Source: Yuukianura sp. NJ FZ-2021 (lineage: Eukaryota). From it: a DNA stretch of 64,000 bases. Shown here in pieces: positions 1-64,000 of the stretch. The stretch spans positions 5,208,001 through 5,272,000 of the forward strand of contig CM102289.1 in NCBI GenBank assembly GCA_046563655.1. The letters run 5' to 3'. Below the pieces are notes generated by a model that saw only the letters and a program-made list of their open reading frames with translations, searched no databases and had not been told where the DNA came from. Both the position numbers and the translations under genes were made by a program. Position 1 is the first letter of the stretch, and every line of letters begins with the position of its first letter.

Positions 1-3000
1 GTCTTTAGAGATTTCTTGAAGGGTCTGCAGGAAAAACAGAATTTGGATTTTGTCAAAATAAAATCAATTGACAAATACCTCTTGCCTTTGTGTCACATTT
101 TCTGAGAATCCGCGACAAGACTGTACCGCAGATGAAAATTTTCTTTTCAAAGTGACATTGTTGACGTCAGAAGGCGACTTTTTGGACGTCACAAACTACA
201 ATAGAGAAATGGAAATGTTTGGACGAAATTGTTTTCTTAGAAAACATTTGTTCCTCTCCATACCTTCTTCAAAAGTACTCTTTTTGTGTAAATATTTCAT
301 TGCCAAAGGTGTAACTTTTATTTGTACTTTTTTCTGTGCAATGTACTTTGTAATGTATCTGCAAAAGGGATGAAACTATTTTTCAAAAGTTTTGCAATTC
401 AAACAACCTTGCACTTTATTTTTCCAATAAACGTCCTACAGCTTGGTGTTTATATAATTGGTATTGATTAGACTGTGTCATCTCTTTCCTACACATTGCA
501 ATTTTGTTTGTGGAAGTTTAAAAAATTTTGCGTCGATATGGTATGGGTATTACTGGCTATGGGACTTTCACCAGAAAAGTTCAAGACCATAAGCCCTCAC
601 AGACAGCACGAACCGCTTCGGTTAGTTAATTTTGAATTTACAAAATTTTTGATTCCCAACGCCCTTACCACAAAAGAGAGAGAGCGGGTTGTCAAGCTCG
701 GTTTGACATTTATGATCCAACTGAAAATTGGAACTCTGCGCGCGCGACCGCTTTCGTCGTTGTCACTGACAGGTCGTGCCTTTAGTTAGGTGAAAGTTAA
801 CATATAGAAGAAGCCCTGGTTTTGGCCAGCGCAGGGATTGCAATTCATGGAGTCATTAAATGGAGATCAATTCAGCCGTCAGAGTTGGCCATAGTCATTT
901 CGGATTATAGCTGAGCTTCACACTTTGTTTCACTTTTGGGAGTGGGGGCGAGGAGCACCTCTCCCCCTTATATTCAACCCCGCCACAAAAGTTTATGACA
1001 CGCTTCAGCATCCGCTTTTTGAAATGAAAGTTTGATGCTTGCAATGCCACGCCCTAGTTTTGCAAACGGCAAGGAATGACACAGTCGAGATTTGACTTTT
1101 GGCGCGTGAGTTTTTGTTGTTGTCGTTCATATTTCTTCCGGTTACATTACAGTTTTTGAAGCCAGGAAACAAGTCGTTGATCACCAACTTCCACTCATCT
1201 TTGACCTCATTTTCAAAACTGGCGGGAATAATATGCTCTAACCCTGGAGTAGGACGGAGGCAGGCGGGAAAATCTCAATTCAAAACTTTTGTGTACAAAA
1301 AATTTTCTCCAACGGCCATGAATTTATTTGAGCTGCTACTCTGTGGTGGCAAACCACTTTTTGAGCGCTGTTTTGCCCAAATGCTTTTAGTTATCTCAGG
1401 TTTTCAGCAGCGTTTTCCTCTTTTTTTCTGCATTTTGAATTTTCTTCAGGAAATTTTGGTGAGTCGATGTTTGTTTTTCTGCTGGATTGTGCGCATGCCC
1501 ATATTTGCATCATATTTGTTTGGGCATATTAATTTGGCACAGGAGGCCTGGTTTCCCTATTTAAAAATCATGAGGTTTGACTTTCACTTTGATTAATTTC
1601 TGGTGGAAGACGGGAGGTTTTATTTTCTGTAGGAATAGAAAGGAGGGTCATTGAAAGTTTAGAACGTGAAGGCACAGAAAGTGGACAAATGAAAAAAAGA
1701 AAGTAAAGCACTTTAGGAAATTAAGTTGATGGGAACAAAAGAGTCGAAAGAAAACGGAGTTCAGGAAATGCTATATCATGATCACCACGTTAAAGAAACG
1801 GAGAAGAGGCTATGGGGGTAACGAGTTTGAGTTTCTCAGAAGGCAGGCCTTACGCATTGCCGTCCATCAATTATGCAAAATTTGGTCCAGAAAAGGCGCG
1901 AGTTGACCTTCGTCAAAACCGTGTCCTTTTTCAAAAGCTCATTGTCAACACTAACCGTTTCTACTCAACAATCAACTTCATTCTAATTCCATTTGAACTT
2001 TGTCTGCTTTCACTTTCCTTTGAGCAAGACATTGAGCGGCATGACAGAACTTCATTAATGTTTCACAAAGTTGCGAAAAATTCATCTTTGCTGATGCCAA
2101 ATTCAAAAGAACAGCGCCATTTCCCACTGAGCTTCAATTTTCCTTTTTACTAAGAAAACGAGTTTCAGAAAAGAGGGAAAGTGCTATTCAAGATGGATAA
2201 TTGGCGTAACTAATTTTATAGTCTGAGCATTCCAGGATATTTCTCAGGAACGACCAAAGGTCATTGCCCTTCTTCAAAAAGCGAATGACGTACATTGCTC
2301 ATACTTGTGAGAAAAAATGGAAATTGGAGTCTGAAGCTTATCGGATAACAAAAGACATGAGGTCATTGACCTTACCGTTCAATGAACTCGTTTTCGCGAG
2401 GTCATCTTCATTTCGAAAGTCATCGTTTGGTGTGGTTCTTGAGTGAGTTGAGATCAACTATGTTTCTTTTGTGGCAGAGTAATTGTGGTGACACTTTATG
2501 TCAGAGTTGCCGTGTTCCGTTTTTCCAAAAACCGAATTCGGATCAATATAAACAGTTTTCCGGAAGGTTAGGAGAAAGTTTCGGGTTGGAGAAAAGATAA
2601 AAACAGGAAGTTTGTCTCAAAGGAAGTTGAATAGTTTGCCACAAAGTTTCTTTTTTGTTGCGTTTTCCTCCAGTGAAGAAGAGGGAGACGAGTGACAAGG
2701 GAGCGCAAGTGACTAGCAGCCGTCGGGTGTCACCTCATGCACGTCAGAAAGAAATTGGAATTTTGTTCGTTTTCTCTTTTTTTCTCTTTTTTGAAAATTT
2801 GGAACAAGGATCCAGAAAGATCCAGTGACTGAGAAGTTGTCAAGTTCCTTCAAATCGGATTGCGTAGTGAAGGAGAGAGAGAGTAAATAAAGTGTGGAGC
2901 TTGAAGTGTCCCTCCATTGTTTTAAAGGCGTTATCTGCTTGGGTGGTCACGGATCTCAATTGAATCTGTTTTCACTGAAAAGCCGAAGAAAAACGAAAAA

Positions 3001-6000
3001 GTCATCGTCCGTATCCTGTCGTTTGTAGAACTCAATTTTCAACTGAAACAAAATCACTTTCAGGTTCTACGTCCACGCGCTCACACATTTTGTATGGAAA
3101 ACAATTTTTGGTTTACAAAATAAAATTTTGTAATCTGTATGCATGCATGCACAAAAGTTTGTCAGATGGCGGGCGGGCGGTCGCGGTTTAATTCAAATTC
3201 AAAACTCACTCAAAATGGCAGAGACGTAACCTTCACCGCCTGGGCAGAGCCTGATAACAAAAATGTTTTTCAAGCTCAAAAGACCTTGTTCTTTTTTAAA
3301 AATGTACAAAAAAGTATAAAAACAAAATTTACAAAATTTCAATTCCACTTTTTACTCTTCATCTCCCGGATTCCTTTTTACAAGTTCGGAGATTGCATCA
3401 TCTCTTTTTTCCGGAAATTTTTTGAAAACAAGATTGCAAAATTGTTGGAGAATTTTTTGAGACCATAAAAAGAGAAACAGAGGTTGGTTGAGTTCATGGA
3501 AGGCGTGTTTATAGTCGAGACATGAGTTTTATGTATTCCTTTTACAGCTGGGAACTGGGAGCGAAAGTAGATGGAAGTGAAAGTCTCTGGGTAATAACAG
3601 GCTGATTACAAATTCCGTCATGTCATGAATAAAATATATTTACAAAAGGTTCGGATTTTATTAGTGGTTGTAACAGGCAACTCAATTGCATGTGCACAAT
3701 TTTGTAGTCAATTAACAACACAACAACAATTCACTTCAGTTTTTCAGAAAATTTAACCGCTTTAGCCGGTAAGATTTTATGGTCGGTGCATTTTGTAGTA
3801 CAATCCTGGTTTTAACCTAACCTACCATAATAACTTCCAAACTCAGATTGTAAACTTTTTAGATTTAGAGTTTTTTTTTGTGTTTTTGTTCATTTGCTAT
3901 AGTTTTTGTAAACAAAAAATAAATTTTTTTTAGATTGGATCTGGAACACACATTGTAGAACACGAGAACAACTTTCGTTCAGAAATACTTTTGGAAGGGA
4001 AAGGAAACTTGATTAAACAAATCGTCATGTTTTGTTTCGACTTTCTTTTTTGAATGTGCCGCTCGTTTCAAAAAGTTAACATGAACAGAGTGAGCGAGAG
4101 GCTTTTAATTATTCTTGTTAAGTGGATTTAATTCCCCAATCAGGCTTCAACTCCCCCAAATTTCGTTTTTCCTAGAATTCAATTTACAAATTAGCCCATC
4201 CATGGACTACTCCACTTTCCCCTGATCTGAAAGTGAAAGTGGAAGCGAAAGTTCGAAAACAATAGACGCGCCAAAATAAATAGACCTATTCAGAGGTAGT
4301 AGTCAAAGCATGACTGGAATTCCAGGTCAAAGTTCATTTGTTCTTTAGATCTGAATAAAGCGAAGCCAGTTAATCAAGTTATTCCTACTTTTGAATCGAT
4401 AGAGAAACTCAATTTTCAAAAAAAAGTTTCTGGACTAAAAAGTGCTGAAGACGTCAATTCTCTTCTTGGCTGACTAAAAAACTTGAATCTTTTTGTAAAA
4501 AGAAATTCTAGTCACACGTTGGAAGTAGTAGTGGTTTCAAGCCGTTTATTTCCAAAGTTTGAACTTTGAAGGTTTCTGCGTAGTCAGATTTGGGCAGAAT
4601 GGCTTTTCATAAATGGTCATAAAAGTGGAAATGTGATTTAGAGGGCAGAAGTCCGTGAAGGAGGGAAATTGCTGACCTCTGGAGACTAGGGGCAGAATTA
4701 GAATAAAATGAACATGAGAAACTCTTTTTCTGCCTCACTGCCACCAAATTTCAAAATTTCAAAATTTGAAAAAAGGAACGACGGAGATCCATAAAAATCC
4801 TCATGCGTCACTAGATCATCCTGCTCCAAGCTTGTGCTGCTGAACTGAAACAAAATGTTAACTTCATTTTGTTTCTTGTCTAGCCTTTGCGGTAAGCGTT
4901 TCTGGAAACTCACTTTCCATGGTTCACAAAATTTCAGAAATTTCCGCAAATCAATTTATGTCAATCGACCTTAACGTAGTTTGAAAATGTTGAAGGGTTG
5001 AGTGTTTGGCTTTTGACATAAAATTGCTGATGACTTTGCAAAATTTGACTGAAACTGGAACATAAACCTGGTTTTATTGCTCACAACCTTTCAAGGTGCG
5101 CAGTATACAAAGGTTCATAAGTCATAACAAGGAATTCGCGCAGAAAAATTTCGCGCTGCCAAATTCATTTTTTTGGTAGCTTAGTTAAAATACAGAATTA
5201 AGTTTTTGACGAAAATAGAGCCTGACTTAAAAGTTACTTTAAACACGGTTTGCTTGAAACAAATTGTTTGTGACGAGCCGTCCTTGACATTTAATTAAAG
5301 TGAACGATAAGTCTAGAGCAGGACAAAGTGCATAATCAATTTGGAAATGCTCTTTCTTGTTCCTCCCAGAAAAAGAGTAAACGGTTGTAGTTACTCCCTC
5401 CAAAACATGAAAGTTGTTGTTTGCCCGTTGAGGTACACTTGAGCCTGGGCGGGCATAAATTATGGCCCGGGAGAATTCAAACTGGAAAGTTGGTCGGTTG
5501 TTGGTCCAATCCTTTGTCATTTGTCGTCGAGCCCTCCAGGAAGGATCCTCCAAGTACCCACCCCTTGTAGCATCACGTTCTGTGCCTCGTTGGATATCCA
5601 TAAAATTTGTATGCACAACGGACAATACAGGCTCACTCCACCAGGAGCAAAACTAGCGTCATCATCATTCCCCCTCAAGTGGCACCACTGCTTCGTTGGT
5701 GGTACTGCTGCTCGCTTTTGGGTGGGTTCGAGAGCACGGGCCCGCCGTGAGAAAATTTCAGCCATGCTAAGAGCACAAATTTTGAATTCTGGCGCCAGTT
5801 GGGCACTCAGTCTCTTCCAGCTTGTACTTTCACTTTCAAGTTCCCAAATCCATTTCCCAAAGTTGTACAAGCAGGAGACTTGGTTCAAGGGGAACTGACG
5901 TTAGAACGACAGCGGCGCACAACTGACTGATTTTTTAAAAGTTGTGCGCCGACACTTTTGAACTTCCTTTTTGAACCTAACCAAAAAAGGAGAAACAGAC

Positions 6001-9000
6001 GGAGAGTGAAGAAAGGAAGTAATTATGGACTTTGCCTTTGCGAAGAAAACTCCCATAAATTTTCACTTTGAAATTTCACATGTCTTTCTGGCGGGAGAGA
6101 GCAGGAGGGAGGCAGGGGAGAGGGGGAAACCTGACCTCATTTTTAAGTGCGCCGTAGATCCCGCCATTTATCACCCAATTGGACTCAGCCCAGAGCGTTC
6201 TGGCGCCTCACTTTCAAATTTTTTAAGCACACAGGCCATGAACTTTCTAAATTTTGGAAGTGAAAGTAGGTGAAAGTGTGAAGTGCTCTTTACCTGAGCT
6301 TAGCACTAACTCAAGTACTTTGAAAGGAAAAAAAAACAGCAACATAATGAAGGCGAAGGTGCTAATGGATATTTTGAAAAAGGACAAAAGAAAAGGTGGT
6401 GTGAAACGTCCGTAATGCAATCAATTTTTGCCTGTTCGTTTTTGTTTATCGACTTTTTTAAGAAGATGTTGGTGAAAAATTTGTCAGTTTTTATATGAAT
6501 TGCAATCAATTTTTTTGTACAACAAAAACTTTTCTCGATTTTCTACATCAAAACACAAAAGGTTCTCTCATGTGTCGATCGTCATATCTAATTTTTTACA
6601 TATATGACGAAGTTTATTTTTCAGATTTTTTTTCCTTGAAGACTTTTTAATGAGGATTTGAATGGCGGGAGTTTGGGAAAAAACGTAACAAATCAGGCAC
6701 AAAAAAGAAGGCAGTAACTATATGTGCCATAGTGGTGGCTCAGGTGCAAGTTTTGTCTTAAAGTTCCATTTTCTTGCTCTTCTCTTAACGTCCTACAACT
6801 TTTTTTTCTCGTTCTTAGTGCAAAGCCATTTTCAGAGAAAGCTCGACAGGAGAAAGCTTTTCTAATGTATTCCTCACTTGCTCCACTTTCTTCCGCGCAC
6901 AACTTTTTCCAAGTTTTCATATTTTCAAAAATAAAGTTGTAGCTGGTTTTCCGCGCCATTTTTTGCAATTTTGAGCCCTCATATCCACAAAAGTTTCCAC
7001 ACATCCTCCCACCTACGACGTCGTCCTCTGCTTTTACACAAAGCGTAGACAACTGCTAATGCGTTTGTGTTTTTCTATAGTCAGTTTCTTTTTATCAAAA
7101 ACTTTTTTTTCAAGTTTTGCGCCCTCGTTTTGTATTTTTTTAGGCTTTAGGTTACGTTAACGTTATACCGCCACAGGAGAAAAACTCAAATTCAATGTGG
7201 TATTAACGAGCAGTGGGAAAAGCTTTGTTCTTTCTTCTTCTCCTTTACGATTTCTTAACGACTTGAGGTTTTCCCAAAAAGAAAAAAGTTTCAAAAATTT
7301 CAAAGTTTGCCGCCTACTTTCGATACTAACAAATATGGTGATTCAATTCTTCCAAAAATGGCGGAAAACCCGAAAACACTATGTTTTCTTTCACCACAGC
7401 CTATAGTTTTTATGTTGGTTGAACATCGTTAGGCTATAGTTATCTTAAGCCAAGGGTTAACGAATGTTGACAACGGTTTCGGCTCAAAATGGGTAGTAAA
7501 AGCTTGTGCGAATTGTTTTTTTTTCTGTTGCGGAGGTACCACACATTTGGCTTGGTTCGAAGGAAGAATTGTGCCACCTTCTCCTCCCTTTCCATGTCGG
7601 CCATTTGCCCAACTTTAATTTGAACTTTGCCACAAGAAGTTATTAGAGGGCTGGGAATTACCTAACTTGCTTTTCCTTTTAAGTTGAACCTCCGAAACCA
7701 GCGTCTTAGAACCCTCTTACACAAGATTAGAGCTCAGCAGAACTCTAATAGTCTTACTCAGAACTGGGCATTAACAAACACAAAACAACTACACACACAT
7801 ACAACGACGTCATTCCCAACACTTTTACGATCTCCGAGTACCAATGGCGCAGCCTAACGCAACTTTTCCAATTCTGACTTCAACCTAACCAAAATTAACG
7901 CAAATTTAGCAAAACTTAGCGAACTTTTTATAGCCGGTCTATTTCGGATTGAGCTATACGTTTGGCTGTAGTGTGTATTCGCGAATTAGTGCGGTCCGTT
8001 CTGAGCAAAGGCTACGATAGGCGGGAAATGTACGTGGGTCTGGTAGACGCTTAAATAAGCGTGGTGATCGTCGTGGCCTGTGTTTGCTCAGTTGCACCTC
8101 AAGGCTGCTCAAGTGGAGAAAGATTAGATCATGGACATCATCATCCGCTGGTGGCCACTTTCGAGAGAAAGCAGCAGGAGTTTGGACTGACCACTACAAG
8201 CTCCCTGCTGCCCCGTCAGATTCTGTTTGTTTAAACGAAGCAGAAACAGAAGCAAATACCCAACTGCTCACAAAACAAGATCCAAGCGGTGATACGTCAA
8301 ACAACTTTAGCCAACCACTCAATATCCAAGCCCCACTTTTCTCTAACCCTACCGTCCACTGATGCACAAGTGGCAGAAAGTACTCAAACTCTCTCCATCT
8401 CCGCATTAGATCTCTTGATCAGTTAGGTTTCAACCTAAAGATAGCCTAACCTAAACAGGTTAGCCTAAAGCGGATTGGCCTAAGCTAGGTTTTAAGACTA
8501 ACAACTCAAGGGCAAATAGAAACGCGAAGGTTGATAACCCCGAAACTGCTTTTTATTGATTGCTATTGTAGGCGTTATAATTGTTGATTGCCTTACACCA
8601 TTTTCTGATAACTTTAGACCATAATTAACTTGTGGCCTTTGCCAATTTAGGTTTGTACCACTAACCTGAAAAATTTCTGGAAGTTAATGGACTTGAGATT
8701 TTAGGTTATGTTGGCCTAACTACCAGGATTAGGTTAGTATTGATTGAGTGCGGCAATCAAAGTCTTATTGACATGATTTCCCTCTTTGCTCCGTCAGCAG
8801 TGTACAGTCTATTTCAAGTCGAAACGTAAAACTTTTAGTACAGTCGTAAGAGTCATAAACAGCGAATCGTGTTTGCGAATATACACGGTGGGAAAGTTAG
8901 AGAAAGTTTTTGCGTGCCTGTAATGAAGGTGCAAGAAACCATTAGTCTTCTGTCCACTTTCTCTTTTCTGGGTTTCTTTCCAAAAATTTAGGAGAAACCG

Positions 9001-9512
9001 CCTCGTAGATTAGAAGCCCAAAATGAAAGTTTGGGAAAAACAACAAGGTTTTTGGTAGGTTTCAAGTAAAACCTATAATCCCATACCTTCTTACCCTGTC
9101 ACTCCCCATGTCATTTTAGGATCCATTTGTATTCCAAAAACAACGTTATTGTTCTCCATTGTTCCGAACATGGTTTCAAATGTCACCGACTTAAACCGGG
9201 AATCATAATTCAAAATTACGTCATGCTCCACTTCCTTGCAAAATTTTGTGCAAATTTGTCAAGTACATATTTTTGGAAAACAAGAACAACGACCCTTGCT
9301 CCTTTTCTTTTCCATAAATGCGACGGGGATTATTTTGAGAAATCCTAAAATCCATAAATTAAAAAGTTGACACTCGAAATTCTGAAAGTTGTTTTCAAAA
9401 TATTGTGCGGGAAATTGATCCATTTCAAAATTGAAGATTGTTTAGGATTGACCCTAAGCAATCTTGAGCTTTCTCTTTGGCAATTTCACTTCCTAGCAGT
9501 AGTACTTGAAGC

Positions 9513-9760
9513 GGTAGCACGCCATTGTATCAATTGAATTGTATCAACTGCCATTGCATCAACTGAATTGTGTCAATTTGAATTGTATCAACTGGCCAAT
9601 TGTATCAACGAGTGTGATGCTTAATTTAGCTTAGGTTAGGTTACGTTGGTTGATACAAGTAGCCGTTGACACAATTGAGCGTTGATACAATTCAAATTGA
9701 CACAATTCAGTTGATGCAATGGCAGTTGATACAATTCAATTGACACAATGGCATGGAACC
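9513..9760. mobile_element. Non-autonomous foldback MITE, Mutator(MULE)-like, 9-bp TSD
   Basis: ACTTGAAGC flanks both ends (9504-9512 and 9761-9769). The ~80-bp terminal inverted arms (GGTAGCACGCCATTGTATCAATTG... / ...CAATTGACACAATGGCATGGAACC) are built of TGTATCAA-like units. The centre contains TTAGGTTAGG. No ORF. Confidence 0.9.
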
Positions 9761-10585
9761 ACTTGAAGCAGTAATTATAGACATAGAGTTGTATGGGAGT
9801 AATTAAAGTGTTTGTGTTGTCTAATTATAATTAAACAGGTATTTTCAAAATGTACCCAATTTTGTCCTCCCAGTCTCACTAACAGTTTGGTTTCGAACGC
9901 AATGAAATGTCAAATTCTTTAACCCGCCTCCTAACATTTTACTTTGTGTAGCAGTATGATTTTAATGTAAGACGTAATTACAGTTTTCAATAATCAATGA
10001 AGGGAAGTAACTGTAACAAAGGCGTGCAGAACCGTCGAGTACCAAACGAGTAATTTTCTCCGTCAATTGCTCCGAGCAATTTCAAATTGAAATTGGCCAT
10101 TTCTGAAGCTACCAATCAACTCTCTTGAAATACAACAAATTGTCAATTCCCTCCTCGTTCTCTCCCTTCTGCTCCAATTGAATTCAAAGTGAAAGTTTTC
10201 AATTATCGATTGATTGTCCACGGAGAGTGATCTCCTTCCGGAGAGAAGTTGGGAGAGTTGTCCAAGACCAAACTGCGGAGTTTCCTAAGATTCCAAGGAA
10301 AGTGGGACACAGGAAATACAAGAAACTTTTAGAGGTTCTTGTTAGATTGGAATTGCAGAGGGACGAGGGAGTGCTTTCTCTAACTTTCCAATTCGTCTGA
10401 AACGCTTTCTCTCGCATACATTTTCATTTTGCGAGTGGACTTGGTTTTCCCATTTGGAGGAAGTGAAAGTCCAGTGTCACCATGTCCAACTTTCTCTTTT
10501 CGGCGTGCATCATGCGGACAAAGAGTCTTGGTCATTGAGCCAAACTAAAGTTATTTGGTTTCCTTCGAGAGCTTTTACTTATTCT

Positions 10586-10966
10586 TGAAGTGGTGGTGGG
10601 GGAGGGGTAAGACAGGGGTGGGTATAGTACAAGTGGCGGGGTTGGGCGGAGGGGTGGGGTGATGCAGGACAAAAGTATTTAGCAGCAAAACATAAAAGCT
10701 TGTGGGTAGTAATGTATAGGGGGAGTTTGTGACGATACGTCCTGGGCAGTGGGTGGGGAGTCTGCAAAAGGAAATCCCCGGATATGGTGGGGAGGGAATG
10801 GGGACATGGAGGGGTAATGAAAAAATACTCGGGCGAAATGTATAACGAGTCTCCAGGACAGTGGGTGGGGAGGATTCCCCAGAGGGGTAGTGGACATTGG
10901 GTGGGGATATAAGAAAGAAGTGGTGGACAGTGGATGGGGACAAGTAGGGGCGGTGGTGTGGGTGGA
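10586..10966 (+). repeat. G-rich low-complexity tract with many G3-G5 runs
   Basis: Abrupt switch from AT-rich background to strand-biased GGGG/GGTGG runs. The Pro/His-rich minus-strand ORFs here are a by-product of the composition. Confidence 0.6.
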
Positions 10967-13900
10967 AGCTCATGATTAGAAGAACGATTGGAATTGAAGC
11001 GAGAGGAGGGAGGGTGGAAGGATTGATGGGCTGAAGAGCCTCATTTTATATCCAAGGGAATAATGGAAGATAGATTGGACTTTCTCCTTGGCTCCAGTCT
11101 CTTTCCAGTCCTTCTGAATCTCTCCCTGAGACAGAGTAATTCATTTTCCCAAATCCTGATGATAGGCTAAACTGAATCCAATGCTTTCTCTTCCCAACAC
11201 TTTCTTCCTAATGCTCCCACATTACTTCCTTCCTAGAGAAAACTTATTGAAAGGAGCCTTAAGCCCCTGTTGGACAACTGGACAAAAAGTGGAATGAAAA
11301 CAAGATTAGAGGTAATAGGGATAAGGAGGAGAGAAGGAAGAGACTGTCAAACGATAAAACAATTCTTCCCGCCAAAATCCAATTCAAACAATTCTCAACT
11401 TTTTTTTGTTCAGAAATCCTTTTACGAAAACCTCTTTAAAATACTTTGTTTGCTGATTCCGTACTTTCAGAAAACAAAGTTTAGAGTTCTAAAAAATGTT
11501 GTTTAACAACACACTGCGACGAGCAATGTTGTTTAAAAAGTCAAATTCTAAGCCCGGGATTTTCGAAACGACTCCATGAGGGGTAATTGTGTGTTAATAA
11601 AATTTTGTTTTCTTTTTGTAAAATAGGAAGCTTGGCACCCAATCTGCCATAGTAAATTCGCCGGCACTAGCTTTTCCTACGAATTTGAATTTTAATTTGA
11701 CCAAAACGCGCCAAATTCGGTGACAGTTAATTACTAGTCTCATCAATCTCATTAGATTTGTTAGGTTAGACTAAAAGTGCAAAGTTTTCGCGCTCTTTTA
11801 AACAAATTTAGTCACTTTCGCAACTTAGAAACGGAGCCCCTCCTGACAAAAACTAAAGGAGACTATAATTAAGTCATTACTCTTCGAGAGTGTTAAATTG
11901 GTTGAGCAGAGAGCATAAAACTAAAAATGTTTTTCAAAGAGCGCGCACATTCAGTTTCAAATTGGTTCGAATTTTTCAGCCGTCGTCCGCGTAAAAAAAT
12001 CCTTGTTGAGATGTAATCTTTGTAATTTTGGGTTAGGTGCCTTGGGTTGGAACTTTCTCCTCGCCAGGGAGAGAGTCTTTAACTACGTTGAATATTTATT
12101 GTGCCAATAATCCTCAGTCCCACTCGCCCTTATCTTCCAGTCCTAAAATAAAGTGTTAGCGAAAACGGCTCCTCATAAATAGTCCAAGTGAAGTTCCGCC
12201 TTTTGTTTTACTCCGCCAATTTATTATTCACAACTTTCACCAGAGGGAAAGCGCACTTTCTCCTTCCCACACCCCTCTGCTCAAATCTGAACTGACTTCC
12301 AGTTTCAGTTTTCTGAAACTTTAGAGCTTAGCCGGTAGTCTCGTGTGACAAAGTCGTTAGTGTTCTGCGTTTCAAATCATCAACGCCTCCTCGCTTTCTC
12401 TCCGCCAGTGTTCGTGAGATAACTAATAAAGAGGAAGAATTCAAAATTTGAAATTTCTAGGAACTGGAATACTACAAGAGAGAAATATCATTTCCACTTG
12501 GCATAAGCATAAACAAGAAATAATTGGGATGATGCTCTACGATTTGCATCTATTTTGGGGCGGGAGGAAATGAGAGAAATCTAGACTATAATCAGTTGCT
12601 GAATTGACTAACATTAATTTAACAAAACGGGAGAAATTCTCAAATAACAACTCAGTTTACAACGGTACTCTCAACTTTTGAACAAGGAAAACAAGCGACT
12701 TTGAGTTTCGCGCCAGTTCAAAGTTTCAAAATTCAAAGCACCGTAGGCCCCGAGTTCTCCGTTTTGGATGGAAGAACAGGAAACTTTTGTAGGTCAATCT
12801 TCTGCTAAAATAAACAATTTATTCGTTTGAAGCTCAACTGAAGCAGATATTTCCAGATTTGATGAGCACAACAAAATTGTATAAACTGAATCTGCTAAAA
12901 GCGAATCTGTCATGAACTTTTACTACTCTGGTTTTAAAAATGATACAAATTCGTTTTCGAGAAGTTTTTTCTGACAGATTTCAATCTTAGTGATTTGTCA
13001 GCTCTATCTATGCCGAATCCTAAACTATATTTGTCTCTTTCGATTTTTTTTTCAAAAAGTCTTTCAGATTTTGGTTTGTAATTGGTGTCAACATGGCAAG
13101 TTTTGGTGAAAATGTTCTTTGTAAGCATTTTACTACTTCGCTATACCGAATCCATAACTTTCTTGGCTTTGGATTATTTGAAGCACAGCGATTTTGTTAG
13201 GGCTGTAAAGTCAGCGAAACCGAAGGAAACGGGGAGGGGAACTTGTGCTGTAAATATCTCGGTCTCATCGATTTGCTCTTTCGCGGTTTTTGTGTTGTGG
13301 GAAAAAGTGAGTTTTGGCAGTGAAAGTCTTCCATGGGAAAGCTTGGATCATCAAGCTCAACGCCAGATTCCCCTCCTTGGCCGGGTTGGGAACAATAACT
13401 TTAAATGTGCTTCCGGACTTGGGCTATAAATTGTGGTCGTAGAGTTCATGTGAAAAACAAAAGGACATCGGTGGTGGGTGAACTGGACGTGGACCACAGC
13501 GGGAGATTTCAAAAAATGGACTGGCGGGAGTAATGGCAGAGAGAACTACATTTTCAAAATGGTTTAGGTCCGGTCGTCCTCTCAGTTCCAACTTGTGAAC
13601 AATTCATTGATTCAATCCCACAAAAAGATTTACAGTTTACTACTTCATCCAATCAGTTGACAACACAAAGAACCAACCAATTTTTGCAAAAACAGTTTTT
13701 CTGTGTCATTTGGTCCAAGAACTGACATTTTGCAAATTGGCAAGAAAAGAATAACTTTTGTTCACAAGATTTATTGCCAAACGGAATTTGAATTTAAATT
13801 TGTAGAAAAAAATTGCGGACTATGGAGGAGCATTCATGTCACGAATTTTTCAGTTGGCAATTTTTTGAAAATCTCTTGAGCATTTTTCCATTTTTGAATT

Positions 13901-16900
13901 CTGCCAACCAATACGTTGTGCTGTTGTGGTTAAGGAACGGAAAAATGCAAATAAACTAACTTTTTCTTTAAATTAGCAAAAATGGCGAGCCCCTAAGACA
14001 CGAGTTTTATCTTTCAAAATGTGAATCTAAGAGGCAAGATTGCCGCGTTTTTTGCCGCCATTTTTGTCTCTTCTGTTCCCACCAAGTGTCAATTTGCATT
14101 TTAGTCTTCGTTGTTGTAATGAGATTTTGTAACCAATTTTTTCAGCAGAAGGACCCACAACGAAGATGAAGCGCAGAAAATGAATTTGTTTTGAAAGAAG
14201 TAAGAAAAAAAGTTTAGAAGAAAAAGACGTTTATAATGTTATTACGAGGAAAATGAAAAAATGGAGACGGAAAAATACATCATTTAAAACTTCCCTCGCC
14301 TTTTTTGAACCCTCCGAGCAACTTTTTCCTTTTCCTTTTTGGTTGCCATTGTCTTTTTAACTTAAAAAAACTTTAATAAAAGAAATTGGACAATTATAAA
14401 GAGTAAGGGTTTTCCCTTTCTTTTCTATTTTTCTTTGAAAAATAAAAAGATGAGAGAAAGCAAAATTTTGTTTGTGTGCCTTGTGGGTGCGCGTAGTTTT
14501 TATCTTTCTTTTTTTATTACAAAGAAGAAAACTTTTTAATAAAAAATCAAGATTTTATCAGAAAAGGTTACGTTTTTTGTCAACTCGAAAACAAAGCGTC
14601 AGTCTGTTCAGAAAAGTTTTATTTTTAACAAAAATTTACAAGAGAAAAAAGTTAGTGATGAAAAAATGTCATTAAAATTTTTCATTCCGAATGACACAGT
14701 TTCCTCCTCATAAATTTTTAACTTTTTGCAGTGAGTATAACACAAATCTTTTTGTCCTTATTTGAATGACACGCGTCTTTAAGATTTGCAAGTTAATAAA
14801 AATTCTCAAGTGAGGAGAAATGTTGCTATAAAGTTTCCCCTACTCCCACTACATCATTTCAAGCTCGCTTGCACTCTGACTTTAATTTAATTCTGTACGC
14901 TTTTTCTAAGAAAGAATTTAATAAAATTGTAACATATTTTTTTAAATCTCTTTTGTTCTAAGAAAGAGCTTTAGAATTTCTTGCAATCCAAATTATTGTC
15001 TTTTTCTTCTCTAGCAAAAAGAGGCTCAAAGTTCACTTTCTCCAAATTGACTCTTGCATCTAATCAGGCTTTACATGAAGCGTAGCATAGTTGGGGCCTC
15101 AGAATTTTCGAAAAAAAAAAAGTCCAGAGTTGGGCACGCAGAGAATTTGGAACAGTGCAGACTTGGGCACGCAGCGGTTTCTTGAGGTCTGCTACTGTGC
15201 TGGAGGGTCATTTGAAAGATAAGAAGAGAGGAAAAGTGAATCTAAGTGAATGAAATTGTAATACATCACATTACTCATGCCGACTTTTGGTTGCGCTGGG
15301 TTAAGCTCTTTTAGCTGAAATTTCTAAAGAATCGGCACAAAAAATAAGCTTCAGCCGAAAGCCGTTCCGCTCAATTCAAAACTATGTAATTAAATTTCGT
15401 ATTCTAAGCGTGAGAATGTAAATTGAACGAACATGACAATTCAACTGTTATTTCTTGCATTTTTACACATCGATTTTACCTTACGATTTTAAATCTAACA
15501 TAACCTCAAGTTTTACATTACATCAACAGCCTAAAATCGAAACAATCTCAGAGTAGTACGCAGGGTAGCAGTAAAACATAGTCTTTTACTTTGCTTCGGA
15601 TAGCATAAATTGTATTACCACTATACTTTAATATGAAAGGAAACATAAAAGAGAAAATTTATGGAAGGTGTAAGTTGACCGGACGGATTTGGCGCCGAAA
15701 ATCAAAATTGAATTTGAAAGTTAATTGAGATTTTGAGAAATGATTCCCGCCAGTTTAATTTACGCGGTTTCGAGGCCACTTTCTCTGTGCCTTCCTGTGT
15801 GGCCTCTGCCTCTGAAATTTTAAAACTTCAAAGGACTTGTTCCTACGTCAACCTACATCCTCGCTCGCTTTCACTCAAAGCTTTTCCACTTCCCTCCAAA
15901 ATTTTGACTTTACCTAGTCTCATATATTTTCCATTTATGAGTCACTTTCTTCTACCTTCTCCGAGGAAAAAGCACGCTATAAAAAGCTTGTGCTACGAAA
16001 GCACAGAGAAACGCACAACTGAAAGTGCATCAAAGGCCCATTCATTTTACCTTGTTCTGACATGTGACTTCCAGGATTAGGATTTTGGGAGGTGAGTAGG
16101 GCGTAATATGTGCGAGGTCTCTACACACTGTGTAACACTATGGCCTCATGCGGGTAGGTTTGAATTGAAAAGACAAAGGACATGTGTGAACCTACAGAGG
16201 AACATCAATCTTAATGTAGAAGAGACACCGGGGGAAAGAAAGTGAAAGCAAGGAATTATTAGTTCCTTTGCATAAGGCGCGACATTTCTCTAGAGACAAA
16301 AAATTTAAACTCGACCCGTCCTTTCTTCTGTGAATTTCTTTTGAAGCTGAGGATGAACATAATAAAATGGGAAAAGTTTTCCTGTCTACTGAGTCCATCG
16401 TAATGATAAGTTAAAAAGGCTCCAAAAGAAGGAAGATACAGTTGAAATGAGTGTAGGAGAGTAAAAAAAAAGTCCAGTTTCAATTCACAGTAGGATTAAA
16501 CTTTGGAATTAGTTTACTCCCTACGCAGTAACACACTAACTCAGACGCTAGTTGAAACGTGAAAAAAGAGAAAGTTTTTAGATTAACTTACGGATTGGAG
16601 AAGCAGGGCGTGAAAGAAAAGTCGCTTTTAATTGGATCTCGACTCTGCTCAAAAAAGTGACAGAAAGCCTCAAGACGAACTTTCATTCACTTTCTCTTTT
16701 ATCCGCTTTTCAAACCTTTCCGCCACATTTTGCTCGAAGGGAGATAGGTTTTCAAGAGTTCGCATCACTCTAACCTAATTGCGTAACTCGAGTAATGTCA
16801 TGTTCTAAGTCAACATTGTTGAATAAGGTTAGTTAATATTAAGACATACATTAGTGTACAACTCGTATAAAAAGTGAGGTTTAGTATAAAAATGTTTTGA

Positions 16901-19900
16901 AAAACGGTTGGAAGTTGTTGATAAAATTAAAAGGTCAAGGGGAAAGTGAAGGTTTGGTGAAAGTGGAATTGGATTTGAGCTGTCTATTATTCTTCCGTCT
17001 GTTCCGTTCAAAGGTTAGCTGAGGGCTTTGTGTGCACACACATGGAATAACGTAGAGTCGAAAGAAGGATGAGGCAGAGGACAGAGACATTTCATCTTGT
17101 CGTCTGAACTTCTGCCTCTTCTTTCCTCCAAAACACAAGTTCTATTGTTAACGCAAAGTGTATTGCCATCTCCTGCCCTTTGTTCTTTGACTCCTTTGAT
17201 GTTCCTCTCTGCGCCAAAGGGCGAACATAGAACAAATCAGAGAAAGACTTAAGGGAGGCAGAGGACAGAGGAACCTTTACAAAAATAAAAAAATTGACTT
17301 TGGCTTCTTTCCCAATGAGTCCAATTTTTGGCTTCTGAGGAACCAACAGCAAGGGAGGAGCAGTCGAAAGAACGGAGTCCAAATTGTAGAAATTGGCAAA
17401 GAAATCTCATATTCCCTTCTGCTTTTTTTTCCTTTACAAAAAAGTAAAGAAAACAAAGGATTTTCTATCCTAAGAAAGAAGGCGCGTCCTTTACTGACAT
17501 TTTCATATTCTTTGCCAGTCACTTTCACTTTCTTCGAACCTTTCTCCCCATTTCATATACAGGCATTCCGAGCTGGGCATAGCCATGACGCTTTTTTGCC
17601 AAAAAAAGTGAATTCCAAATTCTTTTTGTTGTTTTCCTTGTGCAGGAAAGCCTTGTGATGGAAATGACACGCTTTTGGCTTAGTAATATGATGATATTTG
17701 GCAAAGAATTAGATAAAAGACGAAGCCCATAATGTTAATCTACACAACGGTTAGGAGATACTCGTGGGGTGGAATAATAGTTAAAAACAATGGGAACAAA
17801 CAAAGGGGGCGGGGGGACTTGCAGAATCGGGTCATTAGAGTTAAGACTTACAAGGAAGAAAAATAGTGACTTGGAGGCCGTAACCACAAAGGGCTCTGCA
17901 GAACGACGGAGCCTTAACAGTCTGTTGAGGCTGAAACTGACTCTAATGGTTCTCTTTAAGTCCCGTTCTCACCAGGATGAAAATGATAAGTCGTGAGAAA
18001 ATAGTGACAATATGGAACCCATTATACAAGGGGGAGGGAGGTCTCTGAAAAAGTCGTGAGAAAAGTTAAGAACTCAAAAGAAAAAGACGCGAAATAAAAA
18101 GAGAGAGAAAGGTTGCCTGGAAAATAGCACAGAAACCGTCAAAACTGGTTAAAAAATAAAAAGGAATTACTGAAAAATCAATAAAATCATGAATAGAAAT
18201 CATAACGAGAAATTTGAGAATCATCAAGAAAAGTAGAGAACTTTTTGAAAACGCTGGAAAAAATTGTAACTTTATCCGGCAACAGGATTTCTAATTTGCC
18301 CTCTGGAACTTAGCCTGGCAGTAACTTTAAGAAAAAGCAAAAACGCAGGAATATGAAAGCCCAAAGAAGAAGATTTTGTCTTTGGAATGGTCACTAGGGC
18401 TGAACATTCCAACTGAGATTACGATCGATTTCTTATCTTTTATCCAAGTTATTTCACTTGTGCTGCTTTGAGGTTGATGACTTAGAAAGCAAAAAGCACA
18501 AGAAACCAGAGCTGGGTATTTGAAACTAAAATGCCGAGCTGGGCATCGGGAGGGAGGCGGAAGCTCGAGGTTTGGATGATCACAAAGCCAAATGATAATC
18601 GTTCCCTTGATCACCCTGCGTCTCTTTACTTTTTGCCCAACATCAGCTAGAGGAGAAGGCGCCCATTTCTGATAGCCCTCTTCACAATTCCCGCGTGCCG
18701 AATCGTATTTCCTTCCCGTTGAAACAGTTTCCTAATGATAGTGCAGGATTCCTTTCCAAATGGCGTCTACAGCCCAGTCGCCATTATCATTCCAATAAAA
18801 AGTTCGCTTTTTGTTCTTTTTCAAATAGGCTCAAAAACTCAAACTTTTCCTCATTTATGTTGTGGTAACATTTTCAAAAATTCTCTGCCTTTTCTGCTGA
18901 AGAAAGAAAAGAAACTTTTGGAAACCCATTTCGCTCTGATTCATATGCAAACTGTAGCTTCTAAAATTAATTCTGTGCTTAATATGAATTAGTGTTGGGT
19001 GGAAACGCTCTGACTCCGGCACGCCGGAAGTAATGTGAAGAAGGCGCGGGAAACATGAAATTTAAACCAAAAGAGAAAGCGGGAAAAGCGGAAGTCTTAA
19101 ACCTAGGCGTAAATATTCTAAGTGGAAAATGATGACGATGATTACTCAAGCCTCTCGCGCTCGAGATTTTCTTTTGTTTGATCTTTACCGCAGCATTCCT
19201 TTACGCATGTGCTGGGAAAAAATGAGCGGAAACGTTTTCATATTACTATGAAATCTTTTTTTTCTGAACTTACGCAGAGAAAGTAGCTTTTTGAAAAATT
19301 GGAAGTGTCACTGTACAAACAGTAAATAAAAAAGATACTATGGTGGACTCATTTTGTGGAGGAGAAGGCAGCGTCCTCTGAATAATGCAAAAGATTTCGA
19401 AGATACCACTGGTGGTTCGGTGCTGCTCGAAAAGGAAAAATGATCAGACTCGTAAGTAAAAATGCGATTTTCGCTCGTTACTCTACCCAGAGACAGACAT
19501 GGAATATCAAAGAAAAAAGTGGGAAAACTTGTGGCATACTTTTGAGAAAAAAAAATTGCAAATCGAAACGAGATCCTCCTAACAACTTTTTGAAGCGTCA
19601 TTTTTTTTAACAATTTGTCTACGACCACTTTCCCCAATAAACTCTAAAGTTACTATTCTATACAAAAGGTTTGTAATTTTCTGTTTCAATTTTTGTTGGT
19701 TTAAAGCACCTTTTTCAAGTTAGTAAAGAAAAATAAAGTTTTAAGTTTGGAACTACGATAATTTGAAGCGGACTTTCTGAGATTTTGAGACGTGTGCAAT
19801 TATTTTTTGAGAAGTGAGAATGAGGGGCTGTTCTCAAAATTGTTTTATTCAAGTTTAGAAGTAGAAGTTTGTTGAAAAGTTGTAATTACGCCGTGAAAAT

Positions 19901-22154
19901 TCAATGGAGGAACGAAGGAAATGGTAACTGTCAAGTGGACTATGTTCCAGTTCTTGTCAAAACTTTCATCTGGAAAGTTGAATCATTAAGCACGGATTTG
20001 CAAAACTTTATTGATTCTCTACAGCTACAACTTATACAAAACTCCTCCAAGAAGAAAACTTTTTTCTCAGAATTCTCGAATCAAAGATTTTGCGTAATTC
20101 TCGACTTTCCAAGTCCTTCTCAAATTCATAAGATTTTCAAACTTTGACGACTGCTTGAGACGCCACCACCCACCAAAATTTCAAAATCAGAACTGCCTTT
20201 TCCAGAGTTAAAGTTTTGCTTTCCCATTGATCCGTGGCTTTTTTTTTCTCTTACTGAAAAAAATTGGTTTAGGTTCTTAGGCTTCGTTCCAGATTTTCAG
20301 TTCTCTGCTCAACTTTTTTTTAGAAAAAATAAAGAAAAGTTGAGCCAAAAGGAGAAAACTGGTGGTTTTTAAAGGAAAGTTAATCAGCGCAAGTCAATTA
20401 ACTTTAAACTGGAGGGAATAATTCGAACGAGGAGAAGAGCATATTTCTGCTCTAAACTTTCTGTGCTTTCTTCACAGTTGAAGGTTTGGCTCTGCTTGAA
20501 GAACGTTGGAACCAAAGGATTAAGAATCAAAGATTTCCCAGATAGACCCTAGACTTCTGCTCCAATTCGACTGGAACTGAAACGCAAAAGCTTTTCTGTT
20601 CCCAAAGCGGATTTACATTTTGCCCTTGTTGGAATCTAAAGTTCTTAGTTTGCTGGTTCTACAACTTTGTGGAATTAGCTCTGGCTGTTAATCTTCCAAA
20701 GAGACTGTAAGAACAGAAGAGAAAGTTGTCTGGGAAGCAGGGGAGTGAAAGCGTGGAAATAGAAAATTTTAAACTCAAAAAATCTAACCACAAATTCCCA
20801 CAAAAGCTTAAAAACTTCACTTTTTTTCCGTGTATATGGAATCTTAGAGTCTGTAACAACCAATCATACGACTTCAGATATGCTTATGTTAGCCACTAAA
20901 AAAAGTGGTTTTCAGCTTGAGTAGCAATTTTTAGTTTTTTTTTTAGAAAAGAATCTGACTAAAACTTTTTGCTTTAAGCTTTTTTGAAATTATGTTTGCT
21001 AAGACAAAATGAAAAAAATCTTTTCTATGAAATAAAATACCTCATATCAAGGCAATCTCCTAGGAAATGGGTGTGTTAGATGAAGATATTCAAAGGAAAT
21101 GAAAGGGCGAGAGAAAGTCGATTTTCAAACGAATATCCTTCCCGTCGTGTTGCTAGTTTAACTTTTGAAATTGTATCTCAGCGGAACTTTGTCCTCTTAG
21201 AAACGAACCCAGTTAGGCGGGAAGTGACAAGGTTGTACTAAGGAGGAAAGGGGAAGCGCCAAGGTTGTTGGCGGCGGTTCTTTTCAAAATGTAAATCAGT
21301 CTTGGCAATATGAGGTTCTCTTCGTGTAGAAGCCACTTTTCCAGTCTATTTGAGAAAACACGGGAAGTCCATTATTTCTGGAGCGCATGGAGAAATAGAC
21401 CACTTTCACCCACTTTCTACCAGAGATGGGCAACTACACCAATTTCGTAAACTGATCCCGTCTCCCGCCCTCGTAATCTATGGACCAGCCAGAGAAAGTG
21501 CTCACTTTCACCCACTTTTATATTGCTCAAACATCACTTCCACCAGGTACTCCTCCGTGTTCCAGCCATATCATAACCACTCGAATTATTTATAAGCTCC
21601 CGCCAAACTCTCTCAAAAAAAGAAACTTTGAAAAAAATGAGTTTTATTTCCAATTTTGCTAAAGTAGAAACCTTTGTTCGAGTTGACCTCGTGACCCCTT
21701 AAACTACCTTAGGAAAAGAGCAGCGGAGGCCAAAATTGGGGCGGGTGACAGGGGAATAAAAATGATGAATCTGGTTCAGAAATGTTGAAATGGAAAGCAG
21801 TAGGAGGGTTAGCGTAATCAAATCACTGATGCAGCTCATGAAATGAATGTAAAAAGTTGGAGCGGTGCCGAAAAAAAGGAGAGGTGTTTGAATTTGGCTC
21901 GAATTCTGAAAATCTTTCTTGGAAAAAGTCCTTGGTCTCTGGCAGTTGATCTTTGGGGTGTGAAAAGTGAAAGGTGACTTTCACTGGAGGTGAAAAGACT
22001 CACCTAATCTCCCTCCATTTTGTGCTTTCTCCTTCTTCTGGCGGTGAATTCTAAAGGAAAGATTTTCTTTTTAAAATTTTGAAAGAAGAAATGAAAAGGG
22101 GCTTATGCTGGCTTGAATTTCTTTTTTAATTTTCGATTTTTCTTGTATTTGTAG

Positions 22155-24427
22155 TTGGTCCAACTGCACATGGCTGGGAAGGCAGAGGCTACACGAGTGT
22201 GTATGGTGGGCCCTATTTTGATTCCAGTACACCAACAAACATTACAGCACAGCTAGGAACTCACGCCTTTCTACCATGCAAAGTGAAGCAACTTGGTAAC
22301 AAATCCGTAAGTGTCAATTTACGAAACACAAAAATCTAGAGATTTTTTGTTGTTTTTTTTTTCAAAATTTAAAATTTGGTGCCTAGGTCTCCTGGATTCG
22401 GAAGCGAGACGCACATATTTTGACAGTTGACAGATACACGTTCATTGCAGACGAGAGATTCCAAGTGCTGCATAACAGTGATACTTGGACCCTTCAAATC
22501 AAGTACGTCCAGAGCCGAGATGAGGGAGAGTACGAGTGTCAAGTAAGTTCAAGTCCACAAATCAAGGTCATGCTATGTTATAACATAGCAATAATAACAA
22601 ATAAAATAAACTTTATGAAACTCTGTATTTACATTTCACTTTTTGTTTCATTTTGACATAACTTTTCCTCTTTGTTTACAATTCCTGAGGCTTCCCAAAT
22701 ACTTTCACCGTATAACTTCTTGTCCATACAGCAAAAGCCTGCGGCTACAAACATCAGTAGACAAAGACGATATTTTTGTTTTCTCTGACTGTTTCCTTTG
22801 ATGTTTTTGCCCAAACTTAATAAACCTTGTTCTTTCCTTTCTGCTCTAATTGCATTAAACGAGTTTAGCAGAGCGACTAATAGGGTTGTTGTTGTGTGCT
22901 CACTTTGCAGGTGACGAGTGAACCCAAGTTGTCTCTGTTCGTGTCAATGGAAGTAGTTGTTCCGCAGACGAAGATTCTAGGAGAGACGGACATCTTTGTT
23001 AAGTCCGGAAGTACGGTACAAATTAAGTGTATTATCATGCAGAGCCTCGAGCAACCCTCCTACATCTTCTGGTTCCATGATGGAACACGCATCCTTAACA
23101 CCAATGGAAAGCATCAGTGGGTGGAGAGGGTACGACTTTCTCCTTCGACAACTTTTGAAAAATCCGATTTCAAAATAATGATTTTTTTTAATTTTCAAAA
23201 TTTGTAGGTAAATTCCGACACAACCATTGCTACTCTTGTTATCAAAACAGCCGACCGAAGGGACACTGGAAACTACACTTGTGCTCCATCGAATCTCGAC
23301 TCGGCTAGTGTCATTCTTCATGTGCTCAATGGTACGATTTGTGCAAATCTGTTTTTTAAATAAAAAGTTGTTTATGTGATGAAAAGATGGAGATTGTGTC
23401 GCAATTTTCATTTTGCGATTTTTTTTTGTAAACGATCCTCAAATCCAATAACTCGAGTTCTATTTTTTGTCTCGAGTGAAAACAAAAGAAAGTCTTTGCG
23501 TGAGAACGAAATGAAAAATCGGAGCAAGTGGAGATAATAAACTGAAACTGGGAAATGGCATGTAGAACTGCTCTGGGTTTATTAGAACGAAGGGAGGAGG
23601 AAAGGCGGGAGTCTCAGGGATACATATTACAATTTGCGAAAATTTAATACTCCCGCCTGGATTCGAACCCTCAGCTTAGCTCTGCTTCTCGCTCCGAGAA
23701 ACTTTAATTGCCTTCAATGTCACTCCTTTGTTGGTTGTACTACATTTGATAAACTAAAGAAAATAACATACTACGTACCAGCACTATTCCACATCCTTGT
23801 GCCTCAAGTCCTCGCACGAAAATAGAAAGCGTAGCATGCATGTAATTCCATTTCCTGTCACATTTTGAGCACTAGGGCAAAAGTAAACAGAAAATTATTA
23901 ATATCTACAACTTAATTAAATTTCAAATTCTACACGTCAAGAGACGATGCACGACACATTTTCCTACTCACTAGCTCAAAAATGACATTTTCCAGTAAAA
24001 AGCTCCGAAACGGAACGAACCTTTCTGATTTCGAAACACCAAAATGTCTCTAATGTATAATTAAAAATTGTTAAACTGTTGTAAAATAATTGCACTACGA
24101 ATCTCTGAGTAAATCTGAGTAACCGAAAGAAGTTTCTGCAGAAATGACCTCTCGTGACCTTTATTTTGAAAGGTCATTGACATTTCCAGCATTCAATTGT
24201 TCCTATCTGTTACAGAATCGCTCTTTGTATTCCTTTGTAACTTCGTAAAATGAACTCAAAACATGATCTTGTGGATCTATTGTTCCTTTTCTGTTTCAGG
24301 TGAACATCCTGCTGCTATGCAACAAGAATCGACAGGAACTTCTTCAGCAGCGTTTCCCTACTTACGTATTCTTAGTGCAGCGCTCGTAGTTTCTCATCAT
24401 CAAAAAATTCTGTTCGGATCCACGTGA
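22155..24427 (+). CDS. dpr: Dpr (defective proboscis extension response)-family two-Ig-domain cell-surface protein, resembles dpr11; 5' exon(s) not identified
   Basis: Exons 22155-22306, 22387-22542, 22911-23129, 23208-23331, 24300-24427, all GT-AG and phase-compatible. Translation: PYFDSSTPTNITAQLGTHAFLPCKVKQLGNKS|VSWIRKRDAHILTVDRYTFIADERF...WTLQIKYVQSRDEGEYECQ|VTSEPK...IFWFHDG...|DTGNYTCAPSNLDSASVILHVLN|GEHPAAMQ, then a hydrophobic GPI-signal-like tail. These are typical Dpr motifs. Confidence 0.93.
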
Positions 24428-26134
24428 CCGTCCTAGGTTGTTTCCCCAATTCAAAGCAACTTCCATGTTCACTTCAAATGAAGCCGAAGGTGCTACATAG
24501 CGCGTCGCTTTCGTCGAACCCTGCAGAGCACCCCTCCCATGAGACTTTCTGCCCCCACCCCCAATGGCTGCGAACCCCGCCAACTTCCAACTCTGTCATG
24601 AAAAGACTTGAAATGCGCGTCTTATGTTCCTGTTTAAAATGTCAACAACATCCATACTCTATTAGGCTCCAAACTAAGGCAGAAGGGAGTCTATATACGC
24701 CCCTCAAATTAGTTTGTAATACTTAACTAACACTAAAACGCTGAAAAACTAACAATTTCATAGTTAGGCCAACTTTTAATTAATAATCAAATAATGGTAA
24801 CTAAGTTATGGACGTACTGTTACGGAACATTTTGTAACAAACAAGCAGTGGGTGTCTAGAAAAGTTTGGAAAAAGTTTTCAACCTTCCTACAAACAACTA
24901 ATGACACAAAGGCATACTCCGGAAGGGAAAAGTTGTGCTAAACTGGTGAAAGTGTGAAAATTTACACCAGCGCGTGTGCATCCATACACAAAAAACTGTT
25001 TACATATTATTGTGTAACGGCGCAACTTCAAGGAATAAGGGACCTGGCGTCGCGGTGTCATCCTAATCCTCAGATTTTTGTGAAACTAAAATGTTACTAA
25101 TAAAAAAAACGTCTTTGTGCGACCAGAGTTAAAAGTTAAGTCTTAGTCCTGCTTTTAGAAACTTTGTGTTTTTTGAAAGTGTTGTTTTCTGTTTAAGAAA
25201 TATAAAACTTGTAAATAAAAGTTGAAACTTTCGGGTCCCTTCCCGAGAAAAATGTCTTTTTTTGTCTTCCAAAATTGAACAAAAGGAATTTCAAATTTTG
25301 GAATCAAAAGTTAGATACTCAATCAATTTTGCCAAATGGAAAAAAAGACCTTGAGAATTTGACATTGTTCTGGTGAGATCCGACAGTGAGAGTGAAAACA
25401 AAGAAATGTTTTTCTGGATTCAACTTTGACGCGGAGTCTGATTGGAAATGATATATGAGCCCAAACCAAATCTAGATTTCGAACAAGGTTGTTTGACTCT
25501 TGAAGTTTTGAAAACAAAAAAAAATCTGCCGCTTGAAGAAAAAATGTTGAATGTTGGTCGTAAGTGCATTTGAGGCAATGTTTCCTCCTAACGTCTTACT
25601 TTCTTTCTTTCTAAAAAAAACTTTTGTAATAAAGGAATTCAGCCGAGGTTTGAAAGTGAAAGCAGAGAGCTTTTTTTTCTCTCTCGCCTACGTTTTGGCA
25701 GTGAGTATTTTTTGGCATTGAGGCATTTCCACTTTTTCCGTTCGTAATGAAATCCCTTCCTTCTTTTCCTCTTCTTCCTTTACTGCCAAGTGATCAATAT
25801 TATGTCAGAAAAAGTTGGCAAAGAAAAGTGTACGAGTAGCTAGATATACCGGTGGTATGGAGAAACGATAGCATTTTTTCTAGAAGTAAAAAAAAGTTGG
25901 AGTACGCCGGAAGTCTCCTAGGATCCATTTCCTATCAAAACACCTCTTTTCCACACCCTTTCTCCCACTTTCTCTTTTTTCAAAAAAAGTAGAAAGTTCG
26001 TAAAATTACTTTAAATAGCTCCTCCGATTCGTCATTAAGGAACCGAAAGGAACGGCCTTCCAAAAAATTCTTGTTTTTAATGTACGACGCAAGCACAAAG
26101 TTTGCGCGGTTGTGAAGAAGAAGCCGAGGTAAGC

Positions 26135-26197
26135 TGAAAAACCTAAATTCTTTGAAGTGCAGTGAAAACCCTAAATTCTTTGAAGTGCAGTGAAAAC
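26135..26197. repeat. Short tandem duplication (~28 bp x2)
   Basis: tgaaaa(a/c)cctaaattctttgaagtgcag repeated head-to-tail. Confidence 0.8.
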
Positions 26198-27639
26198 GCG
26201 ACACAAAAATTCTGACTCGCACTGTTACTACTATTGTGCTGAGTTAAAGGATTGGTGTTAACGGTTGAAGTAGAGAAACTTTTGGCAAGTTTCGTACCAA
26301 TTTTGGGCCATTTTATGTTTAAGGTTATTTCAAACCTTGGATGTTAGACTTTTAGTGCTTTTCCCTTTCATGCATTTGAATTTGAAAAGCCCGGATTTTA
26401 TTTAAAGGTAAAATGTTTCCAAAAATTGCAAGGATTTCTTAAAGTTATGAATGACGAAGACAAAAATTGGCCTTTTTTGAAATTTGTCACTTTGAAACTT
26501 TTTCTGCCGCTAACAAGGATGAGTGAAAGTTTCAAGGGAATTGGCTGATATCTTCTTCCTGGATTTGTAAACTATTTAAATGTAAAGTTTGTAAAGTACA
26601 GCACTGGTAGGAATCCAGAAGTCATTTAGCAAAAGCGGAAAACTCCGTCCAGTGCCTTTTGATTGTTCTTGAGGGAAATGCCGCGAAAATGGAGAAATTT
26701 CAAAGTTGGTTTCTGCTATTCGCCTAATTTCTGAAAGTGATGCTGGGACTTTCCCTGGAAGATTAGAAAAGGCGTGGGCGGATTCCTATATATGTTCTAA
26801 TCTCTCTGCAATTTCTCTCTGTTCTCATTTTGTGTTTCAAATGTTCCCGCGCTCGTTTAAAATTAAGTAAGCTTTGACTTCCTTCATTTAGCTTAGCTCG
26901 AGCTTCTAATCAATAGCATCAAAACCGCAAATATTAAATGGCTTCTCTTTCGTTTTACTTGCACAAGCAAAGCTTTGGCGGGAAATGTGACGTTTCCGGC
27001 AATATGTTAACCCTCAGGCAGCAGAGAAATATTTAAGGTATTAGAGCCAGGCTTTTGAAACAATTTCCAAAATCTTTTTTGTTCCCTTTGGTAATTTTTC
27101 CTTTTTAGTAGAAATGTTCCAAATGTAAAATTTCTGGTGCTGAATTTTTTTGTTGACTTCCGTGTTGAAAGTTATGGCTGCTCGTTTTGAGTGTGCAACG
27201 AACATAGAAGAGAAAGTGTGGGGAAAGTAAGGCTTTTGTTAAGAGCCCATGTATCATCTGCCGTCAAATTTGTTTACTTGGAAGCCTCACTATGAACGTG
27301 GAGCTCCACTTCTAAACTCCTCTTTTTCGTGTATTCGCCAGAAAAAAAGAAGCAAAAAGTTTTTTTTTCATTTTTTATTTTATTTTGAGCATGTTGCAAA
27401 CAACCAACTTTCCTTCGCTCTTTTCATCATTTTCAGGATTTATAAACTTGGGAACAGTCCCTCCAAGAGATTTATTGCAACACAAGTCAAATGGCTTGGT
27501 CACTCCTCTGCCCCACTTTACAAAGTTGCTATTTTCAAACAAAAAATTTTCCAAAAAAAAATCACTCATGGCCAGTTTCCATTGTAGATGCTCCAGAAAA
27601 CTCCACGACAGCCAAGGCTTACTGTAAAAGTTAGCCACT

Positions 27640-28148
27640 GGGTTCACGCTTTATTTTTTTTGTTATTGATTTACGTTATCTTTATTTGCAAAACTTAAAC
27701 AATTGCAGGCATTTACATACCACGTCATTACATCCGATCAATTATGCAAGCGACATTTTTGTAAGTTCCAAATACATCAGTGGCAAATACATCAGTACTA
27801 AAAACAGCTTGAGTAGTACAAATGCATCCGAATCATGTACATCATCGACTATTACATTAGTAGGGCAAGTGCATAAAAACCGTTAACATTAGTTACAATT
27901 ACATCTGAAGAATAAAAACATTAAAAGCAATTACATCAGTTTCAAGTTTAAAAAGTCTGGCAATCTACTTTTTAACTAAAATTGGCTAATTGATTGTATA
28001 CTAAATATTTAAAAGTTATTATATTTGGCGGTGATATTTTTTTCTCCTCTGACGTAACGTAATGCAATAACGTTGATACTTTAAATGCTTTTGATGTAAT
28101 TTCCGTTGATGCATTTGACACTTACGTAATTGAACTAATGTCATGAGT
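27640..28148. mobile_element. Degenerate foldback element with TACATCA arrays
   Basis: The left half is rich in TACATC(A) units and the right half in the inverse TGA(T/C)GTA units. The left end GGGTTCACGC resembles the termini of the 9513-9760 family. Boundaries are approximate and no TSD was found. Confidence 0.4.
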
Positions 28149-28878
28149 GAAGTGATTGTTATTATAATTTATTCGGCGAATACTGGATTTTGTTGACATT
28201 TTTTTTATCGCCCTCTTCTTCTCCCTTGTACGGAATCCAAAAAATTGCAGACCAAGAATTCACTGCAAAGAAAGAAGTAAAAAATGAAATCTTATTTGAA
28301 GTCTTATAGTACTCGGGTTGAAAATTTTACGTGTGACAAATTTTGCCAACTGGTTCAAGGAAAAAAATCGGCGCGGTGTTTTTCCGTAGTCAAAAAATGT
28401 ATAACTCTGATTCTGTTTTGTGATTTTAAAATGCCATACACGTTCGTTGGGACTTCCTAATCTAGCAAAATAAAGAAATGCAAAAGCATGAAAAATACAA
28501 ATTCAGATTTTGGGTAAAATTGTCTTCATACCGATGGCAGTATGAAAGGAACAATTGATTGTCCAGTGACGAACGAATGACGAACTTCAAAACTACATTT
28601 TTTCTAAAAAGTTTTTCAATTTTGGATTTTTTGGCATTTTCATAAAACCTGTTGAAAGTAACAAGACTTCAGATTCAATTTCAATTGGTTTGTGTAACTT
28701 TAAAATCTAACCAGTCGGATGGCTCTACTTCAATCATGTTTTCAGAGACGAGACCGACATTTTGGTCCAGTTCAGCTAAGTACCAGTGTGGTTCTTCCTG
28801 TTTCAAACTCAACAGCTGTTGAAAATAAGCATTTTTTAAATTTCAGTTTAACTCTTTGGACCATTATTCATTCATGAG

Positions 28879-29653
28879 CAGAGGGGCAAAACATATTTTT
28901 TTACATATTACATATTTTTATATTTTTAAAAAATATTTCGCGAAAAAAAATATAAAAAATATTTAGCAAAATATTCGCCGAATTTGACAAAAATGAGGTA
29001 TTTTCGGCGAATTTTGGACGATTTTATGGCATTTTTCACACCAATTTTCGCCTATCGACGATTGCGTAGACTAATGTCAAGGCATTTGACGTAAGATTTT
29101 CCAAAATCAGCACTCCATGGTATGAAGGGATATGAGTAGCAAAATTATTTTACAATTTCGAGCTTTTGAAGCAGTTCCTTAAATTAAAGATCACCCTTTT
29201 CGCGTATTACATAATGTACTTTAATGCGCGAAAAAAATTTTTATTTGCAATAACTTATTTCAGTAAAATTTTAAACGCGCGAAATCGCCTAAAGCGTACA
29301 GAAAAATTGATCGTACGCGTAAAAAACCCTACGCTTAAACAAATTTACGCTTAAAAGCCAATTGCAGAAAAAACCTAAGCGAAAAATGGTTCAGTGTACG
29401 CTTGCACTAATGTTCGAAGGGCACGGGTAACCTAATGTACGCGTAAAACCCTCTCAATAGACATTTCTCAACGTTTCCAATAGGAATAGGTGTTCCTAAT
29501 ACTCACATCCAGGGTACAGTTGGGTAGTAATTTCCAGGAAATAGTGAAATATATCGTAAAATAAAAAATATGTTAGTAAATATTTCACTGATTTTTAGTA
29601 CATATTTAAATACATATTTCACTAGTTTTAACAACATATTTTTTGCCCCTCTG
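28879..29653. mobile_element. Non-autonomous DNA transposon, 8-bp TSD (hAT- or P-superfamily)
   Basis: Perfect TSD TTCATGAG (28871-28878 and 29654-29661). TIR CAGAGGGGCAAAA / TTTTGCCCCTCTG. Subterminal ACATATTT repeats. No transposase ORF. Confidence 0.9.
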
Positions 29654-30333
29654 TTCATGAGAGTCACTGTGTATGAAAATGTGAAAAAAAATTATATTTA
29701 AAGGCTTCTGAAACTGACTTGATGAGTCAGTTCTCTTTGAATAAAAATTTTTCCATTTTGATTGAATAAACTAGTAAACTAAAAACTTTGAATCCATCCA
29801 GAATTGAAACCTAACAACAGCTAATAAAATAAAATAAAATTATAAAATCTTACAATCAGTTAGGTTTTAAAATAATTAATATAACTTAAGAGATATTTAT
29901 ATATTTTAAAAGCTTTGTTTAATCGGCTTTGCATTTGAGAACCTTGAGTACCGCTCCTTTGTTAAACGAAAGAAGATTTGGACTCGTTCCAACAAAATCC
30001 CATTTTGCTATGGCTTCCATTTGTTTTGAGAAGAAGGGAAAATTAATTAGCTGCAGTCAATTAAATTTTAGCTTACAAATTACCTAAACAAATCTAAGTA
30101 TCAACTGTAAACTACTTTAAACTTAATTCAAAAATTAGAAATGTGGAAGGCATAACACGGAAATGTTGCAGCGGATGTGGCTCAACCGCACATTGCTATT
30201 CTACCAATATTTTGCGAAAATCGCAAAGTAGTATCAAAATAACAAAAACGAGAGAAATTGTTTTGCTAAAAGTTAATTTACAAATTCATAAACGTTTCCA
30301 AAAATTAACAAAGTAACACTAGAGAGCTAAAAG

Positions 30334-31450
30334 CTAGTTACAAAATACTTGGAGAACTTTTCCTGGCGGATTTTCTTTGTGTTCCTTCGTCCTGAGATGG
30401 ATGCTGAGTTGAATCCTTCCACGAAGTTCGCGCTTGCATGATTCACATCTATAGAGTTGGTGACTGCGCATGTGCTCTTCGAGTACTGCGTAACTTGAGA
30501 ATGGCGGTCGACTGCTACACTCTTTTTCTCGGCAGTAGGGTTGACGTAACTTTTCAATTTCAGAGTGGCGTCCATACTTGAGATGTGTTCCTGCAAGGCC
30601 AAAGTGAGGTCAAATGTTAACCTTAAACAATTGGATTTGATTAGACTTACTGAGCAACGGGGGTTTAGGTGCAACAGAAATCATTCTGCGGCGTTTGAGT
30701 ACGGACTGATTTGCACTGGAAGTAGGTTGCAATTTTTTGTTAGAAATCTGACGACAGCTCAGTGAAATTTTTCCGCGCCCAAGTGATGGTGACCTTGGTT
30801 TCTTTGATTTCTTGTGATTTGATTGGTTAGTGGAGCTGGAAACTGCAGTGGCGTCACCGGTTGATGTATGAACTGGAGGTATTATGTTAGACGCTGGAAC
30901 TTCAGCGACTAAATTCGGAACTGGAGCAGCATCGGGCGATTTTGGATCGTTTTGAGTAGGCTCTATTGTGGCAGTGCTTTCAGCTTCAGTGCTTCCAAAT
31001 ATTTTTACAGGTGATTCTCTACCTACGACAAAAATTAAAATGTCAAGAACTTGCGTCACCGTTTTTTTAAAACGAGTTGTAGTTTTGCTTACTTGGTAAC
31101 TTTTCACAAAACTGGTTAACCGCACTGTCAGTCTCATCTTCACTTTCGAGATTGTTGAGTAGCGTCTTAGCAATCTTGAGTCGTACTTCAGTCACTTGTT
31201 TTTCAATCGACGCAAGACTTCTGAGCAGCATCACTGCGTCATTTACATTGTCGTAACAGGAATTGCAGTAACTAGAGTTGAGGAGCATTGGAGTAAACAC
31301 AGTAGGCTCCAAGTAGAGCAACTGACAAAGTGCAGAAGAACTGTCCTTGGACCACTTCTTGTCCAATGACCCTTGACACGGCAGCTTCTCTACTGGTTGG
31401 TGGCACAAAAAACACAGAGGCGAAGCGTACGTGAACATGGATGAGGTCAT
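30334..31450 (-). CDS. ZAD-like (CxxC...CxxC) plus two C2H2 zinc-finger transcription factor
   Basis: Exons 31450-31093, 31022-30651, 30590-30334, joined by two phase-1 GT-AG introns. N-terminal CFLC...CNSC plus helix, then a low-complexity linker. The last exon, in a frame absent from the ORF track, reads YCREKECSSRPPFSSYAVLEEHMRSH and YRCESCKRELRGRIQLSIHLRTKEH, ending at TAG 30336-30334. Confidence 0.85.
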
Positions 31451-32365
31451 CGTGTCACTGTCGAGTCTTTAGAAATTGACAACTTGATGTTTATATGCCT
31501 TCACATTTTCAGTTCTAAAGTTTAAAAAAAGTAACTTACGAAACTTTTGTTTGTGAGATGTCAGATAAGATGTAACCTACATTTAGAAATTCAAAACTTT
31601 GACGGAAAAGTTTTTTTGTCGAAAAGACAAACACAGAAATGTCAATGTCTGAAACCCTTCTGAAATTCCAAGTCCCTCAAAATCAGTCCCCTTGAGGTAT
31701 GATGGTCCCTTGAAGGGCTCCGGAACATAACAAAGTCTCCGACTAAATCCGAATACACTCCAGTTTCACATGAGCACGTAACTTGTCATGCTGCTGAGAG
31801 TGATCTAAAAGAACTGAGATGTCCAAGATGCAAAGCCACAGACAGGAAACAGTATAAAATTACAGCAAAAAAACAGACGACTAAAATTAAACGCCTTTTA
31901 TAGTCTTTGGGTTTGACCTTGAACCAAATCGGTTCATTCGCTTGAATCATTTTTACAGGCGTCTTTATTGTTGACTGAGCATTCAGAAGTTTAATACTGG
32001 CCGATTAAATTTCTTTTTATAGACTGTCGTAAAATGTTAACTTTTACAGGTTTTTCAAAGAATCTCATTTGTATTATTAAGCTGCCACGTAGGCTTCAAG
32101 CAATTTGACCTAAAAGGTTAATAAACTCAATCAATAACTTACTAAAAGCAAAAAGTTATAGTCTAAAAGTCTAACATTTGAGAATTAAATTCTCGACTAG
32201 ATTTGAATTCCTAGAACTGACTAATGGTCCAAAGGAAGCATAAAGCTCAAAGCGTTTAAGATTTTCTGGAGATTCAAAACTCTACAGGAAGAGTTTCTAA
32301 GATTTTTAAGAGTTCATTTTTTTTAAAGATTAGGTTAAATTAAAATTAAACTTAAATTTTGAAAG

Positions 32366-35300
32366 TTATTTGGAGTTGATGTACTCTCGAATCAAGTAGG
32401 AGATGGAGTAGCTCTCAGAAGTGTTTAAAATGATCTTGACTCCTTTAGCTTCACTGCGCACGATCAGCATCAAGTAGTTGGTCGTTGGGATGTAGTTGAG
32501 AAGATCAGAAAAGTTGTAATTTGCAATTACATTTTTAGTACGTTCCTCCAAAAGAAAAATTCCAGTTTCATCGACAATTAGCCAGAGGTTTCGTGGCCAT
32601 GAAGGTGTGAATGATTGCTTAAAAAGATTAATTAAAATAGAATTATGTTTAATTAATATAAATTATAAATTATTTAATCAATTGAATTATATAGAATTTA
32701 CGTACCACAACTGAAAACAGACTGCCTCTGTAGAGTGGCCATGAAGTGAGTAGGTTGAAGATGCTTTTGTATGAATCTTCTGCTTGACTTCCCACTAGAC
32801 TTTGATGGTAGTATGACACTCGTTCGTAGGAAATGTTCACGGACAAATTGGTTGGAAAATATTTGCTCAAAATACTGCAGTAGTCTGGAAATTCGCCTGG
32901 ATCCATTTGCTCGTAGTTTCCGAGATGAATTTGAGACAACAGAGCAATCAAAATTTCCTTGAAACAAAAATGAAAGAAAAAAAAATTTTAACCTTTTTAG
33001 TTTTGTGCAAATTTTTCTTTGAAAATCGACATACTCCTTCGTTGGTGTTGATTGGATACTTGTTGGTTTTGATATTGAACAGAAGTTGTTGCAGTAGAAG
33101 TTCCTTCTCAATTGGGTTGTTCAAGTTCAAGTGCTTCGTTAGGTACTTTTTGAAAACCAATTTGTATTTTGGCGCCGTTTGGCCATTTCCGCGTGCAGGA
33201 CTTCCAGCACCTTCCCAGCGACTCAAAACGTCGACGATTGTTGTCGCTGGAACCAAATAGCTTTCGCAGTAGCTTCCATTCAAAGTACTCGTTTCATAAA
33301 TTCCATAACCTTTATTAAATCCGGAAAGTTAAAGTTGGGTTCAGTGACCTTTTAAAATTAAAATCAAGTGAGGTCATTTACCTCTGCAGTCCAAACCATT
33401 GAGTCCAACGTAGTTAAAGATGACACCGAGAACGTCTTGGACTGTGTCGTAGTGATTGGCAAGGTCCACCGTGTAGTAGTTGTTGTTCAAAAGATAAATT
33501 TTGACACTAATGGGTTTGAAGTGTATCAAAAAACTGATTTCGGTTGAACTCGGAATGAATTTCCGAACGGCTTTGGTCACCTTGTTGTAACTGTTTGTGT
33601 TTTGAAGCGACTAGACAAGTGAAAATTTATAAAATTTCAAAAATTATTAAAAATGAAATTTTGATTTTTTGTTAAAGTGTTAGTACCTTCATGACAATTT
33701 TGGCATAATCTCCAACCACAGTGACTCCGTCCATCGCAAAATACTTGAGATGCGTTAGAAGGTAGTTCATAATCAGTTTGTTCGTGGGCAACAAGTAGTT
33801 TGCCAGCAAGTTAAGCAATGCCCATGTCCTACGCGTCAGTGCAGAGTTGGGCATCACCGAATTCGTTTGTTTGATCAGTTGAAGGTAAACTTCGTTCAGT
33901 AAGTTGTTGTTGGCCAATCGAATCAAAAATGGTTTCAGAGGTCCATCGCCCTGTGTATAACTGAGGATAAATTTAAACGTTTCCAATGCTGCCGCCTCTT
34001 CTGATTGGTTCAATTTCAAGAGACTGTGAGCAAGAGCCGTTTTGGAGTACGTGAAGTAAGCAGAGAACTGTTTCCGGTTCTTTGATTTGAGTGTGTTGGT
34101 TCCCTTGTCGAAATTTAAGTAGTTGTTGGCTATGAGCAAGTTTCGAGCGTCGACGAGATTGCGCAGAAGCTTTGATCTGTGTCCATTGGTGATGAGGGGG
34201 TGACTAAATTTGGCTTCGGTTCGCTTTAGTTTTGGGTAGTAGCTAGTAATTAGTGTAAAAATGTCATCAGTAAATTTAGTTTTGAAAACGAATTTGGTGG
34301 CGGGAAGGTTGATGACGAGAGACTCGTCTTGAATTTGGAGCGTTTGAATTTCTTCATAGGCAATGGAGTTTAGCACCGTCATGTCCTGTTGAATGAGCAG
34401 AAGTTGAGTGGCGTTGATCCCAAGTAGCAAATGTGGATCTGTTCAAACATGGTAATAATTTTTCAAAAATCTTATCATTTTGTGATTCTTTTTAAATATT
34501 TTTTTTACCGTAATCTCTATATCCGTAGTAGCTCAAATTAAATAAAGTTGTTCCATAAAAGTTTAGTTTTCGGACGCAGTTCAAGTACCGAAGTTGGAGC
34601 GAGAATTTATTTTCGTTCAGTTGGGACACTTGATAGTGCGAATCTTCAAGCAGTGGTGTCTATGTAAAAAAAAATTTTTTTTTAAATTAAATTTTCAAAA
34701 TTTGAATTGAAAATAATTACCCATTGTTCCGTAGATTTGAGTTTGAGGAGACGTGGTGGCAGCGTGTCTTCCATTCTGAACTCTTCGTCTGGTTTGTAGT
34801 TTCCGAGTAGAACTTGGAGCTGGATTCCAGCGAGTGCCACGCCCACTTTCTCAGAAACTGTGTACTTGTCCAATCGGATGACTTCGTGGATACACTGGAG
34901 ATAGTTGAGGTTGATCTCGAGCGGATGCGTAGGAGAGGGGAGAATTGCTTTGAACAGACGCTTCTTCAATACCAACTTTTTACGGGGATTCAGAAGCAAC
35001 AGATTGGGTGGGGTCGTTTGCGATGTAATTTCATTCGATCTAGAAGAAAGTAGAATCGAAACTTTCAAAATCTGAATTTCAAAAAAGTGTTTCAGTTTTG
35101 GTTAACTGACCTCTCCCAGCTAGCAATGAGGTCATAGACATGATCGTATTTCTGAAGGTAGTACATCTCCGTAAGCTCTGAATTTGATTCGTAGATTCCC
35201 CACGTCCCGTCGTTGATAAACTCAGTTTTGAGTAGTAGCGACAATTTGCCTAACAAGCTTCCATACGTATCTGCTGGGTGGATGTTGAGTAGCAAGTAGC

Positions 35301-38300
35301 TGTTGTTTAGCAAGTACAGTTTGATGTGATGGATCAATTGTTGCTGGTTGTGTTGAAAGTAGTACTAGAAAAATTAACGGTTCATTTTTTTCCTACAAAA
35401 TCTAAAAAATTTTGACAAAAAGTTATTGAAAAAAACTTACATTAACTTCAATTAGCGATGGAACAACTTTTCGGTTTCCCCAAATATCAACTGTTGACTT
35501 GAGAAGCGCTGCAATTTGGTTGTGGATTCTGGAGTCTCCAGTGCTTGTTCCCACTTTATTCAAAAAGTGTCCCAGGTACTGAAAAAGCAAAAATTAGACA
35601 AATTTGTAAAATTTTTAAAGAACAACTAATCGAAAGACAAACTTTTTTAAACGCATAGCATGTACATTACCTTTTTCAATTCACTGCTACACTGGAAAAT
35701 TCTCATCACAAATTGAAGGAGGCCAAGTAGCTTGAGCGTTGCGTTTACGTTTGGATTCCCATTGAGTTGGCGCAAAATTTGAATATAAATTTCATCTCTT
35801 AGTTCCTCATGTTCAAGTCCATGTGTTACGAGTGTACGTACAAAGTGCGTGTTTCCAGATCTTGTTGAAGTCAAATATTTTTGTAACTCCTAAACAAAAT
35901 TAATAAAATTTTAGACTAAAAAAGAGCATTTCAAAATTTTAGTACTAACTTTCCAAATGTTGAGAGCCAGTTGAATGTTATCTGGGTCGTAGAGGTAGAT
36001 GTGCGAATTGCTAATTGTGTTACATTTTGAGTATTTGAGCATATCCGATTTCGGTATAAGTTTTGGCTTTTTCTTAAGCGTGTCCATTAAGTTAGATTCA
36101 TAAATGTCATTGAAGTAGTCGTTTGCATAATTAATCAGATCATAGCTGAGTGGTTGTTGCCGTGACGGACTGGACGAGTCGTCAGAGTCAATTTCAATGT
36201 CACCGGGGTTCGAATCCTGGTGATGGTTTCGACCGTTTGTCATTTTCAAACATGGCGGCTGAACCGGTTGCTCCACAAGTACTGTTTCCGGTGGAGGGAG
36301 ATCGGGAACTTTCGGCGGTTCTTCCGGAAGATGTTTAACGATTCCATTTGCAAGTCGAACTGATTCATAAATCGGTTCGTCCGGATTTGAGCCCGATTTG
36401 GTAAGGGGTGGATTTTTGCATGTCGGGGGTGGAGGGGGTGGATAGAAAGTGGGAGGCGGAGGGGGTGGAAGCGTGGGTTCCGGCAGAGTCGGCGGATGTT
36501 TTGGAATAATCTTGCCAGTAATTGCGTGACCCCGGGCAACCTGCTGCTCTGGCAGTACTTCTGGGGGTGGAAGGGGTTCGGATACTTCTGACCCCTCAGA
36601 AGGTGCTGTTGACTGAATTGGAGATTGGATTGTGTTGATGGAGTTCTGTGATCGATCAAAGTCAGAGATGAGACTGTCATTTTCATTGACGCTTGCACTT
36701 TCATCATCATCTTCTTCGTTCATGTCATAGTCATCATCGGTCAGACTAGTAAATGATGAGTTGATTGACGCAGACGTTTTGACAACTTCTTGACGCTTGC
36801 TTATGTCCGGGGATCCCTCTTCGTTGAGTAACAAATCCAGGAGTTCATCAACACTGTTGTAATTGGATCCACTTGTAGAAGAATTTCTGCGTTCTTCCTC
36901 TCTATCACGTAATTCCTTTTCAATTCGTTTCATTTCCTTCATGGATTTAACTACTTCCCGCCCAAACTTTCCACGTAAATGGGATTGAATTATGAGCGCC
37001 GACTTTTTGAGTTTGAGAAAATGAAGCCGCTGTTTGAGACTTCTGTAGTAGCGTTGAATTCTAATGGCAGCTGTAATTTTAACTCGAAATTGGTTTTTGA
37101 CAATATAGGAGCGCCATCTAGCTTGAATTTTAATTGCGGCTTGAAGTAGGAGCCAATTTCTTGCTGACTCCAGTCGCGTATGAAGATCGTTTCGTAAAAA
37201 TATTCTGGATGTTCCTAACTGGAAGTCTTCGGGTCTCGAAAACTTTTGACTTCCTTCACTTACTTTGGCAATAATTGTACTGCAAGGTCAAAAAAAAAGT
37301 TTCAGTATTCAGTGTTGTTTTTTGTTTTTGAAAATTTGAAAATTTTTTAGGAAAAAACATTTTGACTTACTCAATACTAGTGACATTTCCTTTTGATTTG
37401 ACTAGAATTTTGTACTTGTTTGTGAATTCTGAAAATCCATAATTGACTGGATACCCCATTTGCTTGATTTTTACTAAATCTACGATTCCAAGGTAGTTCA
37501 GTTGCTCCAAAATGTAATTCGCGTCGTAGTTGTTTGGCGTTTTGGTGAAGTTTGGTTTTAGACATCGGATGTACCTAAAATTTAGAAAAAATTGGAATTC
37601 CAAATTTTTGATCTTCGACATTTTTTGTGGAAATTGATTGATCGAATTTTACCATGGTTCAGATGATTGGAGTACACTCATGAGACTGCTCAGTTCTTGT
37701 CTGAAGTCTTCGATAAGCGTTGACTTGTATTTGAGTGTGGCCGTTGTAACTTTATCGTTACAACTGATGATGCATTTGATCATGTCATTATCAAGTAAGT
37801 AATTGTGGAAACCATCTTGCACCAAATGGCGGTTTTTGTTAACGAAGCCATCAACTGTGTATGTTACGGCTCCTGCGTAATGAACTACGTTAAACTGTTC
37901 TTTCCAAAAACGACGATCATTTGGAAGATTAAAGGAAGCGTGATTTGAGTGTTCCGTAGTTAAATTTTGTAAAAATGAACCATCGGATCCCTGTTTTTAG
38001 AAAATTTAAGAATTAAAACCCAGAATTTTTGAAATTAGAAAGCTACAAAACTCACTTTTGGTAAATGGCATTGCTCGCTGAGTAATTTGAGTAAACTGCG
38101 TGGCGTCCTTTCCAGAAATTCCAGACAAGTTGAATTGTCTACAAAGGAAATGTAGCTGAAATCCAATCCTTCACTTTGGTACTGCAAAAAAATGAAATTC
38201 AAGAGTTTAAAAATTAAAAAAATCGTCCCAAAAGGAAACAGATGCTGCATGTCAAAAATTCTTGAATTCACTTTACCATTTCCTGCTCCATTCTAAAAAT

Positions 38301-40377
38301 GTATTCATTAAAGTATCCTTGCAGTTTTTCATTGCTGTAGTTGATACAAAGTTGCTCAAAAGAATTTTTTGTAAAGTTTTCAAATCCGAAAATGTCCAAA
38401 AGTCCCACAAAAGTTGAGACTCCTTGGATATCTCTGTTGATTCGACTGTTGATGAAGTAGACCAAGTAGTTGAATATCTTCATGTACAAGTACTGACTCA
38501 TTGAGTGTCGGTTGTCTGATGCTTCCATTGGTCGAAATGGAATGTCAGTCACAATTCCACGAATTGTAATTTGGCGCTGAAGAAGTAGCGACTGCAGTGT
38601 ACTCGGGGAAAGTTGCAGCAATTTTCCAATGGTGTTTAAAATTTCAAGTGACTCAGGAGTCAGTCGACTGATCTCCACATCTTCATCGTTTGGCTAAAAA
38701 ATAAGTTTAGCAAAAATGTTTAAAATTGGAAAGATTCGTTTTTGAAATGAACTTTACCATGAATTCCAAATTTCCAAACCAGAGAATGACTGCGAGGAGA
38801 CTGAAAATGGTGTTGATCGAGTCTGGACTGAATTCGAGGACGTTGAGAGACACAAGTAGATGGTTCCAGTTTGTGTGATCAGTTGCATGTGTGGTTCCTG
38901 GAGCTCCTGGAACGAATTGGTTACAGTACTTATACTGGATGGGCTGAAGACCGTACTTTTCTAAACTCGCGCCACTGCTCAACAGTTGGTAGAAAATGTG
39001 GTAGTTTCGTTCGTGTTGGGATTGACCCACGATTCGACTTTTTTCCAACAAGTAGTTAGTGACAACGGCTCCAGTAATTGCGTTGTGTGAAAAGTAAATT
39101 TGAAGGAATTTTCCAAATCGACTTGAATTGTTATTGCGGACAGTCGTAGCATTTCCTGAAATTGTTAGTGTTTTTAGATTTTGAAATTGAAATTTTGTAA
39201 ATAAAGTTGGGTGTGTTTTACCGAAGGCTTCTAGAATGACATTTCCCTCCAGAATTTGTTCTTGAAGCCAGTAGTTTTCATTGGAACTGATTTCGCAGAG
39301 ATACTGAAGAACAAATTTGCTGGTTTCCGTTTTACCAGAACCACTTTCTCCACTGATCAGAATTGACTGTGGAACGGACTCTTCAAAACGATTCGTAAGT
39401 TGTTCATAACATTTTTGAGTTATGGAAAAAATGTGTGGTAAATGATGTGATTTTGACACAATGGGTTGCATTCTCGACGACTCCTTCGCTGGTGTATACT
39501 GATGAATGTAGTCCTTTTCCAAATTTCAAAAAATATCTAATTTTACAATTATTCTTTCCAGAACTTGATTTTTTTTTTCAAAAAAATATATTCTTACGAA
39601 TCCATAAATATCCAATTCCTTGTATGGATTAATAGCCAACAGAATATTGTCAATGTAAGTCTATAAGAATTCCACGCATTATTTCAATTTTCCTAGTAAA
39701 TTTCAAAATGTTAACTTTTTTTTTTGGTAATGGATTTTTACATAAATTGTGTCCTGGTTGTATCTACTCCAGAGATTCTTGTTAATAATTTCAATGTTGA
39801 TGTTGGATATTTTCGTCATATCTGAGACATTCATTTCCATTTCTAGAATAAGAAAAAAAGTTGGAAATTTTGAAAAATGAAAAAATCGTTTCATTCCATT
39901 AACTTTTCTTCCGGGTTTCTCATAATCTATTTCCTACTTCTACGTACTACTTCTCATCTCCTATTGATTATTTTTAGAAGTCAAGAACGGATGGAGGGGG
40001 TAATTCTGTTGCAAGTCATTACGCACTGGAGAACAAAAAATCACCCCTATATCCTATCTACACAAAAAATGTAAAAATGTTCTTCACCCTTTCACATTTG
40101 CTCTACACTCCAAACCACTCTCAAAATCTAATTTAAAATTCATTTACAAAATTTCTTGGAACAAATTTTTATTTAATAAAAATTCAGAAGCTATCCTACC
40201 CTTAGATGCTGACATTTTTCAGAAAATGTTGCAAAACTTTGTATTAAATATTTTAAAATTTAAATTTAAAAACTTTTTGTTGAAAGAGTAAAGTTCCGAG
40301 AAAATTTCAATGAATGTTAAATTGCAAAGCTTACCATTTTCTTGTACTTGCCCGTTGACTTTTTCCTGTTGGCCCAT
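32366..40377 (-). CDS. Unconventional MyTH4-FERM myosin (motor, 3 IQ, Pro-rich linker, MyTH4-FERM-MyTH4-FERM), most consistent with class XXII
   Basis: About 19 exons. P-loop GESGSGKT, switch I NNNSSRFGK, switch II DIFGFE, YIRCLKPN. IQ motifs IQARWRS, IQRYYRS, IQSHLRG (~36960-37140). MyTH4 cores ELRDEIYIQILRQ and LLNEVYLQLIKQT, each followed by a FERM-like region. No SH3 or PH domain recognised. Candidate first exon 40377-40335 (MGQQEKVNGQVQEN) splices in phase to 39842. Stop at 32368-32366. Confidence 0.92.
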
Positions 40378-41630
40378 TTTGAGTTAATTGACCGTAGTTA
40401 GCACTTTAGTTAAACAATTAGGAAATTAAGTAATCACATTGAGTTAAAGCTAATTTGGAAGTGGATACGAATGTGTTGTTGAATCATATGAGTAATTTTG
40501 AGTGACTTGACTATAGGGTCCGGGAGAGGTGGTGAGGGAAGTTGAAGGGAAAGTGGAATGGTGAAAGAAGGACTTTGCTCACAGTCTCCAGCATTACAGT
40601 TAGCTTTGTGTGTGAAAATGTGAAGCTCCGAAAGGGGTCAAACACCCAACCTAGAAATGAAATTCAACTGCGCATGCGTACAGGACTACTTCCAGGAACA
40701 ACACCTCAACTACACAAAAACACTCACTTCCAGCAGGCTTTTTCATGTGGGATCTTGAAATATGTTCCTTGATCTAGCTGATAGTATAAACCTAGAAGTA
40801 ATTTAATTTGTTAAGAAGGTTACTCAAGAATGTTGTGAATTCGGAGATTTAGAAGTGACTGAATGCGAAAATGTTGTAAGAAAAGTGAAGCATGTTGCAT
40901 GAATGCGAGCGTGCTGAGATATGAAATCATTTTGGCAAAGTGACTCACACCTTTGCAGGTCTAATCCGTCCATCATCCGTTTTCTCAAGTAAATCAATGA
41001 AAAAAGGACAAAAAAGTGTCTGGGGCAACATGAAAGCTTGTTTTTGTTTTTCTTACTAAATATTTTGAATTCAACAGTTAGTTACAAGTTGTAACTTACA
41101 ACTTTTCAAAAAAGTAAAGTTGTAAGTTGCCTTGTCTGTTACTTTGTAATTGATGAAGGTCACGCTACAAAAAAAAAGTTTTCTAAAAACGGAACTAGAG
41201 GAAACTCAAATTTGCCTGGCGAATATTTAAAATTTGTAATGTGTCAATGCTTTTCAAAATATTACCGGTACTTTTTTTTATTTATTGTAACGGTTAACTT
41301 TTTTAGTTGTTGCTCCTTAATCTTAATACGTTTCCTTGGCATATATATCCATTCACTACATTCAATACATGTGCTACGCATTCCACGCCCTCTTTATAAT
41401 GAATTTGAAAATGTGCTTGTGACTTGCCTCCGTCGAATCTCAGATACGATGCAACAAACTCACGGGAGGCTCCGCTAAAACTATAATCAGTTTTGCTTGA
41501 AATACGTACATTCTTTCTTTTTTTCTCTAAAATTCTTAGTGAATACATATTTTTTTTTGAGTACTGGTAACACGTTAATGATTTATTTTATATCATTCCG
41601 TAAATTTTGTGATGCCTGCAAAAACAATTA

Positions 41631-41813
41631 AGCCATACATAACCCCCGTCTGCGATGGGGCTGATGTTTCAGTGTAAAGGGTCCTAAATACGTGACAGGC
41701 GGACAAAGTCGTATCAATAGTCTTCTTCAGCACGTCGTAGACATGCGTCTCTAGAAGACTAATATCAACTGTCTTTTTCAGAATGTCGTAGACATGCGTC
41801 TCCAGAAGACTAA
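41631..41813 (-). mobile_element. DINE-1/HINE-like (Helentron-associated) non-autonomous element end, copy 1 with duplicated terminus
   Basis: Inverted TAGTCTTCT...AGAAGACTA encloses the hairpin AGACATGCGTCT, next to a GACA-type motif and abutting a TT on the minus strand. The terminus is repeated at ~41771-41813. Homologous to 42322-42460. Confidence 0.55.
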
Positions 41814-42321
41814 AACATAAAATGTGAAGCAGTTTTCATGTACAGGTGACTTTTATTCGCTGGTAAAGAATGTATTTCAGTCAAACTGAGAACTTAAAAC
41901 CACCTAGTGTTTGCGCTATAACTGTCGATAACACAACGAAGGGTACTACCACGAAGTTTCTCACTTTAACGCCTTATACAACGTGTGAACTAATTTTGAA
42001 GTACAGGAGATTTTTATTCGCTGTTAAGAATGTATTTTAGTGCAATTTTGAGTGGAATTTTGAATCCTACCATTCACTGTTTACATATTGTACATTTCAG
42101 GCGGGAATTGAACCCTCTCATCAGACCCAATTTAGCAGCGGAATTAAACCATTTGCCAGAAAATGACCAGTTCAAAACTTCGTTGTTAAAAAATATTTTT
42201 AGTATAATGCAGACCTAACATAGAAAATTTGAGGGCTTAAGAATCTTCAACGCGATGCAGACACCAACTTTGATGCTGTTAATTTAATTTGAGTGCAATG
42301 TAAGACCTACTAAAACACTAG

Positions 42322-42460
42322 AGCCATAGACAACCCCCGAGTGCGATGGGCCTGATGTTTCAGTGCAAGGAGTGCTAAAAAAAAGTTGACAGACAGATAG
42401 ACAAAGTCGTATCAATAGTTTTTCTCAGCGTCGTAGACGCGCGTCTCCAGAAAACTAAAA
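42322..42460 (-). mobile_element. DINE-1/HINE-like element end, copy 2
   Basis: Diverged copy of 41631-41761 with a GACAGACAGATAGACA microsatellite, TAGTTTTTCT...AGAAAACTA arms and an AGACGCGCGTCT hairpin. Confidence 0.55.
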
Positions 42461-43180
42461 CTGGCAAATCACTTACAGGAAGACTGGCATTTAATATTGC
42501 AGGTTAAATTCAATTACCTTTGAAAAAATATTCGTAGTGAGTTTACAAATAAAACCTACAAATTAAAAAAATCTACAAGTTAAATATTTCTTCCAGGTTT
42601 TGAAAAAGAAATTTCCAAAGTACGCTGTACACTGTACATCAAACTATTAGCGAGCAAACAATGAAAGTGTTTCTAAAATTCAAATTTGTCTTAAAAGGAA
42701 TTTTAAAAGAAAATATCCACGAATTGTTAGAAATGAATTAACCAATTCACTTATTATTGAAATTCGAAAAGTTCAAAAAATTTGTCGTTTGTAGACTTTG
42801 TAGACAGACTAATGCTGTATTAATATTATTGATCGAAGACTACAATCAAAAACACGAAAACACAAATTTTCAAACAAAACAAAAACAAGTGAAATTGTAA
42901 AGAAACTTCAACTTCAATATGCAACTTCAGTGTTAGTTTTTGATAAAAACAAGACAAATACACCTATTGCTACAACTTTTTTATTCAAAATTTCACAACA
43001 ATTTGACATTGACAATTTCCATTTACCTTAATTGTCGCATTGAATCGCAAGCATGAACTAAAGTGCCTCAAAAAAGTTATATAAAATACGGAGAAGCTGG
43101 AGAAAAATTTAATTTGCTTTGGGTTTCCACATTGTAACACACTCTCGGAATTGTTTAAACTAAACGTTTGTTTAACCTAA

Positions 43181-44522
43181 ATGGGTTGCAGTGTGTCTGA
43201 CGCCTCTTTGCTAAAAATTGCTGCATATTTTGGAGCTTTTGTAGGCCTTTTCCCAGTTTTTGACATTAAGAAGTCAATTTACGAACTAAGTTGGAAAAGT
43301 TTGAATGGATTTTGCACAATTTTTGTACTTAGCTTTGCCATTTGCTCTTTACCACTCGTAGTCCCATTTGACATTGCCACCATCAACACAGCAGTTGATA
43401 TTGTCCATTTCATTTCCGAACTAAATTTAAAACTTGCTCATGTAATGTTTTGGACTCATTTGGCGTACATAAGCAGCACATACTTTGCATACATGTACTT
43501 TTTGCCAAGTATTATCCAATTATTTAGTAGAATCGACACATACATTAAAAGCAGCAAACTTCGGTGCAATTTTACAGCAAAAGGACTCGTTACCGCAATT
43601 TCTCCTGTTTTGCTTGTTGTTGGAAGTCTTATAATGGAGTCAGTTTATGCACTTCTACGGATCGTAGGTTTTGAGCTAAATTTTCCAAACTTTGAAATTT
43701 ATGGATTGAACATTCCGTTCAAAATTTTGAACACCATAGTTGCAGTTTTTATGCTTTTAGTCGTATGTCCAAGTATTGTTGTCATTGTTTTCATTTCTTT
43801 CATAACGGTAATATTAGAGCAACGGCTGACTAAAATTCAAGAGTTGTTGAACGTGGAACATCGAGTGACTGAAATTTGCGGAATTTTGAAAGGCGGAATT
43901 TGGCATAAAAAGGTTGTCACACGGGGTTTCAACTTTGCTGCAGCCGAAATAATCGAACTGCATGAAATTTTTGAAAAATTTGCAAATGGAACTCAAGTAT
44001 TTTTTGTAATTGAGCTTTGCTTCACGTCCTTTGCGCTAACCTTGACTACTTTTCATGTGTGTACTACAATGAATATTATTTTGTATGTGTCGCCTATTCT
44101 GCTTTTGATAAACGTTACCATCATAGGTGCAATAATTTTAAAACTAGTGTGGCTCACTAACTGTGGAGAACGACTTGCGTCAAAGGTAACGTTTAACTAA
44201 CAAAAGTTCGTTTTGACATTTTTGATTTTTTGTTTTTTATGGTTTTAGAGGAATTTACTTTTCAAGAGTGCTTCCTTGATACCGCCAATAACGGTATCTG
44301 ATCAAGAAAGTTTGGCGTACCTAAAACAGTTGACAGCGGTTGCAAAATTTGAACTAACTGGATTTGGCTATTTCAAAATTAATCGAACACTGCTGACGTC
44401 GGTAAGCAAAATCAAAACAAAGCCAAAACAAAAACAAATCACTCGCATTAGTTTTCTTTTGTTAGATTTTGAGTGCTGTTGTTACTTACAACGTAGTGCT
44501 GGTGCAATTTCAAGGTTCGTAG
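43181..44522 (+). CDS. Gustatory receptor (7TM chemoreceptor) family protein
   Basis: Exons 43181-44185, 44249-44401, 44466-44522. Multiple hydrophobic helices. C-terminal LTGFGYFKINRTLLTS|ILSAVVTYNVVLVQF matches the GR TYhhhhhQF signature, with typical phase-0 C-terminal introns. TATAAAA at 43080. Confidence 0.92.
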
Positions 44523-45606
44523 GAGTTGTAGTGCGATAACTGCACAAGCATAACGCAAGTCACAAGTAGTCGTGTATGAATGTCGAAGCAACCAATGGTC
44601 AATCTGTACAATTTTTAACCTAAGGAAATGTTGTAGTATCTCCGAATTATCTGAATAGTTGTACCGTAATACATGTATAGGATTACCGTATTACATGTAC
44701 TTTCCCGTTTTCTGAATTTCAAATGTCGTGACTCAGCAGTACGCATTTTGCACCTGAATTAAGTATCCGTGCACTAATTAATCATAAATTAAAACGACAA
44801 CACTTGAAAGTTGATGTTGCCTAACTCTGAAATAACATGAAATGGCAGGTCAGACAGACAGACAAACAACGTCGACACATCAAGTGGTTTTGGATGCTTA
44901 ATAATACTCTAAATGTTACAATTTCGAATTCACTAAAGAAAAATTTTGACAAGGTAATTTCCAAAGTGCTCTATGCACTGTATAGCAAACAAGTAGCCGG
45001 CAAACATTAAACGTGCATCTAAACATTCGAATTTTGGCAAAAGGTTTGAAAAAATGTAGAAGTTTTAGTTTACAAAAGAATATGAAGACCAAGCTAAAAT
45101 ATTGGTAAACAAAAGTTAGATAAAAAGGGAATGACAAAAGGAAAATTATTTATTTTTCATCACGCAAAATTGCAAATGGAGAATTATTTATTTTTCATTA
45201 TGCAAAATTACTTAATTTTTTTTCCAACTTAGAGTTTGAAGTCTTTAGTGCCTGCAACCGTATCTGGTCAGACGTTCCGCTGTTCTTGGTCATGGTCAAG
45301 CAATTGTGCAAATGAAAAAAATTCTTTGAGTGCTGAAATTGTAATTACTAAAATGGAAAATTTGTTGACGATGTGAAAGTGGCATGAATAATTTAGCGCC
45401 ATAAAACGAATTCCCTCTTTTTCAATTTTGCCAAATACCCGTAATCTTCTCACAAATTCTAATATTTTCAGAGAGTTTTCTTAACGAAAAGCGAAACCTT
45501 TTTTTGTTAAGCGAAATTTTTAACTTTTTCAACAAAATTCACGCTACACAATTAGCACACCAAATTCTTTTGATTGCAATTTTATTTTATACCTGTTGTT
45601 TAGAAA

Positions 45607-47010
45607 ATGGTCAACTCTGAAGTTTCAGTTTCCGAAATCTCTCTCATTCGCGCCTTGGCTCGATTCGGTTATTTTACGGGGATATTCCCAATATCGAATT
45701 TGCACGGTTCAAAATTTCACTTCCGCTGGAAAAGTCCGTCTGGAATTTGCACAATTTTCTGTTTTCTCTTTAACACAATTTTAGTCCCATTTATGTTTAT
45801 TTTTATTGAATTGCTAAACAAAACAATGGTTGATGAAAAATCATTTGCGAAGATATACAACATGTTTTACATCAAAGTCGCACAGCTATTTCTCTATCTT
45901 AGTTTTAGTTGTAGCATATTGGCATACTACGCGTACTTTTACAATCTCCCGCGAATTTTGAAACTATTCCAAACAATAGCATATCACGTCCAGAACAGTA
46001 AATTTCGATGTGGTTACACATGGAAACAAACTCTACACCTCGTTCTTCCTGTTTTGCTGTTTCTTATTCATAATGTAATTTTTATGTTACACTGCGCGTT
46101 TTGTACAAATCAGCACCCTTCAAACTTCCTCTTCAAAACTCCAAAAATTTTCTTTCCAAATTTTTGCATGCATACACTTACTCAGTTTGATTTTGATTGA
46201 ATTTACGGAGCTTTTCCTTGTTGCTCTTGTGACGTTGGTATCGTCAATAGTTGAGCGACGCCTACGAAACGTTGAGCAATTTTTATTTCCAGAAGAAACG
46301 GCCAGTAAAATTTCAAAAACTTTAGAAGACCGGACGTGGTGCACAAGAAATTTTTTGTCAAATTTTGGTTTTGATGCGGCTGCAGCTGAAATAATTCGGC
46401 TGGGGGATATTTTCGAACAATTCGTTGACGCCGTTCAAATATTTCTTAGTATCCACCTAGGCTTTACCACGTTCACTTTTCTCATTTGTTCTTTCCATCT
46501 CGTGACTACATTGACAAAAGCATGGCATCTTTTCCCTGTCTTGTATTTCATGGATATGTTGAATTTTGTATTGCTGTTTATCAAAATCAGTTGGATTGCT
46601 AACTCCGGAGAACGCATCTCTACAAGGGTAAAAGGACTCAATTGGATTTCATTTTTTTTGAGTTCTTACAAAGTAAGTCATGATTTATTTCAATTGACGT
46701 TATTTAATTTGTTTTGAATTATTTTCTAGAAAAATGCACTTGTGCAGAGAATTGCAACACTCCCAACGACGTTGGTGTTAGATGCTGAGGGACTATACTA
46801 TCTGAACAACCTGGTAGCAAATGTGTCATTTCAATTGACAGCACTTGGATTTTTCAAAATTCGGAGATCATTAATAACATCTGTAAGCTACGTTTAGACA
46901 ACTTAGCACAAACTGCTTTGAAATGCCTAAACTGTTGGTGTGACATTTCCTCCCAGATTTTGAGTGCTGTGGTGACCTACAACGTCGTCCTGTATCAATT
47001 TAACAATTGA
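45607..47010 (+). pseudogene. Second gustatory receptor paralog with one frameshift (pseudogene or sequencing indel)
   Basis: Exons 45607-46627, 46730-46882, 46957-47010 (ILSAVVTYNVVLYQFNN*). Exon 1 changes frame between ~46079 and ~46140. The downstream frame SFQIFACIHLLSLILIEF...VERRL aligns without gaps to PFKILNTIV...LEQRL of the first GR. Confidence 0.85.
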
Positions 47011-47546
47011 AACTGAAAAGGCAAAAGGGGCTTCGAATTTTAATTATTGTTTAATTTAGAATTTATCAATATTGTGCGAACATTTATATAGGAAAAATTT
47101 TAGCTTAAAACTCTAGTTTAAAAATTTAAAACTTAGAAGGCTTTAATCTTAATTTGGCTTCTTTGACCTTGGAGTTTTGTAGTTGTCATTTGACTTGTCC
47201 TACTCATAGAAACAATGACAATCCCGATCAAGGATCAAGAAATGTCAATATATAAATTTCGAATAATAATTGATTAAATAATAATAAAATATATAATATA
47301 TACAATTATTAATTTATCGATTAAATAATTCCCTCAGAATCAATTATTTCAACATCATTATCAAGCAAGAATTTCATCAACTTTTTTGAAGTTGTCCTAA
47401 TATATTCCAATTTAGCACTTAAAAAGAGACCAGATTAAAAATTTGTTTCAAGAACAAAAAACTTTGTGCTAAGTTAATAAAATTAACACATTTTCCAAAC
47501 CAAATTTAAATTCAAATTCAAAACACTGAAATACTGACCCAAATAC

Positions 47547-48728
47547 GGGTTTATGCCATTCCGTCAAAAACAAGACATAAGCAGAAAACACATAGGCACC
47601 AAAGACATAAGCAAGAACGACTGAAGCAACACAAGCACATGATCACCTCAAACACATCAGCAGACAGGACATAAGCAGGCGCTTTTGGATGTTGAAGCGT
47701 TTTGGGTTGAGGCGATTTTTCGAAAGAGGCATATTTTTTTGGCACATATTGAACAGGCGCTTTTTGGTTACCGTAAATGCTCTAATATAAGCGCGCCGCT
47801 TATAAGAATTTTCGACCTTTCCGACGCGCCTCTATTAGAACACTATTTATTACCGGAATAATTAATAAGTTTTAAGTGAGGCAAAATTCAATTAATAGTG
47901 ATCCCATTCGTCGTTGGTTTCACTTGCTTTCTTCAAAGCCTCCTCCAGCTGTGCCCACTGTAGTAATACTTGGCATGTCAAAAAATATTCCAGTCATGGC
48001 AATAATATTTGGGTTTGAAATTTTAGTCGTAACAGCGAGGTTGGAAGTGTACATGACGAACTCAACAAGCTTCTCAAATAACGAATTTGGATCTTTTTGA
48101 GCCAACGACGTTTTCTTTCTCAAACTGAGGTCATGGCGCTTCATAAATTTTTGTAGCCAACCACTGCTGGCCTGAAATTCGTTTGTTTGAAGCACTGCAT
48201 AGTAGACTTCCCTAGCTTTCACACGAATAGATTTGAAAGAGACACTTTGCTGGTTGGTGCGCTGATTTAAAATCCAATCGTAAACCATTTTGTCTGCTTC
48301 TTTAGAAAGTTGTTTTCTCGAGTCGAAAGCTAAAATTAGTTAAATTTTTACCGATTTTATCCTTTTGCTTCAGCCAACTGAAGACTTGTTTTCGGTGTAT
48401 TCCGAAGTGAGCTGCGGTACCACCCGTGCTATTAGTAGAAGCGTACTGAACCACTTTTAACTTAAAACTGAGATCAAACAATCGTCTTTTAGTTAACACC
48501 ATTTTTAAAACTTGTATTTAAGTGCTACATTTTGATTTGAGTCAAATTAGCAACATAGAAAACAGATGATGTCACTTTGCTCTAGGCTCTGCTTTAAACT
48601 CAAGTTAGCTACCGCGCTTATATCGCAATTTGCCCCCGCTGAAACCGCGCTTGCATTAGAGTATGCGCTTATATTAGAATACGCGCTTGCATTAGAGCAT
48701 TTACGGTAGGCGCATATGACCTGGAACC
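47547..48728. mobile_element. Foldback/MULE-like MITE remnant that hosts the pogo insertion
   Basis: Termini GGGTTTATGCCATT (47547) and ...ATGACCTGGAACC (48728) resemble those of 9513-9760. Internal ACATAAGC and GGCGC motif arrays. The GGCGC array is split by the pogo element. No matching TSD. Confidence 0.5.
47771..48706 (-). mobile_element. pogo/Tigger-type DNA transposon, internally deleted
   Basis: TA on both sides. 25-bp TIR CCGTAAATGCTCTAATATAAGCGCG with 2 mismatches in the right copy. Subterminal CGCTT(G/A)(C/T)ATTAGA repeats. Minus-strand transposase: Brinker-type HTH (FKLKVVQYA...AAHFGIHRKQVFSW), CENP-B/Tc5 HTH (FQASSGWLQKFMKRHDLSLRKKT), and the start of a DDE_1 domain lacking the first Asp (IIAM-TGIFFDMP), then truncated. 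Confidence 0.92.
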
Positions 48729-49004
48729 AGGAATGGAACTAATTGCAGGATTTCATTACGGGAGGGTTCAGACGAGATTGGCCATCCTCCAGCGTCAAGA
48801 TGTGGTGGAGAAGAGATCACGTTTTTATGAATAATGAAAACCAATAGGAACAGCCCATTTTCATTTGATCAAAAGATTTGGATCAATTATTTTATCTTTA
48901 ACTATATTTTTAATTGCTCAAATTTATGTCTTCAACCTGCCATTGGCAGGTGCATGTTTTTAGTTAAATGTTGAATAAATCTTTTCAACAGCCCAACTCC
49001 GAAA

Positions 49005-49540
49005 ATAATAATCTACATGGACGAGACTTGGCTTGACTCAAACGCCCGTGTCACTAAAGCGTGGATTTCAAAGGTGTATGCACACGCAGTACTCATTCAA
49101 AAATCATGTTGTTTCGAAAGGGGTTGCGAATCCTCGCGGGTACGGTATTTTATCGGGTTGAAGGACAATTTAATTTTAATGCTTATATTGTTCTTGGCAC
49201 TAATTACATGTGTTTACATTTAACTAGCATCACTGGCATAATACAACCGCTTGCAAAAATTTAGAAAATTAAGAAAGGAGCAGAAATGGCAGATTATCAT
49301 CAGAACTTAAATGCAGCGGTATAACGGTTCCTTCTAACAAACGATTATTAAGTTAATTTCTTTTTCTTATACAACGATAAATAGGTATACTTAAAATGGA
49401 TTGCAGAAGTTGTGGAATACTTAAAGGACAAAGGCAGTCACATGATTGTGATTGATAACACCCCATACCAATCTAAAGGTAATGCTCCCACTTCGAAAGC
49501 AACAAAGAAGGAGCTGTATGATTGGCTCGCTGAACGCGTC
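49005..49540 (+). pseudogene. Decayed IS630-Tc1/mariner transposase fragment (DETW...DYH...DNxPY type, Sailor/DD82E-like)
   Basis: IIYMDETWLDSN, then GIIQPLAKI*KIKKGAEMADYHQNLNAA (in-frame stop), intron 49319-49384, then VYLKWIAE...IVIDNTPYQS...PTSKATKKELYDWL. Interrupted at ~49545 before the final catalytic Glu region. Confidence 0.75.
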
Positions 49541-49842
49541 ATGGATCCGACCATTCAACTGGGAACCTACCTCTTGGTCAGTTATCCGGTAGCTTTACTT
49601 TGCCTAACTAGTAAACCAGTAGGTACTTGGCCACACTGGCACCTTTAACAGTCTAGTAAGTAAATTAGCAAATACACTTCTCTTAAAACCGTCGTTTCAC
49701 TTCCTTTATTTCTGCGAGTCCGCGAGAACCACAACTACCATCAGGATGGGCCCACCTCAATGGGAACTTCAGCTCAACACCAGTCGTCAAAAAAAAGACC
49801 AAGAGGAGGAAGCGTCAAGGAAAGACACTACCTCTAGGTACG

Positions 49843-50186
49843 TGTAGTGACTAAAGTGAATTCGGGCTACTTTAAGGGATACGATGACGCACAAGCTCAC
49901 ATAAGCGTGCGGCCATTGACTTAAATATGTCCACGTGTGTTCACGTGTTAAAGTTATGTGGTTGCCACGTAAGTTACCACGCCTTAGAGTTATGAATAAT
50001 GCACATCTGCTATGCTTAGGTTACTGCCAGTTAGCTTAAGAAGCATCTTAGAATTAGGAGTCATATGCGCAGAACACTGTGAGCAAGATGACCCAGTCAT
50101 AACTGTTGTTGATTCTGTGGTTGACCGCTCAACGTCTTCTTAAATAAATCGACAGTTCACAATTACGTCATCACATTTTCACTATA
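49843..50186 (+). mobile_element. Solo LTR (344 bp)
   Basis: Begins TGTAGTGA and ends TCACTATA (inverted, one mismatch). Near-identical 5-bp flanks GTACG / GTCCG. AATAAA at ~50143. Confidence 0.7.
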
Positions 50187-50529
50187 GTCCGCGGGATCTA
50201 AACATAACTGCACGTGGGTATATCAAGACGCTGCCCGTGGGGTCTCCTGCAATACCTCGAGGGAGGAGGACCTCCCGCCTCACCTTTTCCCTCCTTTCCC
50301 CACCTTTCCCTTGAGAGCTGTCCCTAATGCTTTTAGCACCTGACGTTAAAATCATGTTATATTATCTACTACCAAATCTCCCAAAGATCTCAAACTTAAC
50401 AAGTTAAAACAAAACCTGGTAAGAAGCTCGAATTAAATAGATATACTACTATATACCTACTATTTAGACAAACAATAATATGTAACAGCAATTCTGGCCC
50501 AACGCACAATTGAGTGAGAATTAGAATTC

Positions 50530-51380
50530 AAGGTCAAACTAAAAAAATACCCTGTCAAATAGACCTCTGTCCTGTCCGAACAGAATCTGTGGGAACTTCA
50601 AGATAAGTCGAAATCATGCAGTAATGTGCTAAATACGATGCCTCCTCCACTATTTAATTATTACCAAATGTGTCTGCCATGTGAATCGCTGATGCGACGA
50701 ATTGCTGAGAAACATGTTGGTTTTGATGATTTTAAATACACCAGTTAATTAATTCTCTTATTTCTACATCCCGAGTTTTTGTTTTGGTAGAATCTGTATC
50801 GCTACATTGGTGGGCTCCTTGAGCGCGATTTTCCTGATACTACAGTATCCTTACTGTCTCCAGATGAGACTAATGATACTGGTAAATTTTTGAGGAAACT
50901 CTCTAGCCTCATTGGAGAGAGACTTCTGGATCCTAGTGCGCTGCCTAATGTAAGTATACCGCTTAACGGGCATAACGTAAACTAAATTACAATTTTTGTT
51001 TCTTTATCCTATTGTTTTTGTATAGTGTACTCAGGATATAATATCATACATTTGTGTCCTATTTATCGACAAAATGAAAACTTGCAAAAGAATTTTGCAT
51101 TCATGTAAGTAAAACTTTTCAATTCAGATTTTTATTCTTATTTTGTCTGATTTGAGTTTAATTTTGCAGGTTTTGGGATGTCACTGCTTCCCAATTTTAA
51201 ATTTCTGACACCCTTAACGAGGTTCAAGAGAACGAGACCAACAACGAATTAGTTTACTATATGTGTGACTTTCTAGCTGGAAGTAACTCCACACCGGAAA
51301 TTTTAGGGGTTCCTAAATTTCTGGATAATGGGCTTCCCGGCTTTCAACGATGTGAAAAAATTCATGTAAAAAAAATTTAA
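50530..51380 (+). pseudogene. Multi-exon gene fragment of unknown identity, weak HECT-like C-terminal motif
   Basis: Clear splice signals around 50791-50949, 51026-51104 and from 51170. The final segment FWDVTASQF*...LVYYMCDFLAGSNSTPEILGVPKFLDNGLPGFQRC resembles the HECT FW...FxTG...P..G...LPxxxC pattern. In-frame stop and phase mismatch present. Confidence 0.3.
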
Positions 51381-51444
51381 CTGTGGAGCCTGTGAGTCAG
51401 AGTTTTATGCACGTAGTGTCCTCAACAAAGATGTTGGGGGTTCT

Positions 51445-52591
51445 GTGACTACGCCATTAGTATTCACTTCAAATAACCTTTCCAGCAGCTTGGAATCGCT
51501 GACCCGAGAAATGAATGAAACCATCACAGAAGAAACCGAAACTGCTAGACATGTGAACGTCTTGTCACGAGAAGTTAACACGTTTCAAAGAGGCTTCATG
51601 CAAACGTATTTCCATCTAAATCCAATCGCGGAAATTATGCAGTTCACGGACCTTCAATCACATTGCCGTAGCCACACAATTCCCTTACTCGCCGTTAATC
51701 CTCAAAGACTCAGCAAAGATTTACGAAGTATCAACCGAAAAATCAGAAGCGATGGTTACACCTTGGCGATTCCAGCAGAAGATGTTTCAAAATACTACAA
51801 ATTGCGAATCGCAGACTGTACCTTCACTCCGGAAGAAAGAGTAATTTTTCGAGTTAAAATTCCAATTCGACAAATTGAAGAAAATTGGAAACTATTTGAA
51901 ATGGTTAACATTCCGTTTGGTTTCAAGGGAAGCATTTGCATGATCCATCATGCACCCATTTACGTCGCCGTTGCAGCCAACAACATCATCACCATCCAAG
52001 GGACTCAGCTACAACAGTGTCAACCACACTCTGGACTCTGCCTCGTTCCCCGAACAAACAGTAATCCAATGGTCGGATTCTTTTGTGTCAAACATCCTGA
52101 AAGGTTCTAGCGTACGAGAGCTGAATGACGTATGTATTTTTGAGTGTGTGTTGGGAAACAACGAATTAACGGTCACTCAATTAAGCTATAACACTTTTAT
52201 CCTAACTGGAAAAGTTGAAGGCACTAAAATTGATTGTGGTGAAACTAAGAGCTTTTCGGGAGGTCCACCGACGGAAGGCGTGGGAAGCTTCCAGGTCAAA
52301 TTAAGCTGTGATTGTTCAGTCAAAATTCCCGGAAGATCGCCAATTCCACCTCCGTATCCTTGCCCAGATGACCTCCTAAACTTTCAAACAGTCCATATCA
52401 TAATCCCTGCCGTTATGTCCAAAATTGATGTCATGCTAAAGGCTAATAATCGGGGTGAACCAGTTACTTATCCCCACCTCCGCGCAGTTTTCAATGAAAC
52501 TTGGGACCTTGGTTCACCCCGCCTAAACTTAACGGAAGTCAGCAGAATCAAACAATTGGTAGTTCCAAATTTAATTAACAATTTAGAGTAG
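51445..52591 (+). pseudogene. Retroelement/viral envelope glycoprotein ectodomain fragment (baculovirus F / errantivirus env-like), frameshifted
   Basis: Intronless. Heptad-like helix, then P.RL..DL..I......LAIP.....YYKL...C.....IFRVKIPI....WKLFEMVNIPF and a Cys-rich region. Frameshift near 52090. Lacks the N-terminal cleavage site/fusion peptide and the TM anchor. Confidence 0.75.
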
Positions 52592-52884
52592 GTATTGAGT
52601 AACGTGTTCCAAAAAGCATTACACTTCGGCAGAGGACATTTCGTTTCCATGCCACATCAGTTTGGACTGGACACTGTCCATATTTTCAAAGTCGGTCATT
52701 TGCTTAAAAACGTGGCCAGTTGAGGGTTCACTTGACACTGTGTCGCGAAACATAACCAAATAGTGGCGTATTCCCATCAAAATTTCAATTAGATCGTCAT
52801 GGACAATCTCAATGACAACAGGTCCTTTTTCAAGAAAAAGGCGCTATTGTTAGCGATTTGACGAGGACTCCAGGCGAGAGACAT
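52583..52884 (-). pseudogene. Small intronless ORF remnant of unknown function
   Basis: MSLAWSPRQIANNSA, then after a frameshift LEKGPVVIEIVHDDLIEILMGIRHYLVMFRD...SAEV*CFLEHVTQYLL*. AT/TATA-rich spacer upstream. No family recognised. Confidence 0.3.
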
Positions 52885-53460
52885 GGTTTGTACACTTCAA
52901 AATCCAAATTTATACTGAGGAAGGTTATAATTTGTATTTATAATATATACTTTTTCTATTTATATAAAATATAATTAATTAATTATGTATGTTGCTTTCA
53001 TAGTATAATATTTAATACAACATCAAATATTCGCAACATGGAATTTTCGTAAAATGCAATGCATTACCCGTCATGAAGTATGATTTGCCACCCTCCTGTT
53101 TCAAACCACAAGGAACAGCTGATTGCCATCTCACTTTGAGCATGTGATCTGTCAATCTCTTTTGTTGTTACCAAGGCAGAAATCAGCTGAGTTTGCAAGC
53201 ATGTGTTGGATCATGCAGTAACTAATGCGAGAAAGTTGCCACCGTTTCAGTTTTAAAATGAAATTAAAAGTGATAGTGATAAACACGGATTAGACTAAGT
53301 GAAGATGCCGAATTTGCACTTTACAGTTTTCTTGTGTCCCTTTGACACATTCAAAGAAGATGCTATCCATAATCCGTTTGAGGCACCTATATAATAAGGA
53401 GTCACTGGAGAGCAAAGTAACTCATAATCCTTCAGTTTCCAATTTTCTTAGAAACTCAAG

Positions 53461-54182
53461 ATGGTCCGAACACGACAACATGGTGAGACTTAATTTAAAT
53501 ACTAATAGATTTTTGAAAATCCTTCTTTAATGCTAATAATATATATTATATATTTTGCAGGGAATCGCGTGACTCCAAACCCAAAACTCGGACGAAAAAA
53601 AAAACGCGAACTGGTAAGAATTGAATCGACAATCGTAAATAACAGACTTGATAACTGTTTATTTATTTTTTGATTAGACAAAAAATATTATGCGAAGGCA
53701 ATTCTGTCACATCGTGAAGTTAATGGACAACTGGAATTCAAGGTGAAGTGGGTTGGAAACACAGAAACATGGGAGCCTGTTGAAAACTTAAAGTCAGCGT
53801 CCTACTTGGTAGCTAAGTATTGGGGCTCATTTAATGGTAAGTTTTCCTTAATTCATCTTAATATTAACCATTTATTATATAAATTGTATTAAGTTTTATG
53901 GTATCTTATTTTCTAGGTTTTTCTGTTAAGGAAATTCAATATTGCCTACACAATAACGAGCGAATGGAGTATCTGGTGTATTGGGGAGCACCATACGAAG
54001 GCTGGACTCCGTGGGAACCCGAGTCATTCGTTTCCGAATCAGCAAAAGAAGCCTTCGAGAAAAGGACAATCAACACAATATTTAATAACTTATCAGACTA
54101 TTTCGAGAATCTAGGCACTACGCCTGGCTGTCCGGAGGTAGATCTGCTTTTGAATGATAACGAGCTAATATTTTCTCAATAG
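53461..54182 (+). CDS. Small tandem-chromodomain protein (needs one extra A in the poly-A at 53595-53604)
   Basis: Exons 53461-53482, 53561-53613, 53678-53836, 53917-54182. CD1: YYAKAILSHREVNGQLEFKVKWVGNTETWEPVENL. CD2: FSVKEIQYCLHNNERMEYLVYWGAPYEGWTPWEPESFV. Basic NLS-like RKKK. The chromodomain exons are solid; the first two exons are inferred. Confidence 0.8.
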
Positions 54183-54261
54183 TAGAGAATTTTTGCTTAC
54201 ATATATTGGACATCAATATCATAATAACAATAATATATAATAATATATATGAAGCTTAAGC

Positions 54262-54615
54262 TTCAAAATCAACGGACTGGAGTACAAAGGGTCAGAAGTG
54301 AATTTGGATCACCAGGAGAAAGTTGACCCTCTTTTCGCCATGCGGACGAATTGGCATCTCCAGCCGACGCTTAATTTTACAGACCTCAAGAAGAGCCCAT
54401 TGCTGCTGGAAGACCGGAAGGACGGAGCCGACTCCCGCGGACACCCGGTAGCTGCTCCCCATCCAATGCCTTGGTCAACCATCGCTTTTACTGTCGTTGT
54501 TATTGCTCTGGCCGCGATCATCATTGGATGCTATTTCCGGAAAGCAGTAAGAGTGTCCGTCGTCGCAACACCGATCAAGCCATTTGAAGAGAGCGAGATG
54601 AAAACCAAGGATTAA
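54262..54615 (+). pseudogene. C-terminal fragment of a second env-like glycoprotein with TM anchor
   Basis: KINGL...NWHLQPTLNFTDL parallels KIDVML...TWDLGSPRLNLTEV of the upstream env fragment. It is followed by the TM segment TIAFTVVVIALAAIIIGCYF and a short tail. The stop overlaps a polypurine tract. Confidence 0.65.
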
Positions 54616-55015
54616 GGGAAGGTGTTAGAAAACTAGATTTGACTAGTTTTAGTTTTTCTCTACCTATTCCTTTGTATTCATGCTCTATTTTCTCTATCTA
54701 TTTTCAAGCTCTGTCCTTGTACTGTGAACCGGTCAACTGGCCATCTGTGAGTAAGAGGGCACAGTATTTTTCCTATTGATTAGGTCCCTTAGCAACTGGC
54801 CAAGGGATGCTAGCTTAAGTTCAACTTAAGCGTCAGTTCTATTTCGTTATGTTGTTATCATCGACGTTGAAGACGACCATCTCCAACGTGTCAACAGAAA
54901 CTCGGAAGATGAGTTTTAGGTTAGATTAGATTAGTAAAATACAAAGTTGCAAATTTTCCAAAATTCGCGAATTGATACAAAGTAAAACGTCGCAGGGTAG
55001 CAACTAAAAGTAACA
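54614..55015 (+). mobile_element. Polypurine tract plus putative 3' LTR
   Basis: AAGGGAAGG (54614-54622) is immediately followed by TGTTAG (54623). The candidate inverted end TAACA is at 55011-55015 (~393 bp). No partner LTR found in the window. Confidence 0.65.
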
Positions 55016-55426
55016 TCTATAAATATAGGCTGCAAGTGTGCAGCTCTTGGATCATTTCCTTCAGTTAAAGATTTTGTTATATTTTTAAGTAATAGTTCGA
55101 ATAGACTCTAAATTTTTCACACAATTTCCTTCTTCTTCTTCTTGAAAAATAAAAATTCTAAAATCCAGCTTTGCTGCTCTACTCCGCCACTTCTCTCTTC
55201 GCTTCTCTTCAACCAAGGGATCACTCGGGAACCACTTCGACGACTGGAGGCCCCTTCAACGATTACAAACGAGCAAAAAGCCAAGGTACAAACAATACAT
55301 AAACAATTAGTCAGTAGCATCGACAGGAAGGGACTGGGAAGGGTACAGGGCCTGTCGGTTCCTGGACGGGTTTTACAAGTCAGAAGGTTAGGGTTCCCGC
55401 CCCCGGATTTATCTTCGTGTTCCCAG

Positions 55427-55950
55427 CACCTCCGACGCGGGCAGTTGCGACTGACCCAAGGAGGTGGGGTTCACAGCTAAGTGGGCCCTTTGTGGTTTTC
55501 ATAGGTCCCCTTTTCAGTACCATTTTGCGCCGTCGCTCAAAGGGACAGTTGCGACTGACCCGAAGACGGTGGAGTCGGTCTGAAACCGGATTCGCGATTT
55601 TCTCATTTTTAATGTCTGCTTCTTCTTCCGAAATTCTCTCTCGTATTTTTCTCCATTTAACTAGGAAAACTCAATTAGGCCTTTTTAGCGCCACATGACC
55701 ACGCTCCTTTGCTAAGCGGTCAATCGGGTAGGGTACTTACTAGAAGTGGCCCCTTGACCCGGTAGGCCCTTACAGTCCGACTGGCCTCTATGAAGGGTCC
55801 CTTTAACTGACCGCCAACGAAGCAAAGAAAAAACCTCGGCCCCCAATCAAGTAGGGCTTTTTAGCGCCCCATGACCTCATTCCTACGCTAAGCGGCCTCA
55901 GACGTACGGCTCTTATTCGAAATAAGGCCCCTTGACCTCTGTGGGCCTTA
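55427..55950. repeat. Two pairs of diverged GC-rich hairpin repeats
   Basis: CAGTTGCGACTGACCC core at 55427-55466 and 55530-55569. A ~97-bp unit at ~55677-55772 and ~55853-55950. Confidence 0.8.
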
Positions 55951-56027
55951 TGGTACAATGGGTAGGTTTAGCATGGACGCCTAATAATGTTACTTTCAAC
56001 TGTTTTTTTTTTCAATTTGATTAGTTC

Positions 56028-56114
56028 TTGAACCAGTTAGTTGTTCTATTTAACCAGTTGCCTCTTGACCAAACTGGTTTTGAACCATTTCATTTAAACC
56101 AATGGCATGCTCCC
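56028..56114. mobile_element. Single arm of a foldback/MULE-like MITE
   Basis: An array of TT(G/T)AACCA units ends in AATGGCATGCTCCC. Its reverse complement GGGAGCATGCCATTG matches the 9513 terminus GGTAGCACGCCATTG at 13/15 positions. Confidence 0.6.
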
Positions 56115-56237
56115 AACGGCACGATGTCTACTTGTTTAGTTACTGCCTGTTGTAAATATTTACAAATTGAACAGAACCAGTGGCGAAGTTTCATGTACTT
56201 TAGCGATTAATTCACATAATTAATTAAGAGCTTTAAA

Positions 56238-58380
56238 TTAAAGTTTTTGTTTCTTTTTAGACCATTTTCGAATAACTTTGACAGTAACACTGTGCCAAGA
56301 ATTTACCAAAACACCCATCATGTTCCAAATCGATTCAATTTCCTTCGGCTGGGAATTGTAGTTGTTGTCAAAAGCTCTACAAGACAGCACCACTTCCGTT
56401 GCATTCTTTTCAACAAAAACTTTCACCTAGAATTTCAAAAGAAAAAATTAGAAAAAAATTTCATAATGTTTTGTGATATATCATGTGACCTATACCTGCC
56501 AAATTACCCAAGCCCATGCCACCCTCTTGTCTTCTTTCTGAACAATTTCTGCCTCCGTCCAACTTAATCCTCCGTTAACCGTGACATCTACTCGTCTAAT
56601 TCCATTTCCACCACCACTGAAAGCATAACCTTTGACCTCAATGGCCCTTTCAAGGTCAAAGGTCACCGTGTCTCCATCAGTCGGCACTAGAATGGCCGAT
56701 TGGACATTAGTGTAGAGGAGACTAGGAGCCGAGGAGTAGTCGATGTTGTTCCAGTTGTACTTGGGATGGTAAAATCTGTACATCCTCTGTTCCCAAACGC
56801 TGTCCACTTCAACTGTACTCAGGCTGATTCGGGTCAAAAATTTGACACTTTTGAATCCCGCCATTCCAGGAACAATCACTCTAACCGGGTAACCATGGTC
56901 AGGAGGCAGGAGGTCACCGTTCATTTCGTACGCTAAGAGCAACTGAGCGGCGGGATTCAGGCCGATCTCTGCTGGCACTGAAGCTCCAAAGCTCATGATT
57001 CCCGCGGGATCTTGGTCAGCGCCTTCGAAATCCAAGAATTTGAATTTTTCCGTGTCTAATTCTATTCCCGCCCTAGCTTGCGTTCCCGCTCCAGCCAAAA
57101 GTCCGAAATAGGCGAGAACGTCAGTGAGAAAAACCCCACCCCAAGTGGCCGTGCTAATTGCCGTGTGCTTGTAAGCTACCCCATGGGTGACTTTTATCTG
57201 AAATGAGAATACAATTTTTTAAACAATTTTATTTTATATGCATTTAATTAAATTGAAAGTCTTATTATTATTATCAATCATCGGTTGACCTTATTCATTT
57301 CTGTACGTCTGTTTCCTGCACACTGGAGCGTTACGTTGACCACGCGCTTTTTAAATTTCGTCTTCAAGTCATCCATAGTCAACACAATTGGCTTGTCGAG
57401 TCCAAATCCATCAATTGTTATTGTATGATCGTCCCAATTGAGTTGAGGTACAACAAGGTGTAACCTTACGAAGTGGTAATCACTACAAAAACATAACATA
57501 ATGTTTTTTGTGTTATATTTTCCTAATTGTATTATTCATATCATTGCTTCTATTCTAATGTATTTCGAGCGTATATAGAAAATTCTGATCGTCAAAATCC
57601 AAAAATTAGTCGTGCCCACGACGCGAGTAAATTTTTCGACCATTTTAAGTGCTTTACTTATCGAAACTATTACAATTAGTGGATGGAAGAAATTAAAAAT
57701 TTAGCTCAAAATTCAAAAAACAAATCAAATTTAAAATTTTCTACAAACTGTTAAGTTATTATATGTAACAGAAATCCCCATCATCCCTAAATCTACACCT
57801 CCGATATTTGGGAATACCTCAATAATCCCCACTACAAAGCTCGAAAAATTTAAATTGTACGAAACAACGGTACTCACACGGGCGTGATGAATGACTTGAC
57901 CAAGTCTTTTGAGTAGGCATTTGCATTGAATGGTTTGAGTGTTATGACATCCATGACCTTTGACCTCTCTGCGCCCTCTACCTGAAACGGGTCAGCGTTG
58001 TGCTTTTCCTCTTCCTTTCTGTCCTCCAGTGCCAGGTTGCCGATTCGGAGCGACTCCAGAACTCTGTAAACTCTGGCGTGTTTGTGCACCGGGAGAGCAT
58101 TCCAGAAGGGTTCAAGGTGTCCACCACCAGCGGCAAATATGTCACGTCCGCCTGGATGCTTGTCCACAAAGTCAGTCAAGTCATAAACTCCTGCTCTGTA
58201 TGATGTCCAGATCCGTTTTGACTTTGTCACGTGACGTTCCACCTCGGAGTTGGTGAAAGTTGGCAAACTGGGCACCTCGAAGTCACAACCACAGGAGGAG
58301 TCATCTTCTGTAAAATTATGACCAAGAGTTTCAAAAATTCCAAATAGGAAAACTAAAATTAGCGATGGAAAAAATTTCAT
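56238..58380 (-). CDS. Sulfite oxidase family molybdo-heme enzyme (cytochrome b5 + Moco + dimerisation domains), divergent
   Basis: Exons 58380-57878, 57482-57290, 57197-56496, 56426-56238, phase-compatible. b5 heme motif FVDKHPGG...FWNALPVH. Mo-ligand LQCAGNRR. LAYEMNGDLLPPDHGYPVRVIVPG, VKGYAFSGGG, and C-terminal SQP...IWNMMGVLVNSWH. Confidence 0.95.
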
Positions 58381-58463
58381 TTTGAAAATAAATTGGAAAA
58401 GCCTTACAGTGCACAAAATGTTCAAGAACAATGAGAACCTTGTGCACTAAAGTCAAGGTCAAG

Positions 58464-58580
58464 GTCAATTTTTATAACTTCCTACATTACAACTAAATTA
58501 ATGCCACTTTAACTTAACTTTAAAATAGTTAAGTTAGTGGCATTAATTTAGTTGTAATGTAGGAAGTTATAAAAATTGAC
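58464..58580. repeat. Long palindrome containing the putative sulfite-oxidase TATA box
   Basis: Perfect 45-bp arms at 58464-58508 and 58536-58580, with further pairing inside. TATAAAAA on the minus strand at 58476-58469 and on the plus strand at 58568-58575. Confidence 0.9.
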
Positions 58581-60069
58581 TAATTAAACTTGTTAACTTA
58601 ACTAATTAAATTATTATGACATACAGTGCAATATGTTTTGGTGATACAGAAACTACAAAATGCACCTTGGTGACACGGATCTTAATTGGCAAATGAAAGC
58701 CTTTTGGAACAGCCTGCCCTTCTTTCTTCAAAGTTTTTGAAAAAAATATGCAAAATGGAGACTTTTGTGTGAAAACTGCGCTGAAATTAAGAAATGACTG
58801 GGTTAGGTTGGTTTTTTAGCCTAACGCATTAGGATTTCACCCTAAAGCGAAAGTGTACAGTGGAAGGAGAAATTGTAGCTCGAAGATAACCTAAAGGACA
58901 CGTAAAAAGCAAATGGAAACTAACCTCTTTGGTTACTAAAACCTCTTCCAGAAAATAATGATAAGATTGTCAGAATAAAAAATTGTGTCCATACCATCGC
59001 ATCTCTGTTCCATTTAATTTCAGTGGTGTAACGCCTTGGCGTCGCAGAACCCTCCAGAATGGCGTCAGCCCCACCCACTCTCTGCCTCGGATTTTGGTTA
59101 GATTATCGCTGTTGGGGCTATGAAACTGTCCGCTTTTAGTCAAAATTGTCAAACAAATGTTTTTCAATTTTTTTGCACTTTGTGTCATTTTCCAAACGTT
59201 TTTAGAACATTTGAAGTAGACCACTTTTTAACGTCAGAGTTCCCCTTTTTTTGAAATTCTGGATTCAAAAGCGTGTGTGAAACATGAAAAAAAAATTGAA
59301 AAAATTTTAACCAAAAAACGTTGAAAAAAGTTTCAGGACCCCAACAATTTAACTCGGATCTGCCTCCAAAAAAACTCATGCAGCAAACGCTGAAAACACA
59401 AAAACGCTACTCCGGAATACGCCACAATAAATACTGAATTGTAATGGCTACAACACACAACAGAACTCCTCAAAACCAGAATCCTCTCCGAAGCAAAGGC
59501 TGAAGGCGATAGCTCGTGGAAAACGAAGACACCAAAGGTCAAACAAACACGACAAATGTTGCAATGTTGATGTGGAGTTTGTTTGTCAACAAAAAATAAC
59601 CTATGGTCCTTGGCTAAACAGATGCTAATCCGCAGAGAGCAAAACATAAACTCCCTAACGAAACTGAACTACTGATGGCTGGACAAAATCGCATTCTGTG
59701 TCCGCAGAGAAACGAAACTTAAATTCTCCCAACTAACTTATGACCATTATGAAACCAGCATTAAAATTTGGATGTGTAAAAAAAGATTCACGAGAAGCTC
59801 TCCTCGCATCAACACATGATGAGGTCAAATCAGTCTTCTCAAAATTTCTATTCACAATGTTCAAAATTTTTTGAATCGAAAAATTACCCACATTAAATGC
59901 CTTATTAACGCCAACATTAACACCAACCAAACCTAACCAAACATAAAAAATTAAAGTTTTTAACTTAGTTATGGTTAAATGTGACAATGAAATAAAAAGT
60001 ATACCTATAACTAGTGCACCCTTATATTAATAACGATAAAGTACAATGTTGGATGTTGAACAAATCAAG

Positions 60070-60075
60070 TTTATT
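60070..60075 (-). terminator. Candidate polyadenylation signal of futsch
   Basis: First minus-strand AATAAA I could find downstream of the futsch stop; implies a ~2.4-kb 3' UTR. Confidence 0.35.
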
Positions 60076-62454
60076 AAGAGCTGCTCCACTTGTAATACTT
60101 TTTACACACTAAAATGTAGGCAATTCAAACAATAGTTTTAAATTTAATCATTATGGATCACACAAATTAACAACTAATTTTAAACAGAAGCCAAGTTGAA
60201 CATGAAAAGCTTCGAGCAGAAAGTTAGCTTGTTTTAATGTGTTTCCTGAAAAACATTTTTATACAGTTTTTACTACGGCCAACACCACTTTGTATTTCTT
60301 TGGTTTCCTGTAGCAGTCCTTTCACCATTTTCAACTTGACTTTTTAAAATTGCCCAACTCCGGTTTGAGTTTCCAAATTTTAACTCAATAACATCTTTCT
60401 AAAAGTGTACTAACGATAAGTTTTACTTCTAAACTGTTCATAAATTCCTTCTTAGGAAAGTAAATAAAGTTTACCAGTTGAACTAATTGGGAAAGCGACA
60501 GCCAGCGCAAGCGTTTTTGTTTTTTCTAACTTTTATGAAAACGTTCGAATTTAACATCGCTGTTTTAACATAAAGCGCTTAGACACCTATTGTAATTTTT
60601 TCTCAAACATTCACCATGTCCATATTTTTTAGACAAAAAGGCAATCGGTTCTTTCAGCACCACCACCACAGCAGCACTTTTCATCAAACACATAAACGCC
60701 AACATTAGCAAAGTGGTTACGTTTCCTTTTTCTACTAAAATTCCAATTCAGTTTTTAGCCATTTTTGCTTGTAGCTATTAAGTACGTTAGAAGCTTTTCT
60801 TTTTTTAAGTTAAATTTGAAATTTTAGAAGTTATTTTTTAGATCAATTCTAAATGACGAACTCAACGTCTTTTTTCAAGTTTTTCTGAATCATTTCTTTC
60901 TTTGAGTGCAGCAGCATCGACTATCATTTTTCTCTTTTCAAGTTACGTTAGGTTAGGGTATCTACCTAACCCAACCAAAAGCCTTTCTCTTCTCACTTTT
61001 AAAATTTCATTTTTAAATTTAGAATTTTTTACGTTATAAATTATAAGTTAAGCTCAACCAATTAATTCTCTCAAGTTTTTCCACAAGGCTTGAGCATATC
61101 TTTCTACCATTGCCAATTCTTGTCTAATTTAAGTAAATGAAAAATTAACTTTATAATATTTCTATCTTCTAAACCTCATTAAGGTTTAGGAACTTAAAAT
61201 AGGTTTCTAAAAACTTTGAAAATTAAAAACAAAGTTTTTTTTTTACACTTTTGATAGTCGCTAACGCATTCTCCAATTTTTTTAAACAAAAAATTATCGT
61301 ATGTGGTAACATTATTAGGTCAATCAACCTAATTGACCAAACATATCTCACAAAAGAAACCTAAAACTTTATGTATGTCAAACCATAATCTTTAAATTTA
61401 AAAAAAGTAAAAATGGACAAACAAAATTGGAATTAAATTTTGGAAGAAACATAAACGGTGGGCAGTAGTTTTAGTTTTACGTAGTCAACGTATTAGGTTT
61501 AGTCAGGCTAGACTATCCAACCTCACTACTGTTAGACTAAATACGACTATAACTACCAAAGTGCTAATTAGTAAACGCGCTTAATTTCAATTTCATTGCT
61601 TTGGACGAAAAGACTTTTGATTTTTTTTAAGAAAGCAGTTTTTAAGTATATTTTCGGTGTGATCCTGTCTTTCCTTCCTCATGTGCCCAATTGGTTAAGG
61701 ATTTCATTTCTTCAGTCAATTTTTTTCAGAAATGCTTTTTAGGTCATCATCAGTTCCTCGTTTTGTGTCACTTTTCGAACGCTTTACGAGATCACAGAGA
61801 AAGGACAAAAGGAATTCAAGAAGAAGTGTTTGTAAAGCACAGAGAGATTTTTTGGAAATTAGAAATTTTTAACAATTTTTAAGCTAAAAATTTCTAGCAA
61901 CTAAAATTAAAAATTTCTCTCTACTTAGCTTAAATCTAAAACTAAGTAATTACTTTTTAGCTTTAGTTTTCCTAACATTTAACTTCTAATTTTCTCTAAG
62001 AAAACTTTTTTGTCACTAACAAATCAAAAGTCGTGTAAAATTTGAAAAGTGGAAATTAAAAGTGCTTGTAAGCTTTTTCTTTAAAGTCGAATGATGTGTA
62101 AATTACAAATGAACATTTTGCAACATTTTTAAGAGTAGATTTTGAAGTTGACTTTCTCCAAAGCAGAAACTCTGTTGAAGTGGCATGTGTATTTTTCTTG
62201 AAATTTTTTGAAGTTTCTTTGAAATCTTATCTATCACTGTATTGTGAGTGACAGATTTCGTAATAAGCCTTAAAAAGGCCCTCAACCAGGAAGTGAAAGT
62301 AGGTTTGTGAGGATTAGGTTTTTGCTTTTAGGATCGATAAAAGCCTATGATCCTACTAACAAAAAGGGGTTTAGGATAGTTAGGTTATGTTGGAGAGAAA
62401 GTAGGTTTTCTATTAGGTTGGAAAACGTTAGGCTAGACTTAGTTTCCGTAGTTT

Positions 62455-64000
62455 CTAAAACTCGAGTCTGTAGGCAGAGCATGAAGTTTCATGATCCTGA
62501 AGGTTGATGGTACAGCGTGAAGCAGAGGGAGCCAGATCAATACGCCCTTCGGCAAGGGCAACTTCCGAATCCACAACCCAGTAACCCAGAGTGTCCGTGT
62601 CATAGGTCGGCACGATCGTTACCTCTGCAAATACAAGTGCATTTGAGGCTAGGTTAGAGTAAAATTGTAAGAAAAAAAAATAGATTAGACTTTACCTAAA
62701 TTCTTGTCTTCCCACTCTTGTTTTCCTTGCAGTAGTCCATCAAAGACCTCGCGACTGGGTTCCAATCCACTAAAAACGTAGTAGCGTGATCGAATCAGTC
62801 GAAAGAATTCAGAATCCGAGTAATTGGAATTTCCATGATGAGGAACATATGCCAAATCCACATAAATCGGTTTCAAATTTTTCCCTTTGCTGACCGACCG
62901 TGCTTTCGGTTTTCCTTTACCGCCGGCTTGTGAACCGGATTTTGGAGTAGATGGCGTTTTTCCGGAAGATCGACCATCTTTACGTGGCGTCAGTCTACCG
63001 TCAACTCCGCTTTCCTTCTCCAGCGTGACGTCATCCGGAGGAATGCCGGGCAGCCCAAGTGGTTTCCCCCACTTTTTCAAAATGTCTTCATCTTCGGCAG
63101 GTAGCGCAGAAGCTGAATCGGAAGTGCCTGGCTTTTGAGATGATGTACCGGTAGATGTGGCAGAAACCTGACTGCTTCCGAGTCCACCGCTGGTAACAAC
63201 TGTTGAGCTTTTGGATTCAGACGAGTCGTCACCTACTTTGGTTGTGGTAGTAGTTGTAGTTTTTGACTCAATGACAAACGTGCCAGACAATTTTGAAAAT
63301 CCCTCGGGTAAATTTGAAAACGCTTCGAGGCTCGGCATGGCACCGGCGTCACTCATGGTCACAAACGTTTTCGTTTCTGCCGGTTCGCTTCCGCCTTGGC
63401 TTGTGAAAGTTCTTGTTTCTGTCACTACAGTTCCTCCCGGTATCAATTTGAATCCTTCCGGTATCTGCGAAAATGCTTCTAAACCTGAGGTACCACTGCC
63501 GTCACTTCGAATTGTGAAAGTCTCTGTTTTGCCAGCTTCAGTTCCACCTTGGGTCGTAATTGTTTTTGTTTCTGTAATTACTGTTCCTCCCGGTATCGGT
63601 TTAAATCCTTCCGGTAACTGTGAAAATGCATCTAAACCGCCACTTCCGTCACTTCGCATCGTAAAAATTTCAGTTTTACCCGGCAACTGTGAAAATTCTT
63701 CAAAACTTGGTAAACCGCTGCTTCTGGTCAAAACAGTTTTTGTTTCTACCGGTTCGTCACCGACTTTTGTTGTCGTCGTCACTGTTTCCGTTACGGTTCC
63801 GGACTGCTGGGAAATCGTTTCCTGAAATTGTGAAAACGCTTCGGATTTTGAAAATCCGCTGTCAGCTCCATCTTTCGACAAAATGCCAATTTTTTCTGTT
63901 GATTTATCTTCATCTTTTGATGAAAATATGCCGGATCCCGCTAATTTTGAAAACATCTCAGGAATTTCAGAAGACGCAGAGAAGGAAGGTTGTCCAGCGT
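62455..64000 (-). CDS. futsch: Futsch / MAP1B-like microtubule-associated protein, 3' part (runs off window end)
   Basis: Large exon >64000-62696 ends WGKPLGLP...PIYVDLAYVPHHGNSNYSDSEFFRLIRSRYYVFSGLEPSREVFDGLLQGKQEWEDKNL. The last exon 62624-62455 reads EVTIVPTYDTDTLGYWV...DLAPSASRCTINLQDHETSCSAYRLEF*, the conserved MAP1/Futsch C-terminus. Confidence 0.96.

Follow-up and report, generated by a model that had tools for sequence, protein, structure and literature searches.

The interval 53461..54182 (+) of the window, by which we mean the whole 64-kb stretch of DNA that was analysed, carries an intron-containing gene model that encodes a clear HP1-like chromodomain immediately followed by a divergent Polycomb/CBX-like one. 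A decayed sibling of this gene lies upstream, and alleles lacking part or all of the gene occur among the sequencing runs. The reading that we prefer, with a confidence that we would place at about even, is that of a lineage-restricted, low-copy nuclear gene of the HP1/Polycomb chromodomain superfamily, young and effector-less, or else of a very recent pseudogene of this kind.

Gene anatomy and reading frame

The gene model comprises the following elements:

53388..53394 (+): TATA-like box, TATATAA, 67 nt 5' of the ATG, as read from the sequence
53461..53482 (+): exon 1, MVRTRQH (ATG plus six codons and one carried base), with the donor ATG/GTGAGA
53561..53613 (+): candidate exon 2 (53 nt), which contains a basic patch and, at 53595-53604, an A10 run
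53678..53836 (+): exon 3, HP1-like chromodomain 1 (CD1), cage positions Y, W and N
53917..54182 (+): exon 4, divergent Polycomb/CBX-like chromodomain 2 (CD2), acidic tail and TAG stop

Translation starts at the ATG at 53461 and ends at the TAG at 54180-54182. The three introns of the model are of the GT-AG type with pyrimidine-rich acceptors, and all six splice sites are consensus-like. Within a window that is 62% A+T and has short introns, and is eukaryotic on that account, the exons contain 40-50% G+C, as compared with 19-25% in the introns and 17% in the 70 nt 3' of the stop; the step is visible even for exon 1, with 50% G+C against 19% in the intron directly after it. This exon/intron contrast and the consensus splice sites count in favor of a gene, and, together with the start and stop codons, they bear out the spliced gene that an earlier, sequence-only reading had placed here. 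On the minus strand over the gene there is no ORF longer than 61 codons, and the one such ORF that was checked belonged to no family.

The candidate exon 2 also looks real, with 47% G+C, a strong acceptor (TTTTGCAG/G) and a strong donor (CTG/GTAAGA), and it translates to NRVTPNPKLGRKKKREL in the phase of exon 1 and to ESRDSKPKTRTKKKTRT in the phase of exon 3. Its inclusion, however, breaks the frame: exons 1+2+3+4 sum to 500 nt, are out of frame as assembled and run into a stop at codon 48, so that the four-exon product of ~170 aa proposed earlier is absent from the assembly as it stands. When the 53-nt exon is skipped, exons 1+3+4 form 447 nt with 148 uninterrupted codons, and exons 3 and 4 are both fully open. 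Because exon 2 shifts the frame, the H3-like start encoded by exon 1 can be read through into the chromodomains solely in transcripts that skip exon 2. The run of A residues within exon 2 counts 10 A in the assembly, and no indel was seen in it among the 12 of 59 contig matches listed.

A real-looking exon that nevertheless breaks the frame at codon 48 counts against a live gene. It also supports the main rival explanation, namely that the locus is dead: a chromodomain gene would have been duplicated, the decaying duplicate would yield no protein now, and deletions would be clearing it from a junk-rich interval. We regard such a relic as possible, if rather doubtful. The four-exon reading is frame-broken, as a relic would be, but exons 3 and 4 are open throughout, exons 1+3+4 keep their 148 codons, and the six splice sites and the excess of exon over intron G+C are intact.

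The two chromodomains and the acidic tail

Exon 3 is a clear chromodomain by both sequence tests and structural model. It matches the Pfam Chromo family (PF00385) over profile positions 4-51 of 53 with 33.2 bits (E 5.1e-8), thus passing the gathering cut-off of 25.1 bits, as expected for the first chromodomain of the earlier reading. In a comparison with PDB sequences, all 27 matches at E<=0.01 were chromodomains, led by CBX3 (1.5e-5) and including Rhino (4quc and 4u68, ~5e-5), the Rhino-derived Oxpecker (7vrf, E 8.8e-4), LHP1 and Polycomb. A single-sequence AlphaFold (AF2) model showed three strands and a helix at a pLDDT of 80, and a Foldseek search with this model ranked chromodomains first at non-significant values (E 0.08, TM 0.38). 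Passing the Pfam cut-off and folding confidently both speak against a relic.

CD2 is far more diverged. It scores 12.2 bits against Pfam Chromo (E 0.17), under the same 25.1-bit cut-off, and its single-sequence model is poor (pLDDT 48.7), although the same method folded CD1; both observations count against our preferred reading. Nonetheless, when residues 1-54 of exon 4 were compared with PDB sequences, CBX8 came out on top (E 0.0036), the best 13 of the 22 matches were chromodomains, and so were 15 of the 22 overall; the whole 87-residue exon gave 14 chromodomains among 17 matches (best E 0.011). The top matches of CD2 were CBX8, CBX6, CBX4 and CBX7. On a profile built from four chromodomain sequences, its score was equalled by 13 of 5000 shuffles, and a BLASTP comparison of CD1 with CD2 aligned the same core and strand pair (E 0.008). 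In a protein atlas, the Chromo cluster appeared for exon 4 at rank 5 with a score of 0.89, a recognition under the usual level. CD2 is very probably a genuine but strongly diverged chromodomain: the second adjacent chromodomain claimed by the earlier reading stands by its PDB likeness to CBX proteins and fails at the Pfam cut-off (12.2 vs 25.1 bits).

The aromatic cage is incomplete in both domains. CD1 retains Y and W, and an N aligns with the third cage aromatic of CBX3, in agreement with the earlier observation that the third aromatic is missing here. For CD2 a full cage of F, W and Y had been suggested; F and W are present, but in gap-free alignments with CBX8 and CBX4 the third position is occupied by P, with the Y one residue later. 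The third cage position is thus non-aromatic in the alignments of both CD1 (N) and CD2 (P), for which reason one would expect methyl-lysine to be bound weakly or in an altered way. The incomplete cages would also suit a relic.

Beyond the chromodomains, the protein ends in a tail of 38 residues with six D/E and no K/R, which justifies its description as acidic. Neither Chromo_shadow nor any catalytic family gave a Pfam match at E<=1 in exon 3 or exon 4, in line with the absence of such domains noted from the sequence. The notion of a chromatin reader that lacks an effector domain holds up in this sense: the predicted reader pairs a firmly identified chromodomain with a divergent one, and no chromoshadow or catalytic domain was matched.

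That these are chance chromodomain-like open frames in AT-rich DNA, flanked by chance splice sites, and that there is no gene at all, is scarcely credible. Homologues were not found in searches (see below) and CD2 is sub-threshold, as such a view would predict; but CD1 surpasses a curated cut-off at E 5.1e-8, both domains have the same orientation, the limits of each coincide exactly with consensus splice sites, the contrast in G+C is two-fold, and a decayed second copy has the same exon boundary.

Sibling copy, deletion alleles and surroundings

The locus has the following neighbors in the window:

47923-48517 (-): pogo-type transposase fragment, with Tc5 HTH (E 9.8e-15) and Brinker DNA-binding domain (E 7.2e-10)
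50324..50748 (+): decayed sibling, with an exon-2-like stretch, the donor CTG/GTAAGAA, a short intron, the acceptor TTAG/AC and a chromodomain frame
51370..52588 (+): F-type env fragment, broken into two frames that overlap (51370-52107 and 51944-52588)
52820..54912: presence/absence segment of 2093 bp, which takes in the complete gene as well as the membrane-span ORF downstream of it
54253..54615 (+): ORF (54253-54612 as ORF) with a hydrophobic, membrane-span-like stretch
56241-58446 (-): sulfite-oxidase-like gene with cytochrome b5, molybdopterin-binding and Mo-co dimerisation domains

The sibling lies 3.2 kb upstream of the gene. Positions 50464-50537 are 73% identical to the 74 nt with which exon 3 opens, the TTAG/AC acceptor included, and the chromodomain frame that follows contains three internal stops. 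With these stops read as X, the sibling matches CD1 in BLASTP (13/24 identical, 54%; E 6e-8) and Pfam Chromo at E 0.073. A gapped alignment of 50324-50537 with 53502-53747 scored 96, as compared with a shuffle maximum of 47, while its upstream part alone was equalled by 4 of 500 shuffles. Donor, intron and acceptor are kept in both copies. Because the intron is kept, the sibling is a duplicate of genomic DNA, neither a retro-copy nor the end of a pol gene; and because the gene has introns of its own and a sibling with the same donor and acceptor, the gene spread as genomic DNA rather than in the transcript of a retroelement. Apart from the decayed sibling, no additional copy of the gene was found in the 64-kb window. 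A sibling that is already dead, with its three in-frame stops, is what one would expect to find beside a relic.

Five DNA sequencing runs cover the region, from two organisms whose flanks are ~99% identical to the window. Two of these runs contain a joint that connects 52819 directly to 54913 with a single C between them, removing the 2093-bp segment: X1 (in one contig, side 30) and X3 (in a 1684-nt contig, side 106). X3 also has a 594-nt contig over 53749-54250, with 15 differences. A different joint, 51426 to 54070, occurs in contigs of X2 and X5 and leaves the gene's tail alone, and a third, 54019 to 54196, removes the tail. The gene is thus a presence/absence variant, absent from some haplotypes or copies, and the existence of at least two different deletions suggests that it is dispensable in some of them.

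Neither common repeats nor a duplicated target were seen at the ends of the 2093-bp segment. Fillers of a single base are characteristic of repaired deletions, and the 1-nt filler at the joint therefore marks the allele without the segment as deletion-like, not as an empty insertion site. The joints also fit a relic in the course of removal, in that 52819 to 54913 and 51426 to 54070 delete all or most of the gene and 54019 to 54196 deletes its tail.

Summed contig depth in X1, which is not a copy number, was 126-161 over the gene, whereas the sulfite-oxidase gene reached 231 and the stretch 54840-55106 reached 2034; this is taken as a hint against a high copy number of the gene. Run X5 has next to no cover over 51636-54038, and this was treated as blank and not as evidence. 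In X3, the run of the second organism, a very deep contig (1183) matches the AT-rich stretch 52657-53206 with small gaps and then diverges from the window; it is probably a repeat or a foreign sequence with a short piece in common.

According to the sequence-only reading, the gene lies inside retroelement debris, between two env fragments. The debris is fairly described, given the env fragment and the transposase fragment nearby. The F-type env and the Brinker domain of the pogo fragment also suggest that the host is probably an insect. Of the two env fragments, the upstream one is supported by a Pfam Baculo_F match of ORF 51370-52107 that is barely over the cut-off (24.5 vs 24.1 bits; E 1.3e-5; profile positions 185-377 of 609), its second frame, 51944-52588, matching no Pfam family. 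The downstream one is not: ORF 54253-54612 has no env match and no Pfam match at E<=0.01, with a single chance-level match at E<=10, and its best score in the protein atlas is just 0.76. A 6240-nt contig of X1 matches env 51484-52576 with 137 differences in ~1090 nt, from which it follows that the sample contains one or more further copies of the env element, in diverged form.

That the gene directly adjoins env debris counts against a host gene, and raises the question of whether it could be an accessory gene of an errantivirus-like retroelement, of another mobile element or of a virus, which would direct integration or dampen heterochromatic silencing and might use the H3-tail-like start as a decoy. 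We consider this unlikely. It is true that the gene comes right after the F-type env fragment and before the membrane-span ORF; that the sibling chromodomain, 50467-50748, sits just upstream of env (from ~50791); and that an alternative contig, which joins env sequence 50541-51426 to the gene tail at 54070-54240, ties the two together once more. Some errantiviruses of Cnidaria, Mollusca and Annelida are moreover described as having C-terminal pol chromodomains just before env (PMC13524379). However, no pol, gag or LTR was found around the gene in the window, and neither the gene nor the 2093-bp segment is flanked by an LTR, an inverted terminal repeat or a target-site duplication. Spliceosomal introns and a TATA-like box belong to the gene itself, the sibling retains its intron, and the alternative env-tail contig may represent another allele of the locus. 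As no relative was found in the viral contig collections either and the joint is deletion-like, the earlier suggestion of a mobile-element- or virus-borne gene is not supported, with no positive sign of carriage beyond adjacency.

Two further candidates for element structure were discarded. An origin of the 2093-bp segment as a Helitron or other cut-and-paste element was rejected since its ends, by eye, lack matching termini, and a polypurine tract followed by an LTR start after 54615 has no second LTR copy in the window.

Several other features of the window were recorded. The sulfite-oxidase-like gene, which is found in collinear order in every run, looks like a normal gene of the host. Between it and the gene lie a high-copy repeat of ~140 nt (54926-55068), with loose contig ends at 54926 and 55067-55069 in all four runs, a second high-copy repeat at 55374-55640 with a summed depth of up to 1153 in X1, and a pair of diverged direct repeats of ~75-100 nt (55671-55768 and 55847-55947; spacing 176 nt). 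Upstream, 48975-49645 may by eye be a mariner-like remnant, without a Pfam match, and 43181-44200 and 45604-46717 (+) are tandem paralogous multi-pass membrane ORFs, the second split over two overlapping frames. Neither of these membrane ORFs matched a Pfam family even at E<=10; by eye they resemble insect chemoreceptors, which they may be. Exons of an unconventional myosin, with motor head, IQ, MyTH4 and FERM-like domain, occupy 33672-39525 (-), and a 100-nt inverted repeat (9493-9592 and 9681-9780; 89% complementary, arms 88 nt apart) is perhaps the hairpin of a foldback or miniature element.

H3-like start, relatives and significance

The start of the protein, MVRTRQ, had been read as histone mimicry. 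Over the six frames of the window, the pattern M[AV]RT[KR]Q, which was picked post hoc, follows one of 1846 ATG codons, with 0.002 expected per window from base composition; this rarity by chance is a point in favor of the element-borne decoy. N-terminal mimics of H3 are defined by the motif iM-Z-R-X-K, in which Z is permissive for removal of the Met and can be any of seven residues, valine among them (as given in Chen et al. 2021, PMC8166343). M-V-R-T-R fits this motif in having V at Z and R at R2, but position 4 is R where K is required. Without its Met, the protein would start V-R-T-R-Q, as compared with A-R-T-K-Q in H3, sharing V and R2 with the mimics; the K of the motif, the residue that is methylated according to the same source (PMC8166343), is replaced by R at 4 in the gene described here. 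Two observations speak against the mimicry claim: the published motif is missed at its lysine, which also weakens the element-borne alternative, and MVRTRQ is uncoupled from the chromodomain frame as assembled when exon 2 is included. On its sequence, V-R-T-R-Q could conceivably serve as a non-methylatable plug.

An extended version of this idea, which we think highly unlikely, is that a polymorphic twin-chromodomain mini-protein with a non-methylatable copy of the H3 start would form a self-contained reader-plus-decoy in a heterochromatin conflict, between transposon and host or between haplotypes. Its V-R-T-R-Q would plug the H3 grooves of its own or other readers (e.g., PHD fingers, or a histone chaperone of the p55/RbAp48 type), and the A10 exon would determine whether a tailed form or an untailed or truncated one is made.

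Searches for relatives of the gene returned little. An exhaustive comparison of exon 4 with 1.84 billion representative proteins yielded no true relative, and word-based protein searches found nothing for exon 4 (at near lengths), for exon 3 or for the env ORF (both at longer lengths). Exon 4 had no relative in the viral, metagenome and prokaryote-genome contig collections, nor did exon 3 in the viral ones. Among metagenome contigs, exon 3 matched three loci with generic single chromodomains that are 38-44% identical to it, a likeness that is selected, since the loci were chosen through a common 8-residue pattern; none of the three has a relative of CD2. The lack of a homologue with constraint in the protein searches is compatible with a relic, and the failure of the protein and contig searches to bring up a close relative of either exon counts against our preferred reading.

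Two side observations came with these searches. By eye, one of the three metagenome chromodomains ends a long integrase-like ORF. The sole protein match of exon 4 (P0003), a bacterial-looking repeat protein of 3016 residues in which 28 short stretches match round a W..W motif, was dismissed as a repeat artefact.

Multi-chromodomain proteins include Tetrahymena Pdd1p and chloroplast cpSRP43, as well as remodellers of the CHD1 type, whose chromodomain pair reads the extreme N-terminus of H3 (ARTK4me). CHD1-type remodellers have at least two chromodomains per chain, as does the protein described here, but they are large, carry an ATPase or further modules and keep their chromodomains apart by a long linker, whereas CD2 begins right after the helix of CD1 and no further domain follows; and no CHD chain was among the PDB sequence matches of CD1 or CD2. 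The Polycomb/CBX proteins CBX8, CBX6, CBX4 and CBX7 have the core pattern RMEYLV.W......W.PWEPE in common with CD2. Their E-values to it, however, are just 0.004-0.2, the third cage tryptophan of CBX corresponds to the proline of CD2, and the gene has neither a Pc box nor any other CBX region. The integrase chromodomains of chromoviruses and env-carrying Ty3/gypsy elements can lie directly 5' of env, as reported for some non-insect errantiviruses (PMC13524379), but they are single, intron-less and fused to pol, while the gene has introns, its own ATG and no pol.

The gene also resembles the young chromodomain-only HP1 paralogues of flies, such as Oxpecker, which are likewise short, lacking a chromoshadow domain and lineage-restricted, with fast birth and loss (Helleu & Levine 2018, PMC6188558). 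Each of them has one chromodomain, as opposed to the two abutting ones found here. Membership of the HP1 family is described as resting on a chromoshadow domain, or on a lone chromodomain monophyletic with those of full HP1s (PMC6188558), and neither exon 3 nor exon 4 has a Chromo_shadow match at E<=1. The same study counts 121 HP1 duplications in 64 Diptera, 22 chromodomain-only gains among them, together with frequent losses, and notes that numerous fast-evolving chromodomain-only genes defy assignment to a family (PMC6188558). By analogy, the gene would fit the birth-and-death pattern described there for dipteran chromodomain-only HP1 paralogues. In the available text of the literature on tandem chromodomains and transposable elements in insects, and on chromodomains together with errantiviruses, no free-standing twin-chromodomain gene appears.

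Under our preferred reading of a young chromodomain gene, the gene would have been born and have spread through local duplication at the DNA level, leaving the decayed sibling upstream, in what appears to be an unstable interval rich in transposon and env debris beside the sulfite-oxidase gene, and it would still be segregating as a presence/absence variant. If the protein is expressed, from transcripts predicted to skip exon 2 where the full 148 codons are read, we infer that CD1 and CD2 would bind histone H3 tails. As there is no chromoshadow domain, hinge or enzyme, the predicted protein would be restricted to occupying or bridging marked tails, and it may compete with full-length HP1/Pc readers or modulate them.

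Whether the gene is live or newly dead, a virus- or transposon-borne histone-mimicking anti-silencer finds no positive support at this locus. A fresh pseudogene would simply capture the usual birth and death of genes in the family. If it is live, two abutting chromodomains that stand alone in ~150 residues would be an unusual architecture, to be added to the churn of HP1-like genes in insects, and the haplotypes with and without the gene would constitute a natural knock-out system for the effect of an effector-less reader on heterochromatin and transposon control.

What the first reader, a model, noticed from the sequence alone, without database searches (positions are those of the whole stretch)
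56238..58380. Sulfite oxidase homolog with a remodelled, partly nitrate-reductase-like substrate pocket
Seen: counting from the Mo-ligand Cys (chicken C185), R138 (FVRLH), R190 (GNRR) and Y322 (RMYRF) are kept. W204 is Tyr (HGVAY vs KGLPW), R450 is Met (IWNMMGV vs IWNLRGV), and GARxVKW has become GFKSVKF. Established: R450 and W204 line the sulfite pocket of vertebrate SO, eukaryotic nitrate reductase has Met at the R450 position, and R-to-M is one of the substitutions used to engineer nitrate reduction into SO. Inference: this is probably a neofunctionalised paralog acting on another substrate (nitrate/nitrite, N- or S-oxides, xenobiotics), not the housekeeping SO.
Basis: partly seen in the sequence, partly recalled or inferred. 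Interest (0 to 1): 0.8.

Follow-up and report, generated by a model that had tools for sequence, protein, structure and literature searches.

The report
Divergent secretory-type sulfite oxidase paralog
An intact animal gene encodes a sulfite-oxidase-family haem/molybdenum enzyme that keeps all cofactor sites but has rebuilt its substrate pocket and swapped its mitochondrial address tag for a secretion-type leader, so it probably does a different job from ordinary sulfite detoxification.

Summary
A 4-exon gene on the minus strand (58380-56238, 528 aa) encodes cytochrome b5 + Moco + dimerisation domains. Alignments to chicken sulfite oxidase (SO) keep R138, C185, R190 and Y322. They replace W204 by Y, R450 by M, and GARSVKW by GFKSVKF.

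This is not ordinary. Of 172 Tyr322-type homologs with a residue at the R450 column, 0 have Met; nitrate-reductase-type sequences have Met in 23 of 37. The only close relative is a 56%-identical ortholog on a metagenome contig. It keeps the same changes and the same three intron positions. Polymorphism across four DNA runs gives 14 synonymous and 7 non-synonymous exon sites (pN/pS 0.14), and all listed indels are intronic.

Both orthologs lack the long basic mitochondrial presequence. They start with a hydrophobic signal-peptide-like leader, and all three N-glycosylation sequons of the query are conserved.

Best reading: a maintained, fast-evolving SO paralog with altered substrate preference and non-mitochondrial location. 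Substrate, paralog status (no genome held) and expression (no RNA run) remain untested.

The parts
57878..58380 (-). Exon 1 (aa 1-167 plus 2 nt). Holds the hydrophobic leader, a linker with a CxC motif, the cytochrome b5 domain and the tether.
   Evidence: Pfam Cyt-b5 E 6e-13. Query residue 37 aligns with residue 2 of the chicken SO chain 1sox_A.
58321..58380 (-). Residues 1-20, a signal-peptide-like leader (MK, then a 14-15-residue hydrophobic core, then T-L-G).
   Evidence: The 15-residue Kyte-Doolittle maximum is 2.15 at residue 3, against at most 1.42 in 12 comparison SOs. The first 30 residues hold 1 R+K and 4 D+E. No SignalP-type tool was available, so the call rests on manual criteria.
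58285..58293 (-). CxC motif (C30, C32) between the leader and the b5 domain; conserved in the ortholog (C31, C33).
58156..58158 (-). H75 (HPGG), aligned with chicken H40.
   Evidence: That this residue is a haem ligand is recalled knowledge.
58084..58086 (-). H99, aligned with chicken H65.
   Evidence: That this residue is a haem ligand is recalled knowledge.
57483..57877 (-). Intron 1 (phase 2). It contains a high-copy short repeat at about 57672-57738.
   Evidence: Depth in run X1 is 12797 in that bin against 231 in neighbouring bins.
57290..57482 (-). Exon 2: start of the Moco domain, with R174 (=R138), H176 (=H140), C222 (=C185, Mo ligand), R227 (=R190) and sequon N217.
57198..57289 (-). 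Intron 2 (phase 0).
56496..57197 (-). Exon 3: rest of the Moco domain and the first part of the dimerisation domain.
   Evidence: E 1.9e-49 to 1sox_A. Pfam.
57171..57173 (-). Y241 at the W204 position (Phe in the ortholog).
56838..56855 (-). F347-K348-S-V-K351-F352, that is A297F, R298K, K301 kept, W302F. The motif is identical in the ortholog.
56775..56783 (-). M371-Y372-R373, that is D321M (Phe in the ortholog), Y322 kept, K323R.
56427..56495 (-). Intron 3 (phase 0).
56238..56426 (-). Exon 4: end of the dimerisation domain, sequon N474 and the stop codon at 56238-56240.
56316..56321 (-). M502-M503, that is L449M and R450M. IWNMMGVLVN is identical in the ortholog.

Best explanation
This is an intact, selectively maintained, fast-evolving member of the animal sulfite oxidase family, with haem b5, Mo-molybdopterin and dimerisation domains in the animal order. 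It keeps everything needed to bind haem and Moco and to do oxygen-atom transfer at molybdenum.

It has lost two of the five side chains that hold the doubly charged sulfite/sulfate: Arg450 is Met, and the Trp204 indole NH is replaced by Tyr/Phe. It has also changed the otherwise almost invariant Arg298, Trp302 and Asp321 behind the pocket. The mitochondrial intermembrane-space presequence is replaced by an ER-type hydrophobic leader.

Inferred mechanism: a Mo(VI)/Mo(IV) oxotransferase, coupled to its own b5 haem, acting on a substrate less negatively charged than sulfite. Candidates are a mono-anion such as nitrate, nitrite, bisulfite or an organic sulfinate, or a neutral N-/S-oxide. It would act outside mitochondria, probably in the secretory pathway or outside the cell.

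Shown: the gene structure, the residue changes, their conservation and their rarity, and purifying selection. Inferred: the compartment, the change of substrate and the direction of the reaction.
For: Architecture and cofactor sites:
- Domain architecture and intact ORF with GT-AG introns.
- The Mo ligand Cys185 and Arg138/His140 are kept.
- The residues that the QM/MM paper PMC5856855 (passages read) names as phosphate binders, His283, Arg288 and Lys301, are all kept.
- The two His aligned with chicken H40 and H65 are kept.

Pocket:
- PMC5856855 names Arg138, Arg190, Trp204, Tyr322 and Arg450 as the H-bond network around sulfite/sulfate. Three of these five are kept here.
- Met at the R450 column occurs in 0 of 172 Tyr322-type homologs that have a residue there.

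Conservation:
- The ortholog on contig L001 is 56% identical (281 of 498 aligned positions) and shares the three intron positions.
- It carries F at W204, the identical GFKSVKF, F at D321 and the identical IWNMMGVLVN.
- Ten columns conserved in at least 85% of SOs are changed in both orthologs; three of them change to the nitrate-reductase consensus (corrected).

Selection:
- 21 polymorphic exon sites in contigs of 4 DNA runs (2 samples, 2 studies): 14 synonymous, 7 non-synonymous, pN/pS 0.14. None falls at a pocket residue.
- All 5 listed indels lie in introns.

Targeting:
- HPGG lies at residue 75/76, against 92-149 in the 11 of 12 comparison SOs that have that motif.
- The leader is hydrophobic (KD 2.15 and 2.07), with 1 basic residue in the first 30 against 3-8 in the comparison set.
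- The three sequons of the query (N22, N217, N474) are all conserved in the ortholog. Among homologs they occur in 2 of 59, 2 of 224 and 0 of 99 sequences at those columns.
Against: - No enzymology, no RNA evidence (no RNA holder listed) and no localisation data.
- No signal-peptide predictor was available, so the leader call is manual.
- No route is known to me for delivering Moco into the secretory pathway (recalled), which weighs against a luminal or secreted active enzyme.
- Arg138, Arg190 and Tyr322 are kept, so sulfite could still bind and be oxidised.
- Whether a canonical SO exists in the same genome could not be checked.
- Only two members of the clade are known.
- The polymorphism counts rest on assembled contigs, which drop rare variants. 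One more difference was not shown by the tool.
- Three of the four runs are one sample and may be the source of the window.
Confidence: 0.55

Rival explanations
1. It is still a sulfite oxidase. It oxidises sulfite or bisulfite with altered affinity and has only been moved to another compartment, for example gut lumen, haemolymph or secretory vesicles.
For: Arg138, Arg190, Tyr322, the Mo-Cys and the b5 domain are all kept. The domain order is that of animal SO. In both trees the clade sits among SOs and not with nitrate reductases. Several distant, presumably bacterial, family members have no aligned residue at the R450 column, so that Arg is not universal in the family.
Against: 0 of 172 Tyr322-type homologs have Met at R450. 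Loss of Arg450 removes H-bonds to two sulfite oxygens in the QM/MM model (PMC5856855). The Trp204 NH is also not conserved (Y in the query, F in the ortholog). Ten conserved columns changed together and then stayed fixed between orthologs, which looks like a shift of function rather than drift.
Confidence: 0.25
2. It is specifically a nitrate or nitrite reductase: an animal enzyme that has converged on the plant/fungal nitrate reductase pocket and is reduced through its b5 haem by an external donor.
For: R450M, K323R and P346N match the nitrate-reductase consensus (M 23 of 37, R 38 of 40, N 33 of 39). Crystallised chicken SO variants 3r18 and 3r19 carry Met at position 450. PMC6783311 (passage read) states that animal SOs gain nitrate-reducing activity after replacement of two residues, citing Qiu et al. 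2012, which I could not read.
Against: Tyr322 (Asn in 40 of 40 NR-type sequences by definition of that set), Val452 (Met in 33 of 35 NR-type residues) and position 297 (Phe, against Gly in 38 of 40) are not nitrate-reductase-like. There is no FAD/NADH domain. No electron donor is evident. The trees do not group it with nitrate reductases.
Confidence: 0.12
3. It is not a catalyst: a Moco- or haem-binding carrier or storage protein derived from SO.
For: The secretion-type leader is hard to reconcile with known Moco insertion. C. elegans is reported to take up dietary Moco (PMC9793310; search listing and abstract start only), so extracellular Moco-handling proteins are conceivable.
Against: The catalytic residues (Cys185, Arg138, Tyr322, Arg190) and both haem-aligned His residues are conserved in both orthologs. 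A mere carrier would not need them.
Confidence: 0.05
4. It is a decaying pseudogene or an assembly or annotation artefact.
For: No RNA evidence was available.
Against: The 528-codon reading frame is open across four exons with canonical splice sites. The same stretch is present in contigs of four runs from two studies. pN/pS is 0.14 and all listed indels are intronic. An intact ortholog shares the intron positions.
Confidence: 0.03

Closest known systems
Animal mitochondrial sulfite oxidase (chicken SO, PDB 1SOX; human SUOX)
   Same: Same domain order (b5, Moco, dimerisation). Exon 3 matches 1sox_A at E 1.9e-49. The Mo-Cys, Arg138, His140, Arg190, Tyr322, His283, Arg288, Lys301 and both haem-aligned His residues are kept.
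   Different: R450M, W204Y, A297F, R298K, W302F, D321M and K323R. There is no basic presequence: a 20-residue hydrophobic leader stands only 35 residues before the b5 domain. Three clade-specific conserved sequons are present. A long stem branch (0.74-0.76) separates it from all other SOs.
Eukaryotic assimilatory nitrate reductase, Mo domain (Pichia NR, PDB 2BIH/2BII)
   Same: Met at the R450 column, Arg at the K323 column and Asn at the P346 column. Same Moco fold (E 1e-18).
   Different: Tyr322 is kept (Asn in nitrate reductase), Val452 is kept (Met in nitrate reductase) and 297 is Phe (Gly in nitrate reductase). The b5 domain is N-terminal, and there is no FAD/NADH domain.
Engineered chicken SO variants with Met at 450 (PDB 3R18, 3R19)
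   Same: These chains read IWNLMGV and IWNLMGM where the query reads IWNMMGV.
   Different: They are laboratory mutants of a mitochondrial enzyme; from recall they also carry Y322N. The natural protein keeps Tyr322 and has many further changes.
Beetle 'sulfite oxidase-like' paralogs (Coccinella septempunctata, Diabrotica spp., and unnamed P0207)
   Same: They are extra SO-family copies in arthropods with altered second-shell residues: D321L in all three, and W204M/A297N/R298K in P0207.
   Different: They keep Arg450 and long basic N-termini, and they nest inside the arthropod SO clade (99*). The present clade does not nest there in the free tree.

Membership tests
Sulfite oxidase family (Moco fold, SUOX-type) | Oxidored_molyb (PF00174) plus Mo-co_dimer (PF03404) domains | tested here: met
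   E 3e-30 and 1e-18 on exon 3, with further matches on exons 2 and 4.
Sulfite oxidase family (Moco fold, SUOX-type) | Mo-ligating Cys (chicken C185) and the Moco phosphate/pterin contacts R138, H140, H283, R288, K301 | tested here: met
   Residue roles are taken from PMC5856855 passages.
Animal sulfite oxidase (EC 1.8.3.1) | N-terminal cytochrome b5 domain with two His ligands | tested here: met
   (Cyt-b5, E 6e-13). One search aligns H75 and H99 with chicken H40 and H65.
Animal sulfite oxidase (EC 1.8.3.1) | Complete sulfite pocket: R138, R190, R450, W204, Y322 | tested here: not met
   Three of five are kept. R450 is Met and W204 is Tyr. Met occurs at this column in 0 of 172 Tyr322-type homologs.
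Animal sulfite oxidase (EC 1.8.3.1) | Basic N-terminal presequence for the mitochondrial intermembrane space | tested here: not met
   1 R+K and 4 D+E in the first 30 residues, and a hydrophobic leader from residue 3. All 12 comparison sequences have 3-8 basic residues there, and the 11 that have an HPGG motif carry it at 92-149. This is a manual assessment; no predictor was run.
Animal sulfite oxidase (EC 1.8.3.1) | Sulfite:cytochrome c oxidoreductase activity | not testable with these tools
   Needs purified Moco-loaded protein.
Eukaryotic nitrate reductase | Asn at the Y322 column, Met at the R450 and V452 columns, Gly at the A297 column | tested here: not met
   Only the R450 column matches. 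The query has Y, M, V, F.
Eukaryotic nitrate reductase | C-terminal b5 plus FAD/NAD(P)H reductase domains | tested here: not met
   no FAD_binding_6 or NAD_binding_1 match. The protein ends 25 residues after the pocket Met.

The most novel reading that the evidence does not exclude
Animals of a poorly sampled invertebrate lineage make a glycosylated, secreted or luminal haem-molybdenum enzyme. It would be a sixth functional type of eukaryotic Mo enzyme, derived from sulfite oxidase, with a pocket convergent on nitrate reductase or adapted to mono-anionic sulfinates. It would act as an extracellular nitrate/nitrite reductase (for example making NO) or as a sulfinate oxidase. That would imply an unknown route that delivers Moco into the secretory pathway.
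Probability: 0.15. Interest if true: 0.85.

Novelty: new variant of a known kind. Interest (0 to 1): 0.6.

Why it matters
Eukaryotes are usually credited with only five molybdenum enzymes: SO, nitrate reductase, xanthine oxidoreductase, aldehyde oxidase and mARC (PMC10637980, passage). Animal SO is treated as a single housekeeping mitochondrial enzyme.

A conserved animal SO derivative with a naturally occurring R450M pocket would be a natural counterpart of the engineered SO-to-nitrate-reductase variants. With a non-mitochondrial leader, it would also raise the question of how Moco reaches it.

It gives a concrete, expressible candidate for new Mo-dependent chemistry in invertebrates. My literature searches found no paper describing such a paralog. 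Most subscription-journal papers are not in that library.

Tried and rejected
- Whole-genome search for a canonical SO and further paralogs: no genome is held.
- tblastn of the spliced protein and of four other SOs against the window: only this gene.
- RNA evidence: no RNA holder listed, so splice sites and expression are unverified by transcripts.
- Taxon of the source: the neighbouring myosin-head exon gave at best 44% identity, with an ostracod myosin scoring highest (40% identity) and a mite myosin-XV among the named hits. The taxon stays 'invertebrate animal, probably arthropod'.
- ESM Atlas look-up: family level only.
- Earlier-findings look-ups: nothing for this genome or sequence. One unrelated bacterial SO note was not used.
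- Papers not held: Fischer et al. 2005 and Qiu et al. 2012. What I say about them is recalled or second-hand, through PMC6783311.
- PMC9370002 held none of the residue terms.
- My first splice of the L001 ortholog was off by one base and was corrected.
- In one search the added L001 row was misaligned at three N-terminal columns (q154, q178, q241). The pairwise alignment was used instead: q178 is canonical Pro in L001 and was dropped, which leaves ten shared changes.
- The 'SO-type' set of 142 was defined using W204 and R450. For those two columns I therefore use only the counts.
- Placement outside all eukaryotic SOs in the quick tree is rejected as a conclusion. The tree constrained to unite the clade with the arthropod SOs had a log-likelihood 10.5 higher, with p-AU 0.67.
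- Structure prediction was not run.

Full report
**What is there**

Between 58380 and 56238 on the minus strand lies a four-exon gene: exons 58380-57878, 57482-57290, 57197-56496 and 56426-56238. The introns are GT-AG, in phases 2, 0 and 0. The coding sequence is 1587 nt and gives 528 aa.

Pfam places a cytochrome b5 domain in exon 1, the molybdopterin-binding domain in exons 2-3 and the Moco dimerisation domain in exons 3-4. This is the domain order of animal sulfite oxidase (SO).

The surrounding window holds intron-containing animal genes and mobile elements:
- a MyTH4/FERM myosin at 33.6-39.5 kb;
- an ORF with a retroelement-type Baculo_F match;
- an ORF with a Tc5-type transposase DNA-binding domain.

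No other SO-like exon is present in the 64 kb.

**Check of the observation**

phmmer alignments of the exon translations to chicken SO (1sox_A, numbered as in the literature) are nearly gap-free around every residue in question.
- Kept: R138, H140, C185, R190 and Y322. Also kept are H283, R288 and K301, which the QM/MM study PMC5856855 (passages read) names as Moco-phosphate ligands.
- Changed: W204Y, K200H, A297F, R298K, W302F, N320R, D321M, K323R, L449M and R450M.
- V452 is kept.

The two His that align with chicken H40 and H65 are present; that these are the haem ligands is from recall.

**Is it unusual?**

I aligned the spliced protein with 241 homologs. They came from a word-indexed search and a full HMMER scan of 1.84 billion cluster representatives.

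Among the 194 sequences with Tyr at the Y322 column:

| Column | Counts |
|---|---|
| R450 | R 155, gap 22, Met 0, others 17 |
| W204 | W 171, Y 3, F 2 |
| R298 | R 183, K 5 |
| W302 | W 182, F 5 |

The named insect and barnacle SOs all carry W204/R298/W302, and all carry R450 except the Callosobruchus row (Q in this alignment). Among the 40 Asn322-type sequences (nitrate reductases), the R450 column is Met in 23 of 37 residues and the V452 column is Met in 33 of 35.

**A conserved clade**

The full scan found one close relative, P0093 (60% identity; every other hit was 48% or lower). It is an exon-sized ORF on a 5.5-kb metagenome contig, L001.

tblastn and reading of the DNA give a five-exon ortholog of 520 aa, 56% identical to the query (281 of 498 aligned positions). 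It has introns at the same three positions and phases, plus one more inside the b5 domain. That extra junction, and the choice between two in-frame ATGs 14 codons apart, are uncertain.

The ortholog carries Phe at W204, the identical GFKSVKF motif, Phe at D321, Tyr322 and the identical IWNMMGVLVN.

A column scan found ten positions that are conserved in at least 85% of SOs and changed in both orthologs (corrected):
- Glu to Asn at q154;
- W204Y/F;
- His to Phe at q286;
- A261G;
- R298K;
- W302F;
- Q318E;
- K323R;
- P346N;
- R450M.

The last three are the nitrate-reductase consensus (R 38 of 40, N 33 of 39, M 23 of 37). PMC5856855 lists R298 and D321 among the buried charged groups. In my alignment Lys at 298 goes with loss of Asp321 in 4 of the 5 Tyr322-type sequences that have Lys there. 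That suggests a coupled change.

**Selection**

Contigs of four DNA runs (two samples, two studies) cover the gene. Of the 40 listed single-base differences, 21 fall in exons: 14 synonymous and 7 non-synonymous, giving pN/pS 0.14. Four of the seven amino-acid changes lie in a lineage-specific loop (residues 262-281), and none touches a pocket or cofactor residue. All five listed indels are intronic.

Caveats: contigs hide rare variants, one difference was not shown by the tool, and three of the runs are one sample that may be the source of the window. Together with the intact ortholog, this rules out a pseudogene for practical purposes.

**Phylogeny**

In a 152-row FastTree and a 44-row IQ-TREE the two orthologs form a fully supported pair on a long stem (0.74-0.76). 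They fall among SOs and not with nitrate reductases.

The free IQ-TREE puts the pair outside all other eukaryotic SOs. However, a tree constrained to unite it with the arthropod SOs has a higher likelihood (+10.5) and is not rejected (p-AU 0.67). Its depth is therefore unresolved. A fast-evolving arthropod duplicate is compatible with the data.

Beetle 'SO-like' paralogs (Coccinella, Diabrotica, P0207) are a separate, younger lineage. They keep R450 and keep their presequences.

Residue 2 of the chicken SO chain 1sox_A aligns with query residue 37. Before it the query has only a 20-residue leader (MK, a hydrophobic core, then T-L-G) and a short acidic linker with a CxC motif.

Twelve comparison SOs and SO-like proteins have 3-8 basic residues in the first 30, and the 11 that have an HPGG motif carry it at residue 92-149. 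The two orthologs have 1 basic residue, HPGG at 75/76, and a 15-residue hydropathy maximum of 2.15 and 2.07 at the very N-terminus.

All three N-x-S/T sequons of the query are conserved in position in the ortholog. They are almost absent from homologs at those columns: 2 of 59, 2 of 224 and 0 of 99. This points to the secretory pathway. No predictor was available, however, and no route is known to me for Moco into that pathway (recalled). I hold the compartment as an inference.

**Mechanism**

All parts needed for Mo-centred oxygen-atom transfer, and for electron exchange with the b5 haem, are kept. According to PMC5856855, sulfite/sulfate is held by 8-10 H-bonds from R138, R190, W204, Y322, R450 and a water molecule.

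Here one of the three Arg is replaced by Met, and the indole NH is not conserved. The pocket is therefore one positive charge poorer and more hydrophobic. The most economical reading is a preference for a less charged substrate.

Nitrate and nitrite are attractive candidates for two reasons:
- Chicken SO variants with Met450 were crystallised (3r18 and 3r19).
- PMC6783311 (passage) reports that two substitutions suffice for nitrate-reducing activity.

Against this, Tyr322, Val452 and Phe297 are not nitrate-reductase-like, and there is no reductase domain. Organic sulfinates are another chemically sensible class (my inference).

A relocated but still sulfite-oxidising enzyme remains a serious rival.

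**Verdict**

This is a real, conserved and unusual variant of a known enzyme family. Substrate, compartment and paralog status remain to be tested.

Noticed in passing
window 58464-58580: A perfect 45-nt inverted repeat (arms 58464-58508 and 58536-58580, 27 nt apart) lies about 85 bp upstream of the start codon. Contig depth rises there and one contig ends at 58464. It looks like a MITE-type insertion in the promoter region.
   Followed up: partly
window 57672-57738 (intron 1): A short high-copy repeat: depth 12797 against 231 in run X1, with many contigs ending at both edges.
   Followed up: no
window 57053-57103 (residues 264-281): A lineage-specific loop of about 12-13 extra residues relative to chicken SO and to the L001 ortholog. 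It carries 4 of the 7 non-synonymous polymorphisms.
   Followed up: partly
proteins P0035, P0167, P0207 (not in the window): Beetle 'sulfite oxidase-like' paralogs form their own clade inside the arthropod SOs. All three have D321L, and P0207 also has W204M/A297N/R298K, while R450 and a basic presequence are kept. SO duplication with second-shell remodelling has therefore happened more than once in arthropods.
   Followed up: partly
alignment: Lys at the R298 column goes with loss of Asp321 in 4 of the 5 Tyr322-type sequences that have Lys there (P0093, P0119, P0207 and P0212; not P0145). PMC5856855 lists both residues as buried charges. This suggests a coupled pair.
   Followed up: no
L001 1635-1679: The ortholog has a second in-frame ATG 14 codons upstream. 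It would add a basic stretch (K-K-R-K) before the hydrophobic core, which is still signal-peptide-like.
   Followed up: no
window 43181-44200 and 45604-46717 (+): Two neighbouring ORF groups encode similar hydrophobic, apparently multi-pass membrane proteins (my reading of the translations) with no Pfam match at E 0.01 or better. They may be divergent chemoreceptor-type genes in tandem.
   Followed up: no
window 47920-48339 (-) and 51370-52591 (+): An ORF with a Tc5-type transposase DNA-binding domain (E 1e-14), and ORFs with a weak Baculo_F match typical of retroelement env genes (E 1e-5).
   Followed up: no
window 33672-39525 (-): A large unconventional myosin gene with a myosin head, an IQ motif, a proline-rich insert and a MyTH4 domain plus weak, sub-threshold FERM-type matches. 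Its best database identity is only 44% or lower, which suggests a poorly sampled lineage.
   Followed up: partly
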